Below the pieces are notes generated by a model. That model saw only the letters and a list, made by a program, of their open reading frames with translations, did not search any database and was not told the origin of the DNA. The position numbers were made by a program, and so were the translations under genes. A stretch of DNA of 64,000 nt from Candidatus Kaiserbacteria bacterium (GTDB lineage: Bacteria > Patescibacteriota > Minisyncoccia > Phycocordibacterales > UBA918). The stretch covers positions 448,317 through 512,316 of the forward strand of contig CP064968.1 of the NCBI GenBank assembly GCA_016699245.1, written 5' to 3'. Position 1 is the stretch's first letter; each line of letters opens with the position of its first letter. Shown piece after piece: positions 1-64,000 of the stretch.

Positions 1-3000
1 AGCTACTTGCTGCTGCAAGTGAGAATGTTGAAGTTGTTGTGCTCCATGATCCTTCCGCGCTCGCGGCATCCCAGAATTTAATACGCCAATAGTATGTCGT
101 ACTTGAGGCGAGAACAGTGCCACTATATGAAATATCGGCAATTCTAGTTCCATTTGAAGTCGTACTTGCAAGAGTTGTTGAGCTTGAATCCCACTTCGTA
201 CTTGTGAAGCTCGATGATGTTGATACTTGTATTTGATACTTTATGGCAATGTTTCCAGTGTCAGGATCAATAAATATTGCAGAGAATTCCGGAGTTGAGT
301 CAGTTGTACTTGTAGGATTTATTTGCCCTTCAGCAAGAAGTGATGACGGTGCTGAAGGAGCCGTGTTTGTTGCAGACGCTGCAAGTGAGAATGTCGATGT
401 GGCAGTACTGACTGTGCCTGTCGCACTAGCTGCATCCCAGAACTTTATTCGCCAATAATATGTGGTACTTGAAGCGAGGGCAGAACCTCCATAGGAAATA
501 TCTGCGATACGAGCTCCTTGTGAAGTAGAACTTGCAAGTGAGGTTTTACCTGAATTCCATTTAATAACAGCAAAGCTTGATGACGTAGAGACTTCAATCT
601 GATATAAGGTTGCGATATCAGATATATTCGGATCATTGTATATTGCAGAAAATTCAGGTGTTGAATCCGTCACATTTATTGGGTTTGTTTGTCCTTCTGC
701 AAGAAGAGAGCTGGGGGCCGAGGGTGCAGTATTTGTTGCAGACGCGGCAAGTGAAAATGTTGATGTGGCCGTACTCATTGTTCCTGTTGCATTGGCAGTA
801 TCCCAAAATCTTATGCGCCAATAGTAGGTAGTACTCGATGCTAAAGCAGAGCCACTATAGGAGATAGGTGCTATACGAGATCCCTGTGGTGTTGAACTTG
901 AAAGAGTCGTTTTAAGTGAGTCCCACTTAATACTTGAGAAGATTGATGATGTTGAGACTTGGATCTGATACGCAGTAGCCACATCATTGGTATCAGGGTC
1001 ATTATATATTGCAGAAAGTTCTGGAGTTGAATCCGTTACATTTGTTGGATTGGTTGCCCCCTCAGTTTCAAGTGAAGTTGGAGCGGTCGCCGTTGCGTTG
1101 CTAGAACTACCGGTAGCGTAGGTTATGTACACTGAATACTTACGAGTATCATGAGTGGCAGAACCAAGATTGGCAGGTGTCGTGTAACTATTAGTACTAT
1201 CAATATGTCCCTGATTTGCTGCCCCGGTATCATAGTAGAGTCGTGTGCGAACACCTTCTGAAACAGCACCAAGCACATACTCGGTATTTGCAGTGAGTGA
1301 GGGACTCGTAGGAAATACGGGAGTCTTCCACGCTGGAGACCCATTCACACAGGAAGAAGATGTCGCCACACCATTAGTAGCAAGATTTAGTGTGGAATGC
1401 ACGACAATCAATGCTTTGGAATTTTCGCTGCCACTTGTAGCCTTATCACAGTAGTACGACATGCTTGTGAATGAGCCATAATCAGATGGAGTAGTAAACA
1501 ATGACCCACTAAAGCGATCTGTACCTACTGCAACAGATGTACCACCAACGGAGGTATAACCAAATGTAGGGTCCACGGTAACCGGATATGTTGCATTCTT
1601 TAGGAATTCTTCTGGAACCGTAACTTTGAGCTCATTATTTATTATCTCAAGAGTCCCCCACACTTCATTGTTTGCACTATCAACAACGTGAGGTCTATAA
1701 ATATGTGCAATCTTTCCTGTCTTATATTCATTATCCTTTTTAGATTTGTGGTACACAGCATAAGAGCCTGAAACATTTTCTGGTTGTTCTGATCCAGCTT
1801 CTATCTCTTCCTGTGTTAATGCTGGTTGATATAGGAAATCGAGATCGTCAATATTTTCAATGGTAAACGTAAATACATTACTTAATGGTGCCTCATCAAG
1901 AACAACTTCCATTTCAAATCCACCTTGCTCCATTCCTTTCTTAGCTTCAAGTGGATACACCTGTACCGCCTCCTTCGGTGTCACAGCGTACTTAAGTTTT
2001 TTGCCTTCAATTAATTGCGGCGTTGAATTATCACCATAAAGAACTGAGAAACTACTCTCGCCTCCAAAATACTCAAATGTTACAGAAGGTTTCATTTTTG
2101 AAATTTCAATTTGGTTACCCCCATCCATCTCCAGAGAGAATTTATTTCCTCGATCGACATACTGGCTATTTGAAAAATCACTGGTGGGAACCGGTTCCTC
2201 TGTTTGCTCAATAACTGGTTGTGAACCTGTTTCATTTTCATTATTTTCATATAGGAATTCATCAGACGAAGACACAATATCATCATTGCTACTAACTGTG
2301 TTTGAAGAATCTGTACTACTTGAAACTATCTCTGTGGCATCCGCAGAAAGATGCTCTCCGTCATTTGGTGCAAATTCTAGAGTAAAGGGCTTACTCATTC
2401 CTACTAATTTTTTTACAAAACCTGTCTGCTCTAGCATAGCTAATACACCACCGCCACCCGTACCCCATATAGGTTCAGTCGAAGATTCTAGTGGTTCATT
2501 GTTTTTATTATTGTATGCAAATAAGTTTTGGTCTGATTCTTCCGGATCGGTGATTTCGTCAGATGAACTATTGATAGTGTCATATACTCTGTGCACAAAT
2601 GCATACGATGAGGATGCCGCAGATATGAACATATTCATTACTGTTGATGGTACTGAATCGAGCATTGCAAAAAAGTTGAAGAGTTCGTTCAGCGCCAGTG
2701 TAGATGTCGATAATTCATCATCATCTGAATACTCATGTGTGGTTGATGCATCAGTATTAAATTTTTCTATTAAATTACCCACTGTGTCATATTCGTATGT
2801 TTGGTCGAACACATCTCCATTTGTATTAATAAGACGCCCAGTTGCATCGTATTCATAATCAGTTTCTGTTAGGGCTGTAAAAGCCCCATCTTCACTAACA
2901 TCAGTGATAAAGCCCCGTGCATCGCGTGTATATGTCTCACGGAATATTACCGTATGTGCGGCGTTTCGATACGTTATAGAGGAAAGTCGATTTGCTGAAT

Positions 3001-6000
3001 CATATGCCCGCTTCATGGTTATACCGTTCGGCATGGTTGTTGTACTCAATAGACCTGATGATGTATAGGTATAAGTAGTGATGTCATTGTTCCAGTCTGT
3101 CTGTTGAGTTAGTTGACCAACCGCATTAAAGTCATTTTCTACTGTTTGGTTATCTGGGTAGGTAATCTCCACTAAATTATCAAGGTCGTCATATTCATAC
3201 CCTACAGTAAGTCCATAAGGATTTGTAACCTGAGTGACTCGATCCCTAATGTCATAAGTATAGGTAGTTGTTCCAGTTGAATCTGCAACAGTACTTACCC
3301 GACCAGCACTGTCATAGGTGTATTTTGTCATGATTCCACCTTTTTTTGATGTAATAAGACGATTAAGTGAGTCATAGGTAGATGTTGAAACCGTACCATT
3401 TGGCTGTGATGCCACAACCGGATTATTACCTGCGTCATATTGTGTTGAACGTACTTTTCCATTAGGAGTCTCGGCCGATATCTCACGATTAAGTGCATCA
3501 TGAGAAAACAAAGTTTCACGAGAAAGAGAATCTTTAACTTTACGTAAATTATTATAACTATCGTAGAAATAATTTGTAATTGCACTTAACGGATTGGTTG
3601 TAGTAGCTAATTTACCAACAGAAGAATAGCTATAGGTCGTATTTGCGTTACTAGGATCAGTAAAAGAAGAGAGTTGATCATTTGAATCATACGAGTATTG
3701 AGAAAGAGCAACGGTAGTACTCGCAGTAAGCCTATTTCCGTTTACGTCATATGTGTAGTTGGTTGCCGCACCTGCAGGATCGAGCACTTGCGTTACTCTT
3801 CCTGAATTATCGTATGTGTAGGTAGTATTTTGTCCAAGCTTGTTTTTCATTACAGTTGGTAAACCATACAAGTTATACGTAAATGCCACTGTACCTGAAT
3901 TACTGTCAGTAGTTGTTGCTATCTGTCCACGCGAAGTATAGGCATACGTTGTTGTTGCCTGTCCGGCAATTGATGATTGTGTAAGATTACTATTTACATC
4001 GTACGAATATTTAGTCTTTCGCGGACTACCAAATAATGAGGTGTATCTATGGTCATTAATCTCAGATACTGTGTTTGAAGCATTCCAAGTATATGCAATG
4101 AGGTCGCCATTAGGAGCTGTGTATGAGGTCAGATTTCCCCTTGAATCATAGGTAAATGTTGAAGTTGCATTCCGCGCATCTATAATTTGTTTCGGAACAT
4201 CTTCAGTCGAAGTACCGTATGCAAGAGTTGTAGTTGCACCAATTGAATTTACCTCTCGTGTAAGACGACCTAATTCATCGTAGACACTCCTTCCAGTACG
4301 TCCATTATTATCTACCCAAGACATGGTCAGATTTTCTTCATTGTATGTAATCGTTTTTGTTACATCATTAGCATCAGTTTGTGTAATGACACGTTTTAGT
4401 GAATCGTACGTGTTATCAACAAATTTTGTTTCTTCACGATCGGTGATTGATTCTAACAGATGATCGTTATCGTATGTATATGTAGTGGTAGCACCCCGAG
4501 CATCAATGACTTTCACGAGATCACCCGCACCATTGTAGCTATAATGAACAACACCTGATGGACCGGTCACTGTTGTAATTTTGCCATTACCGTCGTATCC
4601 AAAAGCAAGATTGTGACCATTGGTTGTTGTTGGAATTGAACTATTAGGATTCATATCCTGAATCGTCAAAAGCGTTGTTGTAGCAGCACCCCAGTTATAA
4701 ATCCGCATAAAACTGTTTTGGTCTCCGCTGTGAACATCGTAACTCCTCATTAATTTATACTCTGTAGTGGAAGCGTTTCCTGTATAGAAAAGATAATTGC
4801 TCTGATCCTTAGTCTGTATCCGAAATGTTCCATCCGAATCACGTTTGAGGGTCGAGTGATATTTAGAATCATCTGCGACGTAACCCGTAGGACAACTGAA
4901 TGTAAAAGTCTCTCGACCATAAGGAGAAGTAATTGCAAGACTTTTTGGAAAAGACCCAGAATATCCTCCAGAAACTGTACACGTTGTCTTAACTCCCGGT
5001 TTTAAGTTAGACAGCGAAGCAGGATATATATCCCATCCCGGACCAAAACCTACATCATTACCAACAGCAAACGAAGAATAAGAACGAGTAACTTCAAGGG
5101 GTAATGGGGACGCGGTCGGAGCAGACATATCTTCCGCGCTAATAGTGTATGCCCCTGCTGTTCTGAAAATTTCTGCAGATACTGAGACAGCCTCGTATAA
5201 CTCTCCATCAGAATTGAAAGTCCAGTGAATACCGTCACTTGACGAAGTGGCCGCAGCTTCAGAGTCAGTTTGAAGTTGAGTAGATGTACCATGGGTATCA
5301 TTCTCATAAGTGTTAGGGGTGTTGTAATCAATGCCCCCAAAAGCTTCATAAATGTATCCATTCGCTTCAACTTCAGGCGTGACTATCATTAAGGTTGTAG
5401 TGGGTGTACTTGTAGCTATGAGTTCGTAGTTTTTCGCCCATTCAAAATCAACACCAATCCCATTATCTTTAATCCACTTAACTACACCAACTATTTTAGC
5501 TAACTGCTTAGTCTTTGCATAAAAAGGTACTTCCTCAGCAAATTCATCAAAATGTTCAGTGTGATGAGTGACAAATTCTTCAGAGGCTTCTACCCAAGCC
5601 TGATCAGGATCTCCAATTATGGATTCAGTCTGGACCTGCATTACAACCTCATCAAAAATAAATGTATCACTGGAGGTTGCTTCTTTCAAAACTATTTCCT
5701 GTGGTGATATCCAGTATCTTGAATATGCATCTTTGTCGGGGTAAAGGGGATCGAGCTCAATATATCTTTCAAATACAGATTTATATCCTGTGACTGAAGT
5801 TGAAATGGGATTCTCATTTTCATCGTAGCCTAACGTAAATCTTTTCAACATCATATCTGCATCAAACAAGACTTTTCCAAAATTTGTATTTTCGATTTCA
5901 CCTGTATACACAACATCTTGCACAGGATCTATATCTGGATCAGGATCTATCCCCCGCATCTCTATACTCACTGCGGGAAGTGCGTTGTTGAAGATAACCG

Positions 6001-6346
6001 CCCTAATCGCCACAGCCAGGTCATCCTTGTTAAATTCAGGTAAGGTTGAAGTGGTTGTACCAATAAAAACTATTCTGTTGCTCTCTTCATCATAGTAGGC
6101 ACCAGTAATATCATCCATATCCGCCAAAAATTCTGCTGCCCTATCTAAAGCCACCCCTCCATAGTCTGGCGTAACATTAGGCTTAGGGCTACCAGAGGAA
6201 GGTGCCTTGCATGAACCGCCTGTTGCCGCATCTACTGTCCTTGGAGTAACTAAAATGGCAAGAGGTGAAAAAAGTTGGATCAGATAAACACAAATTACAA
6301 ACAAGGTCGTCAACTTTTTTGTTTTTAATTTCGTAGTTACGATCAT
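1..6346 (-). CDS. Giant secreted RHS/YD-repeat protein with C-terminal tandem FN3-like repeats; 5' (N-terminal) part only, ORF continues past window start
   Basis: Minus-strand ATG at 6346-6344 preceded by in-frame TGA; N-terminal signal-like MIVTTKLKTKKLTTLFVICVYL; repeated YTYD/GR-x-YxYD motifs (e.g. MTKYTYDSAGRV near 3330); ~365-nt tandem repeats at 1-1100 encoding YYWRI-containing FN3-like units. The ORF track presumably omits it for lack of a stop in the window; absence of in-frame stops was spot-checked only near 3250-3360 and at the start, and the full frame was translated by eye rather than verified codon by codon. Confidence 0.65.
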   Translation of the reverse strand, partial: MIVTTKLKTKKLTTLFVICVYLIQLFSPLAILVTPRTVDAATGGSCKAPSSGSPKPNVTPDYGGVALDRAAEFLADMDDITGAYYDEESNRIVFIGTTTSTLPEFNKDDLAVAIRAVIFNNALPAVSIEMRGIDPDPDIDPVQDVVYTGEIENTNFGKVLFDADMMLKRFTLGYDENENPISTSVTGYKSVFERYIELDPLYPDKDAYSRYWISPQEIVLKEATSSDTFIFDEVVMQVQTESIIGDPDQAWVEASEEFVTHHTEHFDEFAEEVPFYAKTKQLAKIVGVVKWIKDNGIGVDFEWAKNYELIATSTPTTTLMIVTPEVEANGYIYEAFGGIDYNTPNTYENDTHGTSTQLQTDSEAAATSSSDGIHWTFNSDGELYEAVSVSAEIFRTAGAYTISAEDMSAPTASPLPLEVTRSYSSFAVGNDVGFGPGWDIYPASLSNLKPGVKTTCTVSGGYSGSFPKSLAITSPYGRETFTFSCPTGYVADDSKYHSTLKRDSDGTFRIQTKDQSNYLFYTGNASTTEYKLMRSYDVHSGDQNSFMRIYNWGAATTTLLTIQDMNPNSSIPTTTNGHNLAFGYDGNGKITTVTGPSGVVHYSYNGAGDLVKVIDARGATTTYTYDNDHLLESITDREETKFVDNTYDSLKRVITQTDANDVTKTITYNEENLTMSWVDNNGRTGRSVYDELGRLTREVNSIGATTTLAYGTSTEDVPKQIIDARNATSTFTYDSRGNLTSYTAPNGDLIAYTWNASNTVSEINDHRYTSLFGSPRKTKYSYDVNSNLTQSSIAGQATTTYAYTSRGQIATTTDSNSGTVAFTYNLYGLPTVMKNKLGQNTTYTYDNSGRVTQVLDPAGAATNYTYDVNGNRLTASTTVALSQYSYDSNDQLSSFTDPSNANTTYSYSSVGKLATTTNPLSAITNYFYDSYNNLRKVKDSLSRETLFSHDALNREISAETPNGKVRSTQYDAGNNPVVASQPNGTVSTSTYDSLNRLITSKKGGIMTKYTYDSAGRVSTVADSTGTTTYTYDIRDRVTQVTNPYGLTVGYEYDDLDNLVEITYPDNQTVENDFNAVGQLTQQTDWNNDITTYTYTSSGLLSTTTMPNGITMKRAYDSANRLSSITYRNAAHTVIFRETYTRDARGFITDVSEDGAFTALTETDYEYDATGRLINTNGDVFDQTYEYDTVGNLIEKFNTDASTTHEYSDDDELSTSTLALNELFNFFAMLDSVPSTVMNMFISAASSSYAFVHRVYDTINSSSDEITDPEESDQNLFAYNNKNNEPLESSTEPIWGTGGGGVLAMLEQTGFVKKLVGMSKPFTLEFAPNDGEHLSADATEIVSSSTDSSNTVSSNDDIVSSSDEFLYENNENETGSQPVIEQTEEPVPTSDFSNSQYVDRGNKFSLEMDGGNQIEISKMKPSVTFEYFGGESSFSVLYGDNSTPQLIEGKKLKYAVTPKEAVQVYPLEAKKGMEQGGFEMEVVLDEAPLSNVFTFTIENIDDLDFLYQPALTQEEIEAGSEQPENVSGSYAVYHKSKKDNEYKTGKIAHIYRPHVVDSANNEVWGTLEIINNELKVTVPEEFLKNATYPVTVDPTFGYTSVGGTSVAVGTDRFSGSLFTTPSDYGSFTSMSYYCDKATSGSENSKALIVVHSTLNLATNGVATSSSCVNGSPAWKTPVFPTSPSLTANTEYVLGAVSEGVRTRLYYDTGAANQGHIDSTNSYTTPANLGSATHDTRKYSVYITYATGSSSNATATAPTSLETEGATNPTNVTDSTPELSAIYNDPDTNDVATAYQIQVSTSSIFSSIKWDSLKTTLSSSTPQGSRIAPISYSGSALASSTTYYWRIRFWDTANATGTMSTATSTFSLAASATNTAPSAPSSLLAEGQTNPINVTDSTPEFSAIYNDPNISDIATLYQIEVSTSSSFAVIKWNSGKTSLASSTSQGARIADISYGGSALASSTTYYWRIKFWDAASATGTVSTATSTFSLAASATNTAPSAPSSLLAEGQINPTSTTDSTPEFSAIFIDPDTGNIAIKYQIQVSTSSSFTSTKWDSSSTTLASTTSNGTRIADISYSGTVLASSTTYYWRIKFWDAASAEGSWSTTTSTFSLAAASS

Positions 6347-6351
6347 ATGAA

Positions 6352-6879
6352 CTATTGAATGTCAGAAATGTTTTGTTTGAGTCTTCTGGTATTTATCTCT
6401 TTGAAATTAGAACTAGAAGTGGGATAAATCGTTTTATTCTTAATAGAACCAGTATTCATAACTGACCCTTCCCTGTTTTTTACAACAGGAGAAACCTTTA
6501 TTTCTAATGGCTTTTCCGATATTAGTGGTAGTGCAGTTACAGTAACGACCGTTGAATCCCCCGCTGAAAGCGGAACATATGCAATGACTAATTCATCATT
6601 CTCCCATTTGTATCCAGTAGCTCCTTCAATTCTTATGTAGTTTAAAGTTCCTTTTTGAATACCGGTATTTATAGTAAAACGATCAAATCTTTGTGAATTA
6701 TTAGAAACATAAAAATATATTTTTATGTCAGAAATTTGATTGGGTACAGATTCTTCTGTATCTCCATTTCTAGAAAAGCCCATATCAATATAACTAAGAA
6801 CCTCAGACTTGCTTTCACTAGATTCATCAAGAAAAATCTTTTCTACTTCTTGTTTGTTTAAAAAAAGAGGCTCTTTCAA
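6352..6879 (-). CDS. hypothetical protein (175 aa) immediately upstream of the RHS gene
   Basis: ORF track; 6-nt gap to RHS start suggests an operon. Confidence 0.45.
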   Translation of the reverse strand: MKEPLFLNKQEVEKIFLDESSESKSEVLSYIDMGFSRNGDTEESVPNQISDIKIYFYVSNNSQRFDRFTINTGIQKGTLNYIRIEGATGYKWENDELVIAYVPLSAGDSTVVTVTALPLISEKPLEIKVSPVVKNREGSVMNTGSIKNKTIYPTSSSNFKEINTRRLKQNISDIQ

Positions 6880-7046
6880 ACTTGAAAGAGCCTCTTTTTA
6901 ATGTTCTGATCATTTGAAACAAATAATCCCAATTGCGCAAATGCAGGAATGGATTCAATATTAAATATCAATATAGAAAATACAAAAACAAATATACCTG
7001 TTAGAGTGAATAGTAATTTTTTACTTCTGAAATTAGACAGGATCAT
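6866..7046 (-). CDS. small hydrophobic protein (57 aa, single TM) below ORF-track cutoff
   Basis: Hand translation MILSNFRSKKLLFTLTGIFVFVFSILIFNIES...; overlaps next gene by 14 nt. Confidence 0.25.
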
Positions 7047-7300
7047 AACCTCCAAAGAAAATCGACTGCTCTAAATGTACGCAACTTCCTTAAAAAATTA
7101 AGGACATGAAATTAAGTTACTATCATAAGTGTAGCAATTTTAAAAAATTTCACTATGACCACAGGTGAATAACTCCTAAAAAATGCATTACTGCGCTATA
7201 AGCAACCTCAAGATTTTGTAAGTTAAATTAGGCATTGTTGTCGAACCGCCATCAGCCCAGCGCATTCACTAAAAATACTTACCAATTGCTATGATTATCA

Positions 7301-9258
7301 TTGGGCTGGAGTAGGTTTGGCATCTATGCTTTTATTTCATACTGTATACTGGAACAAATGAAACTTCCTTTTTTAAAAAAGTATTGGAGTGCATTCCTCA
7401 TTACTTTCCTGCTCATAAGCGTTGCAACCGGTTTCTATATATGGAATCTCGCACATGAGTTGCAAACCCGAGACGTACCCGAAAACCCGCTCTTTCAAAA
7501 TAGTGACGCTCCTCTTCCCCTCCGAGTCGCCGACCTACTCTCGTATATGACACTTGAAGAAAAAGTCGGACAAATGGCACTCGTGGAAAAAACAGTTTAA
7601 ACAGACTCACAGACGTTCGCACTTTCAGTTTAGGGGGGATGCTCAGCGGATTTGGAGGAAAGCCTGAAGACAATACTTACTCGGGATGGAAGAATATGGT
7701 GGATACATTTGTAGATGTATCACGCATGTCTCGCCTTGGTATTCCTATACTCTATGGTGTTGATGCCATTCATGGTCACAGCAATGTCCCGGGGGCTACT
7801 GTGTTTCCCCATATGATTGGCCTCGGGGCAAGTGGCGACGCTACATTAGTTGAAAGTGTTGCACGAGCAACCAGAGATGAACTCCTCGCTACGAGTATAC
7901 GTTGGAGTTATTCCCCCACCTACGACATGCCTGAAGATATTCGCTGGGGTCGCGTCTATGAGACATTTTCTGATGATCCAGTATTGGTGAGCAAACTGGG
8001 AAGTGCGTATATTCGCGGTCTCCAAGAAAACCCGTCCACTCCTTCCTCCACTATCGCAGTATTAGCGACGCCAAAACACTACATTGGTGCCGGAGGGATG
8101 CTTTGGAATACTGCAAGTAATGAAAATTTTAAAATTGACCAAGGAACAACGCCTATAGATGAAAAGAAACTTCGTGCACACTACCTACCCCCATTTAAAA
8201 AAGCAGTTGATACGGGAGCAATGAGTGTTATGGCTGGGCTTAATAGTTGGGGCGACACAAAACTCGCTGCTTCTTCATATCTCATACAAACTGTACTCAA
8301 GGATGAACTTGGATTTAAAGGTTTTGTGGTTTCTGATTGGTATGGTGTGTATGAAATCCCTGGCGGCAACTATAGGGCTGCAGTCACTGCTATCAATGCG
8401 GGTGTGGATATGGTTATGCTGCCGTTTGATTATGAAGAGTTTATCAAGAACGTCACACGTGCGGTAAGAAAAGGTGACGCATCCGAAGCCAGAATCAATG
8501 ATGCCGTAGCACGAATTCTTACCGCAAAGTTTCAGATGGGGCTTTTTGATGAGGTGCCAGAGGAAGATACTGTCACATTAGGGTCATCCGCTCATCGTGC
8601 ACTCGCGCGTGAGGCGGTAGCGAAATCACTTGTACTTCTTAAAAATGAAAATGAGCTACTCCCTATCAAAAAAAGTGCTGGTACCATTCGAGTTGCAGGA
8701 AGTGCTGCAGATAATATCGGAAGACAAGCAGGTGCTTGGACTGTCGAATGGCAAGGTATCGATGGGAATTGGCTCCCGGGTGCCACCTCCATCCTTCAGG
8801 GTATACGGGAGAATGCTCCCTTTGGAACCGCTATTGAGTTTGATACAAATGCAAACTTCTCTCCTAATTCACCAAAAGCTGACATTGGTATTGCTGTTGT
8901 GGGTGAGGCTCCGTATGCAGAAGGTTGGGGAGACAACCCTAATCCGTCACTGAGTGCGGAAGATATTGCCACCATTACGCGTCTAAAGGGAGTGAGTAAC
9001 GCAGTTATTGTTGTTTTAGTAACAGGACGGCCAATCATTATTACTGAAGAAATACCCGGATGGGATGCAGTCGTCGCTGCGTGGCTTCCCGGTAGTGAGG
9101 GCGCGGGTGTGAGTGATGTACTCTTTGGCAAAAAGCCATTCACAGGCACACTCCCTCTCTCTTGGCCAAGAAATACACAACAACTTCCTATTGTGGAAGG
9201 AAAAACAAAAGACGGAAATTCCCTCTTATTCCCACGCTCCTTTGGTTTAAGGTATTAG
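7301..9258 (+). CDS. glycoside hydrolase family 3 (beta-glucosidase/ExoP-like), interrupted by a 1-nt frameshift in the A6 run at 7587-7592
   Basis: MTLEEKVGQM N-terminal GH3 motif in frame 2; KGFKGFVVSDWYGV and IRWGRVYETFSDDP in frame 1; adding one A restores GQMALVEKKNSLNRLTDVRTFSLGGMLSG, which aligns to barley ExoI. Confidence 0.8.
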
Positions 9259-9324
9259 AAAACTACACTGAGAAAATGGTGCCCCGTGTGCGGGCGCTAT
9301 TGAATTTTATTTTCGGCAGTTTTT

Positions 9325-11856
9325 CTATTTCCCGCCACCATCCTTCCCTATTTTCTCAAATGGCTTTTCGAAGAGTGCGGTGAGAATAAAGAGAAGCCCG
9401 ACACCGAGGAAGGTCACGATACGACCGAGAATGTCCATCTCCCATACATCCACAATGAGTAAGCGAAGTACCACGCCACTGAGGAGAATAATTCCGACGT
9501 AGCGAATTATATCTTTCTGCATACTCTTTCCTGCACTATACAGAGCCAATCCTGAAACCGTATAGACAAAGAGTGCAACCGAAACCGCGACATCGGGAGA
9601 CGCAAAAACCGCATGGGTAATGAGCCACACGAGCGATATGACATAGAGCCCAACACCGCTCCACACAATGCGTGTGCACGCATCGAGAATCTCATGATCA
9701 CCTTGATATCCTGGTTTAATACGGATAAACGTAAGCCCGAGAAGTACAAGAAACAAGGTGAATGTGTAGAGCCCCATTGCGTCGGGATGAATCGCAGAAC
9801 TTCCCCACGCAGGGGCACCAAATGAAGCAAACGTGGTGACGAGAGGCACCACCAGTGTTACAAAAGCAAGCGCGAGCCAGCGTGACGAAAGCGCTGGATG
9901 CAGTGCCGCATTAATGAAGCAGTAGCTCACCACTGCCCATGAAATGTACGAGAGCACCTGTGTAATTCCCTGGTCCACACAGACAGCTGACCAAAAAAGA
10001 GACGACGCGGTCAGCATGTAGATCCAGAAAATACCAAGCCATATGCCGCCAATCCCCCGCAGAGATGCATTTTGGCGAATCATTCCCCATAGCACAAACC
10101 GCACGCCGATGAGAAGTGAAAGTAGCGTCATGAAATAGAGTCCTACTCCATTCGGATGAAGCCATTCTGTTGCCCACCTCGAATCAAATAATGCGCCGAA
10201 TGAGACAAAGACAGGAAGGGTGAAGGAGAAGAGTGCGAGATGCATCCACGAAGCGGGCATACCGCGTCGTATTACAAACACGAGTACGAGTACACAAATA
10301 ACACTCCACGTCATATACTGAAGCGCATATACAAGCTGACCGTCAAAGAGTGCAATCCATACCACCGAAGTACACGCACACGCATACACCCAAAACAATG
10401 TAGTGAACACTCCCCCGATGCTCTGATAGAGGAAATTTTGAGTCCGTTTGGACTCCATAAGTGCATACATCGCACTTACCGCAGTCGCCAGTGTGAGTGT
10501 ATAAATAGAAACTGCAGGCCCATGCCAGATACCCGTACTCCACTCAGGAGCATCAAACTCACGGATAGAAAGCACTACAGGGAGTGTAAAGAGCCATGTC
10601 GTCACGATGACCACATAGTGTGGGAGTCTGAGATGAAGCGCAAGCACAAGTGCTGTAGTAATCTCAAGTGTATACACCATCGTGAGTGTATATCCATCAA
10701 AAGTAAATGCTGTCGCAATACAGATGAGCAGTGCCGAGAGCCCAGCATACAGAGAGACTGTTTCTTTAGGACGCTGTGCAACATAGAGTACATACCCTGT
10801 GCCCGCAGCAATAAATGCAGCAATGAAAGTCACGAGACCCTCTGCATCAATGAGTGCATACGCCATCGTCACAAACGTTACGACAGAAAATCCGAGTGTA
10901 GTCACATCGGCACTTACCACACTCTTATTTCTGAACATACTCACCGAACTTGCACTATAGAACATGCTCGAGAAAAGAATCACAAAAAGCCATGCGATAT
11001 CGGGCGAGAGAGCGGAGCTATCGAGACATATATTCCAGAGAAAAATACTCGTACCAACGGCAAGTGTAAGCGTGACACCGCGCCAGTGCGTCATAAAGAC
11101 CACAGCAAGGAATCCGAGCGAAACAGCGAGAAGATAGATGAGGAAAAGTATGGGATCTAAGTCAGAAATAGTAACCAAGACTGGCGCGAGGAGCGCAGTG
11201 ATAGCCGAAAGCACACTAAGCCATTCAGTACGTGTCTGAAGACTCACCATTACGGCATACGCAATGGTACCGAGGAGAAGTACAAGCGCAAATACTGGTG
11301 GGAAAAGTTTGAAAAGAAATTGGCCGGTGAAAATACTTGCCGTGATAATACCCACACCAAGTGTCGTGAGAACGAGATACTGTTCAATATTTGTATATTT
11401 ACGCCAAACGCCCACGGCACATACCGCAATACCGAGAGTCACACCCATCACGATACGCATAAGCGGACTTACCCATCCCTGTGCTATTGCATAACTCACA
11501 AACCATACTGCGCCGAGGAAAAAGAGAAACGCACCAATCTTGATAAGTGTGTTTTCAGAAAACCATTCCATGAGTGGGTTGGGTGTTGAGACCGATGGCT
11601 GTGGTGGAGGTACTGGAACTGGCGTTTCTGTATACACCTCTGTAGGTGGAGGAGGTACTGTGTATACTGGCACTGTTTCAGACACATCTACGGGAGTGGG
11701 TTCATTGGCCGGAGCAGTAAATGTACCTGGTGCGTACATGGTATGTGGCTCTACCACCTCTTTTGCATCCTTCCCTTCAAGCACTGAAAGGCGATTACTC
11801 AAACTTTTGCACCACATAAAGAGTGCGATAATACCAAAGAAAATTATGGTCTCCAT
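9325..11856 (-). CDS. DUF2339-like polytopic membrane protein (843 aa) with N-terminal Pro-rich linker
   Basis: N-terminal TM, PPPP-rich segment, then >20 hydrophobic helices. Confidence 0.55.
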   Translation of the reverse strand: METIIFFGIIALFMWCKSLSNRLSVLEGKDAKEVVEPHTMYAPGTFTAPANEPTPVDVSETVPVYTVPPPPTEVYTETPVPVPPPQPSVSTPNPLMEWFSENTLIKIGAFLFFLGAVWFVSYAIAQGWVSPLMRIVMGVTLGIAVCAVGVWRKYTNIEQYLVLTTLGVGIITASIFTGQFLFKLFPPVFALVLLLGTIAYAVMVSLQTRTEWLSVLSAITALLAPVLVTISDLDPILFLIYLLAVSLGFLAVVFMTHWRGVTLTLAVGTSIFLWNICLDSSALSPDIAWLFVILFSSMFYSASSVSMFRNKSVVSADVTTLGFSVVTFVTMAYALIDAEGLVTFIAAFIAAGTGYVLYVAQRPKETVSLYAGLSALLICIATAFTFDGYTLTMVYTLEITTALVLALHLRLPHYVVIVTTWLFTLPVVLSIREFDAPEWSTGIWHGPAVSIYTLTLATAVSAMYALMESKRTQNFLYQSIGGVFTTLFWVYACACTSVVWIALFDGQLVYALQYMTWSVICVLVLVFVIRRGMPASWMHLALFSFTLPVFVSFGALFDSRWATEWLHPNGVGLYFMTLLSLLIGVRFVLWGMIRQNASLRGIGGIWLGIFWIYMLTASSLFWSAVCVDQGITQVLSYISWAVVSYCFINAALHPALSSRWLALAFVTLVVPLVTTFASFGAPAWGSSAIHPDAMGLYTFTLFLVLLGLTFIRIKPGYQGDHEILDACTRIVWSGVGLYVISLVWLITHAVFASPDVAVSVALFVYTVSGLALYSAGKSMQKDIIRYVGIILLSGVVLRLLIVDVWEMDILGRIVTFLGVGLLFILTALFEKPFEKIGKDGGGK

Positions 11857-11942
11857 AAAAAATACTTATCAAATAGTATCTATAGTATCCCATACCAGAG
11901 GAGTGAATGTGTAGACTTATCAAGAATAAAAAATAACCAGCG

Positions 11943-12165
<223 letters not shown>

Positions 12166-12267
12166 AACTATATCGACTATACATCGTTTATCATAAATAT
12201 CAAGGAGCGAGGGAGTGGCATTACTCGGATGTTTTCAATGTTCAAAACTTATATTTCATTTTCTCTG

Positions 12268-13200
12268 CTACCTAAATGTTGCAACTCCTCCTTCTCCGTA
12301 TTGCATCTCGAGTGTTCCCTTTTTTGTGAATGCAAACGATTTTACTTGACTCAGCATTGTGCCAAACATAGTTTCCTGTGAGCCTTCACAATACATAAGT
12401 GTCGACATCATCGGACCAAACGTCAATTTACTTCCGCTCGTCGTGTAGGTGCCACCCATGGTGTTGCAATCAGTTCCCACTGAGACCTTCCCGTCACTAA
12501 AGGTGAGTGTAAAGGCTCCGGCATTTGTGGGCACCATATACTCTCCCATTTCTACACTATCCACCCACCCCCATTTCTTCATTTCAAGATTCATTTTTGA
12601 AGTATCCGCCTCTCCCTCAAAATCTTTTACCCACTCCCCTATTTCTCCTGTTGTGGGGTCAAGGTGAATCCAAAGACTCTTACCAAGGGAAGGTGGTGTC
12701 GTCATAGGGTCACTTTCTTTTCGTACCGCATAATTGTATACCGCGCGTCCATTCTGAATTTCTAATGTTTGTGGCGCAATCCTATCGCCAAGGAACAGTG
12801 TGTTAGTGCTCGTATAGCTGTCTCCGTTTTTACGCGCTATTGCTGCATAAAAGAATGTGCCACTGCCATCCGCGCTATAGGTGAGCAGTACTGCAGCATC
12901 TTCATCTCCATCCTTATCGAGGTCGCCATACACAGGACCAGAAAAAATCGACACAGTGGTCATACTCGCACTTCCTGGTGCAGCGGGTGCAGTATACAAA
13001 CCGTTATTGAGTAGGTATTCAGTACCATCAATAGTGTAGGCGATAGAACTTGGGGTGCTTGCTACCACGGGCTTTTCAACTACTTCATCGGGAATATTAA
13101 CTACTTCTGGTACAGAAGTATCTACGTCACTGAAGAACGCAAGAACAATCGCAAGTGTTGCAAGTGCAATAATAATCACTGCAAAAATAATTTTTTTCAT
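12268..13200 (-). CDS. secreted protein with C-terminal META/HslJ-like domain
   Basis: Signal anchor; C-terminal GTDCNTMGGTYTTSGSKLTFGPMMSTLMYCEG pattern. Confidence 0.55.
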   Translation of the reverse strand: MKKIIFAVIIIALATLAIVLAFFSDVDTSVPEVVNIPDEVVEKPVVASTPSSIAYTIDGTEYLLNNGLYTAPAAPGSASMTTVSIFSGPVYGDLDKDGDEDAAVLLTYSADGSGTFFYAAIARKNGDSYTSTNTLFLGDRIAPQTLEIQNGRAVYNYAVRKESDPMTTPPSLGKSLWIHLDPTTGEIGEWVKDFEGEADTSKMNLEMKKWGWVDSVEMGEYMVPTNAGAFTLTFSDGKVSVGTDCNTMGGTYTTSGSKLTFGPMMSTLMYCEGSQETMFGTMLSQVKSFAFTKKGTLEMQYGEGGVATFR

Positions 13201-13203
13201 ATA

Positions 13204-13422
13204 TTACAATTTCTCAATTTCTTTAAGGTCATGGTCGGGAATATATAACATCAATATGCCGATAACGACTCCACCAATAGCAGTCCAGAGGCGGTTTCCA
13301 TCAAAGATATAAATGTCCATAGCATCAATGATGTGCCAAATACCTCGCCACACCAATACAAGCCCCACAATGATAGATAATGTTCGAACAAAGTATTTAA
13401 AGTCTTTATGTTTAGATTTCAT
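13204..13422 (-). CDS. small membrane protein (72 aa, 2 TM)
   Basis: ORF track; 3-nt spacing to the downstream gene. Confidence 0.35.
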   Translation of the reverse strand: MKSKHKDFKYFVRTLSIIVGLVLVWRGIWHIIDAMDIYIFDGNRLWTAIGGVVIGILMLYIPDHDLKEIEKL

Positions 13423-13440
13423 ATCTTATAGTATATCGCA

Positions 13441-13476
13441 AATCCCGCGAGGCCAAAGGCCTCGCGGGTTTTATCT
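13441..13476. terminator. GC-rich hairpin AATCCCGCGAGGCC-AAA-GGCCTCGCGGGTTTT
   Basis: Perfect inverted repeat plus T-run. Confidence 0.6.
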
Positions 13477-13491
13477 GTTGTTCCTCTCTAA

Positions 13492-13857
13492 CTATGCTGC
13501 CATTCTTTCATCGTCGCCGGGGTGTTTGTACGATTCTTCAATACGGGCGCTCATTGCATCGAGTTGTTCTTTCTTCTCAGCTTCTATATCAATTTGAGGA
13601 ACTAGCTCTCCGAGAGATCCGACTCCAGATGCGACACTTCCTTCGTATCCGCGATTAATTGATTCTGGTGAAATACCTTCCGGTTCAATCACAGATTCGT
13701 CAGGACGCATGAGTGGTTCTAATTTTCGTTCTCCCATCTGTCCTTGAGCTTTTTTTTCTGCCACCATTTCTGCCCAACTCTTTTCTTCCTCACGTGCTTC
13801 TCCTTGCCCCATTTCTCCACCTACTGCCTTTGGCTTTTCTCCTCCGAATCCAAACAT
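13492..13857 (-). CDS. hypothetical acidic protein (121 aa)
   Basis: ORF track only. Confidence 0.3.
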   Translation of the reverse strand: MFGFGGEKPKAVGGEMGQGEAREEEKSWAEMVAEKKAQGQMGERKLEPLMRPDESVIEPEGISPESINRGYEGSVASGVGSLGELVPQIDIEAEKKEQLDAMSARIEESYKHPGDDERMAA

Positions 13858-14027
13858 ATTTCTAAACCATTATTATTAGTACTTCCATTCAACCACGGTA
13901 TGACACGAAGTCAACAAAGGTCTCCACAGGGTGATTTTCGCTAAAAATACATCTTTTCTGTACATTTTGAGTTATAGGTATATATTCATAGGGAATTTGT
14001 TCTTACACATTAGGGAGGTACACCGTC

Positions 14028-14840
14028 ATGGAAACACTGTTGAGCAATATGCTCTTTGTCTTTTTCTTTTTGTGCACAATAGCGTTTGTGTGCGAACTCA
14101 TTGATTCATCAATTGGTATGGGGTATGGGACGATTCTTTCGCCACTCCTCCTCATTCTTGGGTTTGGTGCGCATGATGCAGTACCCGCCATTCTCATCTC
14201 ACAGATGATTGGTGGCGCACTCGCAGCGAGACAGCATCACATCCTTGGCAATGCATACTTTAACCGCATAGATGGTAAACTTTCGCCTGACACGAAAGCA
14301 GTACTCATCATTTCGGTACTCGGTATTTTTGCCAGCCTGTTTGCTGCATATGTAGGTACGCACATCATTGAAAAAAGCACATTGAATTACACCATTGGAG
14401 GACTCGTGCTTCTTATGGCGTTTGTGCTTATGATGGGTTTTACCTTTGAGTACACCACGGGAAAGATGTTTATTCTCGGTATCGTTTCTGCCTTCAATAA
14501 AGGTCTCTCGGGAGGTGGCTTTGGTCCACTCGTCACGGGTGGACAGGTAGTCATGGGAAAGGGGCATCGGTCTGCAATAGGTGTCACCACACTCGCGGAG
14601 GTACTCATTTGTCTTGTTGGTTTTATGAGTTACGTCTTCTACGGTAGCATCGAACGATGGGATCTCGTCGCCGCACTCTGTATCGGCTCCGCACTCGGTA
14701 GTAGTGTAGGGCCTAAGGCAACGCTTCAATTAAGCCAAAAGGAGTTGCTCAAAAAAATCATTCCGTTTGTCCTCCTTGTTCTTGGAACACTCACCATTTT
14801 GAAAACATCGGGAGTAATCCACCTCAATGTGTCGATGTGA
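14028..14840 (+). CDS. TauE/SafE (TSUP) family sulfite/anion exporter
   Basis: ELIDSSIGMGYGTILSPLL motif; ~8 TM. Confidence 0.75.
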   Translation: METLLSNMLFVFFFLCTIAFVCELIDSSIGMGYGTILSPLLLILGFGAHDAVPAILISQMIGGALAARQHHILGNAYFNRIDGKLSPDTKAVLIISVLGIFASLFAAYVGTHIIEKSTLNYTIGGLVLLMAFVLMMGFTFEYTTGKMFILGIVSAFNKGLSGGGFGPLVTGGQVVMGKGHRSAIGVTTLAEVLICLVGFMSYVFYGSIERWDLVAALCIGSALGSSVGPKATLQLSQKELLKKIIPFVLLVLGTLTILKTSGVIHLNVSM

Positions 14841-14844
14841 TGTT

Positions 14845-14878
14845 CTTAAATGCCCAGACTGCTACGCAGTCTGGGCAT
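14845..14878. terminator. bidirectional intrinsic terminator between convergent TauE and clpB
   Basis: AAATGCCCAGACTGC-TACG-CAGTCTGGGCATTT flanked by A/T runs. Confidence 0.75.
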
Positions 14879-14909
14879 TTATTTTATTTCGATGAAGAAT
14901 TGTATCTTT

Positions 14910-17600
14910 CTATACCATCACCGCTTCTTGAATTTTTTCTCGTACCTTCCGTGGCTCCTTCTTCCCTTTTTTCTTTACATCAAATGCAATTTCTCCTTTT
15001 TTCATGGTGACCGATACGGTTCCCCCTTGAAGCATTCCTTCACTAATCATCATCGAAGCTACTGGCGTCAAAATCTTAGATTGAATGACACGCTTCAGTG
15101 GTCGCGCGCCAAACTTTGGGTCGTACCCCTCTTTTGCAATGTAGTCCATAACCTCATCACTAATCGTGAGTTGAATATCCTTTTGTGCAAGACGCTCGAT
15201 AACCATTTCCACTTGAAGACCTACGATATTACGGATAGTTTCCTTTGAAAGAATATCAAAGATAATTATCTCATCAAGACGATTGAGAAACTCGGGGCGG
15301 AAAAAGTTCTTAAGACTTTCGAGCACTTTGTCTTTTGCTTGCTCGTACTGCGTAGTCTCATCGGAATGACTCATAAAACCAAACTTAGACATACGGTCGA
15401 TATGTTCCGCACCTATGTTCGATGTCATTATAATGACGGTATTTTTGAAGTTTACCTTACGCCCCTTTGCGTCGGTGAGATGCCCCGAGTCGAGAACCTG
15501 AAGCAGAATGTTAAACACCTCTGGGTGAGCCTTTTCAATTTCATCAAGGAGAATCACCGAGTATGGGCGGTGACGCACTATCTCGGTCACCGCACCCCCT
15601 TCCTCGTGTCCCACATATCCTGGTGGCGACCCAATGATTTTAGACACGGAATGCTTTTCCATGTATTCACTCATATCAATGCGCACGAGAGCACTTTCGT
15701 CGTTAAACATGAATTCCGCGAGCGCACGAGAGAGTTCGGTCTTTCCCACACCGGTAGGCCCGAGGAAGAGGAATGAACCAATCGGGCGATTAGGGTCAGA
15801 AATTCCTGCACGCGAACGCTTAATAGCATCACACACGCGACGTACCGCCTCGGTCTGTCCCACAACTCGCTCCGCAAGCACCTCTGCGATACGCGCAAGT
15901 TTCTTGGCCTCTGCTTCGAGCATGCGTGAGACGGGAATACCCGTCCAGCGTGACACGACACCAGCAATATCTTCCTCGGTTACTTCTTCTTTAAGGAGGC
16001 GACGTGTGCGCTGGAGTTTCTTCAGTTTTCCTGATTTTGCCTCGAGGTCTTTTTCGACTTTTGGAATGAGCGCATAGCGAATTTCCGCTGCACGGGTCAG
16101 GTCGGCACTGGCTTCAGCAGAGTCCGCTTCGAGGCGAAGTGACTCAAGCATTTTCTTCATTTCACGAATTTCAGTAACCGCATCTTTTTCATTATTCCAC
16201 TTCGTCTCAAGCGCTGAAGTCTTTTGCTTCAATTCTCCTATCTCGTGTTCAATTTCCTTGAGACGTGTTCTTATTTTTACTTTATTTTCTGATACTCCTT
16301 CTTCCTTCCGAAATGCTTCCCGTTCGATTTCGAGGCGACGCACCGCACGATCAGCGAAGACGAGTTCATCGGGCTTATTTTCAAGAGAGATACGAAGTGC
16401 TGATGCTGCCTCATCCACCAAGTCTACTGCTTTATCCGGTAAGAAACGGTCGGTAATGTATCGACTGGAAAGACTTACCGCAGAAACAATAGCGTCATCG
16501 GTAATACGTACACCGTGATAGATTTCATATTTTTCTGCCACCCCGCGAAGAATAGCGACCGCATCCTCTATTGAAGGTTCGTTCACATATACGGGCTGGA
16601 AGCGTCGTGTGAGCGCAGGATCACGCTCGATGTGCTTTTGATATTCCTTTAAGGTTGTCGCACCAATGACGCGCATTTCGCCACGCGCGAGCGCAGGCTT
16701 AAGCATATTTGATGCATCCATAGAACCCTCGGCTTGACCTGCTCCCACGATAGTATGGAGTTCATCAATGAAGAGAATCACCATTCCTTGAGCCTGCTCC
16801 ACCTCCTTCATCACATTCTTAAGACGCTCTTCAAATTCACCACGGAATTTGGTCCCCGCAATAAGGAGCCCAAGGTCGAGGGAAAGAATTTCTTTTTCCC
16901 GTACTGACTCAGGCACATTACCTTGCACAATGGCGGTCGCAAGTCCTTCTGCGATAGCAGTCTTGCCCACACCTGCCTCACCAATGAGGACGGGATTATT
17001 TTTAGTACGACGAGAAAGAATCTGAATCACCCGTTGAATCTCCGCATCACGGCCAATGACCGGGTCGAGTTTATTTTCTTGTGCTAACTTCGTAAGATTA
17101 CGTGCATACTTTGAAAGTGCACGAAACTTCTTCGGCGTCTGTGCATCATCGATATTGTGCTCACGTACTTCACGAAGTGCGTTTTGTACTTTCTTTTTAT
17201 CAATATGTGAACGTTCAATCACTTCAATCGCAGGTCCGGGGTGTTCGAGAAGCGCAAGGAAAAGATGCTCCACGCCCACATAGGAATCATTGAGGCTTTG
17301 TGCAATACGTCCCGACTCTTCGAGAGCCTGCGCCAAATCTGGCGTGAGATAGAGTTGATATGACTGTGAGAGTGTCTGTCCTACCGGGGCCTCGAGTGCT
17401 TCAAGCAGTAAGTCGGTAAAGGCAATAATGTCGATATCAAGACGGTCAAGCAGTGAAATAACCGTGTTTTCGTCCTGCATGACAAGAGACGTGAGCAAAT
17501 GTGTCGGGCTTACATGATTTTGACCACGCTCAATAGCAAGTTCATGAGCCTTTCGTATAGCTTCTTTTGCGCGTGATGTGAAATTGTGAAAATTTGGCAT
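14910..17600 (-). CDS. clpB: ATP-dependent chaperone ClpB
   Basis: Two AAA+ modules ([16 protein letters not shown]), long middle coiled coil, 896 aa. Confidence 0.9.
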
Positions 17601-17704
17601 AGGTAACTATATTATACGCGAGTATCGCTTCACAGAAAACAGTATTCCCCGTCGTATGCACTTATAATTCAATATATATTATAGTACAACATTTTTATCG
17701 AGTG

Positions 17705-18922
17705 TCAACGACTCGTGGCTTCCCTGCTATCTTCATGCATGCGTACAGCAAATGATGCGAGGACTGTGGTTGCCGTCACTATATCTGTCTCTGTAGTTTC
17801 TTCACCAAGCGTGAAGCGAAGTGTTGCCGTAGCACGTGCTTCATCATGAGTCATCTCACGAACAACATATGAACCCGTACTTCCCTGTGCACCACATGCA
17901 CTTTTTGTGGATGCAGCGATACCTTTTGCATCGAGCCAAATGACCGCATATTCAGTATCAAGTCCAGGAATAGAGATGTTTACATTATTTGCAACACGTA
18001 GAGTGGCGCTGCCGTTTAAGACAATGCCGGGGATGGTCGAAAGAAGTGTGATGAAACGGTCTCGAAGCAAGGCTACCGTCGTGCTCCGTGACTGCCACTC
18101 CTTCTGTGCACGAAGGAGTGCCGTCACACATCCCACAATAAGTGGGACGCTCTCCGTGCCCGAGCGCAACCCCGCTTCCTGACCGCCACCAAATACCACC
18201 GGTACTATCTCCACCCACTGCCGATGCACGAGCACTCCGACTCCTTTTGGCCCATAGCACTTTCCTGCGTCCAAAGTCATCATGTCGACGCCCAGCATAT
18301 CAAGTGCACACGGAAGCCAGAGTGGCGCCTGCGAGGCATCAGTATGCACGAGTACGTGCTCACTATGCGCCTCATTCCATTTGCGTACCATGCGTGTAAT
18401 TTTCTTCACCTCCTGAATCACCCCTACTTCAGAGTTCACATACGCAAAAGTCACTAATACTGTTTTTGTATTCAAAAGCGTTTCAAGTACCTGTATGTCA
18501 ACCAACCCTTCATTGTCTACAGGCACATAGGTAACCACCACCCCCCGCTTCGCAAGATATGCAAGTGTCTCCATAATAGAAGGGTGTTCTATACGCGTCG
18601 CAATAATCTCTATATCAGTATATGCACGTCCTTTTTTATGCTGTGCTCCTACCGCACCAATGAGTGCGAGGTTATTTGCCTCAGTGCCACCGCTCGTAAA
18701 TGTCACATCACCTGGCCGTACACAAAGTACACGTGCAAGTCTCTCTCGTGAATTCTCAATCACTTCTCGTACGGCGACACCCTCGGCATACAATGCACTT
18801 GGATTTGCCCACATATCACATACATATGGTTGCATTGTCTTATAGACGTCAGCATGCACCGGAGTTGCCGAAGCATAATCAAGATGAATGCGTTTTTTCT
18901 TTTTCGCAATGAAAAATTCCAT
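17705..18922 (-). CDS. cysteine desulfurase (class V aminotransferase, IscS/NifS-like)
   Basis: HLDYASATP...SGGTEANNLA motifs; start chosen at MEFFIAKKKKRIHLDYA (ORF track's upstream Met unlikely). Confidence 0.8.
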   Translation of the reverse strand: MEFFIAKKKKRIHLDYASATPVHADVYKTMQPYVCDMWANPSALYAEGVAVREVIENSRERLARVLCVRPGDVTFTSGGTEANNLALIGAVGAQHKKGRAYTDIEIIATRIEHPSIMETLAYLAKRGVVVTYVPVDNEGLVDIQVLETLLNTKTVLVTFAYVNSEVGVIQEVKKITRMVRKWNEAHSEHVLVHTDASQAPLWLPCALDMLGVDMMTLDAGKCYGPKGVGVLVHRQWVEIVPVVFGGGQEAGLRSGTESVPLIVGCVTALLRAQKEWQSRSTTVALLRDRFITLLSTIPGIVLNGSATLRVANNVNISIPGLDTEYAVIWLDAKGIAASTKSACGAQGSTGSYVVREMTHDEARATATLRFTLGEETTETDIVTATTVLASFAVRMHEDSREATSR

Positions 18923-19033
18923 TCGCTGATAATGCCATACCCTTGACTTCCATGCAAAAGAAATATCTGCTATACTCCTCACATATTCGCTGCTTTGCGC
19001 CTTTTTCGGGCGTTTTTCAATAATCCGAACGGT

Positions 19034-20539
19034 ATGGCAAAACAAAAAACTACACAATCACATATCGGAAGTCGACCACCGATTGTCGTTATCATGGGTC
19101 ATATTGACCATGGAAAATCGACACTCCTCGACTACATCCGCAAAACAAACATTGTCGCTGGTGAAGCGGGTGGTATTACCCAGCATCTTTCCGCATACTG
19201 TGTGGAGCACACCACCAAAGAAGGCGAAAAGAAACAGATCACTTTTCTTGATACCCCAGGCCACGCGGCATTTCAAAAGATGCGTCTTCGCGGTGCCGAT
19301 GTTGCCGACATAGCAATACTTATTGTCTCTGCAGAAGACGGTGTAAAGCCTCAAACGCTTGAGGCACTTGAGAGTATCAAAGTTGCGGGAATACCCTATA
19401 TTGTTGCGATTAATAAAATCGACAAGCCTGGTGCTGACCTCGTGCGTACACAATCTTCACTCATTGAAAACGAAATCTATATCGAGGGTATGGGGGGCGA
19501 CATTTCCTGGACTGCTATCTCCGCAAAAAGCGGTCAGGGTGTTCCTGATCTTCTCGATATTCTCCTGCTTACCGCAGAAATTGCAGAACTCAAATCAGAC
19601 AACACTGCCCCTGGTACCGGAAGTGTCATTGAAGGTAATCTCGATGGCAAACGAGGTGCCACCGCCACACTCATGGTGCAAGACGGCATCGTGCGTTCTG
19701 GAGACTTTATTGTGTCGGGTACGAGTTTTGCGCCCGTACGCATTATGGAAGATTGGGCGGGGAAAACTATTCGTGAAGCACACGCATCACAGCCAGTCGG
19801 AATTGTGGGATGGACTGAGGTACCAAAGATTGGTGATACATTCACTATTGTTGCCACAAAGAAAGAAGCCGAGGCAATCATACTTTCTCGTAAAAATGCA
19901 GAGCCAAAAGCAACAGCACAAAACAACACTTCAAATCTACCCACTATTCCCCTTCTCATCAAAGCGGATGTACTCGGTACTATTGATGCGATTATCCATG
20001 AACTTGAAAAATGTGTTTCCGATCGAGTGATGGTCCGTATTATTGGTACAGGCGTCGGTACCATTTCTGCAAATGACGTCCAAAATGTGAGCGCGACTGA
20101 AAACGCTATTATTGTGGGGTTCAATGTAAAGCCTGACCGTGCCGCTATTGACCTTGCCGAACGTCTCGGTGTTGCCGTGGAGACGTTTGATATTATCTAC
20201 AAACTCTCTGAGTGGCTCGAAGAAGCTGTCAAAGCACGCACACCAAAGAAGGAGGAGGAACGTATCACGGGCAACGCAAAGATACTCCGAGTCTTTAGTG
20301 TTCAAAAAAATGCCCATGTGCTCGGCGGACGCCTTGAAACAGGAACGCTTACGCTGAATCAACACGTGCGCATTACCCGACGCGATATAGACATGGGTCG
20401 TGGAGTTTTGAAAAATCTTCAACAACAAAAATCCAATGTGCAGGCAATCACTGACGGTGAGTTTGGTATGCAATTAGATACAAAAGTGGACATCGCACCA
20501 GGAGACTATATCGAGGCATACAACATCATCATTACGTAA
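19034..20539 (+). CDS. infB: translation initiation factor IF-2 (short form)
   Basis: GHIDHGKSTLLD, DTPGH, NKID G-domain motifs; start at MAKQKTT. Confidence 0.9.
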   Translation: MAKQKTTQSHIGSRPPIVVIMGHIDHGKSTLLDYIRKTNIVAGEAGGITQHLSAYCVEHTTKEGEKKQITFLDTPGHAAFQKMRLRGADVADIAILIVSAEDGVKPQTLEALESIKVAGIPYIVAINKIDKPGADLVRTQSSLIENEIYIEGMGGDISWTAISAKSGQGVPDLLDILLLTAEIAELKSDNTAPGTGSVIEGNLDGKRGATATLMVQDGIVRSGDFIVSGTSFAPVRIMEDWAGKTIREAHASQPVGIVGWTEVPKIGDTFTIVATKKEAEAIILSRKNAEPKATAQNNTSNLPTIPLLIKADVLGTIDAIIHELEKCVSDRVMVRIIGTGVGTISANDVQNVSATENAIIVGFNVKPDRAAIDLAERLGVAVETFDIIYKLSEWLEEAVKARTPKKEEERITGNAKILRVFSVQKNAHVLGGRLETGTLTLNQHVRITRRDIDMGRGVLKNLQQQKSNVQAITDGEFGMQLDTKVDIAPGDYIEAYNIIIT

Positions 20540-20540
20540 T

Positions 20541-20882
20541 ATGGAATTCGACAAACACCAAAAGGTACGCTCCGTGCTCACTGAAATAATTGCGCGCTTT
20601 ATCCGTGAAGAAGCAAATCATAATCCACTTATTACGGTTACTAATCTTGTGGTATCGGCGGACTACAAAAGTGTATCCGTGCATATCACTACCATCCCTG
20701 ATGGAGGTGAAGCTGATGCGCTTATTTTTCTCAAACGCAAAGGGACTGAATTACGTGAGTATATCAAAAAGCATGCACGGTTGCGCTACATTCCTAATAT
20801 CGACTTTGCTATTGATTATGGTGAGCGCCACCGCCAACACATTGATCTCCTTATAAAAGATATTGGGGATGGGAAAAAATAG
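20541..20882 (+). CDS. rbfA: ribosome-binding factor A
   Basis: Directly follows infB; ITVTNLVVSADYKSVSVHI pattern. Confidence 0.8.
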   Translation: MEFDKHQKVRSVLTEIIARFIREEANHNPLITVTNLVVSADYKSVSVHITTIPDGGEADALIFLKRKGTELREYIKKHARLRYIPNIDFAIDYGERHRQHIDLLIKDIGDGKK

Positions 20883-21015
20883 GAAAATCCCCTATGTCAA
20901 AGGCGCTGGGGATTATATTTTGAGACCAGGACGGGATTTGAGTCCTACAGACTCCGTTCAGGTTGTAAGATATTTTTTAAAAATATTAACAACCTCTTCA
21001 AATCCCTTGGTCAAG

Positions 21016-21045
21016 AAAAAAACTCCACAGAGTGGAGTTTTTTAC
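21016..21045 (+). terminator. intrinsic terminator of infB-rbfA
   Basis: AAAAACTCCAC-AGA-GTGGAGTTTTTT. Confidence 0.7.
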
Positions 21046-21048
21046 TTG

Positions 21049-21120
21049 AGACCAGGACGGGATTTGAACCCGTGAATGTCGGTTTTGCAGACCGATGCGT
21101 TACCGCTTCGCCACCTGGTC
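21049..21120 (-). tRNA. tRNA-Cys (GCA)
   Basis: Hand-folded cloverleaf: acceptor GACCAGG/CCTGGTC, anticodon loop CTGCAAA, T-arm ACGGGTTCAAATCCCGT. Confidence 0.8.
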
Positions 21121-21227
21121 AAACAAGGGCAATCTACTCTACCATTTACTCCTCAAACTGGAAATTATCTCACTGAATAACGACCATAAATAAAACCCGT
21201 CTAGAAAACTAGTCGTGTTTCATTTTG

Positions 21228-21308
21228 TGCGCGAGAGAGGACTTGAACCTCCATGCCTTGCGGCACCTGCTCCTAAGGCAGGCGTGTCTACCGTTTCACC
21301 ACCCGCGC
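21228..21308 (-). tRNA. tRNA-Leu (TAG), long variable arm
   Basis: Anticodon stem CCTGC/GCAGG, loop CTTAGGA; T-arm GGAGGTTCAAGTCCTCT. Confidence 0.75.
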
Positions 21309-21346
21309 ATGGAAATGAATATACCATGAGAGACAAGGAATCGCAC

Positions 21347-21616
21347 CTACTCTTTAATCTGATTCAGTAAATTTTCTTCTTGCTTCAACACTTCTTCCAT
21401 CACGAGGGGATCTCCTGATTCGAATGCGGCACGCTTTGCTTTAAAATTGTCATTGATAATTGAAATCCAAGAATTATCTTCTAGAAAGAGTTCGAGTAAT
21501 CCCTCGAGTTCGACATCGTCTACCTGCGCAAATACCTCTAAAAGAATTTGTTTGTCTTCTGGTGCAAGTTCAGAGTGTTGCAGAACAGTCGTTAGTTTTT
21601 CAAGATTTGTTTCCAT
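21347..21616 (-). CDS. hypothetical acidic protein (89 aa)
   Basis: ORF track only. Confidence 0.3.
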   Translation of the reverse strand: METNLEKLTTVLQHSELAPEDKQILLEVFAQVDDVELEGLLELFLEDNSWISIINDNFKAKRAAFESGDPLVMEEVLKQEENLLNQIKE

Positions 21617-21627
21617 ACACTATTGGA

Positions 21628-22434
21628 TTAATAGCGATTCATTCTAAATCGCTGCATCATTTTCCTCTTTGCTTCTTGTTCTTTTTGAAACGAGTACGAT
21701 GTCTGCTGGTCTAGGTTTACAATAACTTTATCGAGACGTGCTACGCGCGTTTCATAATTATCAACACCAAACGTACCATGTAGGTCTTTCATAATCACCT
21801 TTAGCATCTCTGCGCACTCTATTGCAAATTTTGCATCATCAGTGGTGTACACACGTGCAGGTGCATTGTAGATAGGCCGTTTTGAAGAACCATGAGTAGG
21901 AGTGTAAAATTCGTTCGCAAATCCATCTACGTACAATCGCACCAACCATTCTGCATCTTGTGCCGTCTTAATTTCTTTTAAGTCATTTTGCGCACCTCTC
22001 ACCTTTTCTCCTGCCCATTTGCTTGCGTGTGTAAGTCTCTGTCTTTCAGGTTGCCCTAAATTATTTCTTTCTCCCTGCTCCGCTCGCGGTGTATCTTTAT
22101 AGTAACGGTACTGACCTGCTTCTGCGTCATTTGAAAATACTGAGAGTGATGAAAGTGCGGTGACGAGCATCATTACTTTTGCAGCCTTACGTGCGGTGCC
22201 CTGAAGGCGTTCCGAAAAACTTTCTTCACGGTCAATGATGGTATTGGGATTTAGAGAAACCACCTCAATATTTCGTAATTCCTCAACAACTTCTTCATCT
22301 TCAGTAGACTCGCACAGAACAGATTCGTTCAAATCTGGATTAAGCGCGGCATGTAAATCCTTCTCACACGTTTTTCTATCAGGATGCTTTACATCCATTC
22401 CAAAACTCATGTTTCCACCTTCTAATGAAGTCAT
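21628..22434 (-). CDS. hypothetical protein (268 aa)
   Basis: ORF track only. Confidence 0.4.
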   Translation of the reverse strand: MTSLEGGNMSFGMDVKHPDRKTCEKDLHAALNPDLNESVLCESTEDEEVVEELRNIEVVSLNPNTIIDREESFSERLQGTARKAAKVMMLVTALSSLSVFSNDAEAGQYRYYKDTPRAEQGERNNLGQPERQRLTHASKWAGEKVRGAQNDLKEIKTAQDAEWLVRLYVDGFANEFYTPTHGSSKRPIYNAPARVYTTDDAKFAIECAEMLKVIMKDLHGTFGVDNYETRVARLDKVIVNLDQQTSYSFQKEQEAKRKMMQRFRMNRY

Positions 22435-22615
22435 AGTATAAAAGTTTATAAACAGTATAAGCCTTCAGAGATTAACATACAGGCTACTACTGATTACTCT
22501 AGTATAGCCCACAGGTAATTACTTCCCTATCCTCGTGGGGATAAAATATTGCCAAGGCGTCGCCTTGATATATCTTGACCAAAATAAAACACCAGAGGAA
22601 TCTGGTGTTTTATTT

Positions 22616-22705
22616 TGGTGCCCAGGGCGGGAATCGAACCCGCACGGTCATTTATAAACCACAGGATTTTAAGTCTTGCGCGTCTACCAATTTCGCCACC
22701 CGGGC
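22616..22705 (-). tRNA. tRNA-Leu (TAA), CCA encoded
   Basis: Acceptor GCCCGGG/CCTGGGC, loop CTTAAAA, long variable arm, T-arm CGGGTTCGATTCCCG. Confidence 0.75.
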
Positions 22706-22798
22706 GTGGCGGTATCATAACATAAATTTAATATAACTGCGTACAAGCACTTGTTTTTATGTCATAATTTTAGTACACTCTCAACTGTTCAATTCCAT

Positions 22799-22871
22799 CC
22801 GCCCATAGCTCAGCTGGTAGAGCAGATCGCTCTTAACGATAAGGTCCCAGGTTCGATCCCTGGTGGGCGGA
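22799..22871 (+). tRNA. tRNA-Lys (CTT)
   Basis: Acceptor CCGCCCA/TGGGCGG, D-arm AGCTCAGCTGGTAGAGC, loop CTCTTAA, T-arm CCAGGTTCGATCCCTGG. Confidence 0.7.
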
Positions 22872-22918
22872 CTAATTTAAAAAACCACACAATTTTGTGT
22901 GGTTTTTTAAATTAGTCC
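22869..22918. terminator. 23-bp-arm perfect palindrome right after tRNA-Lys (GGACTAATTTAAAAAACCACACA / TGTGTGGTTTTTTAAATTAGTCC)
   Basis: Read directly; second short hairpin GCGAGCAA-TTTGTT-TTGCTCGC follows at 22923-22945. Confidence 0.65.
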
Positions 22919-22945
22919 GCCCAAGCGAGCAATTTGTTTTGCTCG

Positions 22946-23115
22946 CGGCCAGGGATCGAAAACCTTGCGAGGGATTTTGCGAGTGATAACGAAGCAAAAT
23001 ACCCACAAGGCAAAAACGATTCGTTTTTGAAGGTTGTCGAAATTTGTCAAAATTTCCTACAACCTAAACGGAATCTGTAAGATTTACTGGTCATGTAATG
23101 ACCGATTCCCTGGTG
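22946..23115 (+). repeat. structured repeat element family, copy A (core hairpin 23030-23064; CTGTAAG hairpin at 23069-23083)
   Basis: Closing inverted repeat GGCCAGGGATCG...CGATTCCCTGGTGG; about 90 nt roughly 97% identical to copy B. Confidence 0.6.
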
Positions 23116-23258
23116 GTACGCAATGAAAGAAAATACTAAGAGACTCGTAACGACAAATATACCCAAAATGTACGAAGTGAATAATTATAGTTAGTAATCT
23201 GTGAAGACTAATGATCTCTGTACGCAATGAAGGAAAATACTAAGAAACTCGTGGCGTC
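23115..23258 (+). repeat. two 39-nt direct repeats (23115-23153 and 23220-23258) upstream of tRNA-Leu(CAG)
   Basis: GTACGCAATGAARGAAAATACTAAGARACTCGT...; possible operator duplicate. Confidence 0.4.
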
Positions 23259-23287
23259 TTCAACACCCCTACAGTCTATGCTAAAAT
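23259..23287 (+). promoter_or_regulatory. sigma-70-like promoter of tRNA-Leu(CAG): TTCAAC-N17-TAAAAT
   Basis: -10 ends 10 nt before the tRNA 5' end. Confidence 0.5.
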
Positions 23288-23297
23288 CTCCTCTGTT

Positions 23298-23379
23298 GGG
23301 CGTATGGCGAAATTGGTAGACGCGCACGGTTCAGGTCCGTGAGCCGCAAGGCATGGAAGTTCGAGTCTTCTTACGCCCA
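23298..23379 (+). tRNA. tRNA-Leu (CAG), long variable arm
   Basis: Acceptor GGGCGTA/TACGCCC, anticodon stem CACGG/CCGTG, loop TTCAGGT. Confidence 0.75.
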
Positions 23380-23380
23380 C

Positions 23381-23425
23381 AAAATAACTAATCCTCAGAT
23401 ACTTCTGAGGATTAGTTATTTTTGG
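23381..23425 (+). terminator. terminator hairpin AACTAATCCTCAGA-TACTT-CTGAGGATTAGTT plus T-run
   Basis: Read directly. Confidence 0.7.
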
Positions 23426-23640
23426 TAGAAGACTCGAAGACCTTGTGAGAGATTTTGCGAGTCTCAGTTGCCGGCAGGCAGATGAGACGAAGTAAAATAT
23501 CCACAAGGCAAAAACGATTTGTTTTTGAAGGTTGTCGAAATTTGTCAAAATTTCATACAACCTAAACGGAATCTGTAAGATTTACTGAAACTGTGCCGCG
23601 TTCCAGTGAACGAAAAGTTTCAAGTCCTCTCGCGCCCACC
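23425..23640 (+). repeat. structured repeat element family, copy B (core 23529-23563), ending in a tRNA 3'-end-like GTTTCAAGTCCTCTCGCGCCCAC
   Basis: Begins with antisense of the tRNA-Leu(CAG) T-arm (GTAGAAGACTCGAAGACC); tail CTGTGCCGCGTTCCAGTGAACGAAAAG shared with the 46.7 kb copy. Confidence 0.6.
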
Positions 23641-23646
23641 CTTATA

Positions 23647-23680
23647 AAATCCCCCAAGCGCTTCGCGATTGGGGGATTTT
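23647..23680 (+). terminator. hairpin AAATCCCCCAA-GCGCTTCGCG-ATTGGGGGATTTT
   Basis: Read directly. Confidence 0.6.
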
Positions 23681-23732
23681 GATTCCCTACCCATATTCGA
23701 GAAGAAAAAATAACCTTAAAACACATTTTACC

Positions 23733-23776
23733 AAACTTACCGTATATGTAACACCTGTTACATATACGGTAAGTTT
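23733..23776. repeat. 44-bp perfect palindrome with non-palindromic CC centre (AAACTTACCGTATATGTAACA-CC-TGTTACATATACGGTAAGTTT); related copy at 55726-55763
   Basis: Immediately 3' of trhO stop; could be a terminator, operator or serine-recombinase att-like site. Confidence 0.6.
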
Positions 23777-23782
23777 GATTTC

Positions 23783-24826
23783 CTACCGAACTACAGATTT
23801 GAGTCGATGTTTTTTAAATTGCTCGAGTTTCTTTGTGTGATTATTTTTCACCAGTGTCTTCTTAATTTTTTCTGGGAGTACATCAAAAATCAGGCATTTA
23901 TATGAGCAATACCCTTTCTTCTTTTTCTTGCACTCATCACAACAAATAAAGAGCACGTGACAGGCCTGATTTTTGCAATGAATATGCTCATCACATTTAT
24001 TTTTTGCACATAGATGGCACGTCGCTATCACCTCATCACTGATGCGCTCACCAAGTCGTTCATCAAAGACAAAGTTTTTCCCCTTAAAGCGATTCGGAAG
24101 TCCTTCTTCTTCCACTTGGCGCTTGTAGTCAATAATCCCTCCCTTCAAATGCTTGACGTCAGTAAAACCATTATGACGGAGCCATGCACTTGCCTTTTCA
24201 CAGCGAATGCCGCCGGTACAATAAATCGCGATTTTCTTGTTCTTATGTACCCTAAGCATGTCTGGTGCGACTTTCAATTCCTCACGGAATGTATCCACGT
24301 CTGGTAGAATAGCCCGCTCAAAGTGCCCCACTTCACTCTCATAGCCATTTCGCATGTCAAAAATAACCGCATCGGGGTCATCAATATAGGTGTTCATTTC
24401 TGCAGCACTGAGGTATGCGCCTGTCTTCGTCACATCAAAAGAATCATCATCGAGTCCATCTGCCACGATCTTCGGACGCACCTTGATAGTGAGTTTATAG
24501 AATGACACCACGTCAGTTTCCTCGACCGCAACTTTGTATGGCACCCTCGCAAACTCGGGAATTGATTGCAGATATGCATCAAGTGCGTCAAAGTTTGCTG
24601 TGGGCACATTCATTTGCGCATTAATACCCTCAGATGCCACGTAGATACGCCCCATGCAGTCCAACTCACTCATGCGGAGAAAGAGCGTGTTACGCATCGC
24701 TATAGGGTCACTGAGCCGCACATACCGATAAAACGAGAGTGTCGTGCGTGGAATATGTGCTTCCTGCACCTTTTCCTTCAAAATCTTCCGTGGTGTTAAG
24801 TCTTTTTTCATACCAGTACAGAGCAT
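23783..24826 (-). CDS. trhO: rhodanese-domain tRNA U34 hydroxylase TrhO (YceA/UPF0176) with C-terminal Cys-rich zinc ribbon
   Basis: IYCTGGIRCEKASAWL rhodanese active-site loop. Confidence 0.7.
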   Translation of the reverse strand: MLCTGMKKDLTPRKILKEKVQEAHIPRTTLSFYRYVRLSDPIAMRNTLFLRMSELDCMGRIYVASEGINAQMNVPTANFDALDAYLQSIPEFARVPYKVAVEETDVVSFYKLTIKVRPKIVADGLDDDSFDVTKTGAYLSAAEMNTYIDDPDAVIFDMRNGYESEVGHFERAILPDVDTFREELKVAPDMLRVHKNKKIAIYCTGGIRCEKASAWLRHNGFTDVKHLKGGIIDYKRQVEEEGLPNRFKGKNFVFDERLGERISDEVIATCHLCAKNKCDEHIHCKNQACHVLFICCDECKKKKKGYCSYKCLIFDVLPEKIKKTLVKNNHTKKLEQFKKHRLKSVVR

Positions 24827-25071
24827 GATACCGCATCAAAGCGGATTTGCTACCTTATTTTGGGGTAAAACAGGTGCAAAATCGGGACGATTCTAAACAA
24901 AAATTGCCAAAAATGGCTTATATACTGCATATTCTATTTTTCTTGCATCTCAAAACCTTGACTTTTATATCAAATTATGCTACTATTTTAGCAGATAGGG
25001 GTAGTCCCCTACCCCTCCACAATCCGCACTCTCGGGTGCATAGTTTTTTGAAAATTGAAAGGATTAAAATC

Positions 25072-26226
25072 ATGACTGAACTATTCATCCTAATAATGGT
25101 TCCCATCGGCGTTCTCATAGCGGTAATGCTTTTTCTGTTCATTTTGCCTGTCATCCCGACAGCAGTTGAACGCCTGAGCAACAGGCCGAATCGTTTTCGC
25201 GGGGATTCCAAAATTGCGGATTACCCGGTTTCAAGCTTTGGCTTCTTTACCAGTCTCGCTCCGGGACAAGTAAAGATTATCGAAGCGGGCGACCGATTCA
25301 TTCGATGTATCATGCGTTACAACGGCCACACCTTTAAAGGCTTTGTGGATTCGAGTATATCGGAAACTACGAGCGAGTATTGGGAAGTTGTTGAAACACC
25401 TCCTGGTCGTCAGGACGCTCATCCATTCCCTCTACCAAAAAATGGAATCTACATTCTTTTTTGGGCATGGCAACGCTGGGTATATCACTTGACTGGGTAT
25501 GTGTGTGTCGGTATTTATCCGTTTCGGCGGGTTCGTACGTACACTCTCGACCGCCTCAAAAAGGCACGAGGTGGTAGTATCGTCGAAACTCAGGATTACA
25601 GCGACCATTTCAGGGTAGCCGACTTTATGTTCCCAGTGGAAGTACCTGAGGCCGACACAAGTGACATGAGCACGGTGCGTGTTGAAGTGGAATCTATACC
25701 ACAAGTACACAACCCGTTCATGGTGGCGTATCAAACCGATGATTGGGCAGATCGTCTTGCAAGTGAAATCAAAAGTGACGTGACGGGATACACTCCGACA
25801 CGCCCACTTTCTGAAGTCCTTGCTGCAAAAAACGATTCTGGTCCAAACGGGCTGATACACATCCTTATGAAGGAAGCAGCGACACCAGGTATCAGGATGA
25901 AGCAAGTACTCATCACTGACATCTCCTTGGTTGAGCCGCGCACCGAAATAGGAAAAAAGACCGCTGGTCTAGCAGTTGCGCGTGTCGAGCGTCAGGTAAA
26001 GGAAGAACTTGCGAAGGGTGATGCTGCACAGTTAGACGCGCAGATTGCTGTAGTGAAGGCGGGTGGGCACATTGGTTTAGCAGTTCTTGCTGCCGAACGT
26101 GATGTGCGTACTGCCCAAGCTGCGGGTGATCGTGCTGTCGTGGTGTTGGGTGGGGGTGGCGGAAATGCCGACCCTATCCAGGCAGCGATGCTTCAGGAAT
26201 TGAAAGACATCAGCACTAAAACCTAA
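25072..26226 (+). CDS. membrane protein, possibly SPFH/band-7 (flotillin-like)
   Basis: Start moved to MTELFILIMVPIGVLIAV; C-terminal VVVLGGGGGNADPIQAAMLQEL resembles flotillin tails; weak. Confidence 0.4.
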   Translation: MTELFILIMVPIGVLIAVMLFLFILPVIPTAVERLSNRPNRFRGDSKIADYPVSSFGFFTSLAPGQVKIIEAGDRFIRCIMRYNGHTFKGFVDSSISETTSEYWEVVETPPGRQDAHPFPLPKNGIYILFWAWQRWVYHLTGYVCVGIYPFRRVRTYTLDRLKKARGGSIVETQDYSDHFRVADFMFPVEVPEADTSDMSTVRVEVESIPQVHNPFMVAYQTDDWADRLASEIKSDVTGYTPTRPLSEVLAAKNDSGPNGLIHILMKEAATPGIRMKQVLITDISLVEPRTEIGKKTAGLAVARVERQVKEELAKGDAAQLDAQIAVVKAGGHIGLAVLAAERDVRTAQAAGDRAVVVLGGGGGNADPIQAAMLQELKDISTKT

Positions 26227-26246
26227 ACATTCGGAAGGAGAATCAC

Positions 26247-27020
26247 ATGTCAGTAGCATTAATACTGCTATTTGTTATAGGAGGATCGATAGCAGGTCTG
26301 GTTTTGGGAGTCCTCACCCTCATGGTGTGGGACTCCAACTCAAGAAGGGCTCCGGCTCCTCCAAGCAGTCCCAGCAGTTTCAAACTCAGTTTCAAGAGTC
26401 GTTTCGTCTGGGTACTTGGCGGCATCGTGGCACTTGTAGTTGCCGTATGGCTCTACTCAGCAGATAGCCTTTCGGGTCTTGGGGGTGTCGATGTCAATCT
26501 TTGGATTGCAATCTGCATTCTCCTCATCCTGGCTGTACGCGGGCTCATCAAAAAAGTGAGCACCGTGTGGGTTGAGACGGCTGCACTCATCATCGTTGGC
26601 GGTGGACTCTTGTTCTTTGGAGCAGATGCACCCAAGGTCTGGAAAAAGGTTCAAGGAGGTGTGTCATCCGTAGTGCTGAGCGAAAGCAAAGATACGAAAG
26701 ATGATTCATCCTCCTCTTCAAAGCAACTTGGGAACATACCTGCAGGAAGAAATTGGGAGACCAAGAGCGTGGTGTGGGAGGAGTTGAATCCTGACGGAAG
26801 CATCCTCATCAACACACCGTCCTTGACGATTCAAATCCCCGATTACTGCACGGTTTTGTACTCGGACGGCAATGGCCGTGAATACCAGGTACTCAACCAA
26901 GGAGTAGATGGGGAATGGGAAGTTCACCAACGAGGTGATCATGTCGCAGGAACAGGTTTTCGCATTATGGTCACCAAAAAAGGCATAAAAGAAGTGACCT
27001 ATCGGCAGTCATGCCCGTAG
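26247..27020 (+). CDS. membrane protein (3-4 TM plus C-terminal beta-rich domain; NfeD-like partner?)
   Basis: Strong RBS AAGGAG 9 nt upstream; translationally coupled to the previous gene. Confidence 0.45.
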   Translation: MSVALILLFVIGGSIAGLVLGVLTLMVWDSNSRRAPAPPSSPSSFKLSFKSRFVWVLGGIVALVVAVWLYSADSLSGLGGVDVNLWIAICILLILAVRGLIKKVSTVWVETAALIIVGGGLLFFGADAPKVWKKVQGGVSSVVLSESKDTKDDSSSSSKQLGNIPAGRNWETKSVVWEELNPDGSILINTPSLTIQIPDYCTVLYSDGNGREYQVLNQGVDGEWEVHQRGDHVAGTGFRIMVTKKGIKEVTYRQSCP

Positions 27021-27026
27021 GGAGAA

Positions 27027-27063
27027 GCAACAAAGCCCGGAATCCACCATGGATTTCCGGGCT
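27027..27063 (+). terminator. intrinsic terminator AAGCCCGGAA-TCCACCATGGAT-TTCCGGGCTTTTTT
   Basis: Read directly. Confidence 0.75.
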
Positions 27064-27083
27064 TTTTTATCGTTGTGTTTTTT

Positions 27084-27365
27084 TCAAATAGTTACTCCGA
27101 CTGTGCCCAGTGCAATAGTGAGTATTGCCATTGCGGAGACCATTACAAGAAGCCCAATGATGCCATACAACATGTGCGCCTTCCCTTCAGTGCGCTTAGT
27201 ATCGTCATCAGCATTCAGGACGAATTGGTACGCTCCCCAGATGAAGATAAAGAAGGCAACCGCCATCATGAGTGTCATGAGAGGAAAAAGTATTGCACTC
27301 TCTATCTTTGCCAGCATCGCCTTTGCTGCGGTGATGTGTGCTCCCCCGGCTGCGTATGCAATCAT
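27084..27365 (-). CDS. VirB2/TrbC-like pilin paralog 1
   Basis: Signal peptide plus two hydrophobic helices separated by a charged loop (DDDTKRTEGK). Confidence 0.5.
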   Translation of the reverse strand: MIAYAAGGAHITAAKAMLAKIESAILFPLMTLMMAVAFFIFIWGAYQFVLNADDDTKRTEGKAHMLYGIIGLLVMVSAMAILTIALGTVGVTI

Positions 27366-27390
27366 CTGTAGTTTTGTAACTTAACGATAC

Positions 27391-27747
27391 CTAGATTGAA
27401 ATAGTGTCTGGTATGTTAATAATTTGACCTTCTAATCCAAACGCATCAGCAAGTAGATTCACAATTCCCCAAAGCGACACCATGACAACGAAAGCAACAA
27501 TAGCATACACCATGAGTTGCCTTCCTTCTGACTGCTTGCCCTCATCGCTACCACCGAGAATAAAGGTCTTGAACATTCCCCAAAGGAATACGAGGAAGGC
27601 GATTACAAAAATAAGTGGTACAAGTGTACCATTTATAAAGGCAACGAAGTTTGAAATGAATGACGCCAACTCTGTCATATCACCTTGCGCAAGCGCAAGC
27701 ATAGGTGTTAATGCAGTAAACGGAAGGATCTTGAGTAATGTTTTCAT
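27391..27747 (-). CDS. VirB2/TrbC-like pilin paralog 2
   Basis: FLWGMFK...GGSDEGKQSEG...VSLWGI architecture. Confidence 0.5.
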   Translation of the reverse strand: MKTLLKILPFTALTPMLALAQGDMTELASFISNFVAFINGTLVPLIFVIAFLVFLWGMFKTFILGGSDEGKQSEGRQLMVYAIVAFVVMVSLWGIVNLLADAFGLEGQIINIPDTISI

Positions 27748-27848
27748 ACGATATGGACTTTTATCTTATTTTTTAATAATTATAGAATATCTTAACTATT
27801 GTAGCCCTTAATGACACTCCGTGGAAGAGACCCTGTGGATATAGAATT

Positions 27849-28160
27849 TCACGGACTAAAAAGAGACGATTGAAGCATGGTAAGAATTCCCCAAACAGAA
27901 ATCATTATAACGAATGCAATGACACCCACAATGACCACATTTTTACCACTTTTAACACCTTCAGCACTCCCACCATCAATAATCCATCCTTTCACGACAC
28001 CCCATAAAAATGCAATAAAGGTAAGTACAAAAGTGAGTGTCACAAGCGTACCTAAAATGTTAGTGAGCAAAGACACGAGACTTTTGAAATCTGTTGGTGC
28101 ATTAGCACCGAGCGTTATCTGGGGAAGTAGTGCTAAAAGTGTGACTATAAAGATATGCAT
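27849..28160 (-). CDS. VirB2/TrbC-like pilin paralog 3
   Basis: FLWGVVK...GGSAEGVKSG...SVWGI. Confidence 0.5.
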   Translation of the reverse strand: MHIFIVTLLALLPQITLGANAPTDFKSLVSLLTNILGTLVTLTFVLTFIAFLWGVVKGWIIDGGSAEGVKSGKNVVIVGVIAFVIMISVWGILTMLQSSLFSP

Positions 28161-28174
28161 AAAATGTATTCGTG

Positions 28175-28531
28175 TTAGAGGGCTCCTGCTGTCTGTTGTA
28201 TCACATCCACAATAATCTTAGCACCGAGGACTATCACACCGCCAACCACTGCCCACAGAAGCGCGGTGCGTGCTTCGGTTACTTTACCAGGGTTACCCTG
28301 TGCAGTCACAAAGAGATACCCTGCGTACATGATGTAGAGAATTATGAGCGGGAGTGCAAAGACGAGGAGGATATCGATAATATTAAGCAAAAACTCCGGA
28401 ATATCTTTTGCTTTAAGCCAATTAATAAATTTTCCATCGTCAGCAAACACAGCGTGCGGTATGTAAAGTGCACTCAATATACATGTATATGTATACAGAC
28501 ATTTTTTCATATTGTTTGGCATGGATGTCAT
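28175..28531 (-). CDS. VirB2/TrbC-like pilin paralog 4
   Basis: C-terminal ~80 aa differ by only 3 residues from paralog 5; N-terminal ~40 aa unrelated. Confidence 0.5.
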   Translation of the reverse strand: MTSMPNNMKKCLYTYTCILSALYIPHAVFADDGKFINWLKAKDIPEFLLNIIDILLVFALPLIILYIMYAGYLFVTAQGNPGKVTEARTALLWAVVGGVIVLGAKIIVDVIQQTAGAL

Positions 28532-28548
28532 GTACGCTATTATTAAAT

Positions 28549-28902
28549 TTACAACGCACGCGCTGTCTGTTGTATCACATCCACAATAATCTTAGCAGCA
28601 AGCACAATCACGCCACCAACCACTGCCCACAGGAGAGCGGTGCGTGCCTCCGTTACTTTACCAGGGTTACCCTGTGCAGTCACAAAGAGATATCCTGCAT
28701 ACATGATATAGAGAATTATGAGCGGGAGCGCGAAAACGAGGAGAATGTCAATGATTTTAAGCAAGAACTCAGGGATGGTCTTTGAACTCAGCGGATTAGT
28801 CAGGGTAGCACCTTGAGCAAAGGTCACAAAAGGTAGATATAAAGGGCTAAGTGTAAATACTCGAATTACATATTTATGTATTTTTGTAGATATAGGCGAC
28901 AT
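28549..28902 (-). CDS. VirB2/TrbC-like pilin paralog 5
   Basis: As paralog 4. Confidence 0.5.
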   Translation of the reverse strand: MSPISTKIHKYVIRVFTLSPLYLPFVTFAQGATLTNPLSSKTIPEFLLKIIDILLVFALPLIILYIMYAGYLFVTAQGNPGKVTEARTALLWAVVGGVIVLAAKIIVDVIQQTARAL

Positions 28903-28906
28903 ACTA

Positions 28907-30217
28907 CTATTTATTAAAAAGTGACTTCAGTGATGTCACGGTGTCGTTAATAATTTTACTTAGGTTTGTTTGATCAGTAAGTGCATCCTCCACCATCGCT
29001 CGGAACGCTTCACTGCTTTGGGATGGATTTGGGTCAAGCCATCCCCGAGCGATGAGTGCAGATCGGTAGAGCACATTTTTAAATGGATCTGCAACATCTT
29101 CACTATAGAGTGAGCGGTGTACCGGGGCAAAATTGAACGTTTCAGCAAATTTCTTTGCTTGCACGGGTTGCCCAAGGAAAGAGGCTACGGCGTATGCACC
29201 CTCAATGTTTTTAGATGAGCGTGGAATAGCAAGTGCGTAGAAATCGGCATAATTACGTTGAATGGTCGCCTCACTTCCCTGCGGAACTATTTCCACATCG
29301 TAATTTAAATTTGCGTTATCCCGCTCTAAAGAAGTTTTTTCACTCCCCATACCAAAGTACAGCGCAAGTTTACCTTCAAGAAACTCAGTTCGGTCCATAT
29401 TTTTTGACCTATTCCATGAATATGCTTCCTTGCTTGGGGTCGAAAACTGGGTATAGAAGGAGAGAACTGCACTTCCTGCTGACATGCCCCCATCTTGTGA
29501 TTTGCTTATTGTCACTGCGTATTCTCCGTCTTCATTCTCAGTGACAATTTCGCTACCTGCCTGCAACAAAAGCATGGACAGAATATTTTTTGCATGATTG
29601 ACATTCATAAACTCCCCAAAAGCAACAGCGCTCTGAGTGAGACTGAGCCAGTTGTCGGTGCGATTGATTGCACGGGTGGTTTGTGCAGTGAGTGTCTCCC
29701 ATGTCTTTGGGGGGGAAGCTACGCCACTCCCCGAAAAGATGTCACGGTTCCAGTACATAATGAGTGGGTCCGCAGCGATAGGGACACCATAGATACCATC
29801 GCTTCGCATAAAGATTTCAGCTCCTTCAATATAGGTATCACGGAATGCCTTTTGCGTAATGGTTTTAAATGATATGGGTTTTAATTTTGTACGATAGGTA
29901 ACGAGAAGCGTATGCGGCATAATGATTAAGTCTGGAGCTTTTCCGTCAGCAATAGCATTGAGAAGCTCATTTTGAAATGAGCGTTCTTCCACTTCATGGT
30001 AGCTGACAACATTGAAGGATTCATTATTTTTAGAGATAGAAAGGAACAAACCCTCCATCTTGTCTGCATCCTGGGTACCCCATATAACAACACTGTCTCC
30101 ATATAATACTGCCGTGGGGTCTGATTCTGGTTTATATTTCGCAAAATATATCAGCCCTCCTATGGCTCCTATAGCAAACACTGCGATAAGTATGATTTCA
30201 AAAGGGCGGATATTCAT
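28907..30217 (-). CDS. ABC transporter extracellular solute-binding protein (family 1, sugar-type)
   Basis: N-terminal anchor, ~430 aa, SBP_bac_1-like pattern. Confidence 0.65.
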   Translation of the reverse strand: MNIRPFEIILIAVFAIGAIGGLIYFAKYKPESDPTAVLYGDSVVIWGTQDADKMEGLFLSISKNNESFNVVSYHEVEERSFQNELLNAIADGKAPDLIIMPHTLLVTYRTKLKPISFKTITQKAFRDTYIEGAEIFMRSDGIYGVPIAADPLIMYWNRDIFSGSGVASPPKTWETLTAQTTRAINRTDNWLSLTQSAVAFGEFMNVNHAKNILSMLLLQAGSEIVTENEDGEYAVTISKSQDGGMSAGSAVLSFYTQFSTPSKEAYSWNRSKNMDRTEFLEGKLALYFGMGSEKTSLERDNANLNYDVEIVPQGSEATIQRNYADFYALAIPRSSKNIEGAYAVASFLGQPVQAKKFAETFNFAPVHRSLYSEDVADPFKNVLYRSALIARGWLDPNPSQSSEAFRAMVEDALTDQTNLSKIINDTVTSLKSLFNK

Positions 30218-30233
30218 ATATATATATGTTTAA

Positions 30234-30971
30234 CTATTTCTTATGACAAAGGAGACCGTAGTGGTGGTCACCTGCGGAAAATGTACCTTCACAGGAAAAA
30301 CCTGCCTGCTCAAGAAGACTTCGAGCATCAGTCTCACTAAAAACATCTTCAGGGCGAGGACCAAGACCACCAAATGAATCCGTCCAATCAATGACGAATA
30401 ATTTTCCACCTTTTCGGAGTACGCGCGCCACTTCGGTGAGTGCAGTATCTTTACGGACAAACTGGAAAAGAATGTTTGAAAGAAGACCTGCATCGAGGGT
30501 ACCATCGTTGAATTTTGTACCGCCTGGAGCTTCAATATCGCACCACACAGGTCGTATGTTATTGAGACGCTGCTCTGCTGCTTTGGTACCAAGAGCGTCA
30601 ACAAGATTTTTTTGAATCTCACATGCGTACACTATGCCACTTAAGCCTACGGCACTTGAAAGAGGCTTTAAATATGCTCCACTACCCGCGCCAAAATCTG
30701 CGACGACATCACCTTCCCGCAAATGGAAATGGGTAACGGTATTCTCTGGGTCTACAAACCTTCCAAGTTGGGTAGGATACATATGTACAGTATACAGGGT
30801 CGCAGGGATATCGGTATGGGCAGTAGTGGAAAATGAGCCGGAACTGCAAAGCAGTTCTGGCTCATTTTCACACACTCCCAAACGCGCAGCGCTGAGGAAA
30901 TTTGCTTGACTCCCAAACTTTCCAAAATTGATTGAGTACAAGGTGAGAAGCGAATACTTGGAGCTTCGCAA
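30234..30971 (-). CDS. class I SAM-dependent methyltransferase (true start may be the internal Met near 30782)
   Basis: VADFGAGSGAY motif I; 5' end of the ORF overlaps a repeat element. Confidence 0.65.
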   Translation of the reverse strand: MRSSKYSLLTLYSINFGKFGSQANFLSAARLGVCENEPELLCSSGSFSTTAHTDIPATLYTVHMYPTQLGRFVDPENTVTHFHLREGDVVADFGAGSGAYLKPLSSAVGLSGIVYACEIQKNLVDALGTKAAEQRLNNIRPVWCDIEAPGGTKFNDGTLDAGLLSNILFQFVRKDTALTEVARVLRKGGKLFVIDWTDSFGGLGPRPEDVFSETDARSLLEQAGFSCEGTFSAGDHHYGLLCHKK

Positions 30972-31150
30972 GAGGTTGTCGATATTTTATAAAAATATCA
31001 TACAACCTGAACAGCGACCGTAGGTCGGGCAAGAAAATGAAGACGAGGCGTGAGAAAGTCTGGGAGACTTTCGCAAGACCTTGAACAGTTTCTGTGAAAG
31101 GTTTACCGTCTCTGTAAGAGACAGATGTACGATGAGTCTTCATTTTTGCA
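30942..31150 (+). repeat. structured repeat element family, copy C (core 30973-31008; CTGTAAG hairpin at 31102-31117)
   Basis: GGTGAGAAGCGA lead-in, then the core module, then TTCGCAAGACCTTGAACAG; same modules as the 63.1 kb copy but in swapped order. Confidence 0.6.
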
Positions 31151-31186
31151 GCACAACGAAGTAATCAACAATTTTGGGAAGTTTGG

Positions 31187-33694
31187 TTAGAAATAGACAA
31201 TTGAGGCGATTGCATCCCCCACCCGCATCTTCATCACCTTTACTCCCTGTGTCTGTCTACCGAGTGATGGCACATCCTTCAGTGGGAGTTTAATCACCTG
31301 TCCCTTCTTGCTCATCACAATAAGTTCGCCTTCGGCTTTATCTTCAGCACTCACAATCGCTGCACCCACGACCGTGCCTGTCTTTGAGGTAATTTTAGCA
31401 GTCTTAATACCAGAGCCACCACGCTTTTGGACTTTGTATTCCTTTGCCGGTGTTGTTTTACCAAATCCATTTTCCATCACAACGAGTATTTCGTCACTTT
31501 TACTTTCCTTTGAAAGCACATCTGCAGAAACGATCACATCACCCTTGCCGAGTTTCATTACATTCACTCCAGCCGCAGTGCGTCCCATCTGACGTACATC
31601 ACTTTCCTTAAAGCGGATTGACTGACCCTTTGCCGTGACGAGTGACATCTCATCTCCCTTTCCGACAAATTTTGCAGAGATAAGCGCATCACTATCCTTG
31701 AGCGTAATTGCTATGAGTCCACTACGACGCACATCCTTAAATGATGCTGCATCAGACTTTTTACCCACACCGTCGCGTGTCACGAGTATAAGTGACCAGT
31801 CACCCTGCCATTCTTCCTTGCGTACCGCGAGCACTGAAGTGACTTTTTCTTCCATGGTGAGCGCAAGGAAGTTCATAATAGACTTGCCTTTCGTCGCACG
31901 GCGTCCTTCGGGGATATCATACATCTTAGTTTGATACACCCTGCCTTTATCCGTAAAGAAGAGGAGGTCGCTATGCATTGAGGTAGTAAGGAGTGTGGTC
32001 ACCACATCTTCTTCTTTTGTATCCAAATCCACCACACCCACACCACCGCGCTTTTGTGTACGGTATTCAGATGGGTTGGTGCGTTTTATGTATCCACCTT
32101 GGGTGAGTACGAGCACACTTTCTTCATCCGCAATCAAATCCTCCACACTGAGCATCTTTACACCACCTTTCACTATCTTGGTGCGACGGTCGTCACCAAA
32201 CTTTTCAGCCACTTCAGCCAAATCAGTTTTAATGATGGAAAGCATCTTCTTGCGACTTGCGAGAATTGCTTGTAATTCCTTAATAAGTGCCTGCACTTCT
32301 TTCAATTCATCTTCAATTTTCTTTCGTTCAAGACCTGCAAGTTTTTGGAGACGCATATCGAGAATCGCCTGTGCTTGAATAGCAGAAAACTTAAACTCCT
32401 TCATAAGGCCCGCATGCGCGGTCGGCACGTCCTTTGAGGCGCGAATGAGTTTGATAATAGCATCGATATGGTCAAGCGCTTTTTTGAGTCCGAGAAGGAT
32501 ATGCTCACGGTCTTGTGCCTTCGTGAGATCAAACTGTGTACGACGACGAATCACCTCCTCACGGTGTTTGATGTATTCTTCTAAGATTGCTTTGAGTGAC
32601 AGTGTCTGTGGCACACCATTCACGAGTGCCACCATGTTGTAGTGGAATGTATCTTCAAGTTGCGTGTGTTTGTAGAGTTTGTTGAGGACCGTTTGTGGCT
32701 GTGCACCAGTCTTTAATTCAACCACAACACGAATGTCGGTGGTGGACTCGTCACGCAAATCGCGAATACCCTCGATGCGCTTGTCGCGGACGAGGTCGGC
32801 TATCTTTACGAGCATGTCTGCCTTGTTGACGCGGTATGGAATGGAGGTAATGACAATCGAGAAATTTCCTTTCTTGTCTTCAATAATCTCTGCCTCACCA
32901 CGTACCACCACTCCTCCACGACCATTGGCATACGCGTGTGCAATGTCTTTTTGATTGAAGGCAATACCGCCCACAGGGAAATCTGGCCCTTTCACAAATT
33001 GGAGCAAGTCATTCGTGGATGCTTCTGGATTCTCGATAAGGTGCTCCACCGCCGCAGCTACTTCACGGAGATTATGTGGCGGGATATTCGTCGCCATACC
33101 TACCGCAATACCCAACGTACCTGCAAGGAGCAGGTTTGGTACCGCTGCAGGGAGTACTTCTGGCTCTTTTTTCGTTCCATCAAAGTTGGGTCGCCAACTG
33201 ACGGTATCTTTTTCCAAATCTCGGAGTAATTCTTCCGCGATTTTAGACATTTTTGCTTCAGTGTAACGATACGCAGCAGCACTGTCTCCATCGATAGAAC
33301 CAAAGTTACCTTGTCCCAACACGAGGGGGTAGCGTGTATTGAAATCTTGTGCGAGTTTTACCATTGCGTCATATACCGACGCGTCACCATGTGGGTGAAA
33401 ACTACCGAGTACATCTCCCACTACCGTTGCAGATTTTTTAAAACGGGCACCTGAGGTCAGACCATTGAGACGCATTGAGTACAGGATGCGTCTATGTACC
33501 GGCTTCAGGCCGTCACGCACATCAGGAAGCGCACGTTGCGTAATCACCGACATCGCATAGTCGAGATATGATGTGCGCATTTCACCCGTAATATCCTGCG
33601 TGATTACGTTTTGATGCCCCAAAATAGGCAATGCTTCCTGTTTCTTTGGGTCATTATTATCTCCCGCACTCGATGTTTTTTTCTTTGAAGGCAT
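31187..33694 (-). CDS. gyrA: DNA gyrase subunit A
   Basis: [12 protein letters not shown] and AAMRYTE-like motifs, 835 aa. Confidence 0.9.
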
Positions 33695-33731
33695 AGTATT
33701 AATTTCAGTGAATGGGTCCTAGTATATCAGA

Positions 33732-34238
33732 TTATTCGGGTTTTTGGCTGGTAGTGGTGCCAATAAGTATTATCTTAGGTGGCGGGGCTGGCTCTACGGG
33801 TACAACTTCTATGGGAGTCGAAGTGGCGAGTAGAGGTGCTGATTCTATAGGGGTAGATGTCGCTTCGCTTGTGGTAGCAACTGAAAGTGATTCAAGAGCG
33901 AGAGAGGAAGTATTTTCTGTAGGAACCTCATCCAATATGGAATCCTCTGCTGGGTCGGATTCGGGCGAAGTCTCACTCTCAAGTTTCTCTTTCCACTCCA
34001 TCAAACTTCCTAACTGATTTTTTGTTTCGCCAATCAACGAGTTGAGACCTCCTTCGCTTTCTTCGCTTTCTTCATTTGCGCGTTGTTGTTTGTCGACTGA
34101 AATCGTATCTCCTATGCGTGCAGGTAGTGTAGACACCCACACAAGCGCAATAAGCCCAGTCATTACACCCGCGGCCAACAGCGAAAACTGTGTCTTTGCG
34201 ATGGGGTCTTTTTCTTGAACACGCTTGAATATGCCCAT
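33732..34238 (-). CDS. hypothetical membrane-anchored protein with acidic S/T-rich tail
   Basis: ORF track. Confidence 0.4.
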   Translation of the reverse strand: MGIFKRVQEKDPIAKTQFSLLAAGVMTGLIALVWVSTLPARIGDTISVDKQQRANEESEESEGGLNSLIGETKNQLGSLMEWKEKLESETSPESDPAEDSILDEVPTENTSSLALESLSVATTSEATSTPIESAPLLATSTPIEVVPVEPAPPPKIILIGTTTSQKPE

Positions 34239-34241
34239 ACA

Positions 34242-34862
34242 TTAACTATTGAGTACGACAATAGACCCTTCCATTTCGGCAAGATCTTTTTTCTTGATGG
34301 TGAGTTTATCAAGTGGCTTTACAGGATCAACACCAAATTCCTTAAAAAAGGCCTTGAGCGCAGTATCAGTGTAATGCATGGGAATAATGCAGCTTGCTTC
34401 AAGTTTCGTAGCAAGTTTAGAAGCTGCGGGTACATCGAGCACATCTCCGCCACCTATGGGAACAAAGAGAATATCAATATCTCCGAGTTCACCAAGAATC
34501 TGCGGGTCAATAACACTGGTACCGAGTGTTCCGAGAAATACAATATTAATACCTTCAAGTTTCACTTGGTAAATAGTGTTGTATCGCTTCACATTTTCAT
34601 ACATAGTCTCTATACCGTAGCCACGCGCAGTCATTTCACCCACCTCGTATTCACCAGGACCATCAATGACAAAAGGTTGTTTCGAACCATATTCGAGTTC
34701 AGATACCCCATTAAAATCGGGATGATTGAGCGAAACGAGTGCTACATCAGCACCAAAACGAACAGGGGCAAGTTTAGATTTCTTTGAAATCGGGTCAAAC
34801 GCAAGTGTCGTATTGCCAAACGACACCTTAAAACACTGACCTCCATGGTGTGTGATAATCAT
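34242..34862 (-). CDS. metallo-beta-lactamase-fold hydrolase (UPF0173-like)
   Basis: MIITHHGGQCF N-terminus. Confidence 0.55.
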   Translation of the reverse strand: MIITHHGGQCFKVSFGNTTLAFDPISKKSKLAPVRFGADVALVSLNHPDFNGVSELEYGSKQPFVIDGPGEYEVGEMTARGYGIETMYENVKRYNTIYQVKLEGINIVFLGTLGTSVIDPQILGELGDIDILFVPIGGGDVLDVPAASKLATKLEASCIIPMHYTDTALKAFFKEFGVDPVKPLDKLTIKKKDLAEMEGSIVVLNS

Positions 34863-34920
34863 ACCGCTCTATGATACTAGACAGCACCCTGATGCGCAAA
34901 GAAAAATCCCCCACCAAAAA

Positions 34921-34983
34921 ATGACCGACATCGTAAGTCGGCCATATATATACTTTTTTGCCGACTTACGATGTCGGCATATA
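34921..34983. repeat. pair of mirror hairpins CCGACATCGTAAGTCGG / CCGACTTACGATGTCGG (REP-like); third copy at 39829-39850
   Basis: Read directly; the GTAAGTCG loop/stem resembles the CTGTAAG hairpins of the repeat element family. Confidence 0.55.
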
Positions 34984-35169
34984 GTGGCTGTGGACGAAAT
35001 CTTGTTTTTGTAGTACACTCCGCCCACCTTTTAAGGTAGAGAACACATATTCTTTTACAGAATATGTGTTCGAATTATTAGTTCTAACGGCATGCGGGTA
35101 ATCCCACGTTCGAGCACACGGCTACGAGACATGGTTTGCGTGGACACCCATCGCCGAGATAACACAATT

Positions 35170-36351
35170 ATGTCAGACGAAAAGTCGGTCTTAGACCGAA
35201 TTGCTGCTGCAGTACGCGGTACTGTTGCTCCAGTAAAAGAGGCTGAGGAGCTTGACGAAAAGCAAGCAGCCGCAGAAGCCGCACGTATTAAAAGCCCCAT
35301 GAACCAACTCGTCGAGGGTAGCCCAGTCCCGCCTAAGGACGGTGACCTTGTTGAGGGTAAGGTGTCCGCAATCGGACGCGCACGCGTATTTGTAGAACTC
35401 GTACCATTTGGTACCGGTATCATCTACGGCCGTGAGTACATGAACGCACGCGACATCCTCCGTAAGGTATCCGTGGGTGACACTATTGCTGCAAAGGTGG
35501 TAGATGCGGGTAATGAGGATGGCTATATCGAACTCTCTCTCAAGGAGGCTCGTCAGGCACTCATCTGGAGCGACGCTGAAGATGCGGTAAAGAAGCAGAC
35601 TATCATGTCACTTCTCGTCAAAGAGGCGAACAAGGGTGGACTTATTATCGAATGGCAGGGTATCCAAGGATTCCTTCCTGCATCACAACTTTCTGCAGAG
35701 CACTATCCACGTGTTGAGGACGGCGACAAGGACAAAATCCTTACCGCACTCAATGACCTCATTGGTAAGTCACTCTCAGTAATCATGATTACTGCCGACC
35801 AAAAGGAAGGCAAACTCATCTTCTCAGAAAAGGGACCACAAGAAAAAGATGAGAAGGAGCAAAAAGTAAGCCGCTACAATGTGGGTGACGTACTCGGTGG
35901 TACTATCACGGGTGCAGTAGACTTTGGTGTGTTTGTAAAACTCGAGGAAGGACTTGAGGGACTCGTCCACATCTCAGAACTCGACTGGGGACTCGTTGAA
36001 GATACCCGTTCACTCTACAAAGTAGGCGAGCAAGTAAAGGTAAAGGTGATTGAGGTGAAGGATGACAAGATCTCTCTCTCAATCAAACAACTCAAGGAAA
36101 ACCCATGGGTAAGCGCCGCAAAGAAATACCACAAGGACCAAGTCGTACAGGGTGTTATCATCAAGTACAACAAGCATGGCGCACTCGCCTCAATCGAGGA
36201 AGGTGTGGCAGGTCTCGTACATATTTCAGAGTTTGCGACTGAAGCAGAACTTCGCTCATCACTCTCACTCGGTTCATCATACGAGTTCACCATTACGCTC
36301 TTTGAGCCTAAGGAACAGCGTATGACCCTCGCGTTCAAAAAGAAAGCGTAG
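35170..36351 (+). CDS. rpsA: 30S ribosomal protein S1 (four S1 domains)
   Basis: Repeated S1 motifs; start at MSDEKSV. Confidence 0.8.
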   Translation: MSDEKSVLDRIAAAVRGTVAPVKEAEELDEKQAAAEAARIKSPMNQLVEGSPVPPKDGDLVEGKVSAIGRARVFVELVPFGTGIIYGREYMNARDILRKVSVGDTIAAKVVDAGNEDGYIELSLKEARQALIWSDAEDAVKKQTIMSLLVKEANKGGLIIEWQGIQGFLPASQLSAEHYPRVEDGDKDKILTALNDLIGKSLSVIMITADQKEGKLIFSEKGPQEKDEKEQKVSRYNVGDVLGGTITGAVDFGVFVKLEEGLEGLVHISELDWGLVEDTRSLYKVGEQVKVKVIEVKDDKISLSIKQLKENPWVSAAKKYHKDQVVQGVIIKYNKHGALASIEEGVAGLVHISEFATEAELRSSLSLGSSYEFTITLFEPKEQRMTLAFKKKA

Positions 36352-36375
36352 GCTAATAGACAAACGAACACAAAC

Positions 36376-36410
36376 AAACAACCGGCGCCCTTTGGGCGCC
36401 GGTTGTTTTG
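36376..36410 (+). terminator. intrinsic terminator AAACAACCGGCGCCC-TTTG-GGCGCCGGTTGTTTT
   Basis: Read directly. Confidence 0.8.
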
Positions 36411-36524
36411 TATCAGAACCTACAATAAATCGCTCATCTGAACGATTTTCTGTAGGTTGCATTTTTACATTTATGTTGTATAATACTTAAACTATCATGT
36501 GATAGTGTCACTCAGGAGTACGTC

Positions 36525-36731
36525 ATGGCAATGACTGAAGCACGAAAAGGTGAAATCGCGTTACTCGTCCTCAAGATGCAGATGCGCAGAGATGGTTTCC
36601 GTATCGGAAAACACATTCAACGCGATATCGGAAACGAAGCGAAAGCAATCGGCATCCCAGTCGAAGAAGCGCAGGAGTTCATTGAAGGTGTTGTTCGTGA
36701 ACTCGTCGAAGAAACGTTTCCAAAAAAATAA
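36525..36731 (+). CDS. hypothetical small protein (68 aa)
   Basis: RBS CAGGAG upstream; terminator at 36836-36866 downstream. Confidence 0.35.
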   Translation: MAMTEARKGEIALLVLKMQMRRDGFRIGKHIQRDIGNEAKAIGIPVEEAQEFIEGVVRELVEETFPKK

Positions 36732-36866
36732 TGCGTTAACTGACGACTAGGTGGACTTCGGTCCCTAAAAGGGTAATTGTTCCTCCCTACTCACGTAGGA
36801 CAAGAACAGGATAAGAACCTCTCCTCTCGTCAATTTGCTCGCAACTCAGTGTTGCGGGCTTTTTTA

Positions 36867-37460
36867 TTATCCCTTATTCACCTCCTGCATAGCATGTTCG
36901 ACGCCTTTTTCGAAAATATGCACGAGGGCTTCGTCTACTTTTTTGCTTATTGCGCCCAGTTGCTCACGCTCGCTTTTACTGAACTTCCCCAAGACAAAAT
37001 CTGAGAGTGCTTCGCCGAGGGGACGTCGTGCTTCCCCATCTAAAAAACTTTTTTGTGCGACGCCCACGCGAATACGCGCAAAGTTTTTTGTGGCACAGGT
37101 ATCAATAATAGACTGTACGCCGTTATGTCCCCCTGCCCCTCTATCGTATGAAACGCGAATATCACCAAAGGGTAAGTCCACATCATCATGGACTACAACA
37201 AGCCGCTCCAAACACTCATGATCCTTAAGGAACCGCGATACCGATAGTCCTGAGTTATTCATAAATGTCATAGGGAGAAGCATTGCCACATCAGTATGCT
37301 CAATCACCCCTTCAGAAATAAGTGCTCGATAGCGAGTAGACTCTGAAAATGATGGGAGTTTTCGTTCCTCTACAATGACACTTAAAACCATCCACCCCAC
37401 ATTATGCCGCGTGTCGCGATATTCTTTCCCAGGATTTCCTAAGCCCACCACCGTAAACAT
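36867..37460 (-). CDS. pth: peptidyl-tRNA hydrolase
   Basis: MFTVVGLGNPG...RHNVG motifs. Confidence 0.85.
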   Translation of the reverse strand: MFTVVGLGNPGKEYRDTRHNVGWMVLSVIVEERKLPSFSESTRYRALISEGVIEHTDVAMLLPMTFMNNSGLSVSRFLKDHECLERLVVVHDDVDLPFGDIRVSYDRGAGGHNGVQSIIDTCATKNFARIRVGVAQKSFLDGEARRPLGEALSDFVLGKFSKSEREQLGAISKKVDEALVHIFEKGVEHAMQEVNKG

Positions 37461-37552
37461 AATGCTTTCAATAATACCATAGGTATCATGTTTCTATCGC
37501 GAAATATTGCACGCACAGAGCACACTCTTTCTCGCTTTTTTTCACAGGCCTT

Positions 37553-38254
37553 GTGTCAAACACAATGCACCGTTATAATGGTGTTCGAATCAATTTTATG
37601 GAGCGCATTCCCGAGTCACAACACACAGAAAATTCTACTCAAGATACTACTGTGCACGCTATTTCACACGAATCGGAAGAAAAAAAAGAAGGTATGGTGA
37701 GCGAGATTATTCGCTTCTCTCTCGTAGCCCTTCTTATTGTGCTTCCCATTCGACTTTTCATTGCACAGCCATTTATTGTCTCTGGTGCGTCGATGGAGGC
37801 GACCTTCTCTACAGGTCAATACCTCATCGTCGACCAACTCACCTACCATTTTGATGAACCCTTGCGGGGGGACGTTGTGGTCTTTCGCTACCCCAAGGAC
37901 CCTTCAAAGTTTTTTATCAAGCGAGTCATAGGTCTTCCCGGTGACACCATTAGCATTTCTGGACACGATGTAACCATTACCAATAAAGAAAATCCTGGGG
38001 GTGTTCTTTTGGACGAGGCATATATACTCAGTATGAAATCAAGCACCACGCTAACTGAAACCCTTGGCGAAGGTGAGTACTTTGTCATGGGAGACAATCG
38101 CGATGCGAGTTCTGATTCACGAGCGTGGGGTGTCTTACAGCGAGACAATATTGTTGGGCGTGCATTCCTTCGTCTTTTTCCTATAACAAAGGTAGGTGTA
38201 TTCCCTGGTGAGCACAATATTCTCAAAGAGAACAATATTACGAGCATAAAATAA
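37553..38254 (+). CDS. lepB: signal peptidase I
   Basis: SGASM, KRVIGLPGD, GDNRDASSDSR boxes. Confidence 0.8.
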   Translation: MSNTMHRYNGVRINFMERIPESQHTENSTQDTTVHAISHESEEKKEGMVSEIIRFSLVALLIVLPIRLFIAQPFIVSGASMEATFSTGQYLIVDQLTYHFDEPLRGDVVVFRYPKDPSKFFIKRVIGLPGDTISISGHDVTITNKENPGGVLLDEAYILSMKSSTTLTETLGEGEYFVMGDNRDASSDSRAWGVLQRDNIVGRAFLRLFPITKVGVFPGEHNILKENNITSIK

Positions 38255-38261
38255 GACTTCT

Positions 38262-39449
38262 ATGACACAAAATGTAACTGTACCTGATTTCATTAAATCA
38301 GCCTCGCACACTGCCCATCATTTTGGTTTTTCTCCACTCGAAAAATTGAAGTCACATCCTGATTCTAAAAATTGCTCGGTTAAAGTTCAACACAAAACAT
38401 CTGCACAAGACCGCAAAACTGATTCCTTAAGCGGTATGCTTACTTCCGGCATGTGCTCATACTTTGACGGTAAATTGAACGGCATTGAGGGACCATCTCT
38501 TTTTTATTCTGCAGAACAAGTACCACGTACAGGCGACATTGCAATCACCTTTCACGTACTCAATGTAAAAAAGAGCATAGCAGAAGCACTGCTTATTCAA
38601 ACCATTCGCTCATTCCTTACTGACTTGGGCTTTGAAAAGCATTCAGTACGTATCAATTCTCTTGGTGACCAAGACTCGGTCACACGATACCTCAGGGACC
38701 TCACTACCTTCCTCAAGAAACGACTTGATGATATGCCCCCACAAGCACGTGAACTTATGAAGGACCACCCAATGTACGCACTCATGCATCTTATTGAAAA
38801 AGATCACGAACTCGTCCACAAAAGTCCTAATCCGCTTGAATATCTCACCGATGGCAGCAGAAAACATTTTCGGGAGATTGTCGAGTTCCTCGACATAAGC
38901 GGTACACCATTTGAAATAGACCCAAAGTTGGTAGGTCACCACGAATGTTATTCTGACGCTCTTTTTGCAATCGATCTCATGAATGAGGACAACGAAAAAA
39001 TCAAAAACAGTCCACTCTACATTCGTGGTGGTAGATACAATACCTTTGTCACCAAAATGACCAAAACAAAAACCCCTGCAGCGGGCGCTGTGGTGATACT
39101 CACAGACAAAAAAGCTCCTGTACACATTCCTTCTCCACGCAACAAGCACAATTCCGAAATTTATCTCGTACAGCTTGGTTTTGGACCCAAAGTGAAGAGT
39201 CTTCTCCTTATTGAGGAACTTCGCCGTGCAGGAGTAAGTGTTCACCAAAACATTACGAGTGACTCACTCAGTGAGCAACTGAAAAATGCGGAGGCAAAAG
39301 ACTCTCGCTATGCGGTCATTCTCGGGCATAAGGAGTTTATTGACGGAAACGTGATTGTGCGTGACCTAAAACTGCAAAATCAAAAAAACATACCGTTATG
39401 TGGAATAGCACTCCACCTCCGTGAATTACAAGACGCAACCTGCGTATAA
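38262..39449 (+). CDS. histidyl-tRNA synthetase family protein (HisS/HisZ-like, divergent catalytic motifs)
   Basis: GGRYN (HisA-like), C-terminal anticodon-binding-like AVILGHKEFIDGNVIVRDL; motif 2 degenerate. Confidence 0.45.
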   Translation: MTQNVTVPDFIKSASHTAHHFGFSPLEKLKSHPDSKNCSVKVQHKTSAQDRKTDSLSGMLTSGMCSYFDGKLNGIEGPSLFYSAEQVPRTGDIAITFHVLNVKKSIAEALLIQTIRSFLTDLGFEKHSVRINSLGDQDSVTRYLRDLTTFLKKRLDDMPPQARELMKDHPMYALMHLIEKDHELVHKSPNPLEYLTDGSRKHFREIVEFLDISGTPFEIDPKLVGHHECYSDALFAIDLMNEDNEKIKNSPLYIRGGRYNTFVTKMTKTKTPAAGAVVILTDKKAPVHIPSPRNKHNSEIYLVQLGFGPKVKSLLLIEELRRAGVSVHQNITSDSLSEQLKNAEAKDSRYAVILGHKEFIDGNVIVRDLKLQNQKNIPLCGIALHLRELQDATCV

Positions 39450-39515
39450 TAATTAAAACTGACCATTGGCTTGCGCTTGCAAAGCGGAGCGCACCATGGT
39501 ATTCTCTCGCGACAT

Positions 39516-39761
39516 ATGGCAACCAACGTTCAAGTAAAGAAAAATAATCAGGAAAGCACTGCAAACCTTATTCGTCGCTTCACCAAGCGTGTACAGGGTT
39601 CGGGCGTACTCAATCGACTTCGCAAAGAGCGCTATTTCGCTCGAGGAAAGTCACCACTCGTCGTCCGCTCAAGCAGACTCAAGAAATTGGCCAACAAGGT
39701 CAACTACGAAAAACTGCTCAAGTTGGGAAAGATTCAAGAACCAGTCCGCGGTCGCAAATAA
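39516..39761 (+). CDS. rpsU: 30S ribosomal protein S21
   Basis: VQVKKNNQESTANLIRRFTKRVQGSGVL pattern; start at MATNVQV. Confidence 0.65.
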   Translation: MATNVQVKKNNQESTANLIRRFTKRVQGSGVLNRLRKERYFARGKSPLVVRSSRLKKLANKVNYEKLLKLGKIQEPVRGRK

Positions 39762-39793
39762 AAAAATCCTCACCTCCCGGTGAGGATTTTTGT
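39762..39793 (+). terminator. intrinsic terminator AAAAATCCTCACC-TCCC-GGTGAGGATTTTT
   Basis: Read directly. Confidence 0.8.
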
Positions 39794-39936
39794 TATGTGC
39801 GCCCGCGCCTCTCACACTCTCACACATCATGGCCGACATCGTAAGTCGACCATCTTATTTTTATTGACTTATGGGTGTATGCATGGCAATCTGTGCAACG
39901 GATTGCCTTTTGAAACCAAACCTTGGAGAACTGCCA

Positions 39937-40505
39937 TGCATATTAACCTTTTTGATTTGCTTGATGATTACTTGATTGATCGTCTTTTTCAACCGATATG
40001 TGACCGCGTCCGAAAAATATTTGGATGGTCGAAACGAGTTCCTGTTGCAACAATGAAGTTTTTGATGATAATTGGAATCATTCCAGTGTGCGTAACGGCA
40101 ATCATCAGAGATCATGCATTCTCTATATTTATTGGCGTAATCACACTTCTCTGGATTATGAACCAGTCATGGCTCATCTTTACACTCATTAAGGACGAGA
40201 TACATGATGGAAAATCGGAAGGAAAAGGGGGTAGTAGTATTCTTGATGGATGGAGAGTTATTGGAAGAGGGTTTAGAAAAGCAACTCTTTTGCTTTCCGT
40301 GTTCCTCTTTCCTTTTGTCCTTGCGGGCATAGCGACACCCGAAATGAGTCACGTATCTCTCTTCTACGGCATAGGATTACTCGCAAACCTCGGTGATGAT
40401 TTCTTCAAAGCATGTACCGACCTCCCCAAGGGGAAAAGTGTATTTGCACGTATGAAGGAATGGTTTCGAAATCATTCTTTACGACCCGTACCACAAACTT
40501 CCTGA
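39937..40505 (+). CDS. hypothetical membrane protein (4 TM)
   Basis: Start moved to MHINLFDLL; hairpin terminator at 40527-40556. Confidence 0.4.
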
Positions 40506-40591
40506 AAACGGGAAATTACATGAATGGCTTCTGCAGTTACTGCGGAAGCCATTTTTATTTGTGAGTACCAGCGTGATACACTACTCGTATT

Positions 40592-40966
40592 ATGTTGTAC
40601 CTGTCACACAGTGCGCGCACCTTTCCCACCCTTCCCTACGAAGAAATGAAAGACGCGATTCTTGGCAAGAAGTATGCGCTCTCGCTCACTTTTATTGGAA
40701 AGGTGCGCGCACAGTCTCTCAACAAAACCTACCGCAACGCCACCTACGTACCCAACGTCCTTTCATTTCCACTCTCTGATGCTGCGGGCGAAATATACAT
40801 TGCACCTTCAGTTGCCGAAAAGGAAGCATATAAATTCTCTCTTTCACCCAAAGGATACGTAGGGTACCTGTTTATCCACGGGTTACTCCATTTGAAAGGG
40901 TACCCTCATGGGGCTACAATGGACAAAGCAGAGAAAAAATTTGTTTCTAAATTCAATTTGAAATAA
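40592..40966 (+). CDS. ybeY: endoribonuclease YbeY
   Basis: HGLLHLKGYPH metal-binding motif. Confidence 0.7.
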   Translation: MLYLSHSARTFPTLPYEEMKDAILGKKYALSLTFIGKVRAQSLNKTYRNATYVPNVLSFPLSDAAGEIYIAPSVAEKEAYKFSLSPKGYVGYLFIHGLLHLKGYPHGATMDKAEKKFVSKFNLK

Positions 40967-41009
40967 TGATTATCTCTCTGAGGCACCGACCAACAGCCGC
41001 GTTTTTTAT

Positions 41010-42173
41010 ATGAAACAACTCTATGTAACAGGAATCGATGTTGGCACGTACCACGTGAAGGTGGTTATTGCGAGCAACACTCCCGAATCAAAAGGGGTTC
41101 CACAAATCATCGGCACCGGCTACGCCGAGAGCCGTGGTCTTCGTAATGGCTACATCATCAATGAAAGCGACGTGGTAAGAAGTGTCCGTAATGCAGTCGC
41201 ACAGGCCGAAAAAGCCAGTGGTATAAAAGTGAAGCGAGCATATATCTCTATGGGGGGCATTGGTCTTGATGAAATCCACGCCCATGGCGAAGCTATCACC
41301 TCTCGTGCCGACTCAGTCATTACTCAGGCGGACATTGATAAGGCAGTTGAAGCAAGTGAAGAGCACATTAAAGACCGCATCCCGAATCGTAAAATCATCC
41401 ACGCCATTCCTCTTCATTTCACCGTCGACAACGAAAAAGTGCACGGGCGTCCCCATGAACTTAAGGGAACCAAACTTGAAACTGATGTTCTCTTTATTAC
41501 TGCATTTGAGCAACACCTCAACGACCTTGTCTCCGCTATTGAAAGTATTGGTATCAAGGTAGACGACGTCATGGCCTCACCTCTCGCAGGAAGCCTTGTG
41601 ATGCTCACCAAGGCTCAGAAACGCGCCGGGTGCGTCCTTGCCAATATAGGTGCCGAAACAGTCTCTATAGTCGTTTTTGAAAACAATACTCCCACTTCCC
41701 TCAAAGTCTTCCCTATTGGTTCAAATGATATTACAAACGACATCGCGCTCGGCCTCAAAGTCCCTCTCGACGAAGCTGAAAAATTAAAACGTGGTGGCAT
41801 GACCTCAATTCCCTATTCAAAAAAGAAACTCGACGAAATTATTTCTGCTCGTCTTATTGATATTTTTGAACTCATTGATGCTCACCTCAAAAAGATGAAA
41901 CGCGACGGTCTTCTCCCTGCAGGAGTTATCCTCACCGGTGGTGGCTCCGGTATCACGACCGTGCAAGACCTTGCACGTGCATCGCTTCGTCTCCCGTCAA
42001 AGATTGCTACCCTCGACCCTGGCCAAAACGGCAAGGTGCGCGACGCCTCATGGGCAGTCTCGTATGGACTCTGTATCTGGGGAATGACGGGTACCGAAGA
42101 AGAAAGTGGTATCAATCTCGCACGGAACACAGGAGGTAAATTCTTCAACTGGCTCAAACAATTCCTCCCCTAG
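41010..42173 (+). CDS. ftsA: cell division protein FtsA
   Basis: Actin-like ATPase motifs; precedes ftsZ. Confidence 0.9.
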   Translation: MKQLYVTGIDVGTYHVKVVIASNTPESKGVPQIIGTGYAESRGLRNGYIINESDVVRSVRNAVAQAEKASGIKVKRAYISMGGIGLDEIHAHGEAITSRADSVITQADIDKAVEASEEHIKDRIPNRKIIHAIPLHFTVDNEKVHGRPHELKGTKLETDVLFITAFEQHLNDLVSAIESIGIKVDDVMASPLAGSLVMLTKAQKRAGCVLANIGAETVSIVVFENNTPTSLKVFPIGSNDITNDIALGLKVPLDEAEKLKRGGMTSIPYSKKKLDEIISARLIDIFELIDAHLKKMKRDGLLPAGVILTGGGSGITTVQDLARASLRLPSKIATLDPGQNGKVRDASWAVSYGLCIWGMTGTEEESGINLARNTGGKFFNWLKQFLP

Positions 42174-42318
42174 CCTCACTCTCAGCCACTTTTTTACCAC
42201 ATTTATGTAAAATGTGAATCACACGAAACACAATACTGTCAATATAGTGACAGATATTTTTATGCACTGTATGATAGGCATACATTATTAGAGGAGGAGG
42301 TTTGGTGTAAGAAATTAT

Positions 42319-43575
42319 ATGGAACAAATTAAAACAGACGTTGAGTCATTCGCTCGGATACGCGTAGTAGGTGTCGGTGGTTCTGGAAACAACGCCGTTA
42401 ATTACATGATTGGGGCAAAGGTGAAGGGAGTCGAGTTTATCGCTATCAATAGCGACTCACAAGACCTTCATCATTCACTCGCAAAAAAGAAAATCAACAT
42501 TGGTAAGAATCTTACCCGTGGTCTTGGTGCAGGAGGCAATCCCGACATGGGTCGTCGTGCTGCTGAAGAGACACGTGAAGAAATTGCAAATGCAATCAAA
42601 GGTTCCGACATGATCTTCATCACCGGTGGTATGGGTGGTGGTACTGGTACTGGTGCTGCACCGGTGGTGGCAAAGATTGCGCGCGAGACAGGTGCACTCA
42701 CCGTGGGAGTAGTAACCAAACCTTTCCTCTTTGAAGGACAAGAGCGTATGCGCCTTGCGCTTCAGGGTATCGAAGATCTTAAAAAAGAAGTAGACGCACT
42801 CATCACTATTCCGAACGACCGACTCCTCGCTATCGTCGACCGCGAGACGAGCGTCAAGGCGGCATTCGAACTCTGTGACAATGTACTCAAGCAAGCAGTG
42901 GAAGGTATCTCAGACCTTATCACCATGCCAGGTATCATCAACGTAGACTTCGCCGACATTCGTTCCGTCATGGAAAACGCAGGTTCTGCACTTATGGGTG
43001 TTGGACTTTCTACGGGTGAAAAACGCTCGGAGGAGGCAGCACGGGCAGCCATCAATTCTCCACTCCTCGAAGTCTCTATTACGGGCGCAAAGGGAGTACT
43101 CTTTGCAATTGCGGGAGGTGATGACCTTGGTATGCTCGAGATTCAAGATGCAGCACGCATCATCACCGAGTCTATTGACCCTCATGCAAAGGTTATCTTT
43201 GGTGCTATCAAAGACGAAAAACTGAAGAAGAATGAGGTGCGTGTAACTGTAATTGCTACAGGATTTCCTGAGTCAGACACGGGACACCATCTGCCCCATG
43301 TGCGCATGACAAACGAACGAAAAGCGCCAGAATCTATTCCCGAGGAAAAACTAGAGACACGTGGTCGCATTTTCAATTCGATAAGTGCTCCACGAACTCA
43401 GGAGCCAGTTCCTGTCGCTTCGGAGCCGACTATGACACGCGAAGAATCTCGCCCACAAATACAGCAACAATCTCCCGGACAACGTGAACCAAAACCCATC
43501 GACGCCATCGACGAAGAGAACGATGACGATTGGGGCGCAGTTCCAGCATTTTTGCGCAGATCCAAACTTAAATAA
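42319..43575 (+). CDS. ftsZ: cell division protein FtsZ
   Basis: [13 protein letters not shown] tubulin signature. Confidence 0.95.
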
Positions 43576-43642
43576 GTTTGGATTGCACAAAAATGTGGAA
43601 CTGCGGGCCGGAGCGATATGAGTCGACCCTTCCTAGGGCGAC

Positions 43643-43720
43643 GAAACAGCGAGGCGGGATCGCGAACACTTAGTAGATTTTGAACGTAGTGAAAAAATAT
43701 ACTTAGTGATTTGTGATCGG
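43643..43720 (+). repeat. ~80-nt repeat (CAGCGAGGCGGGATCGCGAACACTTAGTAGATTTT...ACTTAGTGA) homologous to 63535-63617
   Basis: Two copies with a GCGAGGCGGGRTCG core and paired CTTAGTA...ACTTAG segments; both in gene 3' regions. Confidence 0.5.
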
Positions 43721-43762
43721 TTCCTGCGTTTCCCTATCTTGTATTCACTACCATATTTCTAA

Positions 43763-43792
43763 AATTCAAATCCCGCGCCATCAGCGCGGGAT
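43763..43792. terminator. hairpin AAATCCCGCGC-CATCAG-CGCGGGATTT
   Basis: Read directly; related to the 13441 hairpin. Confidence 0.6.
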
Positions 43793-43809
43793 TTCTTTGG
43801 TTTTGCACA

Positions 43810-44223
43810 TTATTCCACAACACACACATTCCCCGGACATGCCGGCTTATACTCAGGCATTTTCACCACACCGTGTGCAAGCAGAAAATTATATATCCTG
43901 CATCCCACACAAATACCAAAACTTGTCTCGAGAAACATAAACGTTAAACAGAGCATACAGATACTGAGATTAATAGGACCAGTGACACCAAGTATCCATA
44001 CGAGGAGAACCATGGTACCCGAAAGCACGAGACCAATACTCCATGCAAATCGCTTCTGAATTGCACCTACGTATTCAGGCTCTTGTGCACGAACTATCCA
44101 ATTTGCAATGATACTAATAGGGGAAAAGCGTGTCCCAATCACCACCTTCATCAGAAAATCAATAAAGAAAAAAAGTACTACGTACTTGAGATACACATAC
44201 TCCTTTACGTAAAACGCTTGCAT
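43810..44223 (-). CDS. hypothetical membrane protein with C-terminal CxxC pair (DUF4395-like)
   Basis: ORF track. Confidence 0.35.
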   Translation of the reverse strand: MQAFYVKEYVYLKYVVLFFFIDFLMKVVIGTRFSPISIIANWIVRAQEPEYVGAIQKRFAWSIGLVLSGTMVLLVWILGVTGPINLSICMLCLTFMFLETSFGICVGCRIYNFLLAHGVVKMPEYKPACPGNVCVVE

Positions 44224-44376
44224 AAAAGAAAAAAACCAAGGACAAACATAATACCCGCACCCGCGCGTGTCGCTCTTTCATTAAGTACCGGGTATGGTGC
44301 TGGCTTCCTATAGATAGTGAGTCAAGGAATTATTTTGCGTATGTAAAAAATCCTTTTGACTTGAGTGATGCTTTGT

Positions 44377-44610
44377 TCATGTTTTTGCAATAAGTAATTT
44401 AATAAGTTGGCGCATGGTATCGGTGTCTTTATCTTGCATACACCCATCTAGAGATGTTTCCAGATACACCCGGACGAGTGCGTCTACCGACCCTTTCACT
44501 GCTAGTAATTGGGGAATAACATTCTCACACGTATTCCCTTCACCAATGGAGGTCTCGAGACTCACCATTTGTCCACGCACACGTCGTATGCGATTCTGAA
44601 TTGCTTTCAT
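44377..44610 (-). CDS. CsoR/RcnR/FrmR-family metal-sensing transcriptional repressor
   Basis: 77 aa, IRRVRGQ...C...H pattern. Confidence 0.6.
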   Translation of the reverse strand: MKAIQNRIRRVRGQMVSLETSIGEGNTCENVIPQLLAVKGSVDALVRVYLETSLDGCMQDKDTDTMRQLIKLLIAKT

Positions 44611-44690
44611 ATTTTTCTAGTATACCCCCCTCGGGTATACATGTCTACCCTCGCATGCTATGCTATGCGCATACAATAATTTTAAGTTTT

Positions 44691-45611
44691 ATGTACGATC
44701 TCATCATCATTGGTGGAGGCCCGGCAGGTATTTCAGCTGGCATCTACGCGTCACGCAAACAACTCAAGACACTTTTTATTACAAAAGAATGGGGTGGACA
44801 AAGTGTTGTGTCTTCAGAAATTCACAATTGGATAGGCACAATAGCAATCTCGGGAGCCGACCTCGCAAAAAGCCTTGAAAACCATCTCAAAGCGTATGCC
44901 AAAGAGTGCGTCACCATCATGCCCGGTGTTACCGCTTCACACATTGCAAAAACGGAAACTGGCTTTACGGTAACGACAAGCGATGGGGCGGTACACACGA
45001 GTACCACCGTACTTATTGCAGCCGGTTCTTCCCGCCGTAAACTCACCGTACCGGGTGCAGTTGAGTTTGACCAAAAAGGTCTCACGTACTGTGCAACCTG
45101 TGACGGCCCTATGTTTAGTGGTATGGATGTCGCAGTGATTGGTGGTGGGAACGCTGGCTTCGAGACAGCCGCTCAACTCCTCGCATACACAAAGAGCGTC
45201 ACACTGCTCAACTCTGGCGATACGTATAAGGCAGACCCTATCACGGTAGAAAAGGTGCTCGCTCATCCCAATATGACAGGTATCTTGAACGCTCAAACCA
45301 CCGCAATTCTCGGAGATGGATTTGTAAACGGACTCACCTATACGAATGCACTGGGAGAGTCACACACACTTCAAGTCGGCGGTATTTTTGTAGAAATTGG
45401 TATGCTTCCTAATACTGATTTTGCAAAAGACATCATCGCACTTGATGTATACAACCGTGTCACCATAGACCCTTGGACTCAGCGTACCAGTGTTGAGGGT
45501 ATCTGGGCCGCCGGCGATTGCACTAACGTTCACTACCACCAAAACAACATCTCCGCAGGAGATGCCGTAAAGGCACTTGAAGACATTTATGTGTATGTGA
45601 AGACTAGGTAG
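44691..45611 (+). CDS. trxB: thioredoxin-disulfide reductase
   Basis: YDLIIIGGGPAG FAD motif, CATCDG redox centre, GGGNAG NADPH motif. Confidence 0.8.
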   Translation: MYDLIIIGGGPAGISAGIYASRKQLKTLFITKEWGGQSVVSSEIHNWIGTIAISGADLAKSLENHLKAYAKECVTIMPGVTASHIAKTETGFTVTTSDGAVHTSTTVLIAAGSSRRKLTVPGAVEFDQKGLTYCATCDGPMFSGMDVAVIGGGNAGFETAAQLLAYTKSVTLLNSGDTYKADPITVEKVLAHPNMTGILNAQTTAILGDGFVNGLTYTNALGESHTLQVGGIFVEIGMLPNTDFAKDIIALDVYNRVTIDPWTQRTSVEGIWAAGDCTNVHYHQNNISAGDAVKALEDIYVYVKTR

Positions 45612-45642
45612 TTTTTCCTACTTTAAAAACCAGACAGAGAAA

Positions 45643-45670
45643 AACCGCCAACGGCTTGGCGGTTTTTCTT
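45643..45670 (+). terminator. intrinsic terminator AAAACCGCCAA-CGGC-TTGGCGGTTTTT
   Basis: Read directly. Confidence 0.8.
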
Positions 45671-45903
45671 AATACAACGTAGAGCATGTCTTCTGGGCCT
45701 TCAAGCGTACTCTGTTACGAGCACTAAATATGTGAAGAAAAACACCACACCCAGAAGACCTCTCTAGTGTCCCTCTTTCACTCTTCTCCGTCAATACCAA
45801 AAATCAGTCAGTAAAATTGCTTTATAATAAGCCATTCTGTGTATATCCGTGTGAATAAACACGTGTATAAACATACGTACAATCCTGTGTATAGAGAGGT
45901 CTT

Positions 45904-46665
45904 TTAGAGAGTAAAGAGTGTACCAATGAAAAATGCTACTGAAGCAGCCATACTGCCGACCACAACTACTTCAAGCACCGAATACACGGGATGCGTACCC
46001 ACCACTTTCCATTTAAACATTCCAAGAATTATGAGTGCAATAAGTGCACCGAGTGCAGAAAACTGAAAGACTGTGTGAGGATCAATTGAACCCATCACCA
46101 TAAATGGCACCAGTGGCACTAAGCCAAATGAAATAAAGGCAGTGAATGTAGCGATACCGGTGTACACAGGACTTTCACCCATAGGGTTTGCCACTTTGAG
46201 TTCGTTACTCACAATAAAATCCACCCAATATGGTTCGTTCCGACGAAAAATTTCGGTGAGTGCTTGCGCATCTTCTTCCGAAAATCCTTTTCCCATGAGG
46301 GCAAGCTTGGTCTCGCGTGCCTCTACACTTCCATTTTCTGTCGATTCACTTTGCTCACGCTTCCAAAGATTTTTATAGAGCCCCTGCTCCGAGCGTACTG
46401 CAAGAAAATTTCCCAAACCCATAGAGACTCCGTCTCCAAAAAGATTTGCAAGACCAAAGAGAAGCACCATCATAAAAGAAAGTTGTGTGGTGGTATCACT
46501 CGAAAGTGCAGCGCCTGAAAACCCAGCCACCACTGCAAAGGTAGTAATGATACCGTCTATCGCACCATAGATTACTTCCTTCAAATATGAGGAAAGTGGT
46601 GAGCGCTTATGCGCAGATTTAATATGTGCCTCCGCCCTTTTCAAACGAGTACTGCGTAACATGCG
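45904..46665 (-). CDS. VIT1/CCC1-family Fe/Mn transporter
   Basis: YLKEVIYGAIDGIITTFAVVAG; start moved to MLRSTRLKRAE because the upstream 66 nt lie in a repeat element. Confidence 0.65.
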   Translation of the reverse strand, partial: RMLRSTRLKRAEAHIKSAHKRSPLSSYLKEVIYGAIDGIITTFAVVAGFSGAALSSDTTTQLSFMMVLLFGLANLFGDGVSMGLGNFLAVRSEQGLYKNLWKREQSESTENGSVEARETKLALMGKGFSEEDAQALTEIFRRNEPYWVDFIVSNELKVANPMGESPVYTGIATFTAFISFGLVPLVPFMVMGSIDPHTVFQFSALGALIALIILGMFKWKVVGTHPVYSVLEVVVVGSMAASVAFFIGTLFTL

Positions 46666-46696
46666 TATATCATAGCATGGAGGGTGTGATGGACTG

Positions 46697-46840
46697 GACG
46701 CGAGAGGGGGGATTCGAATCTTTTCGTTCACTGGAACGCGGCACAGATTCTGTTCAGGTTGTATGATAGTTTCTCCTTGCAGTCGAAACTTTCGACAACC
46801 TTTTCGAATCCCCCGCGTAAGCTCCCCCGGAGCTTACTCT
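46697..46840 (-). repeat. structured repeat element family, copy D (inverted; core 46756-46801) bounded by a 12-bp inverted repeat GGGGGATTCGAA/TTCGAATCCCCC and ending in a tRNA 3'-end-like TCCCCCCTCTCGCGTCCA
   Basis: Shares the CTGTGCCGCGTTCCAGTGAACGAAAAG tail with copy B. Confidence 0.6.
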
Positions 46841-46980
46841 CTTCCGCCAACAAAATATGCCCCTTGCGGGGCTATTTTGTATTGGCAGGCATCGTAGGTT
46901 CAGTATCAGAGCGGTGAGATGATGTAAGGATATTTGAGGATTGTTTTAAGAGTTGAAATGAGGTATGTGGGTTGGAGTAT

Positions 46981-47778
46981 TTAAATCCTTTCACTGGGAC
47001 TTGGAACTGTAGCGGCATGTGCTTCAACTAATTCAAAAGTGTATAAACCGTCTTCGTCCTTAAAAAATCTTGCCATAGATGGTAATTCCTCATCGGAAAG
47101 CTTTGTGAATTCTTTCGTACCGTAGTTATGATACTGGCCCATAAGATATTCAATCCTGCCCGAAGTGATACCAGGAATCTGTCTCTTTATATTCTCTCCC
47201 ATCGGATGCTGTTCGTCAGGTTCATTATCAAAAGTAATCGGTTCAGTCTTCGTGTGAAGATTTCCTGCAACTACGAGAGTCGGTACGTCTGAAAGATTGT
47301 TGAGAATATTTTCCGCCATAGCCGCATCTCGCGCATTCCATCCGTATCCACCAGAACCTCCGTCAAAACAGACAAGTCCTTCAAGCATTCCTTCGGACTT
47401 AAGCTTCTTAAGGAGAGCAAAGTGGCCTGCGGTGATGCGTCCATCCGGACTATCCTTAATAGCATCAAAATCAAGCTCTCCCGATTGCAGATACCTTTCA
47501 GCGACTGTTTTAAGCTCTGGCTCCCATTCTAGGGCAAGTTGGCGGAAGCCGAATTTCTTGAACAGTGTGTAAATTACATCTGCATTCTCTTTTACTCCGT
47601 GCATTTCGCCCAAGATGAACAGTTTGGTGTTTCCTATACTCTCCGCAAGTTCTTGAATTGACTGTTTATCAAATATGGTGGGAACTTCTTCAACTAAAAC
47701 GGAAGAAATCGTCTCAATAAATGAGTTTTTATCACCTTCCAGATTCCTTTCTTGTTTTGGCTTTTCAAACTTTTCCAT
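46981..47778 (-). CDS. ChaN/Tiki/TraB-superfamily protein (GEMHG motif), function unknown
   Basis: ILGEMHG motif; weak. Confidence 0.35.
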   Translation of the reverse strand: MEKFEKPKQERNLEGDKNSFIETISSVLVEEVPTIFDKQSIQELAESIGNTKLFILGEMHGVKENADVIYTLFKKFGFRQLALEWEPELKTVAERYLQSGELDFDAIKDSPDGRITAGHFALLKKLKSEGMLEGLVCFDGGSGGYGWNARDAAMAENILNNLSDVPTLVVAGNLHTKTEPITFDNEPDEQHPMGENIKRQIPGITSGRIEYLMGQYHNYGTKEFTKLSDEELPSMARFFKDEDGLYTFELVEAHAATVPSPSERI

Positions 47779-47830
47779 GACTTAATTTTAGCTCAGATCA
47801 AGCTTTTTAGGTACTCGGGTCTGCCGATAC

Positions 47831-47964
47831 TAAGTTCTATTGGCGGAAGAGGGGGGATTCGTCCTGACGGTCACTAATTCGCTGACGCTCATAAGTGCCG
47901 CGGGACACGACTCGCCGGCCCAGAGGGGCCCCGGCTCCGTCGTTCGAATCCCCCCTCTTCTCGC
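47831..47964. repeat. inverted-repeat element with arms copied from the tRNA-Ser 3' end: TGGCGGAAGAGGGGGGATTCG...(84 nt GC-rich)...CGAATCCCCCCTCTTCTCGC
   Basis: 16-bp perfect arms at 47836-47851 and 47945-47960; the left arm is the exact complement of an acceptor/T-stem 3' end plus CCA (primer-binding-site-like). Confidence 0.6.
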
Positions 47965-48008
47965 AACATGCAACAAACCCAATGCTTTCGCATTGGGTTT
48001 GGCAGTTG

Positions 48009-48095
48009 CGGAAGAGGGGGGATTTGAACCCCCGATCGAGTCTCCCCGATGCCGGTTTTCGAAACCGGTGCACTAAACCACTATGCGACTCTTCC
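48009..48095 (-). tRNA. tRNA-Ser (CGA), long variable arm
   Basis: Acceptor GGAAGAG/CTCTTCC, anticodon stem CCGGT/ACCGG, loop TTCGAAA, T-arm GGGGGTTCAAATCCCCC; terminator hairpin at 47970-48000. Confidence 0.75.
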
Positions 48096-48386
48096 AAATG
48101 TATGAACTATTAAACTAGCATTTTTTCCAATTTTTCGGTAGTATAGCGAGGTTCGGATTGTATTGTCCCTTACTAGGACGAACGAGGTGTCATGTAGGAG
48201 TTTTACTCATACTTGCACCGAGTGACGTCCTAGCAAGCTCTGCTTGCAGGGACTGTACACCTTGTCGATATTTTTCTTCAGCTCACGCCTTGAAAAATAT
48301 CAGGCAAGGTCTTGCGAAAGTCCCCCAGACTTTCTCACCCATCGTCATCGACGATGTGGCCGTACAAAATTCAAAGAATTTCGTCC

Positions 48387-48603
48387 GGCCCCATCGTCTA
48401 ACGGTGGCCAGAAATTAAAGAGCGCAAGCGATTATAATTTCTGAGTGGCCTAGAAGTTACTGAGCGCAAGCGACAATAACTTCTGGTCTGCCTACTTTTT
48501 CTTTCAAAATGAAAAAGTAGGCCAAGTCACTTTTTCTTCTTCCCAGAAGAAAAAGTGACGCACACGGCAAGACTAAAACTACAATGATGCAAAAGGTACA
48601 TAC
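48387..48603 (+). repeat. tRNA-Glu 5' fragment (19 nt, 48387-48405) followed by a four-hairpin cassette (48409-48443, 48452-48484, 48490-48522, 48526-48558)
   Basis: GGCCCCATCGTCTAACGGT is identical to tRNA-Glu nt 1-19; hairpins 1-2 carry GAGCGCAAGCGA loops; hairpins 3-4 have 12-15-bp stems. Confidence 0.6.
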
Positions 48604-48675
48604 GGCCCCATCGTCTAACGGTTAGGACATCAGGTTTTCATCCTGGAAATCGGAGTTCGATTCTCCGTGGGGTCA
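48604..48675 (+). tRNA. tRNA-Glu (TTC)
   Basis: Acceptor GGCCCCA/TGGGGTC, anticodon stem TCAGG/CCTGG, loop TTTTCAT, T-arm CGGAGTTCGATTCTCCG. Confidence 0.7.
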
Positions 48676-50368
48676 CATCCAGAGATTTATCATCTCTATT
48701 CTCATCACTTACCTTGAAAAACAAGGATATTTTAGGTGTTCCACTAAGTACTTCTTTGTAGGTCGGAAACTCCAAGAATAGTATCTTGTAAATTGCCATC
48801 TGTTCGGCATAACTACTTATATCTAGGAACATATCTATAGGGTGTTCCATTAGATTTTTTGAGTACTCTAAGAACAAGGTGACTTCTTCGTAACTCAACT
48901 CAATTTTCTTCCTTTCACCCTGCACTTGTCGTAAATCCATACTTAGTCTTTCAAAATCCCTCTCCATCTCGTCTTTCACCAACTCAGAGTTTGATTTCTT
49001 GATTGCAGTCAGCGTTTCTCTCAGTTCAGATTGGATTCCTGTGATTCTCTGGTTTATTACAATTTGAGTATCAAGCGATTTCTCCTGTTCTTGTTTATGT
49101 TTATGAGTAAGGACTTTTTTTAAGATAGAATGGTACTTATCACTAAACTTAATTTTACTCAAAAAGGTCATCATTGCCTTATCAACCTCACTTTGAGGTT
49201 TCCCGTAATATTTATGTGTACGGCTACAATGATAAAAAGAATATTTCTCCTTATTTTTGCTTGTCGATGGACTTGCTAAAAAAGGTTTTTTACAGACATC
49301 GCACAAGACTACATTCTTAAACAGGTAATCTTTACGGAACTTCTGTCTTCTCTTGAGTATTTTCTCAGGGTTTAAGTCGTAAAAGAGTTTGATTTTGTTT
49401 TCTGGTAATTCCTCAACATACACTTTGCCCTTGTTGGCTTGATTAAACTTCTCGATGCTAACCAATCCCTTGTATTGGGTCTTTGTGATTATTTTCTTTT
49501 TTTGAATCTTGCCCCAATTCTCAATATTGACTCCGCAGTAGATAGGATTTTTCCTGTACTTCTGCATTTGCTTGATTGTAAGTTTATTGCCTACTTTTAC
49601 ACCGATTATTCTTTTGTCACCCTTTTTTCCATTCCAAAGTTTCCTATCTCTTGATTTGTAGCCAAGCGAGTTTATGTGGTCTACGATTTCTTGTTCTGTT
49701 AAAACTCCCTCAACGGTTTTATCAAAAAGAGCAATGATTTGAGGTGCTTCCTGCTCGTGTGGAAGTTGTATTGTTTTTTGCTTTCCGTCATTAGCAAGAA
49801 TAACGACATTTTTATAACCATAATTAGCTTCTCTTAACTTGAAGCCAAGACTAGCTCTTGAGAAGCTCGTGTTTACAGTTCTAGTAAGGATATTTGCAAC
49901 ATCTTCTTTGCCCATCTCTGCAAGCAGTATTTCAGTGATACGACTTGGGCTCTTATTACTCCAATCAAAGGAAATGCCAAGATGTTCAAGAGTGTTTGAT
50001 ATTGGCTGGATTATATTTTGACTATCACGAAGTTCAACACCAAGACTTGCTAATTGGCTTTTTATTAAAAGATATTCTTCACTACCAGAGCGAGTACTCC
50101 TATCAATCCTGTTTATAACAAAATACTTTATTTTGTTAGGATTTTTCTTAATTAAATCAATCAGTTCATTATATTTTGGTCTTTTTGCTACTTCAACTTT
50201 TCTACCAGTAAAGATTTCTCTACTTACTTTCCCATCAGGAAAAAGAGTCCAGTGATTATTCTCGATATGACGCTCAATAGCTTTTATTTGATTCTCTAAG
50301 CCGTCACCCTTAAGCTGACTAGGGTCACTGATTCGAGCATATCCAATTGCGTAGATGGGATGGGTCAT
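48638..50368 (-). CDS. large serine recombinase (phage-type integrase)
   Basis: N-terminal YARISDPSQ catalytic Ser motif, recombinase domain, zinc ribbon CDVCKK...YHCSRT, coiled coil; last 13 codons are antisense to the tRNA-Glu T-arm. Confidence 0.85.
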   Translation of the reverse strand: MTHPIYAIGYARISDPSQLKGDGLENQIKAIERHIENNHWTLFPDGKVSREIFTGRKVEVAKRPKYNELIDLIKKNPNKIKYFVINRIDRSTRSGSEEYLLIKSQLASLGVELRDSQNIIQPISNTLEHLGISFDWSNKSPSRITEILLAEMGKEDVANILTRTVNTSFSRASLGFKLREANYGYKNVVILANDGKQKTIQLPHEQEAPQIIALFDKTVEGVLTEQEIVDHINSLGYKSRDRKLWNGKKGDKRIIGVKVGNKLTIKQMQKYRKNPIYCGVNIENWGKIQKKKIITKTQYKGLVSIEKFNQANKGKVYVEELPENKIKLFYDLNPEKILKRRQKFRKDYLFKNVVLCDVCKKPFLASPSTSKNKEKYSFYHCSRTHKYYGKPQSEVDKAMMTFLSKIKFSDKYHSILKKVLTHKHKQEQEKSLDTQIVINQRITGIQSELRETLTAIKKSNSELVKDEMERDFERLSMDLRQVQGERKKIELSYEEVTLFLEYSKNLMEHPIDMFLDISSYAEQMAIYKILFLEFPTYKEVLSGTPKISLFFKVSDENRDDKSLDVTPRRIELRFPG

Positions 50369-50390
50369 CGCAGTTATATTTTAGCATTTT

Positions 50391-50540
50391 TTATTTCTGA
50401 TTTAGTACTTTCTGTTCAATCCATTTTTTGTAAGCAAAGTTTGCAAAGCTTGTAGAAATACGAAAAAGAGACTCAACTTCTTTTTCTGGAAGATTTTTTA
50501 TATCGTCTGCACAAAGTTTTTTGAACTCCTCCAAGGTCAT
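50391..50540 (-). CDS. small protein (49 aa) just upstream of the recombinase; possible directionality factor
   Basis: Hand translation MTLEEFKKLCADDIKNLPEKEVESLFRISTSFANFAYKKWIEQKVLNQK; 22-nt gap to the integrase start. Confidence 0.3.
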   Translation of the reverse strand: MTLEEFKKLCADDIKNLPEKEVESLFRISTSFANFAYKKWIEQKVLNQK

Positions 50541-50597
50541 TGAAGTAGTGTGTGCTACTTCTAATGCTATAGAGATACTGGAAATGACTAGATTAGT

Positions 50598-51347
50598 TTA
50601 ATCCAGTAAGTGCTTGTTTGCCTCAGCTATTGAACGAATGGAGCCATTACTTAGTTTATTCTTAAATAGTTTTTGAACAAACAAGCAGATGATTTTCTCT
50701 TTTGCTTCTACCGCACTATATCTGTAGATATCCTGTAGATTTCGCTCAAAACCAAGCTCGATTGCTTGTTTTTTAAGTTGTGTCATTTCAGTGAAATAAA
50801 GCGTGGTCACAACCTTGTCTCTAAGTTCGTATTTTTTAGGTTTTAGGTTTGGTAACTTCATTTTACCGAAAGTCTGCTCCTGCTTCTTGAGAATGTTTCT
50901 TGAGTTTTGAGCAATAAAATCCTTGAGATTTTTTATTGAATTATTTGTACCAAAACGGATATAGATACCTTTAGGCAAAGCAATATTATTTTTAGTGAAT
51001 CCGTTTGGTAAACTGAAGACTTCACATCCATAGATGTTAAAGATTTCTCGTGATTTTTCTAATGGATAACCATAGATGAAATACTCAGTCCAAAAGTCCA
51101 CAGAAGACTCGTCTTGGCTAATGAGCGTATCAAACAGCTCTGGATACTTAATGAGCAATTTCGCTCTGTAGAGTGCCATATTTTGGCATATACGATGTAT
51201 GTCGTGTTTAGTCAGGTCAATCTGTTCAGTTCTTAGTCCTCGACTTGGTAAGCCAGCCCTAATACGCAAAAAACCAGCGAGTTTTCTGTTTGCTGGTTTG
51301 TTTAATATCTGAAGAAAACCTGTAACTTGAGACTCAGCTTTTGACAT
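50598..51347 (-). CDS. hypothetical protein (249 aa), island cargo
   Basis: ORF track. Confidence 0.4.
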   Translation of the reverse strand: MSKAESQVTGFLQILNKPANRKLAGFLRIRAGLPSRGLRTEQIDLTKHDIHRICQNMALYRAKLLIKYPELFDTLISQDESSVDFWTEYFIYGYPLEKSREIFNIYGCEVFSLPNGFTKNNIALPKGIYIRFGTNNSIKNLKDFIAQNSRNILKKQEQTFGKMKLPNLKPKKYELRDKVVTTLYFTEMTQLKKQAIELGFERNLQDIYRYSAVEAKEKIICLFVQKLFKNKLSNGSIRSIAEANKHLLD

Positions 51348-51378
51348 ACTGATATTCTAACAGTTTCGGTCTCAAATC

Positions 51379-51537
51379 TTAATTCTGAAAAAATCTCAGA
51401 AAAAGAAAGATTATTTGAATGCCAATAAATAACACCGCCCCGCCAATGATTAGACCAGCAAAGCAAGCTGATAAGAAACCTATTATTTCAGCAAGATTAA
51501 AAAATGCCGTAACAATTTTGTGTGCAAGTGCTTCCAT
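51379..51537 (-). CDS. small hydrophobic protein (52 aa, 2 TM)
   Basis: Hand translation MEALAHKIVTAFFNLAEIIGFLSACFAGLIIGGAVLFIGIQIIFLFLRFFQN. Confidence 0.3.
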   Translation of the reverse strand: MEALAHKIVTAFFNLAEIIGFLSACFAGLIIGGAVLFIGIQIIFLFLRFFQN

Positions 51538-51539
51538 AT

Positions 51540-52475
51540 TTATCGCCAAAACATCAACTGCTTAAAAAAGCCAACCACTTTCTGCACAAAATCCTCTTGT
51601 GGTTGCTCTGGCGTAGGTATTTCTTCAACCACTGGAAGTTGAGTAACTGGAGTTGTTGTAGGAGCCACTAAAACCTCCGACAGTTCTTTTGGCTCAGGTG
51701 GAGCTATATCAGGCGTCACAAGTGGTTTTTGAGCTATTGCGGGTGATACCACTGACACCTCCTTTGGAAGCGACTCAAGATACTCATCGTGCTGTGCTGT
51801 ACCCTCCTTTCCGTTCGGGTATTTTTGGTAATACAGAACCGCAATTCTGTCAGAAATATCAGGTCTGCTCGCTTTTATTCTCCCAAAGAAGTCTCTGGCG
51901 TCTGCGAGGGATAGTGAATCCATATAGACAAATCCTTCGTAAATATCAGCATCAGTGAATACCTCAGGGGTACTGTATGACTCCATCTGCTCATCAAGGA
52001 GCTCTTGATATTCCTCAATCTGTGAGAGGTTTTGCTTTTGTAACTCTAGGATTTGCTGACGTAATTTTTCAGCCTCTTTCTCAGCTTTTGCAAGAGCAGA
52101 GACTTCTGACGAGTGCTCATCTTTCTCGTCTTCAAGTTCACTTATTTGGGCATCGTACTTTGCATCAATCTCAGCAAGCTTGGCATCGAGTTGATTCCCG
52201 ATACCATAGCTTCCGTACAGTCCCGTAACATATCGCTTCTCCGTATCACGCTCTGCTTCAAGTGCTTTAATACGAGCATTGATAGTATCGACTGAAACCT
52301 GAGGACTGTTTGCGATTTGTGCCTCAAGCGTTTGGAGTCGATACTCCAGAGCTGAGAGTGCTTCATTCTGCTTTATCCCTACATCAGCAGGGAGATAGTT
52401 GTAGTCGGTGGCGTGTGCTACTGAGAAAAGACATAGGAAAAGTAATGTCGATATTGAAAAGGTTGTTTTTTGCAT
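51540..52475 (-). CDS. secreted coiled-coil protein
   Basis: Start moved to MQKTTFSISTLLFLCLFSVAHA (signal peptide); long EAEK-rich coiled coil. Confidence 0.45.
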   Translation of the reverse strand: MQKTTFSISTLLFLCLFSVAHATDYNYLPADVGIKQNEALSALEYRLQTLEAQIANSPQVSVDTINARIKALEAERDTEKRYVTGLYGSYGIGNQLDAKLAEIDAKYDAQISELEDEKDEHSSEVSALAKAEKEAEKLRQQILELQKQNLSQIEEYQELLDEQMESYSTPEVFTDADIYEGFVYMDSLSLADARDFFGRIKASRPDISDRIAVLYYQKYPNGKEGTAQHDEYLESLPKEVSVVSPAIAQKPLVTPDIAPPEPKELSEVLVAPTTTPVTQLPVVEEIPTPEQPQEDFVQKVVGFFKQLMFWR

Positions 52476-52502
52476 AGGGATGGGTTTGCAATTTAGGCAG
52501 GA

Positions 52503-52610
52503 ACATAAAGCTCCCCGCCAGTGATGCCTTGCGACACCTGTACCTGTTTCCAGATACAACCCATCCCTGAGTGCTCTGACGAGGAGCTTTATATCAGGGA
52601 TGGGTTTTAT
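52503..52610 (-). promoter_or_regulatory. leader region with mutually exclusive hairpins (attenuator or riboswitch-like)
   Basis: AAAGCTCCCCGCCAG (52507-52521) pairs with CTGACGAGGAGCTTT (52576-52590); overlapping stem AACCCATCCCTGA (52557-52569) / TCAGGGATGGGTT (52595-52607). Confidence 0.35.
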
Positions 52611-52738
52611 TTGTACCGTATCTTGCCGAGGCAAGACCTTAGGTAACTATGTTGTGGCTGGTAATTTTATTTCATCTGTGGATTGATAATATCAAAAAAT
52701 CCCGCTATAGACCAGCTTATTTTCTGCTTTATTTTTTA

Positions 52739-53122
52739 CTACATACGCTCAATCACCCTATCTGCAATTGCACTGTAGTCAAATCCAAATGCTGGAAAAT
52801 CAGAAACTGGCTCTTTTTCAAAATGTGGGTCTAACGAGAAGTCTTTCTTGAACTTACGCTCAAGAAGCCACGCATTTGCTTTCCAGTCCTTTTCACCTGC
52901 TTTTTCTATTTTCTTCATCATCTTACGCTTGTACTCGATTGCTTTTTGACCCATCTGCTCCGAAAACTCCGATTTTGTACGCTTCCAATTACACAAAGTA
53001 TCCTCGTTAATACCAGCGAGCATAGAAGCATCTCTTTGAGTCATTCCATCACCTAGGGCTTCGAGAATGATTGCGACCCTCTCAGGGGTCATTTTATAGG
53101 GTTTAGGGGCTATGTCGTTCAT
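52739..53122 (-). CDS. HTH-domain protein (phage terminase small-subunit-like or regulator)
   Basis: MTPERVAIILEALGDGMTQRDASMLAGINEDTLCNW helix-turn-helix. Confidence 0.4.
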   Translation of the reverse strand: MNDIAPKPYKMTPERVAIILEALGDGMTQRDASMLAGINEDTLCNWKRTKSEFSEQMGQKAIEYKRKMMKKIEKAGEKDWKANAWLLERKFKKDFSLDPHFEKEPVSDFPAFGFDYSAIADRVIERM

Positions 53123-53217
53123 AGAGTAACCACTGGTTATCTGATAATGAACGATTTAGTTTTGGCTTACTTTTATTATAGCAAATACGACCTCAATAAT
53201 GTTAAACTTTAAGGGTT

Positions 53218-53802
53218 ATGGAAATTAAATTATTTTTTGGGATAGCATCATCTATTCTTGCTGTTGTGTGTTTCGCCCCTTACATAAGGGACATTTTGAA
53301 GCGAAAGACTGAGCCACATACATATTCGTGGCTTGTATGGACAATCTTGCAGACAGTTGGCGTTATGGCACAACTGAAAGAGGGTGCTGGATACGGGGCT
53401 TGGGCTCTTGGGATTGGTGCTGTATTTTGTTTTGCTATCTTCCTACTCTCTTTCAAATATGGAACAAAGAACATTTCAAAGTTTGATGGATTTTGTCTCC
53501 TCGCCTCACTCGTTGCTATCGTCATTTATTTCACTATTGAAAATCCTGTGTGGGCGATTATAGCTGTATCGCTCATAGACTTCGTAGGTTTTTTACCTAC
53601 TTTCCGAAAGGGTTATCAAGAGCCATTTACAGAGACAGCAAGCACTTTCTTAATGAGTGGAACTGCAAATGTTTTGAGTATTATTGCTCTCCAAAACTAT
53701 AATGTGACAACTGTCCTCTATATCGGAAGTCTCTTTTTCACAAATATGTCTTTTGTATTGATGATTGTAGCCAGAAGAAAGTTACTTAAAAAGTCCGTAT
53801 GA
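53218..53802 (+). CDS. hypothetical 6-TM membrane protein
   Basis: ORF track. Confidence 0.4.
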   Translation: MEIKLFFGIASSILAVVCFAPYIRDILKRKTEPHTYSWLVWTILQTVGVMAQLKEGAGYGAWALGIGAVFCFAIFLLSFKYGTKNISKFDGFCLLASLVAIVIYFTIENPVWAIIAVSLIDFVGFLPTFRKGYQEPFTETASTFLMSGTANVLSIIALQNYNVTTVLYIGSLFFTNMSFVLMIVARRKLLKKSV

Positions 53803-54122
53803 GTTCCTTAAACGTAAAGCTTGTTGTTTTTGTACCTCTTACACATACCGATATTGTGCGTACTGCTTTAGGTGAGGCTGGTGCTGGAAAAATTGGAAAC
53901 TATGATTTTTGCTCATTCTCCACAAGAGGAATTGGACGCTTTCAGGGTAACGAAAAAACAAATCCTAGTGTCGGTACAGCTGGAGTGTACGAGTCAGTGG
54001 AAGAAGACCGAATTGAAGTTTTAGTGCCTAGAGCAATTCTCAAAGATGTTATTGACAGAGTCAAAGCAGTACACCCTTATGAAGAAGTGGCTTTTGATAT
54101 TTATCCATTAGAAGACTTTTAA
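53799..54122 (+). CDS. NIF3-insert/YqfO-like small alpha/beta protein
   Basis: VKLVVFVP...HPYEEVAFDIYPL pattern; overlaps neighbours by 4 nt. Confidence 0.35.
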   Translation: MSSLNVKLVVFVPLTHTDIVRTALGEAGAGKIGNYDFCSFSTRGIGRFQGNEKTNPSVGTAGVYESVEEDRIEVLVPRAILKDVIDRVKAVHPYEEVAFDIYPLEDF

Positions 54123-54124
54123 CT

Positions 54125-55423
54125 ATGTCTGTATCACCATTAGATACAGCATATAATCGCCTAGACGAGGCACACAGAGCTTGGCACACTGCACTTGATG
54201 GTTATCATCGAATTGACGATTTTCGAGCTGGAATAAATACAGCAATTCAAGCACTCAGAAACCTCACTTTTGCACTCCAGAAGCAGAAAGATAACTTGCC
54301 TGACTTTGATATTTGGTACGCTGGTTGGCAAGAAAAAATGCGAGTCAATCCGATACTCAAAGAGCTTCACGAGGCTAGAAATGTCATTGTAAAACAGGAA
54401 GATTTGAAACTTCATAGTGTCGCCACCGCAAGAACAAAAGGTTGGATAGATTTTCAGAAAATGGCTTTTACTTTTGACCCAACTAAAGATAGCTATGATG
54501 TCGCACAAGGCTTCTACAATACTTTCGCAAGGCACTTGCCAGTTGCGGAGGAAATTAAAAGTAGGCTCGTATTTGAGTTTGAAAGAAAATGGGTCTATGA
54601 CAAATTACCTGAGTACGAACTACTCAATGCAATTACTCAGGCATACTATTTTTTCTCTGAAATGCTCGTTGATGCAAGTCAAAGATTTGCTTTACCACAA
54701 AGAGAAAATCATAGTACTGGAGACTATTGCTCTGGCGAGCTGAATGACAAAAATCTATTGAAATGTATGGTGCTTACGCAACAAGAGCGTTGCTTAATTT
54801 TTAGTTTTGAAGATGGAGCAACTATCAAGGCACATACTGAAAGTATTCAACGTGACTCTGTTCATCTTGATAAAGTCCGTGAAAAATATGGTGACGAGTG
54901 GAAATCAGAAGCAACCCTCTCCCTGTTAGATGGTTTATTTCCTACAGAGTACCCATTTTCTCAAATGAAGCTTTTTGCCCAAGTAGCAGTGAGTAATCTC
55001 AAAAAAGACAAATATCTTGTTCCTACTACTTTTATTTTTAAGGGAATTGACGATGTTCCTGTAGTTATAGCCCATCCATTTCAGAATCAGGAACAAAAAG
55101 TGATGACAATGGATTTGATTTCTAGTTCAATCATTAAGAATAATGGGAAGTTCGTGCTCACCATAGCTGAAGTTTGGCAGTATGATTTCAACGATGGAAA
55201 GCCACTGATACCAACTCACGAAAATACGAATGGGGCAAAAGATATATTTGATATTTCCTGCATTTCATCAGAAAAGTTAAAGGTGATACACATACCTTTC
55301 CACAAAAATATCTTCGGAAAAATCATATTTTCAGAACCTACAGTTGAAGATGTATCAACTGACGAACATACGCACTACATACTTCAGCCACTTATTGATG
55401 CACTCAAACAGGTTAGTAAGTAG
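54125..55423 (+). CDS. hypothetical protein (432 aa), island cargo
   Basis: ORF track; no recognisable motif. Confidence 0.4.
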   Translation: MSVSPLDTAYNRLDEAHRAWHTALDGYHRIDDFRAGINTAIQALRNLTFALQKQKDNLPDFDIWYAGWQEKMRVNPILKELHEARNVIVKQEDLKLHSVATARTKGWIDFQKMAFTFDPTKDSYDVAQGFYNTFARHLPVAEEIKSRLVFEFERKWVYDKLPEYELLNAITQAYYFFSEMLVDASQRFALPQRENHSTGDYCSGELNDKNLLKCMVLTQQERCLIFSFEDGATIKAHTESIQRDSVHLDKVREKYGDEWKSEATLSLLDGLFPTEYPFSQMKLFAQVAVSNLKKDKYLVPTTFIFKGIDDVPVVIAHPFQNQEQKVMTMDLISSSIIKNNGKFVLTIAEVWQYDFNDGKPLIPTHENTNGAKDIFDISCISSEKLKVIHIPFHKNIFGKIIFSEPTVEDVSTDEHTHYILQPLIDALKQVSK

Positions 55424-55725
55424 TTCTACTACCTATCTGTTTGGAGTTTGCTGAAGCAAGATTTGTTAATTGAGCTTAATTTGCTACACATTCTCTATCT
55501 GCAAGAAGCTTGAGTTGTAGGCTTGGACACCAGTACAAGATTTCTTGCCACCTAATAACCTCATCCTGTAAGGTGTTCCAGTCAAGGCTCTGTAGGGTCA
55601 TGCAAGCAATCGCCGCCTTCGGGCGGCTTTTGCATGACCCCACGAGTAAACAGTTTGGGAGACTGTTTACGGGAGAATCGAAGCTGATACCTACCACCAA
55701 TTTCTATGACACCTATTTCTGCATG

Positions 55726-55763
55726 CTTACCGTATATTGTACACCTGTTACATATACGGTAAG
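55726..55763 (+). terminator. near-palindrome CTTACCGTATATTGTACA-CC-TGTTACATATACGGTAAG plus T-run; paralog of 23733-23776
   Basis: Read directly. Confidence 0.6.
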
Positions 55764-55821
55764 TGCTTTTTTAGTGCATAAAAAAATCCTGGGGTGCGCC
55801 CATGCACACATTACAACATTA

Positions 55822-55848
55822 TTGTCCCTGTCAGATTTCCAGGTATAA
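55822..55848 (+). promoter_or_regulatory. promoter TTGTCC-N16-TATAAT directly upstream of the DUF305 gene
   Basis: -10 ends 7 nt before the ATG (near-leaderless). Confidence 0.45.
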
Positions 55849-55855
55849 TACGATA

Positions 55856-56515
55856 ATGAAAATAACTAATCAGACTATTATTGTTGGTATTATTGCTCTC
55901 CTTATTGGTGGTGTTGGTGGGTACACTGTTGCAGATAGAGATATGTCATACGGGCAAAGACATGACGGAAAAATGTCAGAAAATAGTCCCATGGGGATGC
56001 ATCGTATGCACGACAACACGATGATGGATAATGATGACCCTGATATGGGCAGTATGAGTCAAATGGACCACATGATGGCGATGATGGTCGATAGCGAACG
56101 TGAGTTTATAGAAGGAATGATACCCCATCACCAAGAAGCGGTTGATACTGCGAAGGAGGTTATCGCACGTGGTGGCTCTACCCCCGAAATCAAAAAACTG
56201 GTGGAGAATATTGTGGTAGCTCAAGAAGTAGAAATCGCTGAAATGAAGAATTGGTATGAGGAATGGTTTGGAGAAAAGTACGCAGATAATGGAAAATACA
56301 TGCCAATGATGCGTGAATTAAAAAACCTTTCAGGAGCGCAACTCGACCAAGTTTTCCTCGAGGATATGATTGGGCACCACATGGGAGCAATCATGATGGC
56401 TCACAGTGTAGAGCCATACATCACCCATAATGAGATTACAGAACTTACTGAAGCAATAATCTCCTCTCAATCAGCAGAGATTGCACAGATGAGAAAGATG
56501 CTCCAAGGACTATAA
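55856..56515 (+). CDS. DUF305-domain protein (metal-resistance-associated), His/Met/Asp-rich linker
   Basis: Signal anchor, MHRMHDNTMMDNDDPDM region, two HH-containing helical repeats. Confidence 0.55.
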   Translation: MKITNQTIIVGIIALLIGGVGGYTVADRDMSYGQRHDGKMSENSPMGMHRMHDNTMMDNDDPDMGSMSQMDHMMAMMVDSEREFIEGMIPHHQEAVDTAKEVIARGGSTPEIKKLVENIVVAQEVEIAEMKNWYEEWFGEKYADNGKYMPMMRELKNLSGAQLDQVFLEDMIGHHMGAIMMAHSVEPYITHNEITELTEAIISSQSAEIAQMRKMLQGL

Positions 56516-56540
56516 GAAAACTACCTAGTTCATCAAAACC

Positions 56541-56578
56541 AAGGTTAAACCTCGGGCTAGCCCGAGGTTTAACCTTTT
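56541..56578 (+). terminator. 17-bp-stem palindrome AAGGTTAAACCTCGGG-CTAG-CCCGAGGTTTAACCTT plus T; identical copy at 59658-59697
   Basis: Read directly. Confidence 0.75.
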
Positions 56579-56661
56579 GCTGGAGGGCTCTGTACATGAT
56601 GCACTCTATGTGCTCTACTAGTGACTAGTAGCACTTTTACAATCATTCAAGGAGCATTGCC

Positions 56662-57540
56662 GTGAGCAAAAAAACTAGCGAGCATGAACTCGAGCCGTAT
56701 GCAGAAAGAGCATCGATTTATATATTTCAAGGAGATGCTAGAAAATTTAAACTTCTGAAACCCGCGGAGGAATATGCACTGGCAATAGAAAACCAAAATG
56801 GAAATAAAGCGGCGCGAGAGAGACTCATTCTCTGTAACCTGCGTCTCGTTGTGAACCAGGCGCGAAAGTTTAGTCGATCACCAGAGCAATTTGCTGATTT
56901 TGCACAATGTGGAAGTCTTGGATTACTCAAGGCGGTCAAGCATTTTGATCCGAAAAGAGGTATACGATTTTCGACCTATGCCTATAATTGGATAAATAGT
57001 GCCATCTTCAAGGCATTTTACAAATCATCGGCAGTGCTGATATCGCAAAGTATCTGGGCCGACATGCGTCGCATACTCAAAGCTGAATATGCACTCATGG
57101 TAGCGGAGCCTGAGAAAAATGTAACCAATCGGCGCATTGCAGAAAAACTTGGTCTTCCTGAAAAGCGCGTACGAGAACTTCGAGGAAGTTATCGTGCGTA
57201 TTCAATGGATAGTGAGCATGGAGATAGAGATGAAAGTACCTTGCATGACACTATTGCGGATACAAAACAAGATGTACCAAAGTCTGTTGCGAATAGGGAT
57301 CTCATTTCGAAACTACTTTCGTTAATTGACCATGCGAAGATAGCAGAAAAAAAGAAACCCTTGGTGCGAGAAGCGCTTATACGAAAGTTCGGCCTTACGA
57401 ATTGTGGTATTGATGATTGTTATGAACAAACAATCACTGAGATTGCTGAAGCAATGAACATAACACCACGAGAGGTTTTGGCCTGTTTGAAACTAGGCCA
57501 GCGGGTACTCAGACAACTCGGAAAAAAACTAGTCGAATAA
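56662..57540 (+). CDS. sigma-70 family RNA polymerase sigma factor
   Basis: Region 2 (LRLVVNQARKF...TYAYNWI) and region 4 HTH (ITEIAEAMNITPREV). Confidence 0.75.
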   Translation: MSKKTSEHELEPYAERASIYIFQGDARKFKLLKPAEEYALAIENQNGNKAARERLILCNLRLVVNQARKFSRSPEQFADFAQCGSLGLLKAVKHFDPKRGIRFSTYAYNWINSAIFKAFYKSSAVLISQSIWADMRRILKAEYALMVAEPEKNVTNRRIAEKLGLPEKRVRELRGSYRAYSMDSEHGDRDESTLHDTIADTKQDVPKSVANRDLISKLLSLIDHAKIAEKKKPLVREALIRKFGLTNCGIDDCYEQTITEIAEAMNITPREVLACLKLGQRVLRQLGKKLVE

Positions 57541-57630
57541 GACACACGACACTTCAAAAGCCCGTTCCCGTAAAGGACTGGGCTTTTTTATAATTACCCG
57601 CATCACGCTGAGGAGTAACCCAGAGAGGTT

Positions 57631-57664
57631 AAATCCCCCCTAGGGTTAACCTAGGGGGGATTTT
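57631..57664 (+). terminator. hairpin AAATCCCCCCTAGGGTTAACCTAGGGGGGATTTT; related motif at 63671-63690
   Basis: Read directly. Confidence 0.65.
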
Positions 57665-57749
57665 ATATCACCATATAACCGATACTATAATTTGCACTTT
57701 AGTGTATACTGCTCACTTAAATTATTATTACAATACTGAAATATACGTT

Positions 57750-59176
57750 ATGAAGAAGTGTTTTAACTCAAAAACTAAAATCGTCGCGACGCTCGGGCCT
57801 AATTCCACAGACGTAAAAGTAATCGAAAAGATGATTCTTTCGGGACTTAATGTGGCACGTATCAATATGAGCCATGGTGATTATACCGAGCATGCGCTCA
57901 AGATTAAAAATGCGCGCGCCGCTGCCGCAACTCTGAAACGACCACTTGCAATTCTTCAGGACCTCTCTGGCCCGAAAATTCGCATCGGTGACTTTGCAAC
58001 GGAGACGGTGACGCTCGTCCCCGGAGAAAAAATTACGCTCACCACAGAAAAATGCGTGGGGACGGTGTCTCGTGTATCACTCAACTACGCAAAACTTCCC
58101 AAGGAAGTAGAGCCCGGAATGGCGATTTTCCTCAATGATGGCAAATTAAAACTTGTGGTTGACTCATGCACCGACACCGAAATAGTAACCACTATCATTC
58201 ACGGAGGCACGATTCGCGGACGACGCGGAGTGAATGTACCCGATGCAAATCTCTCTATCTCTTCTCTCACACCAAAAGACAAAAAGATCTCGTGTGGGGA
58301 CTCACACAGAATCCTGACTTTGTTACTCTTTCCTTTGTGCGAAATGCAGCAGACATTCATCTGCTTCGAAAACTCATTAACAAGGACAAGAAACGACAAA
58401 TCATGATTGTTGCAAAAATTGAGACGAAGTATGCTATCGAAAACTTGCAGGAAATTATCGATGCAACCGATGCAGTGATGGTAGCTCGTGGCGACCTTGC
58501 TATTGAAGTTCCTCCAGAAAAGGTACCTCTTCTCCAAAAGCGCATCATTCGTGCTGCAAACCTTGCAGGAAAGCCAGTCATTACTGCCACACAGATGCTC
58601 GACTCAATGAAGACAGAGGCAACACCTACGCGTGCTGAAGTAAGCGATATCGCAAACGCAATCCTCGATGGTACTGATGCCATCATGCTTTCTGATGAAA
58701 CCGCAATCGGTGTTCATCCTGAGCGTCCTGTGGAGGTAATGTCACGAGTTGCGCGTGAAGTAGAGACAGATGCATTCTTTAGCGAACGAATGACCCAGTG
58801 GGAATTCAAAGCAAAAGAGACGTACGAGGCACTTGGAAAGTCGGTTGCAAAGACAGTTATCACCACCGATGCAAAGGCTATTGTAACCTTTAGTGAAAGT
58901 GGTCTCACAAGCCGTATGGTAGCAAGATACAAGCCGATTGTGCCAATCTTTGTACTCACACCCAACAAGGCAGCATATGCTCAGAGTCTTATATCTTTCG
59001 GATGTGAACCAGTACTTATTCATAAAGTACAGAATCTCGCTGATGCGCAAAAGGTGGCGCGTAAGGTACTCTCTGAGTACAATGTCGCGACTAAGGGGGA
59101 TGTGTTTGTACTCGGCGCGGGAATTCCCTTTGGAAGTTCTGGTGCAACCAATATGATGCTCGTTGAGCGAATCTAA
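57750..59176 (+). CDS. pyk: pyruvate kinase, interrupted by a 1-nt frameshift in the A5 run at 58281-58285
   Basis: KIVATLGP, NMSHG; one extra A restores LTPKDKKDLVWGLTQNPDFVTLSFVR. Confidence 0.85.
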
Positions 59177-59244
59177 GTATCAAAGAACACAGACATGAAA
59201 ATTCCCCCAGAAAACCTTCGGTTTTCTGGGGGAATTTAAAAAAA

Positions 59245-59275
59245 GCCCACGTGATGCGTGTGGGCTTTTATGTTT
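59245..59275. terminator. hairpin AAAGCCCACGTGATGCGTGTGGGCTTTT
   Basis: Read directly. Confidence 0.7.
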
Positions 59276-59285
59276 CCGCTGATTG

Positions 59286-59561
59286 TCAGTGGAATATAAC
59301 GACTGCGCGACGGCCGCGCCGTCCAAAGTGCGAATGTGTACACTTGCGGCGTTCTTTCCCGACCCGATTGTTGATGTGTTCTGGATCCTTCCGGCTGAAC
59401 TCGTGGTGAATACTCTTGCACGAGCAAGCGTATCCACAGCGGTGATTCACGGTTATCTTTGGTTCCGGTGTGGCCTGCTTTTGTGCAGGCTCTGCAGCCG
59501 GTGGATTGGTCTCGTGGCGCGTACCAACGAGACCAGTTTTTCCAGGAATTGCGATAAACAT
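59286..59561 (-). CDS. hypothetical Cys/His-rich small protein (91 aa)
   Basis: ORF track only; overlapping plus-strand ORF is equally possible. Confidence 0.2.
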   Translation of the reverse strand: MFIAIPGKTGLVGTRHETNPPAAEPAQKQATPEPKITVNHRCGYACSCKSIHHEFSRKDPEHINNRVGKERRKCTHSHFGRRGRRAVVIFH

Positions 59562-59657
59562 TTCTTTCTTCTCCTTAAGTAGTTAAACACAAATTACCCT
59601 CTATATTAGAGCACATATTCTTTAATAACACAAGTTTTTTAAGTGAAATGTGATGAC

Positions 59658-59697
59658 CCAAGGTTAAACCTCGGGCTAGCCCGAGGTTTAACCTTGG
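59658..59697. terminator. palindrome CCAAGGTTAAACCTCGGG-CTAG-CCCGAGGTTTAACCTTGG (copy of 56541-56576)
   Basis: Read directly. Confidence 0.75.
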
Positions 59698-59707
59698 TCT
59701 GGATATA

Positions 59708-61546
59708 CTACTCTGTCAAAAAGCCTCCGGCTTGATGTTCCCAGAGACGGGCGTAGGTGCCTCCAGCATTTGCGAGGGTTTCGTGAGTCCCATCTTCGAT
59801 AATAGCACCGTTTTCGAGGACGACAATTCTATCCATTTCGCGAAGTGTTGAAAGACGATGTGCAATCGCAATCACTGTCTTCCCTTTCATGAGTTCCTGC
59901 AGTGCCTTTTGTATTGCCACTTCGCTTTCACTATCAAGTGCACTCGTAGCCTCGTCGAGAATCAGTATTGGGGAGTTTTTTAAAATAGCCCGAGCAATCG
60001 CAATACGTTGCTTTTGCCCACCCGAGAGTTTCACCCCACGCTCACCCACCAGCGTGTCGTACCCCTCACTGATTGCTGAAATAAAGGTATGTGCCTGAGC
60101 CTTCTCTGCTGCGTTTTCTATTTCTTCTTGTGTAGCTTGGGGCTTGCCATACGCAATATTTTCGCGGATAGAACGGTGAAAGAGGAGTGGCTCCTGAGGC
60201 ACAATGGCGATGTGGTTGCGGAGTGAATCCTGTGTAATCATACTGATGTTTTGTCCATCAATACTGATATTTCCTTCTTGCACTTCGTGTTGACGAAGAA
60301 GAAGTGAGACAAGAGTGGTCTTGCCGGCGCCACTTGTACCCACAAGCCCCACCCGCTCGCCCGAGCGTATGGCGAGAGAAAAATCTTTAAATACCGGTTC
60401 ATTTCCATATGCAAAATGCACATGGTCGCACACTATTGCTCCTTCCCGCACAACAAGTGGCACTGCGCCTTCGGTATCGAGAATCTCGTGGGGCACGATG
60501 ATATCAGTAAGTCCTTCTTCAATTTCTGCATAGCGACGAATAAAACCGTTCATACTCATACCAATAAAGACCAAGGTACTCTGCACATTCATCATGAGTG
60601 TTGCAATCATAATGAGTTCACCCGTGGTGAGTTGTGTACTTATCCAAAGCTTCACCGATATAAAAAGCATCGCAGCCTCAAAGAGCACAATAATGGCATT
60701 ATTGAGCAAAAGCCCCCACTCACTGATGCGCCATTGTTTTATATTGAGACGACGCATCTCGTCGATATGCGCTTCAAAGGCGTTTTTTTCTTCATCCATC
60801 CGCACGTACTGGCGAATGGCGGCCATGTTGGAAATAGCATCCACGGCGTAGCCACGTGCTCTTGTTGCCTGTGCCGAAAACTCCACCACATGCGGGCGTC
60901 GAAGGCGCGCAAGCACGATATTGAGCGGCACGAGAATTACAATGAGTCCGATGAAGATAAAGGCGATAGTCGGACTCGAAAACCAGATAAATCCCACCGT
61001 AAAAATAAGTCCGAGAACTGAGGGGACGTAACTCCACATAAATGCCTCAAAAAGCGACTGTACCCCCTCACTCGCATGACTTATCTTGCTTGAGAGGGAG
61101 CCAGCAAATCGATCGGCAAAGTACGCGTGGCTGTGGTGCGCGAGGTACCCGAAGAGTGTCTTGTACGCAGTGGCGTTTGCGCGACTTGCCCACTCCATAC
61201 CAATAAAACCACTCAAGCGCCATGAGACAAATGTGAGTGCGGTCATGAGTGGAAAAAGAATCACCACGAGCCAGATGTCGGTCTGCACTGCTTCGCCGCG
61301 CCCTATCTCGCCCGCCGTATCAATAAACATCTTGAAAATATACGGAATACTCGTACCCGCGAGTTCCGCCACAAAAATCACGAGGAGTACACCAAAAAGC
61401 CACTTCGCGTGCGCGTGCGAGACATGCTTCATGAAAGCAAACGGCCGACTCAAAGCCAGCTTCATTTCTATTTCTTTCGTTTCGGTATGCATAATTATAT
61501 CTGACGTAGTATACCTGTCTTTCTTGCAAGAAAAAACCGGCGACAC
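59708..61546 (-). CDS. ABC transporter permease/ATP-binding fusion protein (MsbA-like exporter)
   Basis: 6-TM domain plus Walker A GTSGAGKTT, LSGGQ, Walker B ILILDEATS; the true start may be an internal Met. Confidence 0.85.
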   Translation of the reverse strand: MSPVFSCKKDRYTTSDIIMHTETKEIEMKLALSRPFAFMKHVSHAHAKWLFGVLLVIFVAELAGTSIPYIFKMFIDTAGEIGRGEAVQTDIWLVVILFPLMTALTFVSWRLSGFIGMEWASRANATAYKTLFGYLAHHSHAYFADRFAGSLSSKISHASEGVQSLFEAFMWSYVPSVLGLIFTVGFIWFSSPTIAFIFIGLIVILVPLNIVLARLRRPHVVEFSAQATRARGYAVDAISNMAAIRQYVRMDEEKNAFEAHIDEMRRLNIKQWRISEWGLLLNNAIIVLFEAAMLFISVKLWISTQLTTGELIMIATLMMNVQSTLVFIGMSMNGFIRRYAEIEEGLTDIIVPHEILDTEGAVPLVVREGAIVCDHVHFAYGNEPVFKDFSLAIRSGERVGLVGTSGAGKTTLVSLLLRQHEVQEGNISIDGQNISMITQDSLRNHIAIVPQEPLLFHRSIRENIAYGKPQATQEEIENAAEKAQAHTFISAISEGYDTLVGERGVKLSGGQKQRIAIARAILKNSPILILDEATSALDSESEVAIQKALQELMKGKTVIAIAHRLSTLREMDRIVVLENGAIIEDGTHETLANAGGTYARLWEHQAGGFLTE

Positions 61547-61579
61547 AGGGTGTCACCGGGATTTGAAGCGCCGTAGCGC

Positions 61580-61906
61580 TTAAATCAGAGATATTTCGTC
61601 AAAAACATTGCCATCGGGTTTTTGTGGAATCCACACACGTTCTGCTGGTGTATCCCCGTGCGGAACTTCGTGAATGAACACTGTCACGCCATTAACCATT
61701 GTCGAAGCGACATGATCGCGATTATGGTGGCGCGGGACAGTGCTGATGAAGTGATTGGGTATATCAATACCTCGCGTTTCACCATGCGAAAGTGGACGAT
61801 TACCGACAGATGCTTCGACACGTTTTTGCACCATGTGCGAGATTGCGCCCCGAGGTACTTGTACCGCATCTGCTGCCATGAAAAAACCCTTCATTGCTTT
61901 TTTCAT
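61580..61906 (-). CDS. hypothetical protein (108 aa)
   Basis: ORF track. Confidence 0.3.
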   Translation of the reverse strand: MKKAMKGFFMAADAVQVPRGAISHMVQKRVEASVGNRPLSHGETRGIDIPNHFISTVPRHHNRDHVASTMVNGVTVFIHEVPHGDTPAERVWIPQKPDGNVFDEISLI

Positions 61907-62037
61907 ACTTTGTTTCTCCTATATGTACACTCTGATAAATTCAGAGACTGGCGGGATTATAACACGTGATATGAAAATGTCCACATGCATACTTAAATCC
62001 CCATCCAAATTCGATATGCTACTATTATCAACATAAT

Positions 62038-62505
62038 TTGATACATATGCGATTTGAAGATACGAGAGCACAAAAAGAATCCGTTGAATCAGAAACACTG
62101 AGACTGGCACATGAATTTTGCGCCCTAGCACACACCACACCAGAGTCTGTCGCAGTCTTTGAACATCTTGAAGAAGATCTCGCTGATGCTGGATTTATTC
62201 TTGCTGAAAAAAATGTGGTTGCTGAAATTTTATTCAATCCCACGCTGCGTGCACGAAGCGAATCATTCACGCGCGCAATAGATCTTGTTCTCGAAGAAAC
62301 TCCTATCACACTGAAAAGCAAAGAAGGTGATGCAAATATGTGCATTATGGCGTCATCTCGTGGTTTTTCAACTGCGATGCAAGAAGGCTTTTCAGGAAAA
62401 GATGTCGAGGGTATGGTAAAGGTAGTTATTTCTTTTTCACCTACACATCTCCATACCGAACATACGATATCCCCCTACTCACGACCTTTGGCGTACAAAG
62501 CCTGA
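62038..62505 (+). CDS. hypothetical protein (155 aa)
   Basis: ORF track. Confidence 0.3.
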   Translation: MIHMRFEDTRAQKESVESETLRLAHEFCALAHTTPESVAVFEHLEEDLADAGFILAEKNVVAEILFNPTLRARSESFTRAIDLVLEETPITLKSKEGDANMCIMASSRGFSTAMQEGFSGKDVEGMVKVVISFSPTHLHTEHTISPYSRPLAYKA

Positions 62506-62714
62506 TACGGCACAAGTGTCGCGTTCTGGTGAAGGCACTATTCAACCCGAGGACGTACAACTCATTTCATTTCGATTCCCCATAGGTCATTTTCCCGAAC
62601 GATTACTCACTGAAGAAGAGCAGGAACGTCTTGAGGATGCACGTATCAGTTTTATCGTACGACACTACACACGCACAAAATAAAACTCATGCATAAAGTC
62701 ATGCATGAGTTGGG

Positions 62715-62981
62715 CTACTGTACTTCTATGAGTTTTGCGCAATGTGCGCAAAACGGGGTTTCCGGAATAATCTGGAGGCGCTCTTCTTGGATCGGCACCC
62801 CACAGCTCGTGCAAAGGCCATACTGACCTTCTTCGATACGCTTGAGAGCAAAATCAATTCGCGTAACATCGTAATAGGAGTGCGAAAGTGCTTGTTCGCC
62901 ACCCCTTTTGAGAATACGCACCTTCGATTCACGCCGCCGAAAAAGGTTTGCCTTCTTCTGCTCCAAATACTCCTCATTCAA
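62715..62981 (-). CDS. DksA/TraR-family C4 zinc-finger protein
   Basis: CTSCGVPI...CAHC zinc finger with an upstream coiled coil. Confidence 0.6.
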   Translation of the reverse strand: MNEEYLEQKKANLFRRRESKVRILKRGGEQALSHSYYDVTRIDFALKRIEEGQYGLCTSCGVPIQEERLQIIPETPFCAHCAKLIEVQ

Positions 62982-63109
62982 TATTTTCCCCTTTCCATAA
63001 GGAACTATAGAGTTTTATATTATGGCCTATATTAGTATATATGTCAACACTTGTTATGTGGCTTGTTTGCTTGTTTTTGTAGCGGGCTCACGTATACTTG
63101 TAGTTACCC

Positions 63110-63342
63110 GCGCGGTTAGCTCAGCTGGTAGAGTGAGAAATGGGTGAGAAGCGAGTTTACGCAGCTTCGCAAGACCTTGAGCAGTCTCTGCGAAAGGTGT
63201 ACAGCGACTGTAAGTCGGGGACCCATTTCGCAAGAGGTTGTCGATATTTTGACGTAAGGAAAAATATCATACAACCTGAACAGGTCCTGTTAAGGACTCA
63301 CATTGAGCGCAAAGGTGAGAAAAAGATACAAATGAATAGTAT
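63110..63342 (+). repeat. tRNA-Val 5' fragment (24 nt, 63110-63133) followed by repeat element copy E (core 63235-63277; CTGTAAG hairpin 63196-63208)
   Basis: GCGCGGTTAGCTCAGCTGGTAGAG is identical to tRNA-Val nt 1-24; then GGTGAGAAGCGAG, TTCGCAAGACCTTGAGCAG and core modules. Confidence 0.6.
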
Positions 63343-63415
63343 GCGCGGTTAGCTCAGCTGGTAGAGCATCACATTGACATTGTGGGGGTCACAGGTTCAA
63401 GTCCTGTATCGCGCA
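63343..63415 (+). tRNA. tRNA-Val (GAC)
   Basis: Acceptor GCGCGGT/ATCGCGC, anticodon stem TCACA/TGTGG, loop TTGACAT, T-arm ACAGGTTCAAGTCCTGT. Confidence 0.75.
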
Positions 63416-63423
63416 CCGAGGGA

Positions 63424-63468
63424 GATTAAAAATGGACCATTCATATGAATGGTCCATTTTTAATCTAG
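63424..63468 (+). terminator. perfect palindrome GATTAAAAATGGACCATTCATATGAATGGTCCATTTTTAATC
   Basis: Read directly. Confidence 0.7.
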
Positions 63469-63534
63469 GAAGCAAAAGGCTTTGCTTCCGGACCTCGGTG
63501 CGAGCCACAGCGATGTTTTTCTTTCTCCTTGAAA

Positions 63535-63617
63535 GAAAAACCGCGAGGCGGGGTCGAGAGTGCTTAGTAAAATAAACACAAAGTGTTTGATTTTACTTAG
63601 CAACTCGTGACCACTGG
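63535..63617 (+). repeat. second copy of the GCGAGGCGGGRTCG / CTTAGTA...ACTTAG repeat (see 43643-43720)
   Basis: Alignable over ~80 nt with substitutions. Confidence 0.5.
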
Positions 63618-64000
63618 GCGCGATACGCCGCAACTGTTGCGGATGCAACAGGAGGACGGACTTTCAATCTTCCTAGGGTTAACCTAGGGAGATTTGTAGC
63701 ACAAACAAATGAGAAAATGAGACAGTAATGAACCCCACCCCAAGATAAATGGGTCTTGTGAACCGTACCCCCTTTTCTCTGACTTCCTTTTCTTCTGAAA
63801 TGTAGTAGTATGTATACATATGAATCAAAAACTTTTGGAAACAAACGAAAGCAACCGTTCGGTTATTTCCGTTCATACAAAACCTGAGACGAGTAAGAGA
63901 CTAGACGCCCTCTCTTTACTCACTCGTCGTTCGAAGTCGTTTCTTGCAAACGATGCTATTGAACGATATCTCGCAGAAGAGGAGGCTTTTGTAGCGTCGG

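Follow-up and report, generated by a model that had tools for sequence, protein, structure and literature searches.

Non-coding hairpin modules linked to tRNA genes in Patescibacteria: candidate structure-dependent mobile cassettes

Structured units in a Kaiserbacteria genome segment

Patescibacteria have genomes that are among the smallest and most streamlined in bacteria. The stretch of DNA analyzed here, a 64-kb segment from a Candidatus Kaiserbacteria bacterium referred to as the window, contains about a dozen structured units, which flank the majority of its tRNA genes. A core pattern, AGGTTGTNNA-N10-40-TACAACCTRAAC, occurs six times in the window and never in 100 shuffles. The five cores of the preliminary description are all recovered, at 23031, 23529, 30973, 46792-46801 (minus strand) and 63235, and a sixth exact core, overlooked there, lies 3' of tRNA-Cys (20956-20995, minus strand). 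A covariance model built from 54 copies, 53 of which were taken from other genomes, reports eight matches in the window at E<1e-4, five on the plus strand (23008-23086, 23498-23584, 30942-31029, 31047-31123, and 63203-63299) and three on the minus strand (20939-21026, 46715-46829, and 48238-48341), to which variant units are added.

The module itself measures about 70-110 nt and comprises an optional P1a hairpin with a UGGGA loop, P2, a GAAC or GUAC linker, and P3, the latter having a stem of 4-6 bp and a YGUAR loop. In its alpha type, P2 reads AGGUUGU-C-GA…UC-AU-ACAACCU and is followed by the GAAC linker. The flanking sequences initially reported as shared between copies are indeed shared, and resolve into three parts: a second P2 subtype, beta (ACCUUG…CAAGG), the P1a hairpin (GUGAGAA…CGCAAG), and a hairpin placed within the P3 loop (CUGU[GCCGCGUUCCAGUGAACGAA]AAG). 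Next to tRNA genes, the units follow one order: the intact tRNA ending in a segment X, a palindromic terminator sometimes accompanied by genes, a segment X', the module, a second X, and the old flank. X' is the reverse complement of the last ~20 nt of the tRNA, and the second X is a direct copy of the same end. These arms span the T loop, the 3' strand of the T stem, and the 3' strand of the acceptor, the module forming the tip of a long X':X hairpin, and a bulge or a P1a hairpin interrupts the T-stem/acceptor junction in the X' arm. With a length of 17-23 nt, each X copy corresponds to the neighboring tRNA, and many tRNA identities are represented.

Unit A (22873..23122, plus strand) lies 3' of tRNA-Lys(CUU) (22799-22872), the end of which is overlapped by the palindromic terminator of the unit (22864-22923), and a perfect palindrome of 29 nt is detected in this unit. 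Its X' consists of TCCGCCCA (22916-22923), an inserted hairpin (22925-22946), and CCAGGGATCGAA (22949-22960). It is followed by a P2-beta (ACCTTG…CAAGG, 22962-23010), an inserted alpha module (hairpin 23011-23029, P2 23031-23065, AAAC, P3 23070-23085), a second P3 (23088-23103), and X, GATTCCCTGGTGGTACGCA (23104-23122), a degenerate tRNA-Lys 3' end. Unit B (23381..23639, plus strand), located 3' of tRNA-Leu(CAG) (23298-23380), is composed of a palindromic terminator (23381-23423), X' TGGTAGAAGACTCGAAG (23423-23439), a P2-beta (23440-23508), an inserted alpha module (23509-23583) with 96% identity to that of unit A, a P3 with a hairpin inserted into its loop (23586-23621), and X AAGTCCTCTCGCGCCCAC (23622-23639). 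The latter corresponds to the 3' end of the other tRNA-Leu(CAG) allele, as found in loci L121 and L124, and is thus a displaced ancestral end. On the minus strand, unit F (20921..21047), absent from the preliminary description, lies 3' of tRNA-Cys (21048-21120, minus strand) and is made up of a terminator, X' GACCAAGGGATTTGAAG (21012-20996), a P2-alpha with GAAC (20995-20956), a P3 (20955-20940), and X AAATCCCGTCCTGGTCTCA (20939-20921), the last being identical to the tRNA-Cys 3' end.

Unit C (30912..31185, plus strand) lies 3' of gyrA, in antisense orientation to this gene. It holds two modules in tandem, C1 of alpha type (30942-31029) and C2 of beta type (31047-31123), both of which have a P1a hairpin. 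A long, non-tRNA inverted repeat (30912-30930 and 31168-31185) encloses the pair, and C2 has an 11-bp closing helix of its own. The fold z-scores of units A, B, and C are -5.7, -7.1, and -7.5, respectively.

The tRNA-Ser(CGA) gene (48008-48095, minus strand) is surrounded by several elements. Directly 3' of it, a unit beginning with a terminator (47841..48007, minus strand) has X' TGCGAGAAGAGGGGGGATTCGAAC (47965-47942) and X GAATCCCCCCTCTTCCGCCA (47860-47841) arms, and a different, GC-rich hairpin as cargo. Unit D (46695..46849, minus strand) lies 1.15 kb 3' of tRNA-Ser(CGA), with an ORF (46981-47778) and a terminator in between, and contains X' (TGGCGGAAGAGAG, a hairpin, and CGCGGGGGATTCGAA), an alpha module, a P3 with a loop insert, and X, GATTCGAATCCCCCCTCTCGCGTCCA, a tRNA-Ser-like 3' end. 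This copy had been placed in a VIT promoter region; it is actually the distal end of a tRNA-Ser-type unit, and its arms copy a tRNA-Ser 3' end. Upstream of tRNA-Ser(CGA), module G of beta type (48238..48341, minus strand; 32.6 bits, E=9e-6) comprises P1a GUGAGAAAGUCUGGGGGACUUUCGCAAG, P2 ACCUUG…CAAGGU, GUAC, and a variant P3.

Unit E (63110..63306, plus strand) is found upstream of tRNA-Val(GAC) (63343-63417). It starts with a copy of tRNA-Val nt 1-24 (63110-63133), continues with an alpha module (P1a arms 63134-63144 and 63220-63234, P2 63235-63277, GAAC, P3 63282-63297) whose P1a loop houses a complete nested beta module (63145-63217), and ends with TCACATTGA (63298-63306), which corresponds to tRNA-Val nt 27-35. 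It is a truncated tRNA-Val pseudo-copy followed by the intact gene. In a related feature (48385..48603, plus strand), nt 1-19 of tRNA-Glu are duplicated (48387-48405) and four unrelated hairpins come next; the intact tRNA-Glu gene (48604-48676) lies 3' of them. A large serine recombinase gene (48638-50368, minus strand) overlaps the 3' end of this tRNA gene and marks the start of a ~7-kb low-GC island. At the far end of the island (55594..55683, plus strand) lie GGGTCA, a terminator, and an X' of tRNA-Glu, which consists of TGACCCCACG (55635-55644), a P1a hairpin with a UGGGA loop (55645-55670), and GGGAGAATCGAAG (55671-55683). Neither a module nor an X follows 3' of this X', and a search for a displaced tRNA-Glu 3' end at the far side of the island returned none. 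The large serine recombinase is the sole recombinase in the window, and was rejected as a general mobilizing agent of the units, since tblastn analysis reports no homolog in the other 129 loci.

Distribution and covariation of the module

The module is present in more than 100 independent Patescibacteria assemblies, including Saccharibacteria, Kaiserbacteria, and Paceibacterota, with several copies in each genome. The objection that the copies could be assembly duplications fails, because they vary in sequence and flanks and the family recurs in these independent assemblies. No match to the modules is returned by an Rfam 15 gathering scan of the window, which reports tRNAs and LOOT only, and scans of segments 22700-23800 and 30850-31250 at E<=10 return only chance miRNA/snoRNA-type matches on palindromes. 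Viral contigs, PLSDB plasmids, and GenBank phages contain no module match. For 119 copies located in other genomes, the neighboring 1.5 kb yielded no recurrent protein family and no mobility gene, only housekeeping genes such as that of EF-G, and full-text literature searches returned no description of these elements. The repeats are a previously undescribed, Patescibacteria (CPR bacteria)-wide family of ~100-nt hairpin modules devoid of protein.

The compensatory stem changes noticed initially are borne out by strong covariation of the upper P2 and P3 over 54 sequences. Paired cells amount to 96.7%, versus 83% in shuffles and about 45% with partners slid, and two-sided changes occur at 4/4 P3 pairs and 6/6 upper-P2 pairs (131 cells), a result matched by 0/500 shuffles. 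The stems are about 91% Watson-Crick and about 2% G-U, the excess of G-U over A-C (17 versus 8, p=0.11) being non-significant. Since G-U is rare and not significantly above A-C, the covariation shows selection on a folded single strand and does not imply RNA. Comparison of the fold energies of the two strands gives results that disagree between stems, with no consistent strand signal.

Association with tRNA genes

The association with tRNA genes is real: 55 of 119 copies are located within 300 nt of a tRNA, 44 of them on the same strand and 11 on the opposite one. Among 109 tRNAs of the sampled loci, the 3' end recurs downstream as a direct copy for 55, as an inverted copy for 47, and as both for 35, versus 2-5 in controls, frequencies that are inflated by the selection of these loci for carrying modules. 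Within X'…X intervals, modules are oriented forward in 16 cases and reverse in two, a bias more in keeping with a folded site of which the module is an integral part than with random filler. As in integrase islands, part of the tRNA is directly repeated on either side of the insert, one end of which has an intact tRNA. No integrase was found inside the element; the units are without ORF, and only the tRNA-Glu island has a recombinase.

Modules also interrupt tRNA pseudo-copies, where 1-4 nt of the target are replaced and nothing is duplicated. The junctions vary, and include T/A at position 8/9, the D loop, positions 24-26, and the T loop. Two features point to duplication at the DNA level: in locus L008, the pseudo-copy also includes part of the group I intron that interrupts the genuine tRNA-Asn gene, and flanks containing promoters were copied along with the tRNA part. 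A tRNA intron was rejected: the interrupted copies are truncated, stand beside an intact gene, and lack 1-4 nt, and the L030 copy is reversed, so that these modules do not represent introns spliced out of functional genes. The idea of split or permuted tRNA genes was discarded as well, an intact gene always being adjacent.

Gain, loss, nesting, and arrays

Empty and filled sites are observed among relatives at tRNA-Val and tRNA-Leu(CAG), and the comparison of loci L093 and L092 adds to the evidence of mobility. Loci L128 and L129 have identical flanks and differ by one tandem unit; within their arrays, the X-terminator-X' segments are identical and the modules different. Two units are stacked in L030. 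Nested modules occur in units A, B, and E of the window as well as in L012, and reversed copies in L030, L068, and L129. Some units carry genes: L022 exhibits the order tRNA-His, unit, three genes, terminator, X', module, X; L029 holds about 2 kb of cargo; and the window version comprises tRNA-Ser, a unit, an ORF, and unit D. Cargo at the same site varies between close relatives, and the tRNA-Cys unit of L121 has cargo outside the module family. X-X' palindromes devoid of modules are found in L076, L043, L105, and L046, an X'-small hairpin-X arrangement at tRNA-Lys in L121 and L128, and a deletion derivative between GGGATTT repeats in L049. Units are also retained at orthologous tRNA-Leu(CAG), tRNA-Cys, and tRNA-Lys sites, where the P2 base shows compensatory change (ACCUUG/CAAGGU versus CCGUUC/GAACGG).

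Mobile cassettes and alternative explanations

As the best explanation, held tentatively, the repeats may be non-coding, structure-dependent mobile cassettes of Patescibacteria, whose folded arms would mimic the end of a tRNA gene and which would be recombined by an enzyme acting in trans. This reading builds on anatomy, covariation, distribution, insertion/deletion differences, arrays, and nesting, all directly observed. Recombination would act on the folded single strand of the cassette, whose X':X stem would imitate the duplex 3' part of the tRNA gene, with strand exchange in the T loop or at its edge. The exchange would insert a new tRNA 3' end, the terminator or genes, X', and the module, displacing the old 3' end (X) downstream; as the tRNA would be left intact, further hits could follow and yield arrays. 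The recombinase probably recognizes conserved P2/GAAC/P3 features, and modules might also move or be copied alone into loops and junctions of other hairpins, of tRNA pseudo-copies, and of other modules.

Several observations stand against mobile cassettes. No recombinase has been linked to these elements, which also lack the integron consensus boxes, and minimal units of about 130-250 nt would make very small circles, of which no free form has been observed. Arms specific for a tRNA would call for a matching X and X' in each lineage, or for an unspecified copying step, and integration in the T loop leaves modules in the 5' parts of tRNA pseudo-copies unexplained. For stand-alone modules with non-tRNA closing helices, an exact k-mer search, which misses many closing helices, found no third arm copy nearby. 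Lastly, the P2 base, the GAAC linker, and the P3 loop are nearly identical across Saccharibacteria and Paceibacteria-type lineages, a degree of conservation that selfish repeats do not usually show and that would be compatible with a host function as well.

The modules could instead be a functional structured RNA family linked to tRNA genes, a possible but doubtful alternative. They would be transcribed by read-through or together with the tRNAs, and the P1/P1a/P2/P3 junction would bind a conserved cellular factor, for example in tRNA processing, stability, or regulation, the arms giving tRNA-like ends or sequestering a tRNA fragment. Consistent with such a role, distant Patescibacteria share a deeply conserved sequence in the P2 base, the GAAC linker, and the P3 loop, the stems covary, copies near tRNAs show a same-strand bias, units persist at orthologous sites with compensatory changes, and the arms re-create the neighboring tRNA's acceptor helix. 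However, units lie behind palindromic tRNA terminators and every array unit has its own, a crude consensus scan reports no sigma70-like promoter before units A and B, and orientation relative to protein genes is unbiased, unit C being antisense to the gyrA operon. Moreover, some copies are reversed, cargo at the same site differs among close relatives, the G-U content is atypical for RNA helices, and Rfam contains no relative.

Another explanation, which we consider unlikely, is that the units are scars of ordinary serine or tyrosine integrase islands with a quasi-palindromic attP, integrated into the tRNA T loop. An attR would then consist of X' abutting X, an unstable perfect palindrome 'filled' centrally by hairpins copied from elsewhere through break repair or template switching, and internal deletions would shrink islands to terminator-only units. 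The tRNA-Glu island, where a large serine recombinase gene abuts the tRNA and an X' stands at the far end, speaks for this reading, as do the X repeats flanking gene-carrying insertions, the module-less palindromes, the small-hairpin version at tRNA-Lys, the non-module cargo of the window tRNA-Ser unit and the L121 tRNA-Cys unit, and the L049 derivative. By contrast, modules are oriented non-randomly within the arms, X' is consistently the imperfect arm, its hairpin or bulge falling at one and the same junction, X-terminator-X' is identical from one array unit to the next, the serine recombinase is missing from the other 129 loci, and filler DNA is unlikely to keep its sequence across a superphylum.

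Mini elements mobilized as single-stranded DNA by HUH enzymes, be they IS200/IS605-type PATEs, omega-RNA relics, REP/BIME with RAYT, or IS91-like, are very improbable. The elements are hairpin-rich, non-coding, and multi-copy, and foldable-DNA loops serve as insertion sites. The P3 loop contains GUAR, the reverse complement of which is TTAC-like. On either side of P2 stand CAAG and GAAC; the complements of these, CTTG and GTTC, are target tetranucleotides of IS91, which offers a possible lead. Against the IS200/IS605-like candidate proposed initially, Pfam scanning of the window ORFs identifies no TnpA, TnpB, IscB, or RAYT-like product, no family recurs near the 119 copies, the variable junctions with 1-4 replaced nt provide no constant target tetranucleotide, arms copied from the target are foreign to these families, and Rfam reports no match to IS605-orfB or HEARO-type RNAs. 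REP/BIME sequences in particular were rejected, the units being multi-hairpin, 70-250 nt long, and with GUAR within the P3 loop instead of 5' of a palindrome. Among the three candidates of the preliminary description, a MITE comes closest: the elements are small, non-coding, and multi-copy, with presence/absence differences, nested insertions, tandem arrays, and inverted copies. Yet conserved terminal inverted repeats and a fixed target-site duplication are missing, the arms, which vary from copy to copy, derive from the local tRNA, the tRNA-linked units being flanked by 17-23-nt tRNA-end copies, and no IS or transposase that could be an autonomous partner recurs near the copies.

Other candidates were dismissed: hammerhead, hairpin, or twister-type ribozymes (no core or Rfam match), a primer-binding-site-like retroelement (an arm without CCA complement, and not general), P2 as a promoter (variable spacing), and the module as a tRNA-like cloverleaf (unsuitable stem lengths).

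Relation to known systems

The tRNA-linked units resemble integron attC sites in that two helical arm segments with an unpaired or bulged center are closed by a terminal structure, and in that structure is conserved while arm sequence varies. The order of target, cassette content, left arm, terminal structure, and right arm is likewise comparable, as are tandem arrays of variable content that include gene-less units (L128/L129, L030, and L022 here). However, the arms copy the tRNA 3' end (e.g. GTTCAAGTCC…) instead of carrying RYYYAAC/GTTRRRY boxes, the P2 base AGGTTGT/ACAACCT falls outside the R''/R' consensus RYYYAAC…GTTRRRY, and the terminal structure is a conserved module instead of a variable one. 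There is also no intI/attI platform, many tRNA genes serving as docks, the cassettes mostly contain a terminator only, and no tyrosine recombinase is encoded by the window ORFs that were scanned or recurs in the vicinity of the units. A tRNA-anchored integron-like system, in which small, occasionally gene-bearing cassettes would be captured at many tRNA T loops via a folded single-stranded site with tRNA-end-copying arms, its P2-GAAC-P3 tip being read by a superphylum-wide recombinase or host factor, is conceivable, if rather improbable.

The CTXphi attP(+)/XerCD system offers a second parallel: there, single-stranded DNA folds into a stem that mimics the chromosomal target dif. The integrated arrangement predicted for it, namely target copy, short segment, inverted arm, remainder, and target copy, matches tRNA[X]-terminator-X'-module-X. 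The target here is the tRNA T loop and 3' end, not dif, and units of 130-250 nt take the place of a phage genome.

Integrative elements that target tRNA genes, together with derivatives lacking an integrase (CIMEs; tycheposons, bioRxiv 10.1101/2020.12.28.424599; tRNA gene fragments, PMC9897764), likewise exhibit tRNA-part direct repeats flanking an insert, a regenerated tRNA, and tandem accretion into stacks of partial tRNAs. In contrast, the present units are tiny and without integrase, possess an additional, inverted copy of the tRNA end, separated from the direct one by a structured, conserved module, and are accompanied by 5'-side pseudo-copies containing modules.

REP/BIME, Correia, RUP, Rickettsia palindromic elements, and mitochondrial elements that form hairpins or double hairpins (e.g. 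PMC2800124) are also non-coding, about 100-nt, multi-copy, hairpin-forming, and intergenic, and they too invade structured RNA genes or their copies and form nested copies. Unlike these small palindromic repeats and MITEs, the modules have no conserved terminal inverted repeats or fixed target duplication, their core is conserved superphylum-wide and not within one genus, and they are systematically coupled to tRNA-end copies.

Finally, the group I introns of Patescibacteria tRNAs (PMC13011429) occur in the same organisms and the same genes; in L008, a tRNA-Asn gene with a 35/36 group I intron is preceded by a pseudo-copy that bears a module. The modules differ in their size of 70-110 nt, do not match the group I intron model, interrupt only truncated pseudo-copies, and can be reversed; the paper on these introns does not mention them.

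Implications

If the repeats are mobile cassettes docking through a tRNA-mimicking hairpin, they would represent a mechanism of gene capture and genome plasticity in a superphylum about whose mobile elements little is known. They would also account for the abundance of partial tRNA genes and for the local inversions in these genomes, and would imply that a recombinase of structure-based specificity awaits discovery. If they are functional RNAs, they would form a large new class of tRNA-linked RNAs. Under either reading, the covariance model is an immediate annotation tool, and it also draws attention to a cause of misannotated tRNAs and broken assemblies among CPR metagenome-assembled genomes.

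Modular anatomy and distribution

Six matches to the core pattern AGGTTGTNNA-N10-40-TACAACCTRAAC lie in the window, as compared with none in 100 dinucleotide shuffles. The five cores claimed in a preliminary description are all found in place, and a sixth, absent from it, lies on the minus strand at 20956-20995, downstream of tRNA-Cys. The window repeat list and direct reading also bear out that flanking sequences are shared and that the stems of the small hairpins differ yet remain complementary. Comparison of ~105 copies yields a modular anatomy. The module, a hairpin unit of ~70-110 nt, comprises an optional hairpin P1a of 8-9 bp (loop usually UGGGA; typical form GUGA-GAAAGUC-UGGGA-GACUUUC-GCAAG); P2, with a 7-bp base (AGGUUGU/ACAACCU), a bulged C opposite AU, a covarying upper stem (GAUAUUUU/AAAAUAUC) and a variable tip; a GAAC (AG) linker; and P3, with a stem of 4-6 bp and a YGUAR loop, mostly CUGUAAG. 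A second P2 subtype combines a GUAC linker with a covarying base (ACCUUG/CAAGGU in the window, CCGUUC/GAACGG and CCGAUG/CAUCGG in relatives), and is homologous to the first because the stem GAWAUUUU…AAAAUAUC is common to both; the two are termed alpha and beta. The flanking modules of the preliminary description correspond to this second subtype, the P1a hairpin, and a small hairpin inserted in the P3 loop. Across 54 sequences, 96.7% of the stem cells are paired; the figure is 83% for shuffles and drops to ~45% if the pairing partners are slid. All P3 and all upper-P2 pairs exhibit changes on both sides. A covariance model was built from 54 copies, of which 53 belong to other genomes; it reports eight window matches at E<1e-4, and scores on the opposite strand are far lower. 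Elements A, B, and C, the copies at tRNA-Lys, tRNA-Leu(CAG), and gyrA, fold far better than shuffles (z -5.7 to -7.5).

One scan of species-representative genomes reports the module in at least 120 loci. Among the matches listed, nearly all belong to Patescibacteria MAGs (Saccharibacteria, Kaiserbacteria, Paceibacterota/Parcubacteria, and Minisyncoccia), often with several contigs per genome, and the few non-CPR ones lie in coding sequence and are devoid of P3. The window is syntenic with Saccharibacteria contigs and is thereby assigned to this lineage. Relaxing the Rfam threshold to E<=10 still gives no family match, the scanned viral contigs, plasmids, and phages return zero module matches, and no protein family recurs next to the listed copies.

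Association with tRNA gene ends

Among the matches listed, a tRNA lies within 300 nt of 55 of 119 copies, on the same strand in 44 and on the opposite strand in 11. In copies downstream of a tRNA, P3 is immediately followed by a repeat of the 3'-terminal 17-23 nt of that same tRNA (X), which starts within the T loop or at its edge. The sequence preceding P2 is the reverse complement of X (X'), usually interrupted exactly at the T-stem/acceptor junction by a bulge or the P1a hairpin. Such arms are seen for many tRNA identities. For the 109 tRNAs of the fetched loci, a repeat of the 3' end lies downstream in direct orientation for 55, in inverted orientation for 47, and in both for 35, and the 5' end is repeated upstream in 26 (controls, 2-5), these frequencies being inflated because the loci were selected for carrying modules. 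Six tRNAs of the window exhibit an X'-module-X type architecture: tRNA-Lys (unit A), tRNA-Leu(CAG) (unit B), tRNA-Cys (unit F), a tRNA-Ser-type gene (unit D), tRNA-Ser(CGA), with a different cargo, and tRNA-Glu, in a truncated form (X' and P1a hairpin, 55635-55683) at the far end of a 7-kb low-GC island.

Gain, nesting, and rearrangement

The 3' side of tRNA-Val is empty in the window and filled by a unit in L005 (L-numbers designate module-bearing loci fetched from other genomes). At tRNA-Leu(CAG), the native flank follows directly in L124; in L128, L129, L121, and the window, a segment composed of a tRNA 3' part, a palindromic terminator, X', P2, and P3 is inserted ahead of the old 3' end and the L124-type flank. 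The right arm of unit B preserves the other tRNA-Leu(CAG) allele's 3' end and is therefore a displaced ancestral end. L128 and L129 have 100% identical flanks and differ by one tandem unit, their array units sharing identical X-terminator-X' segments with different modules, and two units are stacked in L030. L093 and L092 share an identical tRNA-Met, but a module-bearing pseudo-copy precedes it in only one of the two. Modules also nest: in unit E (tRNA-Val), a beta module lies within the P1a loop, units A and B carry the same alpha module between P2-beta and P3 (96% identity over 101 nt), and in L012 an alpha module takes the P1a position. Reversed copies occur in L030, L068, and L129. Truncated tRNA pseudo-copies, which comprise the promoter-bearing flank, hold modules at positions 6-8, the D loop, positions 24-26, the anticodon stem, or the T loop, with 1-4 nt replaced and no target duplication. 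The L008 pseudo-copy includes the beginning of the putative group I intron of the real gene, and is therefore a DNA-level duplication. In L008 (7295-7640), an insertion of ~260 nt splits tRNA-Asn in the anticodon loop (position 35/36), and ARAGORN misses the gene; this putative intron coincides with the group I intron site reported in PMC13011429. Gene-carrying versions include L022 (tRNA-His, unit, three genes, terminator, X', module, X) and L029, with ~2 kb of cargo. As a separate observation, L121/L122/L129 carry tRNA-Leu(UAG) and tRNA-Cys each in the opposite orientation to the window (21048-21308) and L126, at the same place and in the same order, which suggests inversions between the inverted tRNA-end copies.

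Other features of the window

A large serine recombinase (576 aa, Resolvase N-terminal domain; 48638-50368, minus strand) overlaps with its 3' end the 3' half of tRNA-Glu. From this gene to ~55.7 kb extends the ~7-kb low-GC (0.37-0.41) island, with mostly unannotatable ORFs, which is probably an integrated element. Inside it, a LOOT RNA (RF03000; 52523-52645, minus strand), which scores 74.7 bits at a gathering cut-off of 46.4, either overlaps ORF 51540-52634 or lies at its 5' end. Another recurrent hairpin family is AGAAATTAnnGAGCGCAAGCGAnnATAATTTCT (48410-48493; also L032 and L109), tandem copies of which separate a 5' fragment of tRNA-Glu from tRNA-Glu itself; its tip GAGCGAAGCGA is similar to some P2 tips. 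The 39-nt perfect palindrome CTTACCGTATATGTAACACCTGTTACATATACGGTAAG has two near-identical copies (23735-23773 and 55726-55764), each shortly 3' of a tRNA-linked unit or X' arm. The conserved motif GTACGCAATGAARGAAAATACTAAGARACTCGT (23116-23148, 23220-23252, and 43682-43714; also L030, L046, and L121; ACGYAGTGAA…TACTTAG in relatives) lies just 3' of tRNA-Lys-type units, before the tRNA-Leu(CAG) promoter. Two copies of the 40-nt palindrome CCAAGGTTAAACCTCGGGCTAGCCCGAGGTTTAACCTTGG (56526-56584 and 59658-59710) enclose sigma-70 and pyruvate kinase genes. The latter is present as two overlapping plus-strand ORFs, 57702-58406 (barrel N-part) and 58166-59176 (barrel C-part and C-terminal domain), which could mean that the gene is frameshifted or a pseudogene, or that the sequence contains an error. 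Three tandem 366-nt repeats (73-75% identity) occupy the left edge (12-971), and a 374-nt tandem duplication (28175-28821) spans paralogous small genes matching T4SS-pilin-like genes of the syntenic locus L124.

Possible origin of the units

That the module is deeply conserved and that units persist at orthologous sites would suit a functional RNA linked to tRNAs. The stem pairs are almost purely Watson-Crick, since 867 are of this type, with 17 G-U, 8 A-C, and 61 other (G-U against A-C, p=0.11); either strand could fold, with no preference for RNA in the data. Ahead of units A and B, which are positioned behind tRNA terminators, no sigma70-like site was found. Alternatively, the units may be scars of ordinary integrases, with palindromic attR centres filled later by hairpins, as the serine-recombinase island of the window and the occurrence of bare X-X' palindromes could indicate. 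However, modules within X'…X intervals are forward in 16 cases and reverse in 2, a bias that speaks against later filling. Together with the same-strand bias relative to tRNAs among the matches listed, it implies that module orientation matters; relative to protein genes, no bias is observed. HUH-type mini elements, a third explanation, draw support from no test.

We rather propose that the T loop of a tRNA gene takes up, by strand exchange, a folded single strand whose X':X stem mimics the 3' part of the gene and whose tip is formed by the module. Such an exchange would give the order tRNA[X], content, X', module, X, old flank. The tRNA would be rebuilt and thus open to repeated insertion, which would account for the arrays, and the P2/GAAC/P3 features may be read by a putative trans-acting enzyme conserved across Patescibacteria. 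The same logic operates in integron attC cassettes and in CTXphi attP(+). A conventional duplex attP would set X' directly beside X. The folded-strand scheme gives no route by which the arms match each tRNA, and accounts for neither the 5'-side pseudo-copies nor the stand-alone modules, whose non-tRNA closing helices have no third arm copy nearby. The structured repeat family itself is real and widespread, and is tied unusually and regularly to tRNA gene ends. Literature searches found no description of these repeats, which apparently have not been described so far, and we class the family as kin to known kinds, namely small non-coding mobile repeats and folded-site cassettes.

Follow-up and report, generated by a model that had tools for sequence, protein, structure and literature searches.

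The window, by which we mean the whole 64-kb stretch of DNA analysed here, contains a tRNA-Leu(CAG) gene preceded by a promoter-like site (23260-23287) and followed by a palindromic hairpin and a non-coding segment, designated copy B (Table 1). We denote as X the tRNA 3' end from T-loop position 54 (T54) to the discriminator, and as X' its imperfect reverse complement. The left arm of copy B is an X' mirroring the X of tRNA-Leu(CAG); a structured cargo follows, then a direct copy of a tRNA-Leu-type 3' end (the distal X), and finally a second hairpin. Copy B belongs to a family of non-coding cassettes, 100-220 nt long, that are located at tRNA genes of Patescibacteria. The unit reads, in order, tRNA X, palindromic hairpin, X', the motif UCGAAR, structured cargo, direct X and second hairpin, where the cargo is HP1-UGAAC-HP2 or another conserved module.

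Table 1. Positions of the tRNA-Leu(CAG) locus features and of the related copies in the 64-kb window.
Feature	Position	Strand	Parts and remarks	Basis
tRNA-Leu(CAG)	23298..23380	+		ARAGORN; Rfam tRNA model
Palindromic hairpin between tRNA-Leu(CAG) and copy B	23381..23422	+	Perfect 19-nt arms; terminator-like	
Copy B, whole	23424-23639	+		
X' of copy B	23424..23442	+	Imperfect reverse complement of the tRNA-Leu(CAG) 3' region	
Cargo of copy B	23441..23616	+	Long hairpin 23441-23508; hairpin 23509-23527; HP1 23529-23563; HP2 23569-23583; second HP2-like hairpin 23586-23623, running into X; covariance-model match 23524-23587, E 6e-14; fold z -6.2	RNA fold; covariance-model match; similarity to copy A
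Distal X of copy B	23617..23639	+	Sense, tRNA-Leu-type 3' end	
Second hairpin after copy B distal X	23646..23680	+	Terminator-like	
Copy A, after tRNA-Lys(CTT) (22799-22872)	22864..23119	+	Palindrome 22864-22923 with perfect 29-nt arms, taking in the tRNA-Lys end; X' 22917-22961, split by small hairpin 22924-22946; cargo 22962-23103; distal X 23104-23119	Repeats; covariance model; fold
Minimal copy, after tRNA-Cys (21048-21120, -)	20883..21049	-	Hairpin 21011-21049; X' 20998-21012; HP1-HP2 core 20936-21000, covariance-model E 8e-16; distal X 20921-20942, 18/18 identity to tRNA; second hairpin 20883-20920	
Copy D, without adjacent tRNA	46695..46880	-	Hairpin 46852-46880; acceptor-like segment 46837-46848; small hairpin 46818-46836; inner X' 46803-46817; core 46715-46806; distal X 46695-46720	
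Cassette after tRNA-Ser(CGA) (48008-48095, -)	47843..48000	-	Hairpin 47969-48000; X' 47941-47964; X 47843-47864; fold z -6.8	
5'-side variant, before intact tRNA-Val (63343-63417)	63108..63302	+	Partial tRNA-Val 5' end (acceptor and D arm) 63108-63135; diverged module 63169-63222, then canonical module 63230-63302	
Two tandem HP0-HP1-HP2 modules, no tRNA nearby	30930..31145	+	Canonical core 30968-31032; diverged core 31073-31126	
Diverged HP0-HP1'-HP2 module, upstream of tRNA-Ser	48235..48349	-		Covariance model, E 0.005

A preliminary description of this DNA took the start of copy B for the reverse complement of the tRNA-Leu(CAG) T-arm. This needs narrowing: the arm is complementary to the T-loop, the 3' strand of the T stem and the start of the acceptor, but not to the whole T-arm. 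Compared with the reverse complement of the tRNA 3' region (GTAAGAAGACTCGAACTTCC), the sequence at 23425-23442 (GTAGAAGACTCGAAGACC) reads GTA, a 1-nt deletion and then GAAGACTCGAA, and it carries an A where the tRNA has a G.U pair. The distal X (GTTTCAAGTCCTCTCGCGCCCAC) comprises the T-loop, the 3' T stem, the acceptor 3' strand and the discriminator. Its resemblance to the tRNA-Leu(UAG) 3' end, asserted in the same description, holds (88% over 24 nt), although this X matches the tRNA-Leu(CAG) of a related genome just as well (17/19). Against shuffled sequences the likeness to tRNA ends is clear for this sense arm (local score 18, at most 11-13 in shuffles) and for the two arms of the tRNA-Ser(CGA) cassette (17 and 18), but not for the antisense arm of copy B taken alone, whose score of 12 falls inside the shuffle range (maximum 13). 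That arm is nonetheless the best non-tRNA match in the 64 kb, exactly at the position predicted by the family layout, and at the level of the family such arms are significant, as described below.

The X'/X layout is found in the window after tRNA-Leu, tRNA-Lys, tRNA-Cys and tRNA-Ser, and once without an adjacent tRNA. Copies A and B share 96% identity across 101 nt. The tRNA-like terminus previously noted for copy D is indeed present on the minus strand, where its Ser-like distal X ends in GAATCCCCCCTCTCGCGTCCA. The layout also recurs, as had been proposed, at 47843-47964, where an inverted repeat of the tRNA-Ser 3' end surrounds a different insert: the scaffold is the standard one and the cargo is of a GC-rich "M2-type". 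A tRNA T-loop-to-acceptor probe (up to 4 mismatches in 20) matches four non-tRNA sites of the window, against 0.21 expected. We consider the hairpins that follow the tRNAs to be presumptive terminators; a simple terminator scan does not call them, and the one after tRNA-Leu(CAG) has its T-run inside the stem. A promoter scan found no promoter-like site upstream of cassettes A or B.

At least 120 loci, nearly all from Patescibacteria genomes, contain the conserved cargo core. Sixty-six of 137 cores are within 400 nt of a tRNA, and near tRNAs they lie predominantly on the strand of the tRNA (53 same, 13 opposite); cores away from tRNAs exhibit no orientation bias relative to genes (28 vs 21; 19 vs 20). 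In 31 tRNA-plus-core cases, spanning at least 17 isoacceptors, the distal arm matches its own tRNA with a local score of 16.0, against 7.1 for other tRNAs (p=2e-15), and the proximal arm matches the reverse complement of its own tRNA with 9.8 against 6.5 (p=1.5e-11). The homology of X starts at -4 to +3 of T54 in 25/25 cases, and 11 of these 25 exhibit 18/18 identity from C56 to the end. The proposed association of the elements with tRNA 3' ends is thus borne out by the match of the arms to their own tRNA, by the T54 start and by the proximity of the cores. Identity between the distal X and the tRNA often extends through the discriminator, after which a hairpin follows. In the fetched loci 49 of 94 tRNA genes have a partial self-copy, compared with 2.8 in permutations, a prevalence biased by the selection of these loci for core presence. 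Partial copies lie on both the 3' and 5' sides of tRNAs, always with the intact gene kept; the duplicated block varies in length (16-60 nt) and reaches outward into 5' leaders and terminator hairpins by varying distances. Some cargos are antisense to the tRNA, and the 5'-end partial copies and antisense insertions lack the inverted arm.

The inverted arm has a precise relation to the tRNA. Regardless of the cargo, X' always ends with T54's complement, and one or two purines come next. At 14/14 informative G.U or mismatch positions X' is the complement of the 3'-strand base and never corresponds to the tRNA 5'-strand base, so that a pseudo-tRNA having its 5' arm from the tRNA's own acceptor and T-stem 5' strands is rejected. 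Where the two X copies differ at two or more positions, X' is nearer to the tRNA-side X in 8 cases and to the distal X in 2, with 3 ties. The acceptor/T-stem junction is the exact point at which small hairpins split X'.

In each of the five window copies the predicted fold brings the two ends into pairing (z -3.9 to -7.6). Pairing of the termini into an acceptor/T-arm minihelix had been suggested; the ends do pair, but no minihelix is formed, as in every fold the T-loop is base-paired with its complement within one long closing helix and there is no tRNA elbow. Double-sided pair changes are found in HP2, in the upper HP1 stem and in the closing helix; pairing in the latter reaches 94%, and 6/8 of its pairs change on both sides, in a set selected for pairing. 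On the element strand G.U exceeds A.C in HP2 (68 vs 38) and in upper HP1 (35 vs 19), and weakly in the closing helix (24 vs 16). Such a strand test does not separate RNA from DNA, because a folded DNA strand gives an equal bias. In the tRNA-arm subfamily the HP2 stem uses T54-C56. The HP0 modules have no closing helix (-5.6 vs -5.2 kcal/mol, p=0.26), which rules it out as a general property of the modules.

At least three cargo families (HP1, HP1' and M2-type) occupy one and the same scaffold, and 19 further tRNAs carry the scaffold without the canonical core. Tandem units are present in loci L100, L116, L037 and L097. Orthologous tRNAs of related genomes exhibit empty, filled and swapped states: the tRNA-Lys site is empty in L100, filled with an M2 cargo in L037, and in the window with one of the HP1 type. 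At the filled sites of L002 and L110 the second hairpin is the orthologue of the sole hairpin after the window tRNA-Val; a distal copy keeps the original terminator. In L037 there is a deletion between two X copies.

Known families do not account for the cassettes. No Rfam 15 family matches them, whether the cut-off is the gathering score or E up to 5, and neither ARAGORN nor the Rfam tRNA and tmRNA models (E up to 5) recognise them; K-turn, hammerhead and group I/II intron assignments for HP1/HP2 were dropped because internal loops and junctions misfit the consensus motifs, in agreement with Rfam. Elsewhere in the window, Rfam matches consist of tRNAs and one LOOT RNA. IMG/VR gave no matches, and a phage origin was dropped on this ground. 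TIGR arrays, the tandem interspaced guide RNAs known from parasitic bacteria, consist of alternating 8-12 nt repeats with 9-nt spacers, or of box C/D stem-loops, beside a Tas gene with a Nop domain (PMC12045711); the present units are hairpin modules of 65-90 nt that have neither box C/D nor spacers, and no Nop domain was matched in the window. A full-text literature search, incomplete in coverage and therefore no proof of novelty, found no description of these elements.

The search for an associated protein was equally negative. The cassettes have no recombinase gene within or adjoining them, and across 780 kb of flanks no such gene is enriched; the one serine recombinase of the window was discarded as the enzyme, having no homologue at the other loci (120). 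Neither a tyrosine integrase nor an IntI or XerCD gene was found in the window, and a reverse transcriptase was found neither there nor as an enriched gene in the flanks. Clustering of 1,660 ORFs from 120 loci yielded only housekeeping families, the largest represented in 10 loci.

We tentatively favour a reading, whose chance we put at somewhat below even, in which small non-autonomous cassettes have inserted at the T-loop, supplying a replacement 3' end and displacing the original one. Recombination would insert a block made of X, hairpin, X' and cargo where the T-loop starts, and this block would give the tRNA a new 3' end and terminator, while the original 3' end and terminator would be pushed downstream to become the distal X. 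The process would resemble that of tRNA-targeting integrative elements, in a miniature, non-autonomous form with interchangeable cargo. We infer both the insertion and an enzyme performing it. The X/X' palindrome may let a single strand, whether a transcript or a DNA circle after excision, fold into an end-paired rod; this single-stranded intermediate is likewise postulated. The differing states of the tRNA-Lys site, the orthology of the tRNA-Val hairpin and the closer resemblance of X' to the tRNA-side X count in favour of insertion, as does copy B, where X' mirrors the current tRNA and the distal X resembles another Leu allele, as expected from insertion with replacement. Also on this side are the match of the arms to their own tRNA, the T54 boundary, the 14 informative positions of X', the exchange of cargo within one scaffold, the tandem arrays, the frequency of partial self-copies and the end-paired, covarying folds. 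On the other side, no recombinase gene accompanies the cassettes or is enriched in their flanks, and a circular form would have no T-stem-like sequence immediately 5' of T54, so that the standard core site of a tyrosine recombinase is missing. A cassette carrying X can target its own tRNA only; occupation of at least 17 isoacceptors therefore needs many lineages or arms re-copied from the targets. The empty sites could be secondary deletions between X copies, such as that of L037, and the 5'-end partial copies and antisense insertions need a separate account under insertion.

Several known systems share part of this architecture. In tRNA-targeting integrative elements (tyrosine-integrase islands, prophages and CIME-type derivatives), the inserted DNA restores the gene, the displaced 3' fragment lies at the far end and elements accrete in tandem at one tRNA, all as here, and a direct loop-to-3'-end tRNA repeat flanks the insert with the intact tRNA on one side. 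The cassettes differ from them in being gene-free and only 100-220 nt long, in having an inverted copy of the attachment segment beside a palindromic hairpin, and in occupying many different tRNAs per genome; no integrase gene is found within or beside them or is traceable to them, in the window or across the 120 loci. The serial capture of integrase attachment sites proposed in the preliminary description therefore survives in part: direct repeats, tandem arrays and a distal original terminator agree with it, whereas the inverted copy, the small size and the lack of an integrase do not. Strand exchange of a duplex target with a hairpin folded from a single-stranded circle would yield the arrangement X, loop, X', cargo, X, as for integron attC or CTX-phage attP(+), a product topology that we derived from the published mechanism. 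Further likenesses are an imperfect palindrome at each boundary with irregularities at a fixed position, and same-oriented arrays of interchangeable cargo. In contrast with integrons, there is no IntI/Xer-type gene, attI or GTTRRRY core near the cassettes, the junction being the tRNA T-loop (TTCRA / TYGAA) and not a GTTRRRY / RYYYAAC core; the palindrome copies the target tRNA and is hence target-specific, the duplex stops exactly at the crossover point, and the cargo is a structured non-coding module instead of an ORF.

REP/BIME, Correia, RUP, Rickettsia palindromic elements and MITEs are likewise short, non-coding and multi-copy (dozens per small genome), with conserved, covarying hairpins, intergenic positions beside terminators and recombination between copies. 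The inverted repeats of the cassettes are, in contrast, copied from the adjacent tRNA and differ at each site, with a strong tie to tRNAs; terminal inverted repeats of their own and a short target-site duplication of fixed length are not found. In the tRNA-like domain of tmRNA, viral 3' tRNA-like structures and gammaherpesvirus tRNA-miRNA units, paired ends hold a cargo as here, and in the predicted folds the cassette helix has acceptor plus T stem sequence and ends at the discriminator. This helix is, unlike theirs, a plain inverted repeat of the 3' strand with the T-loop paired, and not a model-recognised structure in which the acceptor stacks on a T arm whose T-loop is free.

A more elaborate form of the insertion reading, which we regard as unlikely, is a dedicated Patescibacteria cassette system aimed at tRNA genes, with rod-shaped single-stranded circles integrating at T54 and arrays releasing structured RNAs. 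The circles, 100-220 nt long and made of DNA, or of RNA via a DNA copy, would bear, as a palindrome, a copy of the tRNA from T-loop to 3' end and would integrate through a folded site, as for integron cassettes or CTX phage; the interchangeable structured RNAs would then be freed by the tRNA-processing machinery.

The same arrangements may have arisen with no dedicated enzyme, by replication template switching at strong palindromes and conserved tRNA boxes, a possibility that we would give about one chance in four. A fork would stall at the base of the T-arm or D-arm, the nascent strand would copy a structured module of another locus through T-loop or D-arm microhomology, and on returning behind the stall it would recopy the outer part of the gene, so that an intact tRNA always remains; the palindromic terminator would be the pivot creating the inverted copy. 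In line with this, junctions fall at stem bases and at the two tRNA boxes that are conserved universally (T54, just after GGTAGAG at the D-arm end, and 60/61 on the other strand), partial copies exist on both sides of intact genes, and the duplicated blocks extend variably into leaders and terminators. Long perfect palindromes, whose arms reach 29 nt at 100%, make up the post-tRNA hairpins; X' tracks X across the hairpin; the central block common to copies A and B has conserved junction sequences at its borders, as from gene conversion; and loci and flanks revealed no associated protein. Against template switching, the left junction is uniform and nucleotide-precise over three cargo families and many tRNAs, which looks site-specific rather than stochastic; the full order from X to distal X requires two or three ordered switches; and the fitting of HP2 to T54-C56 in the tRNA-arm subfamily suggests a coherent, selected design. 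We find it doubtful, with a small probability, that the arms are instead maintained for an RNA function, itself postulated. The cassette would be co-transcribed with the tRNA, its X'/X helix imitating stacked acceptor and T stems complete with the discriminator of that tRNA, and RNase P, 3' trimming and CCA addition would release a stable cargo-bearing small RNA; local duplication would provide the raw material and selection would maintain the pairing. The strand bias beside tRNAs, the paired termini of every fold, the covarying closing helix (with the selection of that set borne in mind), the excess of G.U in HP2 and upper HP1, and a distal X running through the discriminator into a hairpin are consistent with such a role, as are the small hairpins splitting X' at the acceptor/T-stem junction, like the D and anticodon arms in tRNA. 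However, X' tracks the tRNA-side X and not its supposed pairing partner (8 vs 2), the strand test is weak for the closing helix, HP0 modules lack this helix, and cores away from tRNAs have no orientation bias. A terminator-like hairpin separates tRNA and cassette with no promoter-like site before A or B, the paired T-loop leaves no tRNA elbow, tRNA and tmRNA detection is blind to the cassettes, and some cargos are antisense to the tRNA.

The other origin considered in the preliminary description, tRNA-primed copying, fares worst, and we judge tRNA-primed or hairpin-primed reverse transcription very improbable. X' would here be akin to a primer-binding site and the cassettes would be retro-copies of tRNA or pre-tRNA. 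Indeed X' complements about 20 nt of the tRNA 3' end, as does a retroviral primer-binding site, the duplicated blocks stay within the span of the primary transcript from leader to terminator, and the synthesis of X' might in principle be self-primed by a terminator hairpin whose 3' end is paired. In retroelements the stretch complementary to the tRNA is about 18 nt and takes in CCA, and the element need not adjoin the tRNA gene. Yet X' has no consistent complement of CCA, the reverse transcriptase is missing from the window and not enriched in the flanks, and the cassette always lies beside the gene copied, a position for which a retro-copy has no reason. The co-duplicated terminators and leaders are absent from mature tRNA, and priming at the 3' end cannot yield 5'-end partial copies. 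Retroviral reverse transcriptase stops on tRNA at m1A58, and T54 is not a known stop of such enzymes.

Members of the candidate phyla radiation, to our knowledge the most reduced bacteria known, have tiny genomes with about one gene per tRNA. In the loci examined, which were selected by their cores, about half of the tRNA genes nevertheless have partial self-copies around conserved structured modules. Were the cassettes mobile, they would be a new, very small element targeting tRNA genes, whose attachment site is copied from the target and folded from a palindrome, and would bear on how site-specific insertion occurs without a resident recombinase gene. Should the dedicated system be true, it would add a new mobile-element architecture and a new route of small-RNA expression. 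If they act as RNAs, they would make up a large group of structured, as yet unannotated non-coding RNAs from a lineage for which we know of almost none, and a natural counterpart of the "tRNA scaffold" trick of RNA engineering. Either way, the cassettes would account for contig breaks and tRNA-cluster rearrangements in such metagenome-assembled genomes and provide at least three new candidate RNA families for Rfam.

Copy B, the element following tRNA-Leu(CAG) and its hairpin, consists of an antisense tRNA end, a structured insert ("cargo") and a sense tRNA end, and four other sites in the window exhibit the same order. One of them is the recurrence pointed out in the preliminary description; it lies after tRNA-Ser, and its arms enclose a different insert. 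ARAGORN predicts eight tRNA genes in the window, five of them within 21048-23380. We designate as X the part of the tRNA that runs from T54 to the discriminator, and as X' its reverse complement. The left end of copy B had been described as antisense to the adjacent T-arm; it is indeed the reverse complement of the tRNA-Leu(CAG) T-loop, 3' T-stem strand and first acceptor bases, but with small deletions. Its right end matches the window tRNA-Leu(UAG) 3' end at 88%, in agreement with the earlier claim, and is identical to tRNA-Leu(CAG) from a related genome at 17 of 19 positions. X' mirrors the present tRNA-Leu(CAG), and the distal X resembles another Leu allele. Copy A, the cassette after tRNA-Lys(CTT), shares with copy B a 96% identical central block with conserved sequences at its junctions, and the arms come from different tRNAs; the shared block looks like the result of gene conversion between the copies.

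Positions of the features in the window
Feature	Position	Strand	Remark
tRNA-Leu(CAG)	23298-23380	+	ARAGORN
Perfect palindromic hairpin	23381-23422		19-nt arms, directly after tRNA-Leu(CAG)
Copy B left end (X')	23424-23442		GGTAGAAGACTCGAAGACC
Copy B right end (distal X)	23617-23639		GTTTCAAGTCCTCTCGCGCCCAC, sense tRNA-Leu-type 3' end
Second hairpin	23646-23680		downstream of copy B distal X
Perfect palindrome	23732-23777		22-nt arms, just past copy B
Relative of this palindrome	55726-55764		84-87% similar
Copy A	22864-23119		after tRNA-Lys
Cassette after tRNA-Cys	20883-21049	minus	
Cassette after tRNA-Ser	47843-48000	minus	GC-rich M2-type cargo; cargo with both arms spans 47843-47964
Cassette without neighbouring tRNA	46695-46880	minus	copy D
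Motif GYACGCAATGAARGAAAATACTAAGARACTCGT	23116-23148, 23220-23252, 43682-43714		about 33 nt
M2 element	63476-63580		
Module in partial 5' tRNA-Val copy	63108-63302		
tRNA-Glu 5' end copy, hairpin repeats	48386-48493		
Large serine recombinase ORF	48638-50368	minus	576 aa, Resolvase N-terminal domain
tRNA-Glu	48604-48676		recombinase ORF ends within tRNA 3' end
ORFs without Pfam hits	50598-55423		beyond the recombinase ORF
LOOT RNA (Rfam RF03000)	52523-52645	minus	74.7 bits
ORFs of 89 and 268 aa	21347-22434	minus	no Pfam match
Tandem repeat	12-971		366 nt x 3, 73-75% identity
Tandem repeat	28175-28821		374 nt x 2, 82%
51-nt inverted repeats	56526-56576, 59660-59710		92% complementary

At the core of the element, GGUUGUCGA[variable stem-loop]UCAUACAACCUGAAC precedes a short hairpin whose loop is YGUAA; the two hairpins are named HP1 and HP2. 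A degenerate core pattern detected at least 120 loci in a species-representative genome collection. Among the matches listed, 118 of 120 belong to genomes labelled as Patescibacteria groups (Kaiserbacteria, Paceibacterota, Parcubacteria, Zambryskiibacteria and others), and single genomes with at least 10 loci occur. Scanned with a covariance model based on 30 core copies, the window shows six strong cores and three diverged ones. Both sides of an HP2 pair changed with pairing kept in 18 of 30 sequences, the HP1 upper stem covaries similarly, and the "invariant" HP1 lower stem exhibits GGUCGU/ACGACC variants under a relaxed pattern. The core pattern has no match in IMG/VR, no copy gives an Rfam 15 match even with E-values up to 5, and full-text literature searches found no description of these elements. 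The family appears to be undescribed; TIGR arrays, known from the same bacteria, are set apart by their different architecture as published (PMC12045711).

The tRNA-derived termini are real and statistically solid for the family. A tRNA probe from T-loop to acceptor, allowed up to 4 mismatches in 20, hits four places in the window outside tRNAs (0.21 expected). In gapped scans the Cys, Ser and copy B sense arms score 17-20 against at most 11-13 for shuffled sequence. The copy B antisense arm scores 12, inside the shuffle range, yet it is the best non-tRNA match across 64 kb and sits at the exact position expected from the family layout. Antisense arms are clearly significant at the family level. 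Of the 137 cores in the loci listed, 66 have a tRNA gene within 400 nt (on the same strand for 53), and a core follows a tRNA in 31 cases representing at least 17 isoacceptors. In these 31 cases the stretch beyond HP2 matches the final 24 nt of its own tRNA with a mean local score of 16.0 (7.1 for other tRNAs; p = 2e-15), and the pre-core sequence matches the reverse complement of this tRNA end with 9.8 (6.5 for others; p = 1.5e-11).

The unit layout is tRNA(...X) - hairpin - X' - UCGAAR - cargo - X - hairpin. The distal X starts at -4 to +3 nt relative to T54 in all 25 alignable cases, and from C56 to the end it is identical to the tRNA (18/18) in 11 cases. The last base of X' is invariably the complement of T54, after which come one or two purines and the cargo; its usual flaw, at the acceptor/T-stem junction, is a deletion of a few bases or a small inserted hairpin. 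At 14 of 14 informative positions, those where the acceptor or T stem of the tRNA has a G.U pair or a mismatch, the base in X' is complementary to the 3' strand, and at none is it the tRNA's own 5'-strand base. This makes X' an inverted duplicate of the 3' end and rules out that it is a second tRNA's decayed 5' half. With at least two differences between the two X copies, X' more closely resembles the tRNA-side X in eight cases and the distal X in two, with three ties; copy B fits this pattern. Of the 94 tRNA genes in the window and the fetched loci whose flanks are long enough, 49 have partial copies of themselves (2.8 in permutations), an upper estimate because the loci were selected for core content; X is direct downstream in 29, X is inverted in 13, and the 5' 16 nt are direct upstream in 19.

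Downstream of tRNA-Val the window has one hairpin, orthologous to the second hairpin in L002 and L110 (fetched loci of other genomes), where [hairpin - X' - core - X] sits between the tRNA and that hairpin. Downstream of tRNA-Lys(CTT), locus L100 has a hairpin alone, L037 an M2 structured element and the window copy A, all three upstream of the same conserved motif. At tRNA-Cys of L037 the hairpin and X' are retained, and the core and distal X are deleted between two GGGATTT repeats. The X'/X scaffold carries at least three cargo families (HP1-HP2, a GACCUUG...CAAGGUGUAC variant and the GC-rich M2 type found at the window tRNA-Ser), which are present at 19 further tRNAs; units are in tandem in L100, L116, L037 and L097. 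The M2 element, GAGCC.AGCGAUGUUUU[hairpin]AAACCGCGAGG.GGGGUCG.GAGUGCUUA, has no Rfam match and lies downstream of tRNA genes in the window, L037 (400-470), L110 and L022; its GC-rich relative is also cargo in L059, L097, L034, L050 and L117. Two instances of the motif GYACGCAATGAARGAAAATACTAAGARACTCGT lie between copy A and the promoter of tRNA-Leu(CAG), a third is found at another place in the window, and in related genomes the motif adjoins cassettes (L020, L034, L037, L115).

The module is also found with an additional preceding hairpin, HP0 (GUGAGA[stem, UGGGA-type loop]CGCAAGA), distant from tRNAs and at times in tandem arrays; inside partial 5' tRNA copies upstream of the intact gene, as at tRNA-Val; and antisense in partial 3' tRNA copies (L031, L039). 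Cores distant from tRNAs have no orientation bias relative to neighbouring genes. In genome CAZADB01 (L026, L045, L092, L107), tandem HP0-HP1 units of about 86 nt reach the ends of short contigs, which suggests long arrays breaking the assembly. Upstream of the intact tRNA-Glu, a 19-nt copy of its 5' end precedes two 42-nt hairpin repeats (GAAATTA...CAGAGCGCAAGCGA...TAATTTC), a hairpin family also present in L023 and L090. Pseudo-tRNA-Cys copies precede tRNA-Cys in related genomes (L037 2500-2650, L100 7360-7440), with the acceptor 5' strand, an altered D arm, a mutated anticodon arm, the D loop replaced by a long hairpin with a UGGG-type loop, and a duplicated 26-nt leader; the window has the empty form.

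The window proteins are ordinary housekeeping ones, including IF-2, RbfA, GyrA, FtsA, FtsZ, ClpB and Pth. The sole recombinase is the serine recombinase, the 3' end of whose gene runs into tRNA-Glu; this region looks like a genuine integrated element, distinct from the small cassettes. The recombinase has no homologue in the 120 other loci listed, and no protein family is enriched beside cassettes in the loci listed. The relative of the palindrome beyond copy B lies 32 kb from copy B, near the far side of this putative integrated element. The 89- and 268-aa ORFs lie between tRNA-Leu(UAG) and tRNA-Leu(UAA) in the tRNA cluster, and the 366- and 374-nt repeats are probably within or across paralogous small ORFs. 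The 51-nt inverted repeats, each with a perfect palindrome (CCAAGGTTAAACCTCGGGCT/AGCCCGAGGTTTAACCTTGG), enclose about 3.1 kb with genes for a sigma-70 factor and a pyruvate kinase.

The general idea that the elements arise from or target tRNA 3' ends is borne out by the matches of the arms to their own tRNAs; neither specific mechanism put forward, integrase att-site capture or tRNA-primed copying, is established, and tRNA-primed reverse transcription is unlikely. A further possibility, of rather low probability and weakened by several tests, is that a tRNA-like closing helix has been selected because it recruits tRNA-processing enzymes. All five window cassettes are predicted to pair their termini around a multi-branch centre (z -3.9 to -7.6). 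Over 20 aligned copies the closing helix is 94% paired, with both-side changes in 6 of 8 pairs, a pairing that is partly circular because the copies were picked for complementarity. The folds pair the T-loop with its complement, and therefore the ends would form a single long helix, contrary to the acceptor/T-arm minihelix envisaged earlier. G.U versus A.C counts on the element strand (HP2, 68 vs 38; upper HP1, 35 vs 19; closing helix, 24 vs 16) mildly favour that strand, a bias that a folded DNA strand or RNA would both give. The HP0, 5'-copy and antisense versions have no inverted arm, and their flanks form no closing helix beyond permutations (duplex -5.6 vs -5.2 kcal/mol, p = 0.26).

A serious rival, to which we give a modest chance, needs no enzyme: template switching at conserved tRNA boxes and strong palindromes would have produced the cassettes; the X - hairpin - X' palindrome after tRNA-Lys has 29-nt arms of 100% identity, including 9 nt of the tRNA. 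We tentatively prefer insertion of the cassette block at the T-loop, replacing the tRNA 3' end and displacing the original. Four features support insertion by a position-specific process: the T54 junction is exact whatever the cargo family, the cargo is interchangeable, cassettes form arrays, and X' resembles the tRNA-side X more closely than the distal one. Against insertion, no enzyme was found, and a cassette whose X is specific to one tRNA leaves the spread over many tRNAs unaccounted for. The direct-repeat part of the cassettes behaves like a miniature version of tRNA-targeting integrative elements. By analogy with integron attC sites and the CTX phage, folded-palindrome integration of a single-stranded circle would yield the order X - hairpin - X' - cargo - X. 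Under such insertion the block would bring a new T-loop-to-3'-end segment and hairpin to the tRNA gene, and the original 3' end and terminator would shift downstream.

Follow-up and report, generated by a model that had tools for sequence, protein, structure and literature searches.

Integrative elements that target tRNA genes at the T-loop leave tRNA-fragment repeats, attL and attR, at the site of integration. The integron attC site and the attP of phage CTX, the latter consisting of two inverted sites ~90 nt apart, are folded single-strand recombination sites. MITEs, ERIC, REP/BIME and Correia sequences and att-flanked cis-mobilizable elements are small and ORF-free, with terminal inverted repeats that fold into a long hairpin. 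Retroviruses and LTR retrotransposons carry primer-binding sites that complement a tRNA 3′ end and start with TGG, and tRNA-like structures occur as a tmRNA domain, as viral 3′ structures, as mascRNA and as a Y RNA domain. Here we describe a locus in a Candidatus Kaiserbacteria genome that resembles each of these in part. It lies in a 64-kb stretch of DNA (the window, meaning the whole stretch analysed), and we use E2 as the label for the element that carries an inverted repeat beside tRNA-Ser(CGA), with S1, A and S2 denoting its copies of the tRNA end.

As with attL/attR, the direct repeat at E2 starts in the T-loop and runs via the tRNA 3′ end into the trailer, and the tRNA gene is intact while its original end is displaced downstream (17-nt exact repeat, 47843-47859 and 48008-48024). 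Unlike att-bounded islands, E2 has ~145 nt of unique DNA between the repeats, no integrase, no cargo and a third, inverted copy; the insert is structured, with conservation and covariation in Spirochaetes, and the layout is shared by many phyla. E2 and its relatives are like MITE/ERIC/REP-type elements in being small and ORF-free, with terminal inverted repeats that fold into a long hairpin, and in lying just past terminators as lineage-specific multi-copy families with presence/absence polymorphism. Terminal inverted repeats, small size and the lack of an ORF all apply to E2, whose insert is single in the 64-kb window, whereas the module of the other tRNA-linked elements has 6 matches. They differ in that the arms copy the adjacent tRNA's own 3′ end and fit its acceptor stem, and in that the flanking repeat is 10-76 nt with one end fixed in the T-loop, whereas that of the known elements is short and of fixed length. 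We know of no cognate transposase for the tRNA-linked elements.

Inverted half-sites ~80-110 nt apart recall attC and the CTX attP, and folding would restore a duplex version of the chromosomal target, but E2 has no R/L boxes, extrahelical bases or XerCD/dif-like sequences, and it carries neither a cassette nor a phage genome. For E2 one can draw an acceptor plus T-stem helix that ends in G-CCA, as in tRNA-like structures; in contrast to these, it has no ARAGORN or Rfam match, a mismatched 1:72 position, no T-loop/D-loop mimic and pairing that is not kept in the orthologue. Finally, a stretch of E2 complements the tRNA 3′ end and starts with TGG, as a primer-binding site does, yet it is of genomic ancestry, is accompanied by no reverse transcriptase or LTRs, extends its complementarity over 21 nt to position 56, and has its sense copy on the same strand as the tRNA gene. 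A retron (msr/msd) was considered and rejected; it requires an a1/a2-flanked region with an adjoining reverse transcriptase, and none lies next to E2. Literature searches on tRNA-linked inverted and direct repeats, minihelix-like intergenic elements and tRNA-targeting MITEs turned up no account of the layout, and the element class appears to be undescribed.

Results

Three copies of the tRNA-Ser 3′ end at one locus

The copies at E2 follow one another in the order S1, A, S2, with the terminator between S1 and A. The parts are as follows.

48008-48095, minus strand: functional tRNA-Ser(CGA) gene (ARAGORN; Rfam tRNA model, 58.2 bits; sequence)
48008-48026, minus strand: S1, the 3′ part of tRNA-Ser(CGA) from C56 to C74, inside the gene (sequence)
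47974-48001, no strand assigned: perfect 12-bp hairpin CAAACCCAATGC / GCATTGGGTTTG with a 4-nt loop, the terminator-like centre of the S1/A near-palindrome (repeat search; long-hairpin alignments)
47942-47967, minus strand: A, an inverted copy of the tRNA 3′ end just past the tRNA terminator (inverted repeats, 19 nt at 95%; sequence comparison)
47862-47941, minus strand: G+C-rich structured insert (folds; 66% G+C; window match search)
47841-47861, minus strand: S2, a direct copy of the tRNA 3′ end from C56 (CGAATCCCCCCTCTTCCG) plus CCA (direct repeat; homology to the relatives L055 and L074)
47779-47840, minus strand: ancestral tRNA trailer and conserved leader (..ATCGGCAGACCCGAGTACCTAAAAAGCTTGAT..GCTAAAATTA..) of the 265-aa gene (relatives)
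46981-47778: 265-aa gene

The repeat search placed the arms at 47846-47861 (GAAGAGGGGGGATTCG) and 47945-47960 (CGAATCCCCCCTCTTC), 16 nt long and 100% complementary. The perfect inverted repeat of the tRNA-Ser 3′ end reported in the preliminary description is therefore real, as is the G+C richness of the insert (66% versus 44% window-wide), although the arms are 83 nt apart and not the 84 nt given for it. The left arm with its TGG corresponds to S2, and the right arm is contained within A. The tRNA-Ser(CGA) gene lies 47 nt from the right arm and, as had been noted, does not encode CCA, its trailer being GCAAC. The extended left arm, TGGCGGAAGAGGGGGGATTCG, had been read as the exact complement of the tRNA 3′ end plus CCA; it is tRNA antisense over 17 nt only (47843-47859 = 48008-48024), with a mismatch at T-loop position 57 (G vs A) and a difference of CCA vs CAA.

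The right arm forms part of a longer near-palindrome with the tRNA 3′ end and trailer (47942-47967 vs 48004-48029), whose centre is the perfect 12-bp hairpin at 47974-48001; this hairpin failed a simple terminator scan because of its weak T-run. On the plus strand A reads GTTCGAATCCCCCCTCTTC-T-CGCAAC, spanning G53 through the acceptor into the S1-type trailer CAAC. A pairs with S2 in a perfect 16-bp stem (26 nt with one indel). E2 as a whole measures ~120 nt and has no ORF, and its direct repeats are separated by only ~145 nt, likewise ORF-free. With ≤3 mismatches allowed, the window has 4 occurrences of the arm motif where 0.37 are expected; 0 of 100 shuffles reach that count. The E2 insert is single-copy in the window, the 29-nt stretch 47914-47942 having one match only. 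The neighbouring genes encode a Tiki/ChaN-like protein, a VIT1-family protein and a serine recombinase (Pfam scan).

The E2 region folds far better than shuffled sequences (z = -7.3 on the minus strand, -6.2 on the plus strand), and the insert together with the A:S2 stem is predicted to form a three-way junction with two hairpins. The hairpin at 47862-47900 is also retained in L074, with two-sided changes at 4 of 10 pairs. In the predicted fold, the discriminator and the first C of CCA are paired with an upstream GCG, and position 1:72 is an A-C mismatch; in the L074 orthologue of E2, arm pairing is degenerate. Of the minihelix mimic proposed for this locus, the predicted 16-bp helix is present, whereas the mismatched 1:72 position, the partly paired discriminator and CCA, and the degenerate arms of L074 weaken the case for it.

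The displaced end is traced in relatives

The relative L055 has an uninterrupted tRNA-Ser(CGA) in which CCA is encoded. Its tRNA 3′ end and trailer (CTCTTCCGCCAAAAAAACTTAGTA..GACCCGA) are homologous to the left arm and downstream DNA in the window (CTCTTCCGCCAATAGAACTTAGTA..GACCCGA), so the TGG of the left arm is the complement of an ancestral genomic CCA, and S2 is, as judged by homology, the end that the tRNA-Ser(CGA) gene originally had, now displaced, and not a copy of the mature tRNA. The same trailer and leader of the 265-aa gene also follow intact tRNA-Ser genes in L002, L003, L047 and L075, while the S1 trailers are unrelated hairpins, unlike the S2 trailer. L074 holds an orthologous filled site with identical junctions, where identity runs from C56, S1 ends ..CCGC|AA and S2 ends ..CCGC|CA; the E2 event predates the split between L074 and this Kaiserbacteria genome. 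Since different tRNAs precede the 265-aa gene (GGA in L002 and L047; CGA in L055 and the window), the comparison of empty with filled sites is not a strictly isogenic one.

Elements of the same layout elsewhere in the window

An E2-type layout follows 4 of the 8 tRNA genes in the window (Ser, Cys, Lys and Leu(CAG)), each with significant sense and antisense copies. A further element, E1, has no adjacent tRNA. Their parts are listed here.

46700-46880, minus strand: E1, second element, an orphan without an adjacent tRNA (repeat/motif searches)
46850-46880, minus strand: E1 terminator
46803-46849, minus strand: E1 A1, TGGCGGAAGAGA, a 23-nt hairpin, then GGGGGATTCGAA
46719-46802, minus strand: E1 insert
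46700-46718, minus strand: E1 S2-like arm
20920-21047, minus strand: element after tRNA-Cys (tRNA 21048-21120)
21011-21049, minus strand: tRNA-Cys element, terminator
20996-21015, minus strand: tRNA-Cys element, A, then an A+T-rich hairpin module
20920-20941, minus strand: tRNA-Cys element, S2, an exact 20-nt copy from T55
22873-23116, plus strand: element after tRNA-Lys (tRNA 22799-22872)
22873-22914, plus strand: tRNA-Lys element, palindromic terminator
22915-22960, plus strand: tRNA-Lys element, A, interrupted by a hairpin, then a module array
23103-23116, plus strand: tRNA-Lys element, S2, degenerate
23381-23639, plus strand: element after tRNA-Leu(CAG) (tRNA 23298-23380)
23381-23423, plus strand: tRNA-Leu(CAG) element, terminator
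23424-23438, plus strand: tRNA-Leu(CAG) element, A, then a module array
23618-23639, plus strand: tRNA-Leu(CAG) element, S2-like arm

Permutation tests gave p < 0.002 for the sense and p = 0.002 for the antisense copy of the tRNA-Cys element. For the tRNA-Lys and tRNA-Leu(CAG) elements the sense copies gave p = 0.002 and p = 0.02, respectively, and the score of A was reached by 0 of 500 shuffles in either case. Arm pairing is degenerate in all three. A genome-specific module is common to the inserts of E1 and of the tRNA-linked elements other than E2, with 6 matches in the window, and the E1 insert, which carries it, matches the tRNA-Leu(CAG) element at 25 of 25 nt although the loci are 23 kb apart. 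At the level of sequence, the shared module and this match indicate recent movement or recombination. Insert modules of this genome are also found away from tRNAs.

The junction position might be ascribed to a restriction site, with TT^CGAA fitting the C56 boundary, but the tRNA-Cys locus (TTCAAAT) has the same layout without such a site, and this origin was rejected.

The layout recurs in other phyla

In a genome scan, 20 of 39 hits showed the layout of tRNA, terminator, antisense copy, structured insert and sense copy, with a same-orientation tRNA 25-178 nt upstream (25-64 nt in 18 of the 20). The taxa hit include Spirochaetes, Coriobacteriia, Gracilibacteria and one archaeon; overall, the modules were seen in Patescibacteria, Spirochaetes, Coriobacteriia, Clostridia, Gracilibacteria and one Thermoplasmatota archaeon. 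Element size (~100-190 nt) and internal order are alike across unrelated phyla, and the elements sit in core-genome contexts. In the scan hits the exact direct repeat from C56 varies from 10 to 76 nt and takes in trailers and entire terminators. In independent families A has its inner end within the T-stem (positions 50-54). S1, terminator and A make up a near-perfect palindrome, with the terminator loop at its centre, in L011 and L070 as well as here. We delimited the proposed class by a same-orientation tRNA 25-65 nt upstream, a sense copy from T-loop positions 54-56, and an antisense copy between terminator and insert; so defined, it includes E2, its L074 orthologue, the tRNA-Cys, tRNA-Lys and tRNA-Leu elements, and the 20 of 39 scan hits.

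In spirochaetes, the elements stand behind four tRNA-Ser isoacceptors and one tRNA-Pro, and their arms fit each local tRNA. In one spirochaete spacer the element is present, absent or truncated depending on the genome. Within the family structure 97% of cells pair, and two-sided changes occur at 14 pairs, compared with 5.9 ± 1.3 in shuffles and ≤5 in slid controls. The counts of G-U (6) and A-C (4) do not tell the RNA strand, and inspection for CsrA-type AGGA loops in these elements showed the motif not to be invariant. The spirochaete conservation and covariation are also compatible with an RNA useful to the host.

Searches for known genes and RNAs

ARAGORN found no tRNA or tmRNA on E2 and none on the related elements tested, and no Rfam family reached the gathering score on the element. 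Rfam searches of E2, its flanks and related loci at E-value thresholds gave only sub-threshold matches, chance microRNA-hairpin ones and weak sX4 ones, both of which trace back to the long hairpin and the adjacent tRNA. E2 received no score from the Rfam tRNA and tmRNA models, and mascRNA reached only 23 bits, and that on tRNA-Glu. Inspection by eye revealed no permuted tRNA, tRNA-Sec or tmRNA in the E2 sequence, and alignment of the insert to tRNA-Ser in sense and antisense gave no likeness beyond the T-arm. No promoter for E2 was found.

BLAST of E2 against phage and plasmid collections returned no match. Scans of viral contigs with two arm patterns gave a few matches, two of them at prophage/host borders beside tRNA-Ser or its fragment, and no linked integrase was found at these matches. 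A retroelement context had been suggested for E2, but Pfam scans of 17 ORFs between 43 and 62 kb detected no reverse transcriptase domain, and the repeat search detected no LTR-like repeats around E2. No direct repeat of the tRNA-Glu end, which would have linked the serine-recombinase island next door to this process, was found. None of the elements examined had an integrase, transposase or reverse transcriptase next to it; that no enzyme able to move such an element was identified speaks against insertion.

Discussion

We consider, with a probability of about 0.5, that a ~165-bp non-coding stretch was inserted or duplicated in the T-loop of tRNA-Ser(CGA), the E2 repeat being its visible part, and that E2 belongs to a recurrent class. 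The best reading of this class is that of small hairpin modules 25-65 nt downstream of tRNA genes in several phyla, with antisense and sense copies of the tRNA's own 3′ end. In the mechanism we consider most likely, a small non-autonomous element would insert at the tRNA T-loop, at the junction T54-C56, and the target would be duplicated from T54-C56 to a variable downstream point, possibly through staggered breaks. Gene conversion and quasi-palindrome correction may then keep the three copies alike. The hairpin fold would probably be needed for the element's own spread or stability, with sequestration of the spare tRNA end by the hairpin as a side effect.

Since the E2 insert is unique in the window and has no phage or plasmid match, mobility of E2 itself is something we only infer. 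To our knowledge, a target duplication of 10-76 nt is unusual for transposases. The antisense copy fits the local acceptor stem, unlike the prediction of simple cut-and-paste, and a further homogenisation step is therefore assumed.

An unlikely alternative is a functional structured RNA, transcribed with or just after the tRNA. Mimicking the tRNA end, it would serve RNase P, RNase Z or the CCA-adding enzyme as substrate or decoy, punctuate processing, or regulate tRNA maturation. The very stable fold of E2 (z = -7.3), the compensatory changes in its hairpin relative to L074, the core-genome contexts of the elements and a spirochaete structure conserved and covarying over many genomes and paralogous sites all agree with such a role, and the sense copy has the tRNA's own trailer, so that the same 3′ processing could apply. 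Against it, a terminator parts the tRNA from the element in most non-spirochaete cases and E2 has no detected promoter; arm pairing is degenerate in L074 and in the window's own elements at tRNA-Cys, tRNA-Lys and tRNA-Leu; the E2 fold has a mismatched 1:72 position and a partly paired CCA; related spirochaetes have lost or truncated the element at the same site; G-U (6) and A-C (4) counts give no RNA strand; and no Rfam family was matched. Less probable again is the relic of a large integrase-borne island, which would have integrated at the T-loop and then lost nearly all its DNA, leaving attL and attR. Of the readings put forward for this locus in the preliminary description, integrase att relics come closest to the evidence: the T-loop direct repeat through the tRNA end into the trailer and the displaced end are both present, while an integrase, cargo and any place for a third, inverted copy are missing. 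The inserted side supplies the functional tRNA end and the original end is displaced, which is the classical signature of islands integrating into tRNA genes, and a serine recombinase island lies next door, at tRNA-Glu. That recombinase, however, goes with a different tRNA and is on the opposite side; no copy has remnants of an integrase or cargo next to it, an inverted copy is not a feature of attL/attR, and S2 is not preceded by a G-rich core half-site. Random deletion, moreover, would not yield a size of ~100-190 nt and an internal order that recur in unrelated phyla.

A purely local replication error is improbable to a closely similar, slightly greater degree. In this view, template switches at the terminator hairpin and at the palindromic T-loop (TTCGAA) would have copied the tRNA end anew, first inverted and then direct, and the middle hairpin repeats would have accumulated later. 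This would account for the near-perfect S1/terminator/A palindrome here and in L011 and L070, for an inner end of A within the T-stem (50-54) in independent families, for an A that always fits the local tRNA, and for inserts built here of modules also present away from tRNAs; yet it leaves unexplained an 80-110-nt insert that is family-specific, conserved and covarying, and homologous inserts after different tRNAs, and a simple double switch would put A directly against S2. We regard it as very unlikely that a second tRNA-Ser gene between tRNA-Ser(CGA) and the 265-aa gene simply decayed into a pseudogene, even though L002, L003 and L047 hold an intact tRNA-Ser(GGA) directly upstream of the conserved leader. 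The insert is unlike any tRNA part, with nothing found there by ARAGORN or the Rfam tRNA model; the S2 acceptor is of the tRNA-Ser(CGA) type and its trailer fits that of the L055 tRNA-Ser(CGA); a perfect inverted copy is not a product of decay; and comparison with relatives, which had been named as the way to recognise such a pseudogene, showed no stepwise intermediates from cloverleaf to insert. Most remote of all is a retroelement origin, with a primer-binding site or other part that copies or complements mature tRNA-Ser, as had been proposed from the 21-nt stretch starting with TGG that complements the tRNA-Ser 3′ end with its CCA beside a gene without CCA. This proposal fails on the CCA and following trailer, which are ancestral genomic sequence (L055), and on the equivalent repeats of other phyla, which hold trailers and terminators not in the mature tRNA; nor were there long terminal repeats or, in the ORFs scanned at 43-62 kb, a reverse transcriptase, and the copies reach position 56, beyond the 18 nt used by primer-binding sites.

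For annotation, the locus means that a TGG...CCA complement beside a tRNA gene need not imply reverse transcription, and that an encoded CCA may vanish from the working gene yet survive in a displaced copy. Fragments of tRNA ends should be checked for an inverted copy before they are called integrase att scars.

Beyond the insertion or duplication at tRNA-Ser(CGA) that we favour, it is possible, though doubtful, that the class comprises widespread structured mobile elements homing to tRNA T-loops or, for the spirochaete members, a new tRNA-linked non-coding RNA family. In the mobile case, the fixed T54-C56 junction and the variable 10-76 nt duplication would resemble target-primed insertion, with a tRNA-end mimic at the element's 3′ end annealing to the nicked tRNA gene. 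In this genome taken by itself, E2 most likely is neutral baggage. A class that proved real and mobile would be a new kind of tRNA-gene parasite, ORF-free, with arms copied from its target and a long one-sided duplication, and would account for many so far unexplained tRNA-end fragments beside the tRNA genes of bacteria and archaea. Should the spirochaete members be functional RNAs, they would form a new conserved non-coding RNA family within the tRNA-Ser/SRP RNA cluster.

Architecture of the tRNA-Ser(CGA) element

The inverted repeat beside tRNA-Ser(CGA) was confirmed, with fully complementary 16-nt arms (47846-47861 and 47945-47960) spaced 83 nt apart. Matches to the arm motif are enriched in the window (four with ≤3 mismatches versus 0.37 expected). 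The tRNA gene (48008-48095, minus strand) lacks an encoded CCA, as the preliminary description had stated. Its further claim that the extended left arm is an exact antisense copy of the tRNA end holds over only 17 nt: the two disagree at T-loop position 57, and the arm carries CCA against the tRNA's CAA. The right arm together with the tRNA end and trailer forms a 26-nt near-palindrome, at whose centre is a perfect 12-bp hairpin (47974-48001). The resulting element, E2, contains three copies of the tRNA end (S1, A and S2).

Parts of E2, in order along the minus strand, which is the tRNA strand
tRNA-Ser(CGA), minus, with its 3' part S1, CAAATCCCCCCTCTTCCG-CAAC
Terminator-like hairpin, after S1 and before A in the minus-strand reading
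A, the tRNA end in inverted orientation, running from G53 across the acceptor and on into the CAAC trailer; the right arm of the repeat
Insert between A and S2, 80 nt, G+C-rich, folding as two hairpins
S2, CGAATCCCCCCTCTTCCG-CCA, direct copy from C56; the left arm on the opposite strand
Trailer/leader of 62 nt after S2, leading into a 265-aa Tiki/ChaN-like gene

The insert has a G+C content of 66%, compared with 44% for the window, and the E2 region is far more stably folded than shuffled sequence on the two strands (z = -7.3 and -6.2).

Relatives and the origin of the CCA

In relatives L002, L003, L047 and L075, an intact tRNA-Ser lies directly ahead of the conserved leader of the 265-aa gene (GACCCGAGTACC..). 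Another relative, L055, shares the tRNA-Glu/tRNA-Ser(CGA)/gene synteny with the window, and its tRNA-Ser(CGA) is uninterrupted with an encoded CCA. The L055 tRNA end and trailer (CTCTTCCGCCAAAAAAACTTAGTA..GACCCGA) align with S2 and its trailer (CTCTTCCGCCAATAGAACTTAGTA..GACCCGA), and in this comparison S1 trailers are hairpins unrelated to the S2-type trailer. This homology shows that S2 is the displaced ancestral gene end with its genomic CCA, and refutes the earlier proposal that it was copied from a mature tRNA; the associated reading as a retroelement primer-binding site is poorly supported.

An orthologous filled site in L074 (83% protein identity) has an S1 that lacks CCA, then a terminator, an A that has degenerated, an insert rich in G+C and a CCA-bearing S2. 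Its junctions are those of the window, with identity from C56 and the copies parting after C74. Since this site is shared and its contig is present in three samples, an assembly artefact is ruled out and the E2 event dates to the common ancestor of the two genomes. L074 retains the insert's 3' hairpin, two-sided changes affecting 4 of 10 pairs, and the A:S2 pairing there has decayed.

Two conserved features flank the 265-aa gene. The leader GACCCGAGTACCTAnAAAGCTTGATnTnAGCTAAAATTAnGnCATG (window 47779-47822, minus) precedes it in all close relatives and in L074 (1199-1244) is found ahead of an unrelated 119-aa gene as well, so that it may represent a promoter or leader motif of the lineage. Directly 3' of the gene is a conserved non-coding element of ~100 nt (..CCCACAnACCTCA...CTCACCnCTCTGGTACTGAACCCnC..GCCCGC), possibly a 3' UTR RNA motif; in one relative it occurs a second time, upstream of the gene.

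Sites of the ~100-nt element
Window 46881-46980
L002 4800-4900
L005 1870-1960 and 2830-2925
L074 1085-1170
L075 895-990
L055 1215-1262

Recurrence within the window

The same construction recurs behind different tRNAs. tRNA-Cys, tRNA-Lys and tRNA-Leu(CAG) are each followed by a terminator, then an antisense copy, an insert with hairpins and finally a sense copy. Sense and antisense copies were found at 4 of 8 window tRNAs with scores matched by few or no shuffles (antisense, 0-1 of 500; sense, estimated p 0 to 0.022). Element E1 (46700-46880, minus-strand reading), which adjoins no tRNA, has the same parts as E2, and its antisense arm includes TTGGCGGAAGAG, the complement of ..CTCTTCCGCCAA. 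The inserts are homologous within the lineage: a genome-specific module, AGGTTGT..ACAACCT-RAAC-RGARTCTGT (six window matches), is common to those of tRNA-Cys, tRNA-Lys, tRNA-Leu(CAG) and E1, and the E1 and tRNA-Leu elements share a 25/25-nt block. The E2 insert differs from this module and is unique in the window.

Several related arrangements were also observed. The E1 construction appears again downstream of the 265-aa gene in L075 (1000-1140), where a fragment resembling a tRNA end (TTCGAATCCTCGTGGGCCCGCCA) is accompanied by a terminator and by an antisense copy that a hairpin interrupts. The first 24 nt of tRNA-Val (63343-63417) are repeated without change ahead of the gene (63111-63134), followed by ~200 nt of AGGTTGT..ACAACCT hairpin modules (whole arrangement 63111-63342), a 5'-side mirror of the layout at tRNA 3' ends. 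A tandem array of the module family (GTGAGAAGCGA..TCGCAAGA-GGTTGT..ACAACCT..) occupies 30930-31140, with no tRNA near.

Occurrence across phyla

One genome per species was scanned for GGGGGGATTCG, 72-102 nt, CGAATCCCCC, yielding 39 loci. A tRNA lies upstream in 20, oriented such that the distal arm is the sense copy and, in 18 of these, 25-64 nt from the element. Most are tRNA-Ser, the others being tRNA-Arg, tRNA-Pro and one tRNA-Met. The inner junction in the T-loop is fixed and the outer end of the direct repeat varies: the exact repeat from C56 spans 10-76 nt in 19 of the 20 loci, taking in trailers and whole terminators.

tRNA-linked examples
Coriobacteriia, L011 and L033
Gracilibacteria, L017
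Thermoplasmatota archaeon, L018
Clostridia and Sphaerochaetaceae, L014 and L021
Many Spirochaetes

L014 (3247-3340, a Clostridia MAG) and L021 (2427-2527, a Sphaerochaetaceae genome) carry a homologous element, GGTAGTGAATGACAGCC..GGCTGTCAGAGCC, 42-45 nt after tRNA-Arg(ACG), its tRNA match limited to the T-loop/T-stem part of the arms. The scan also caught a MITE-like family that shows no tRNA link and whose 26-nt terminal inverted repeats read GGAAAAGGGGGGnnGGGGGGGATTCG (L010, L013 and L028, Geomonas; L026 and L029, Lysobacter; L039).

In Spirochaetes, copies follow up to four tRNA-Ser isoacceptors within the tRNA-Ser/tRNA-Arg/SRP RNA cluster and, in one Treponema case, tRNA-Pro; the antisense arm matches the local tRNA wherever it enters the acceptor. 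Relatives have gained, lost and truncated the element, which in the tRNA-Ser(CGA)/tRNA-Ser(GGA) spacer is full, truncated or absent depending on the genome; where the element is present there, the ancestral terminator comes after S2 rather than after S1. The fold is conserved: a 22-copy alignment supports 31 pairs (97% of cells paired), with two-sided changes in 14 pairs versus 5.9 +/- 1.3 in shuffles (0/500) and ≤5 in slid controls.

Mechanism and alternative explanations

In the favoured, inferred mechanism, the T-loop receives a small non-autonomous element, and the stretch of target beginning at positions 54-56 and ending at a downstream point that varies is duplicated. A staggered, target-primed insertion would yield just such a fixed inner and variable outer junction. 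More speculatively, the tRNA-end mimic, as the terminus of an RNA or single strand, could pair with a nicked tRNA gene. No enzyme for target-primed insertion was found among the window ORFs scanned or the neighbours of elements elsewhere. Short-tract conversion and quasi-palindrome correction may keep the three copies alike. A pure template-switch product, which would account for the inverted copy, appears unlikely given homologous inserts that recur behind several tRNAs.

The fold probably serves the element itself. A structured RNA useful to the host would also account for paired changes, and we consider it unlikely in view of the losses among relatives; neither E2 nor the related loci matched an Rfam family at useful score. 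A decayed second tRNA is poorly supported: no tRNA or tmRNA was called on E2. A large island that integrated and later shrank to a relic would explain direct repeats at tRNA ends and seems unlikely: the window ORFs scanned include no tyrosine integrase, and elements in other phyla adjoin ordinary core genes and no integrase. The scanned ORFs likewise contain no reverse transcriptase, and E2 showed no similarity to phage and plasmid collections.

The window does encode a large serine recombinase (48638-50368, 576 aa, minus strand) in a low-G+C island abutting tRNA-Glu; it belongs to that island and shows no link to the tRNA-Ser copies. The island (48604-55500, G+C 0.33-0.41) starts at tRNA-Glu (48604-48676, plus), whose 3' end overlaps the last 13 recombinase codons and has no repeat elsewhere in the window. 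Island ORFs after the recombinase, to 55423, gave no Pfam match. Separately, pyruvate kinase (57702-59176) is split into overlapping ORFs (57702..58406 and 58166..59176), reflecting either a frameshift/pseudogene or a sequencing error.

Direct repeats of tRNA ends are a textbook outcome of integration. Compared with these, the E2 class adds an inverted copy, a tiny structured insert and a long one-sided duplication, a layout that, with its cross-phylum spread, we found neither in Rfam nor in the literature searched. A systematic survey of the class as a whole would be worthwhile; in the Candidatus Kaiserbacteria genome, E2 itself is probably neutral.
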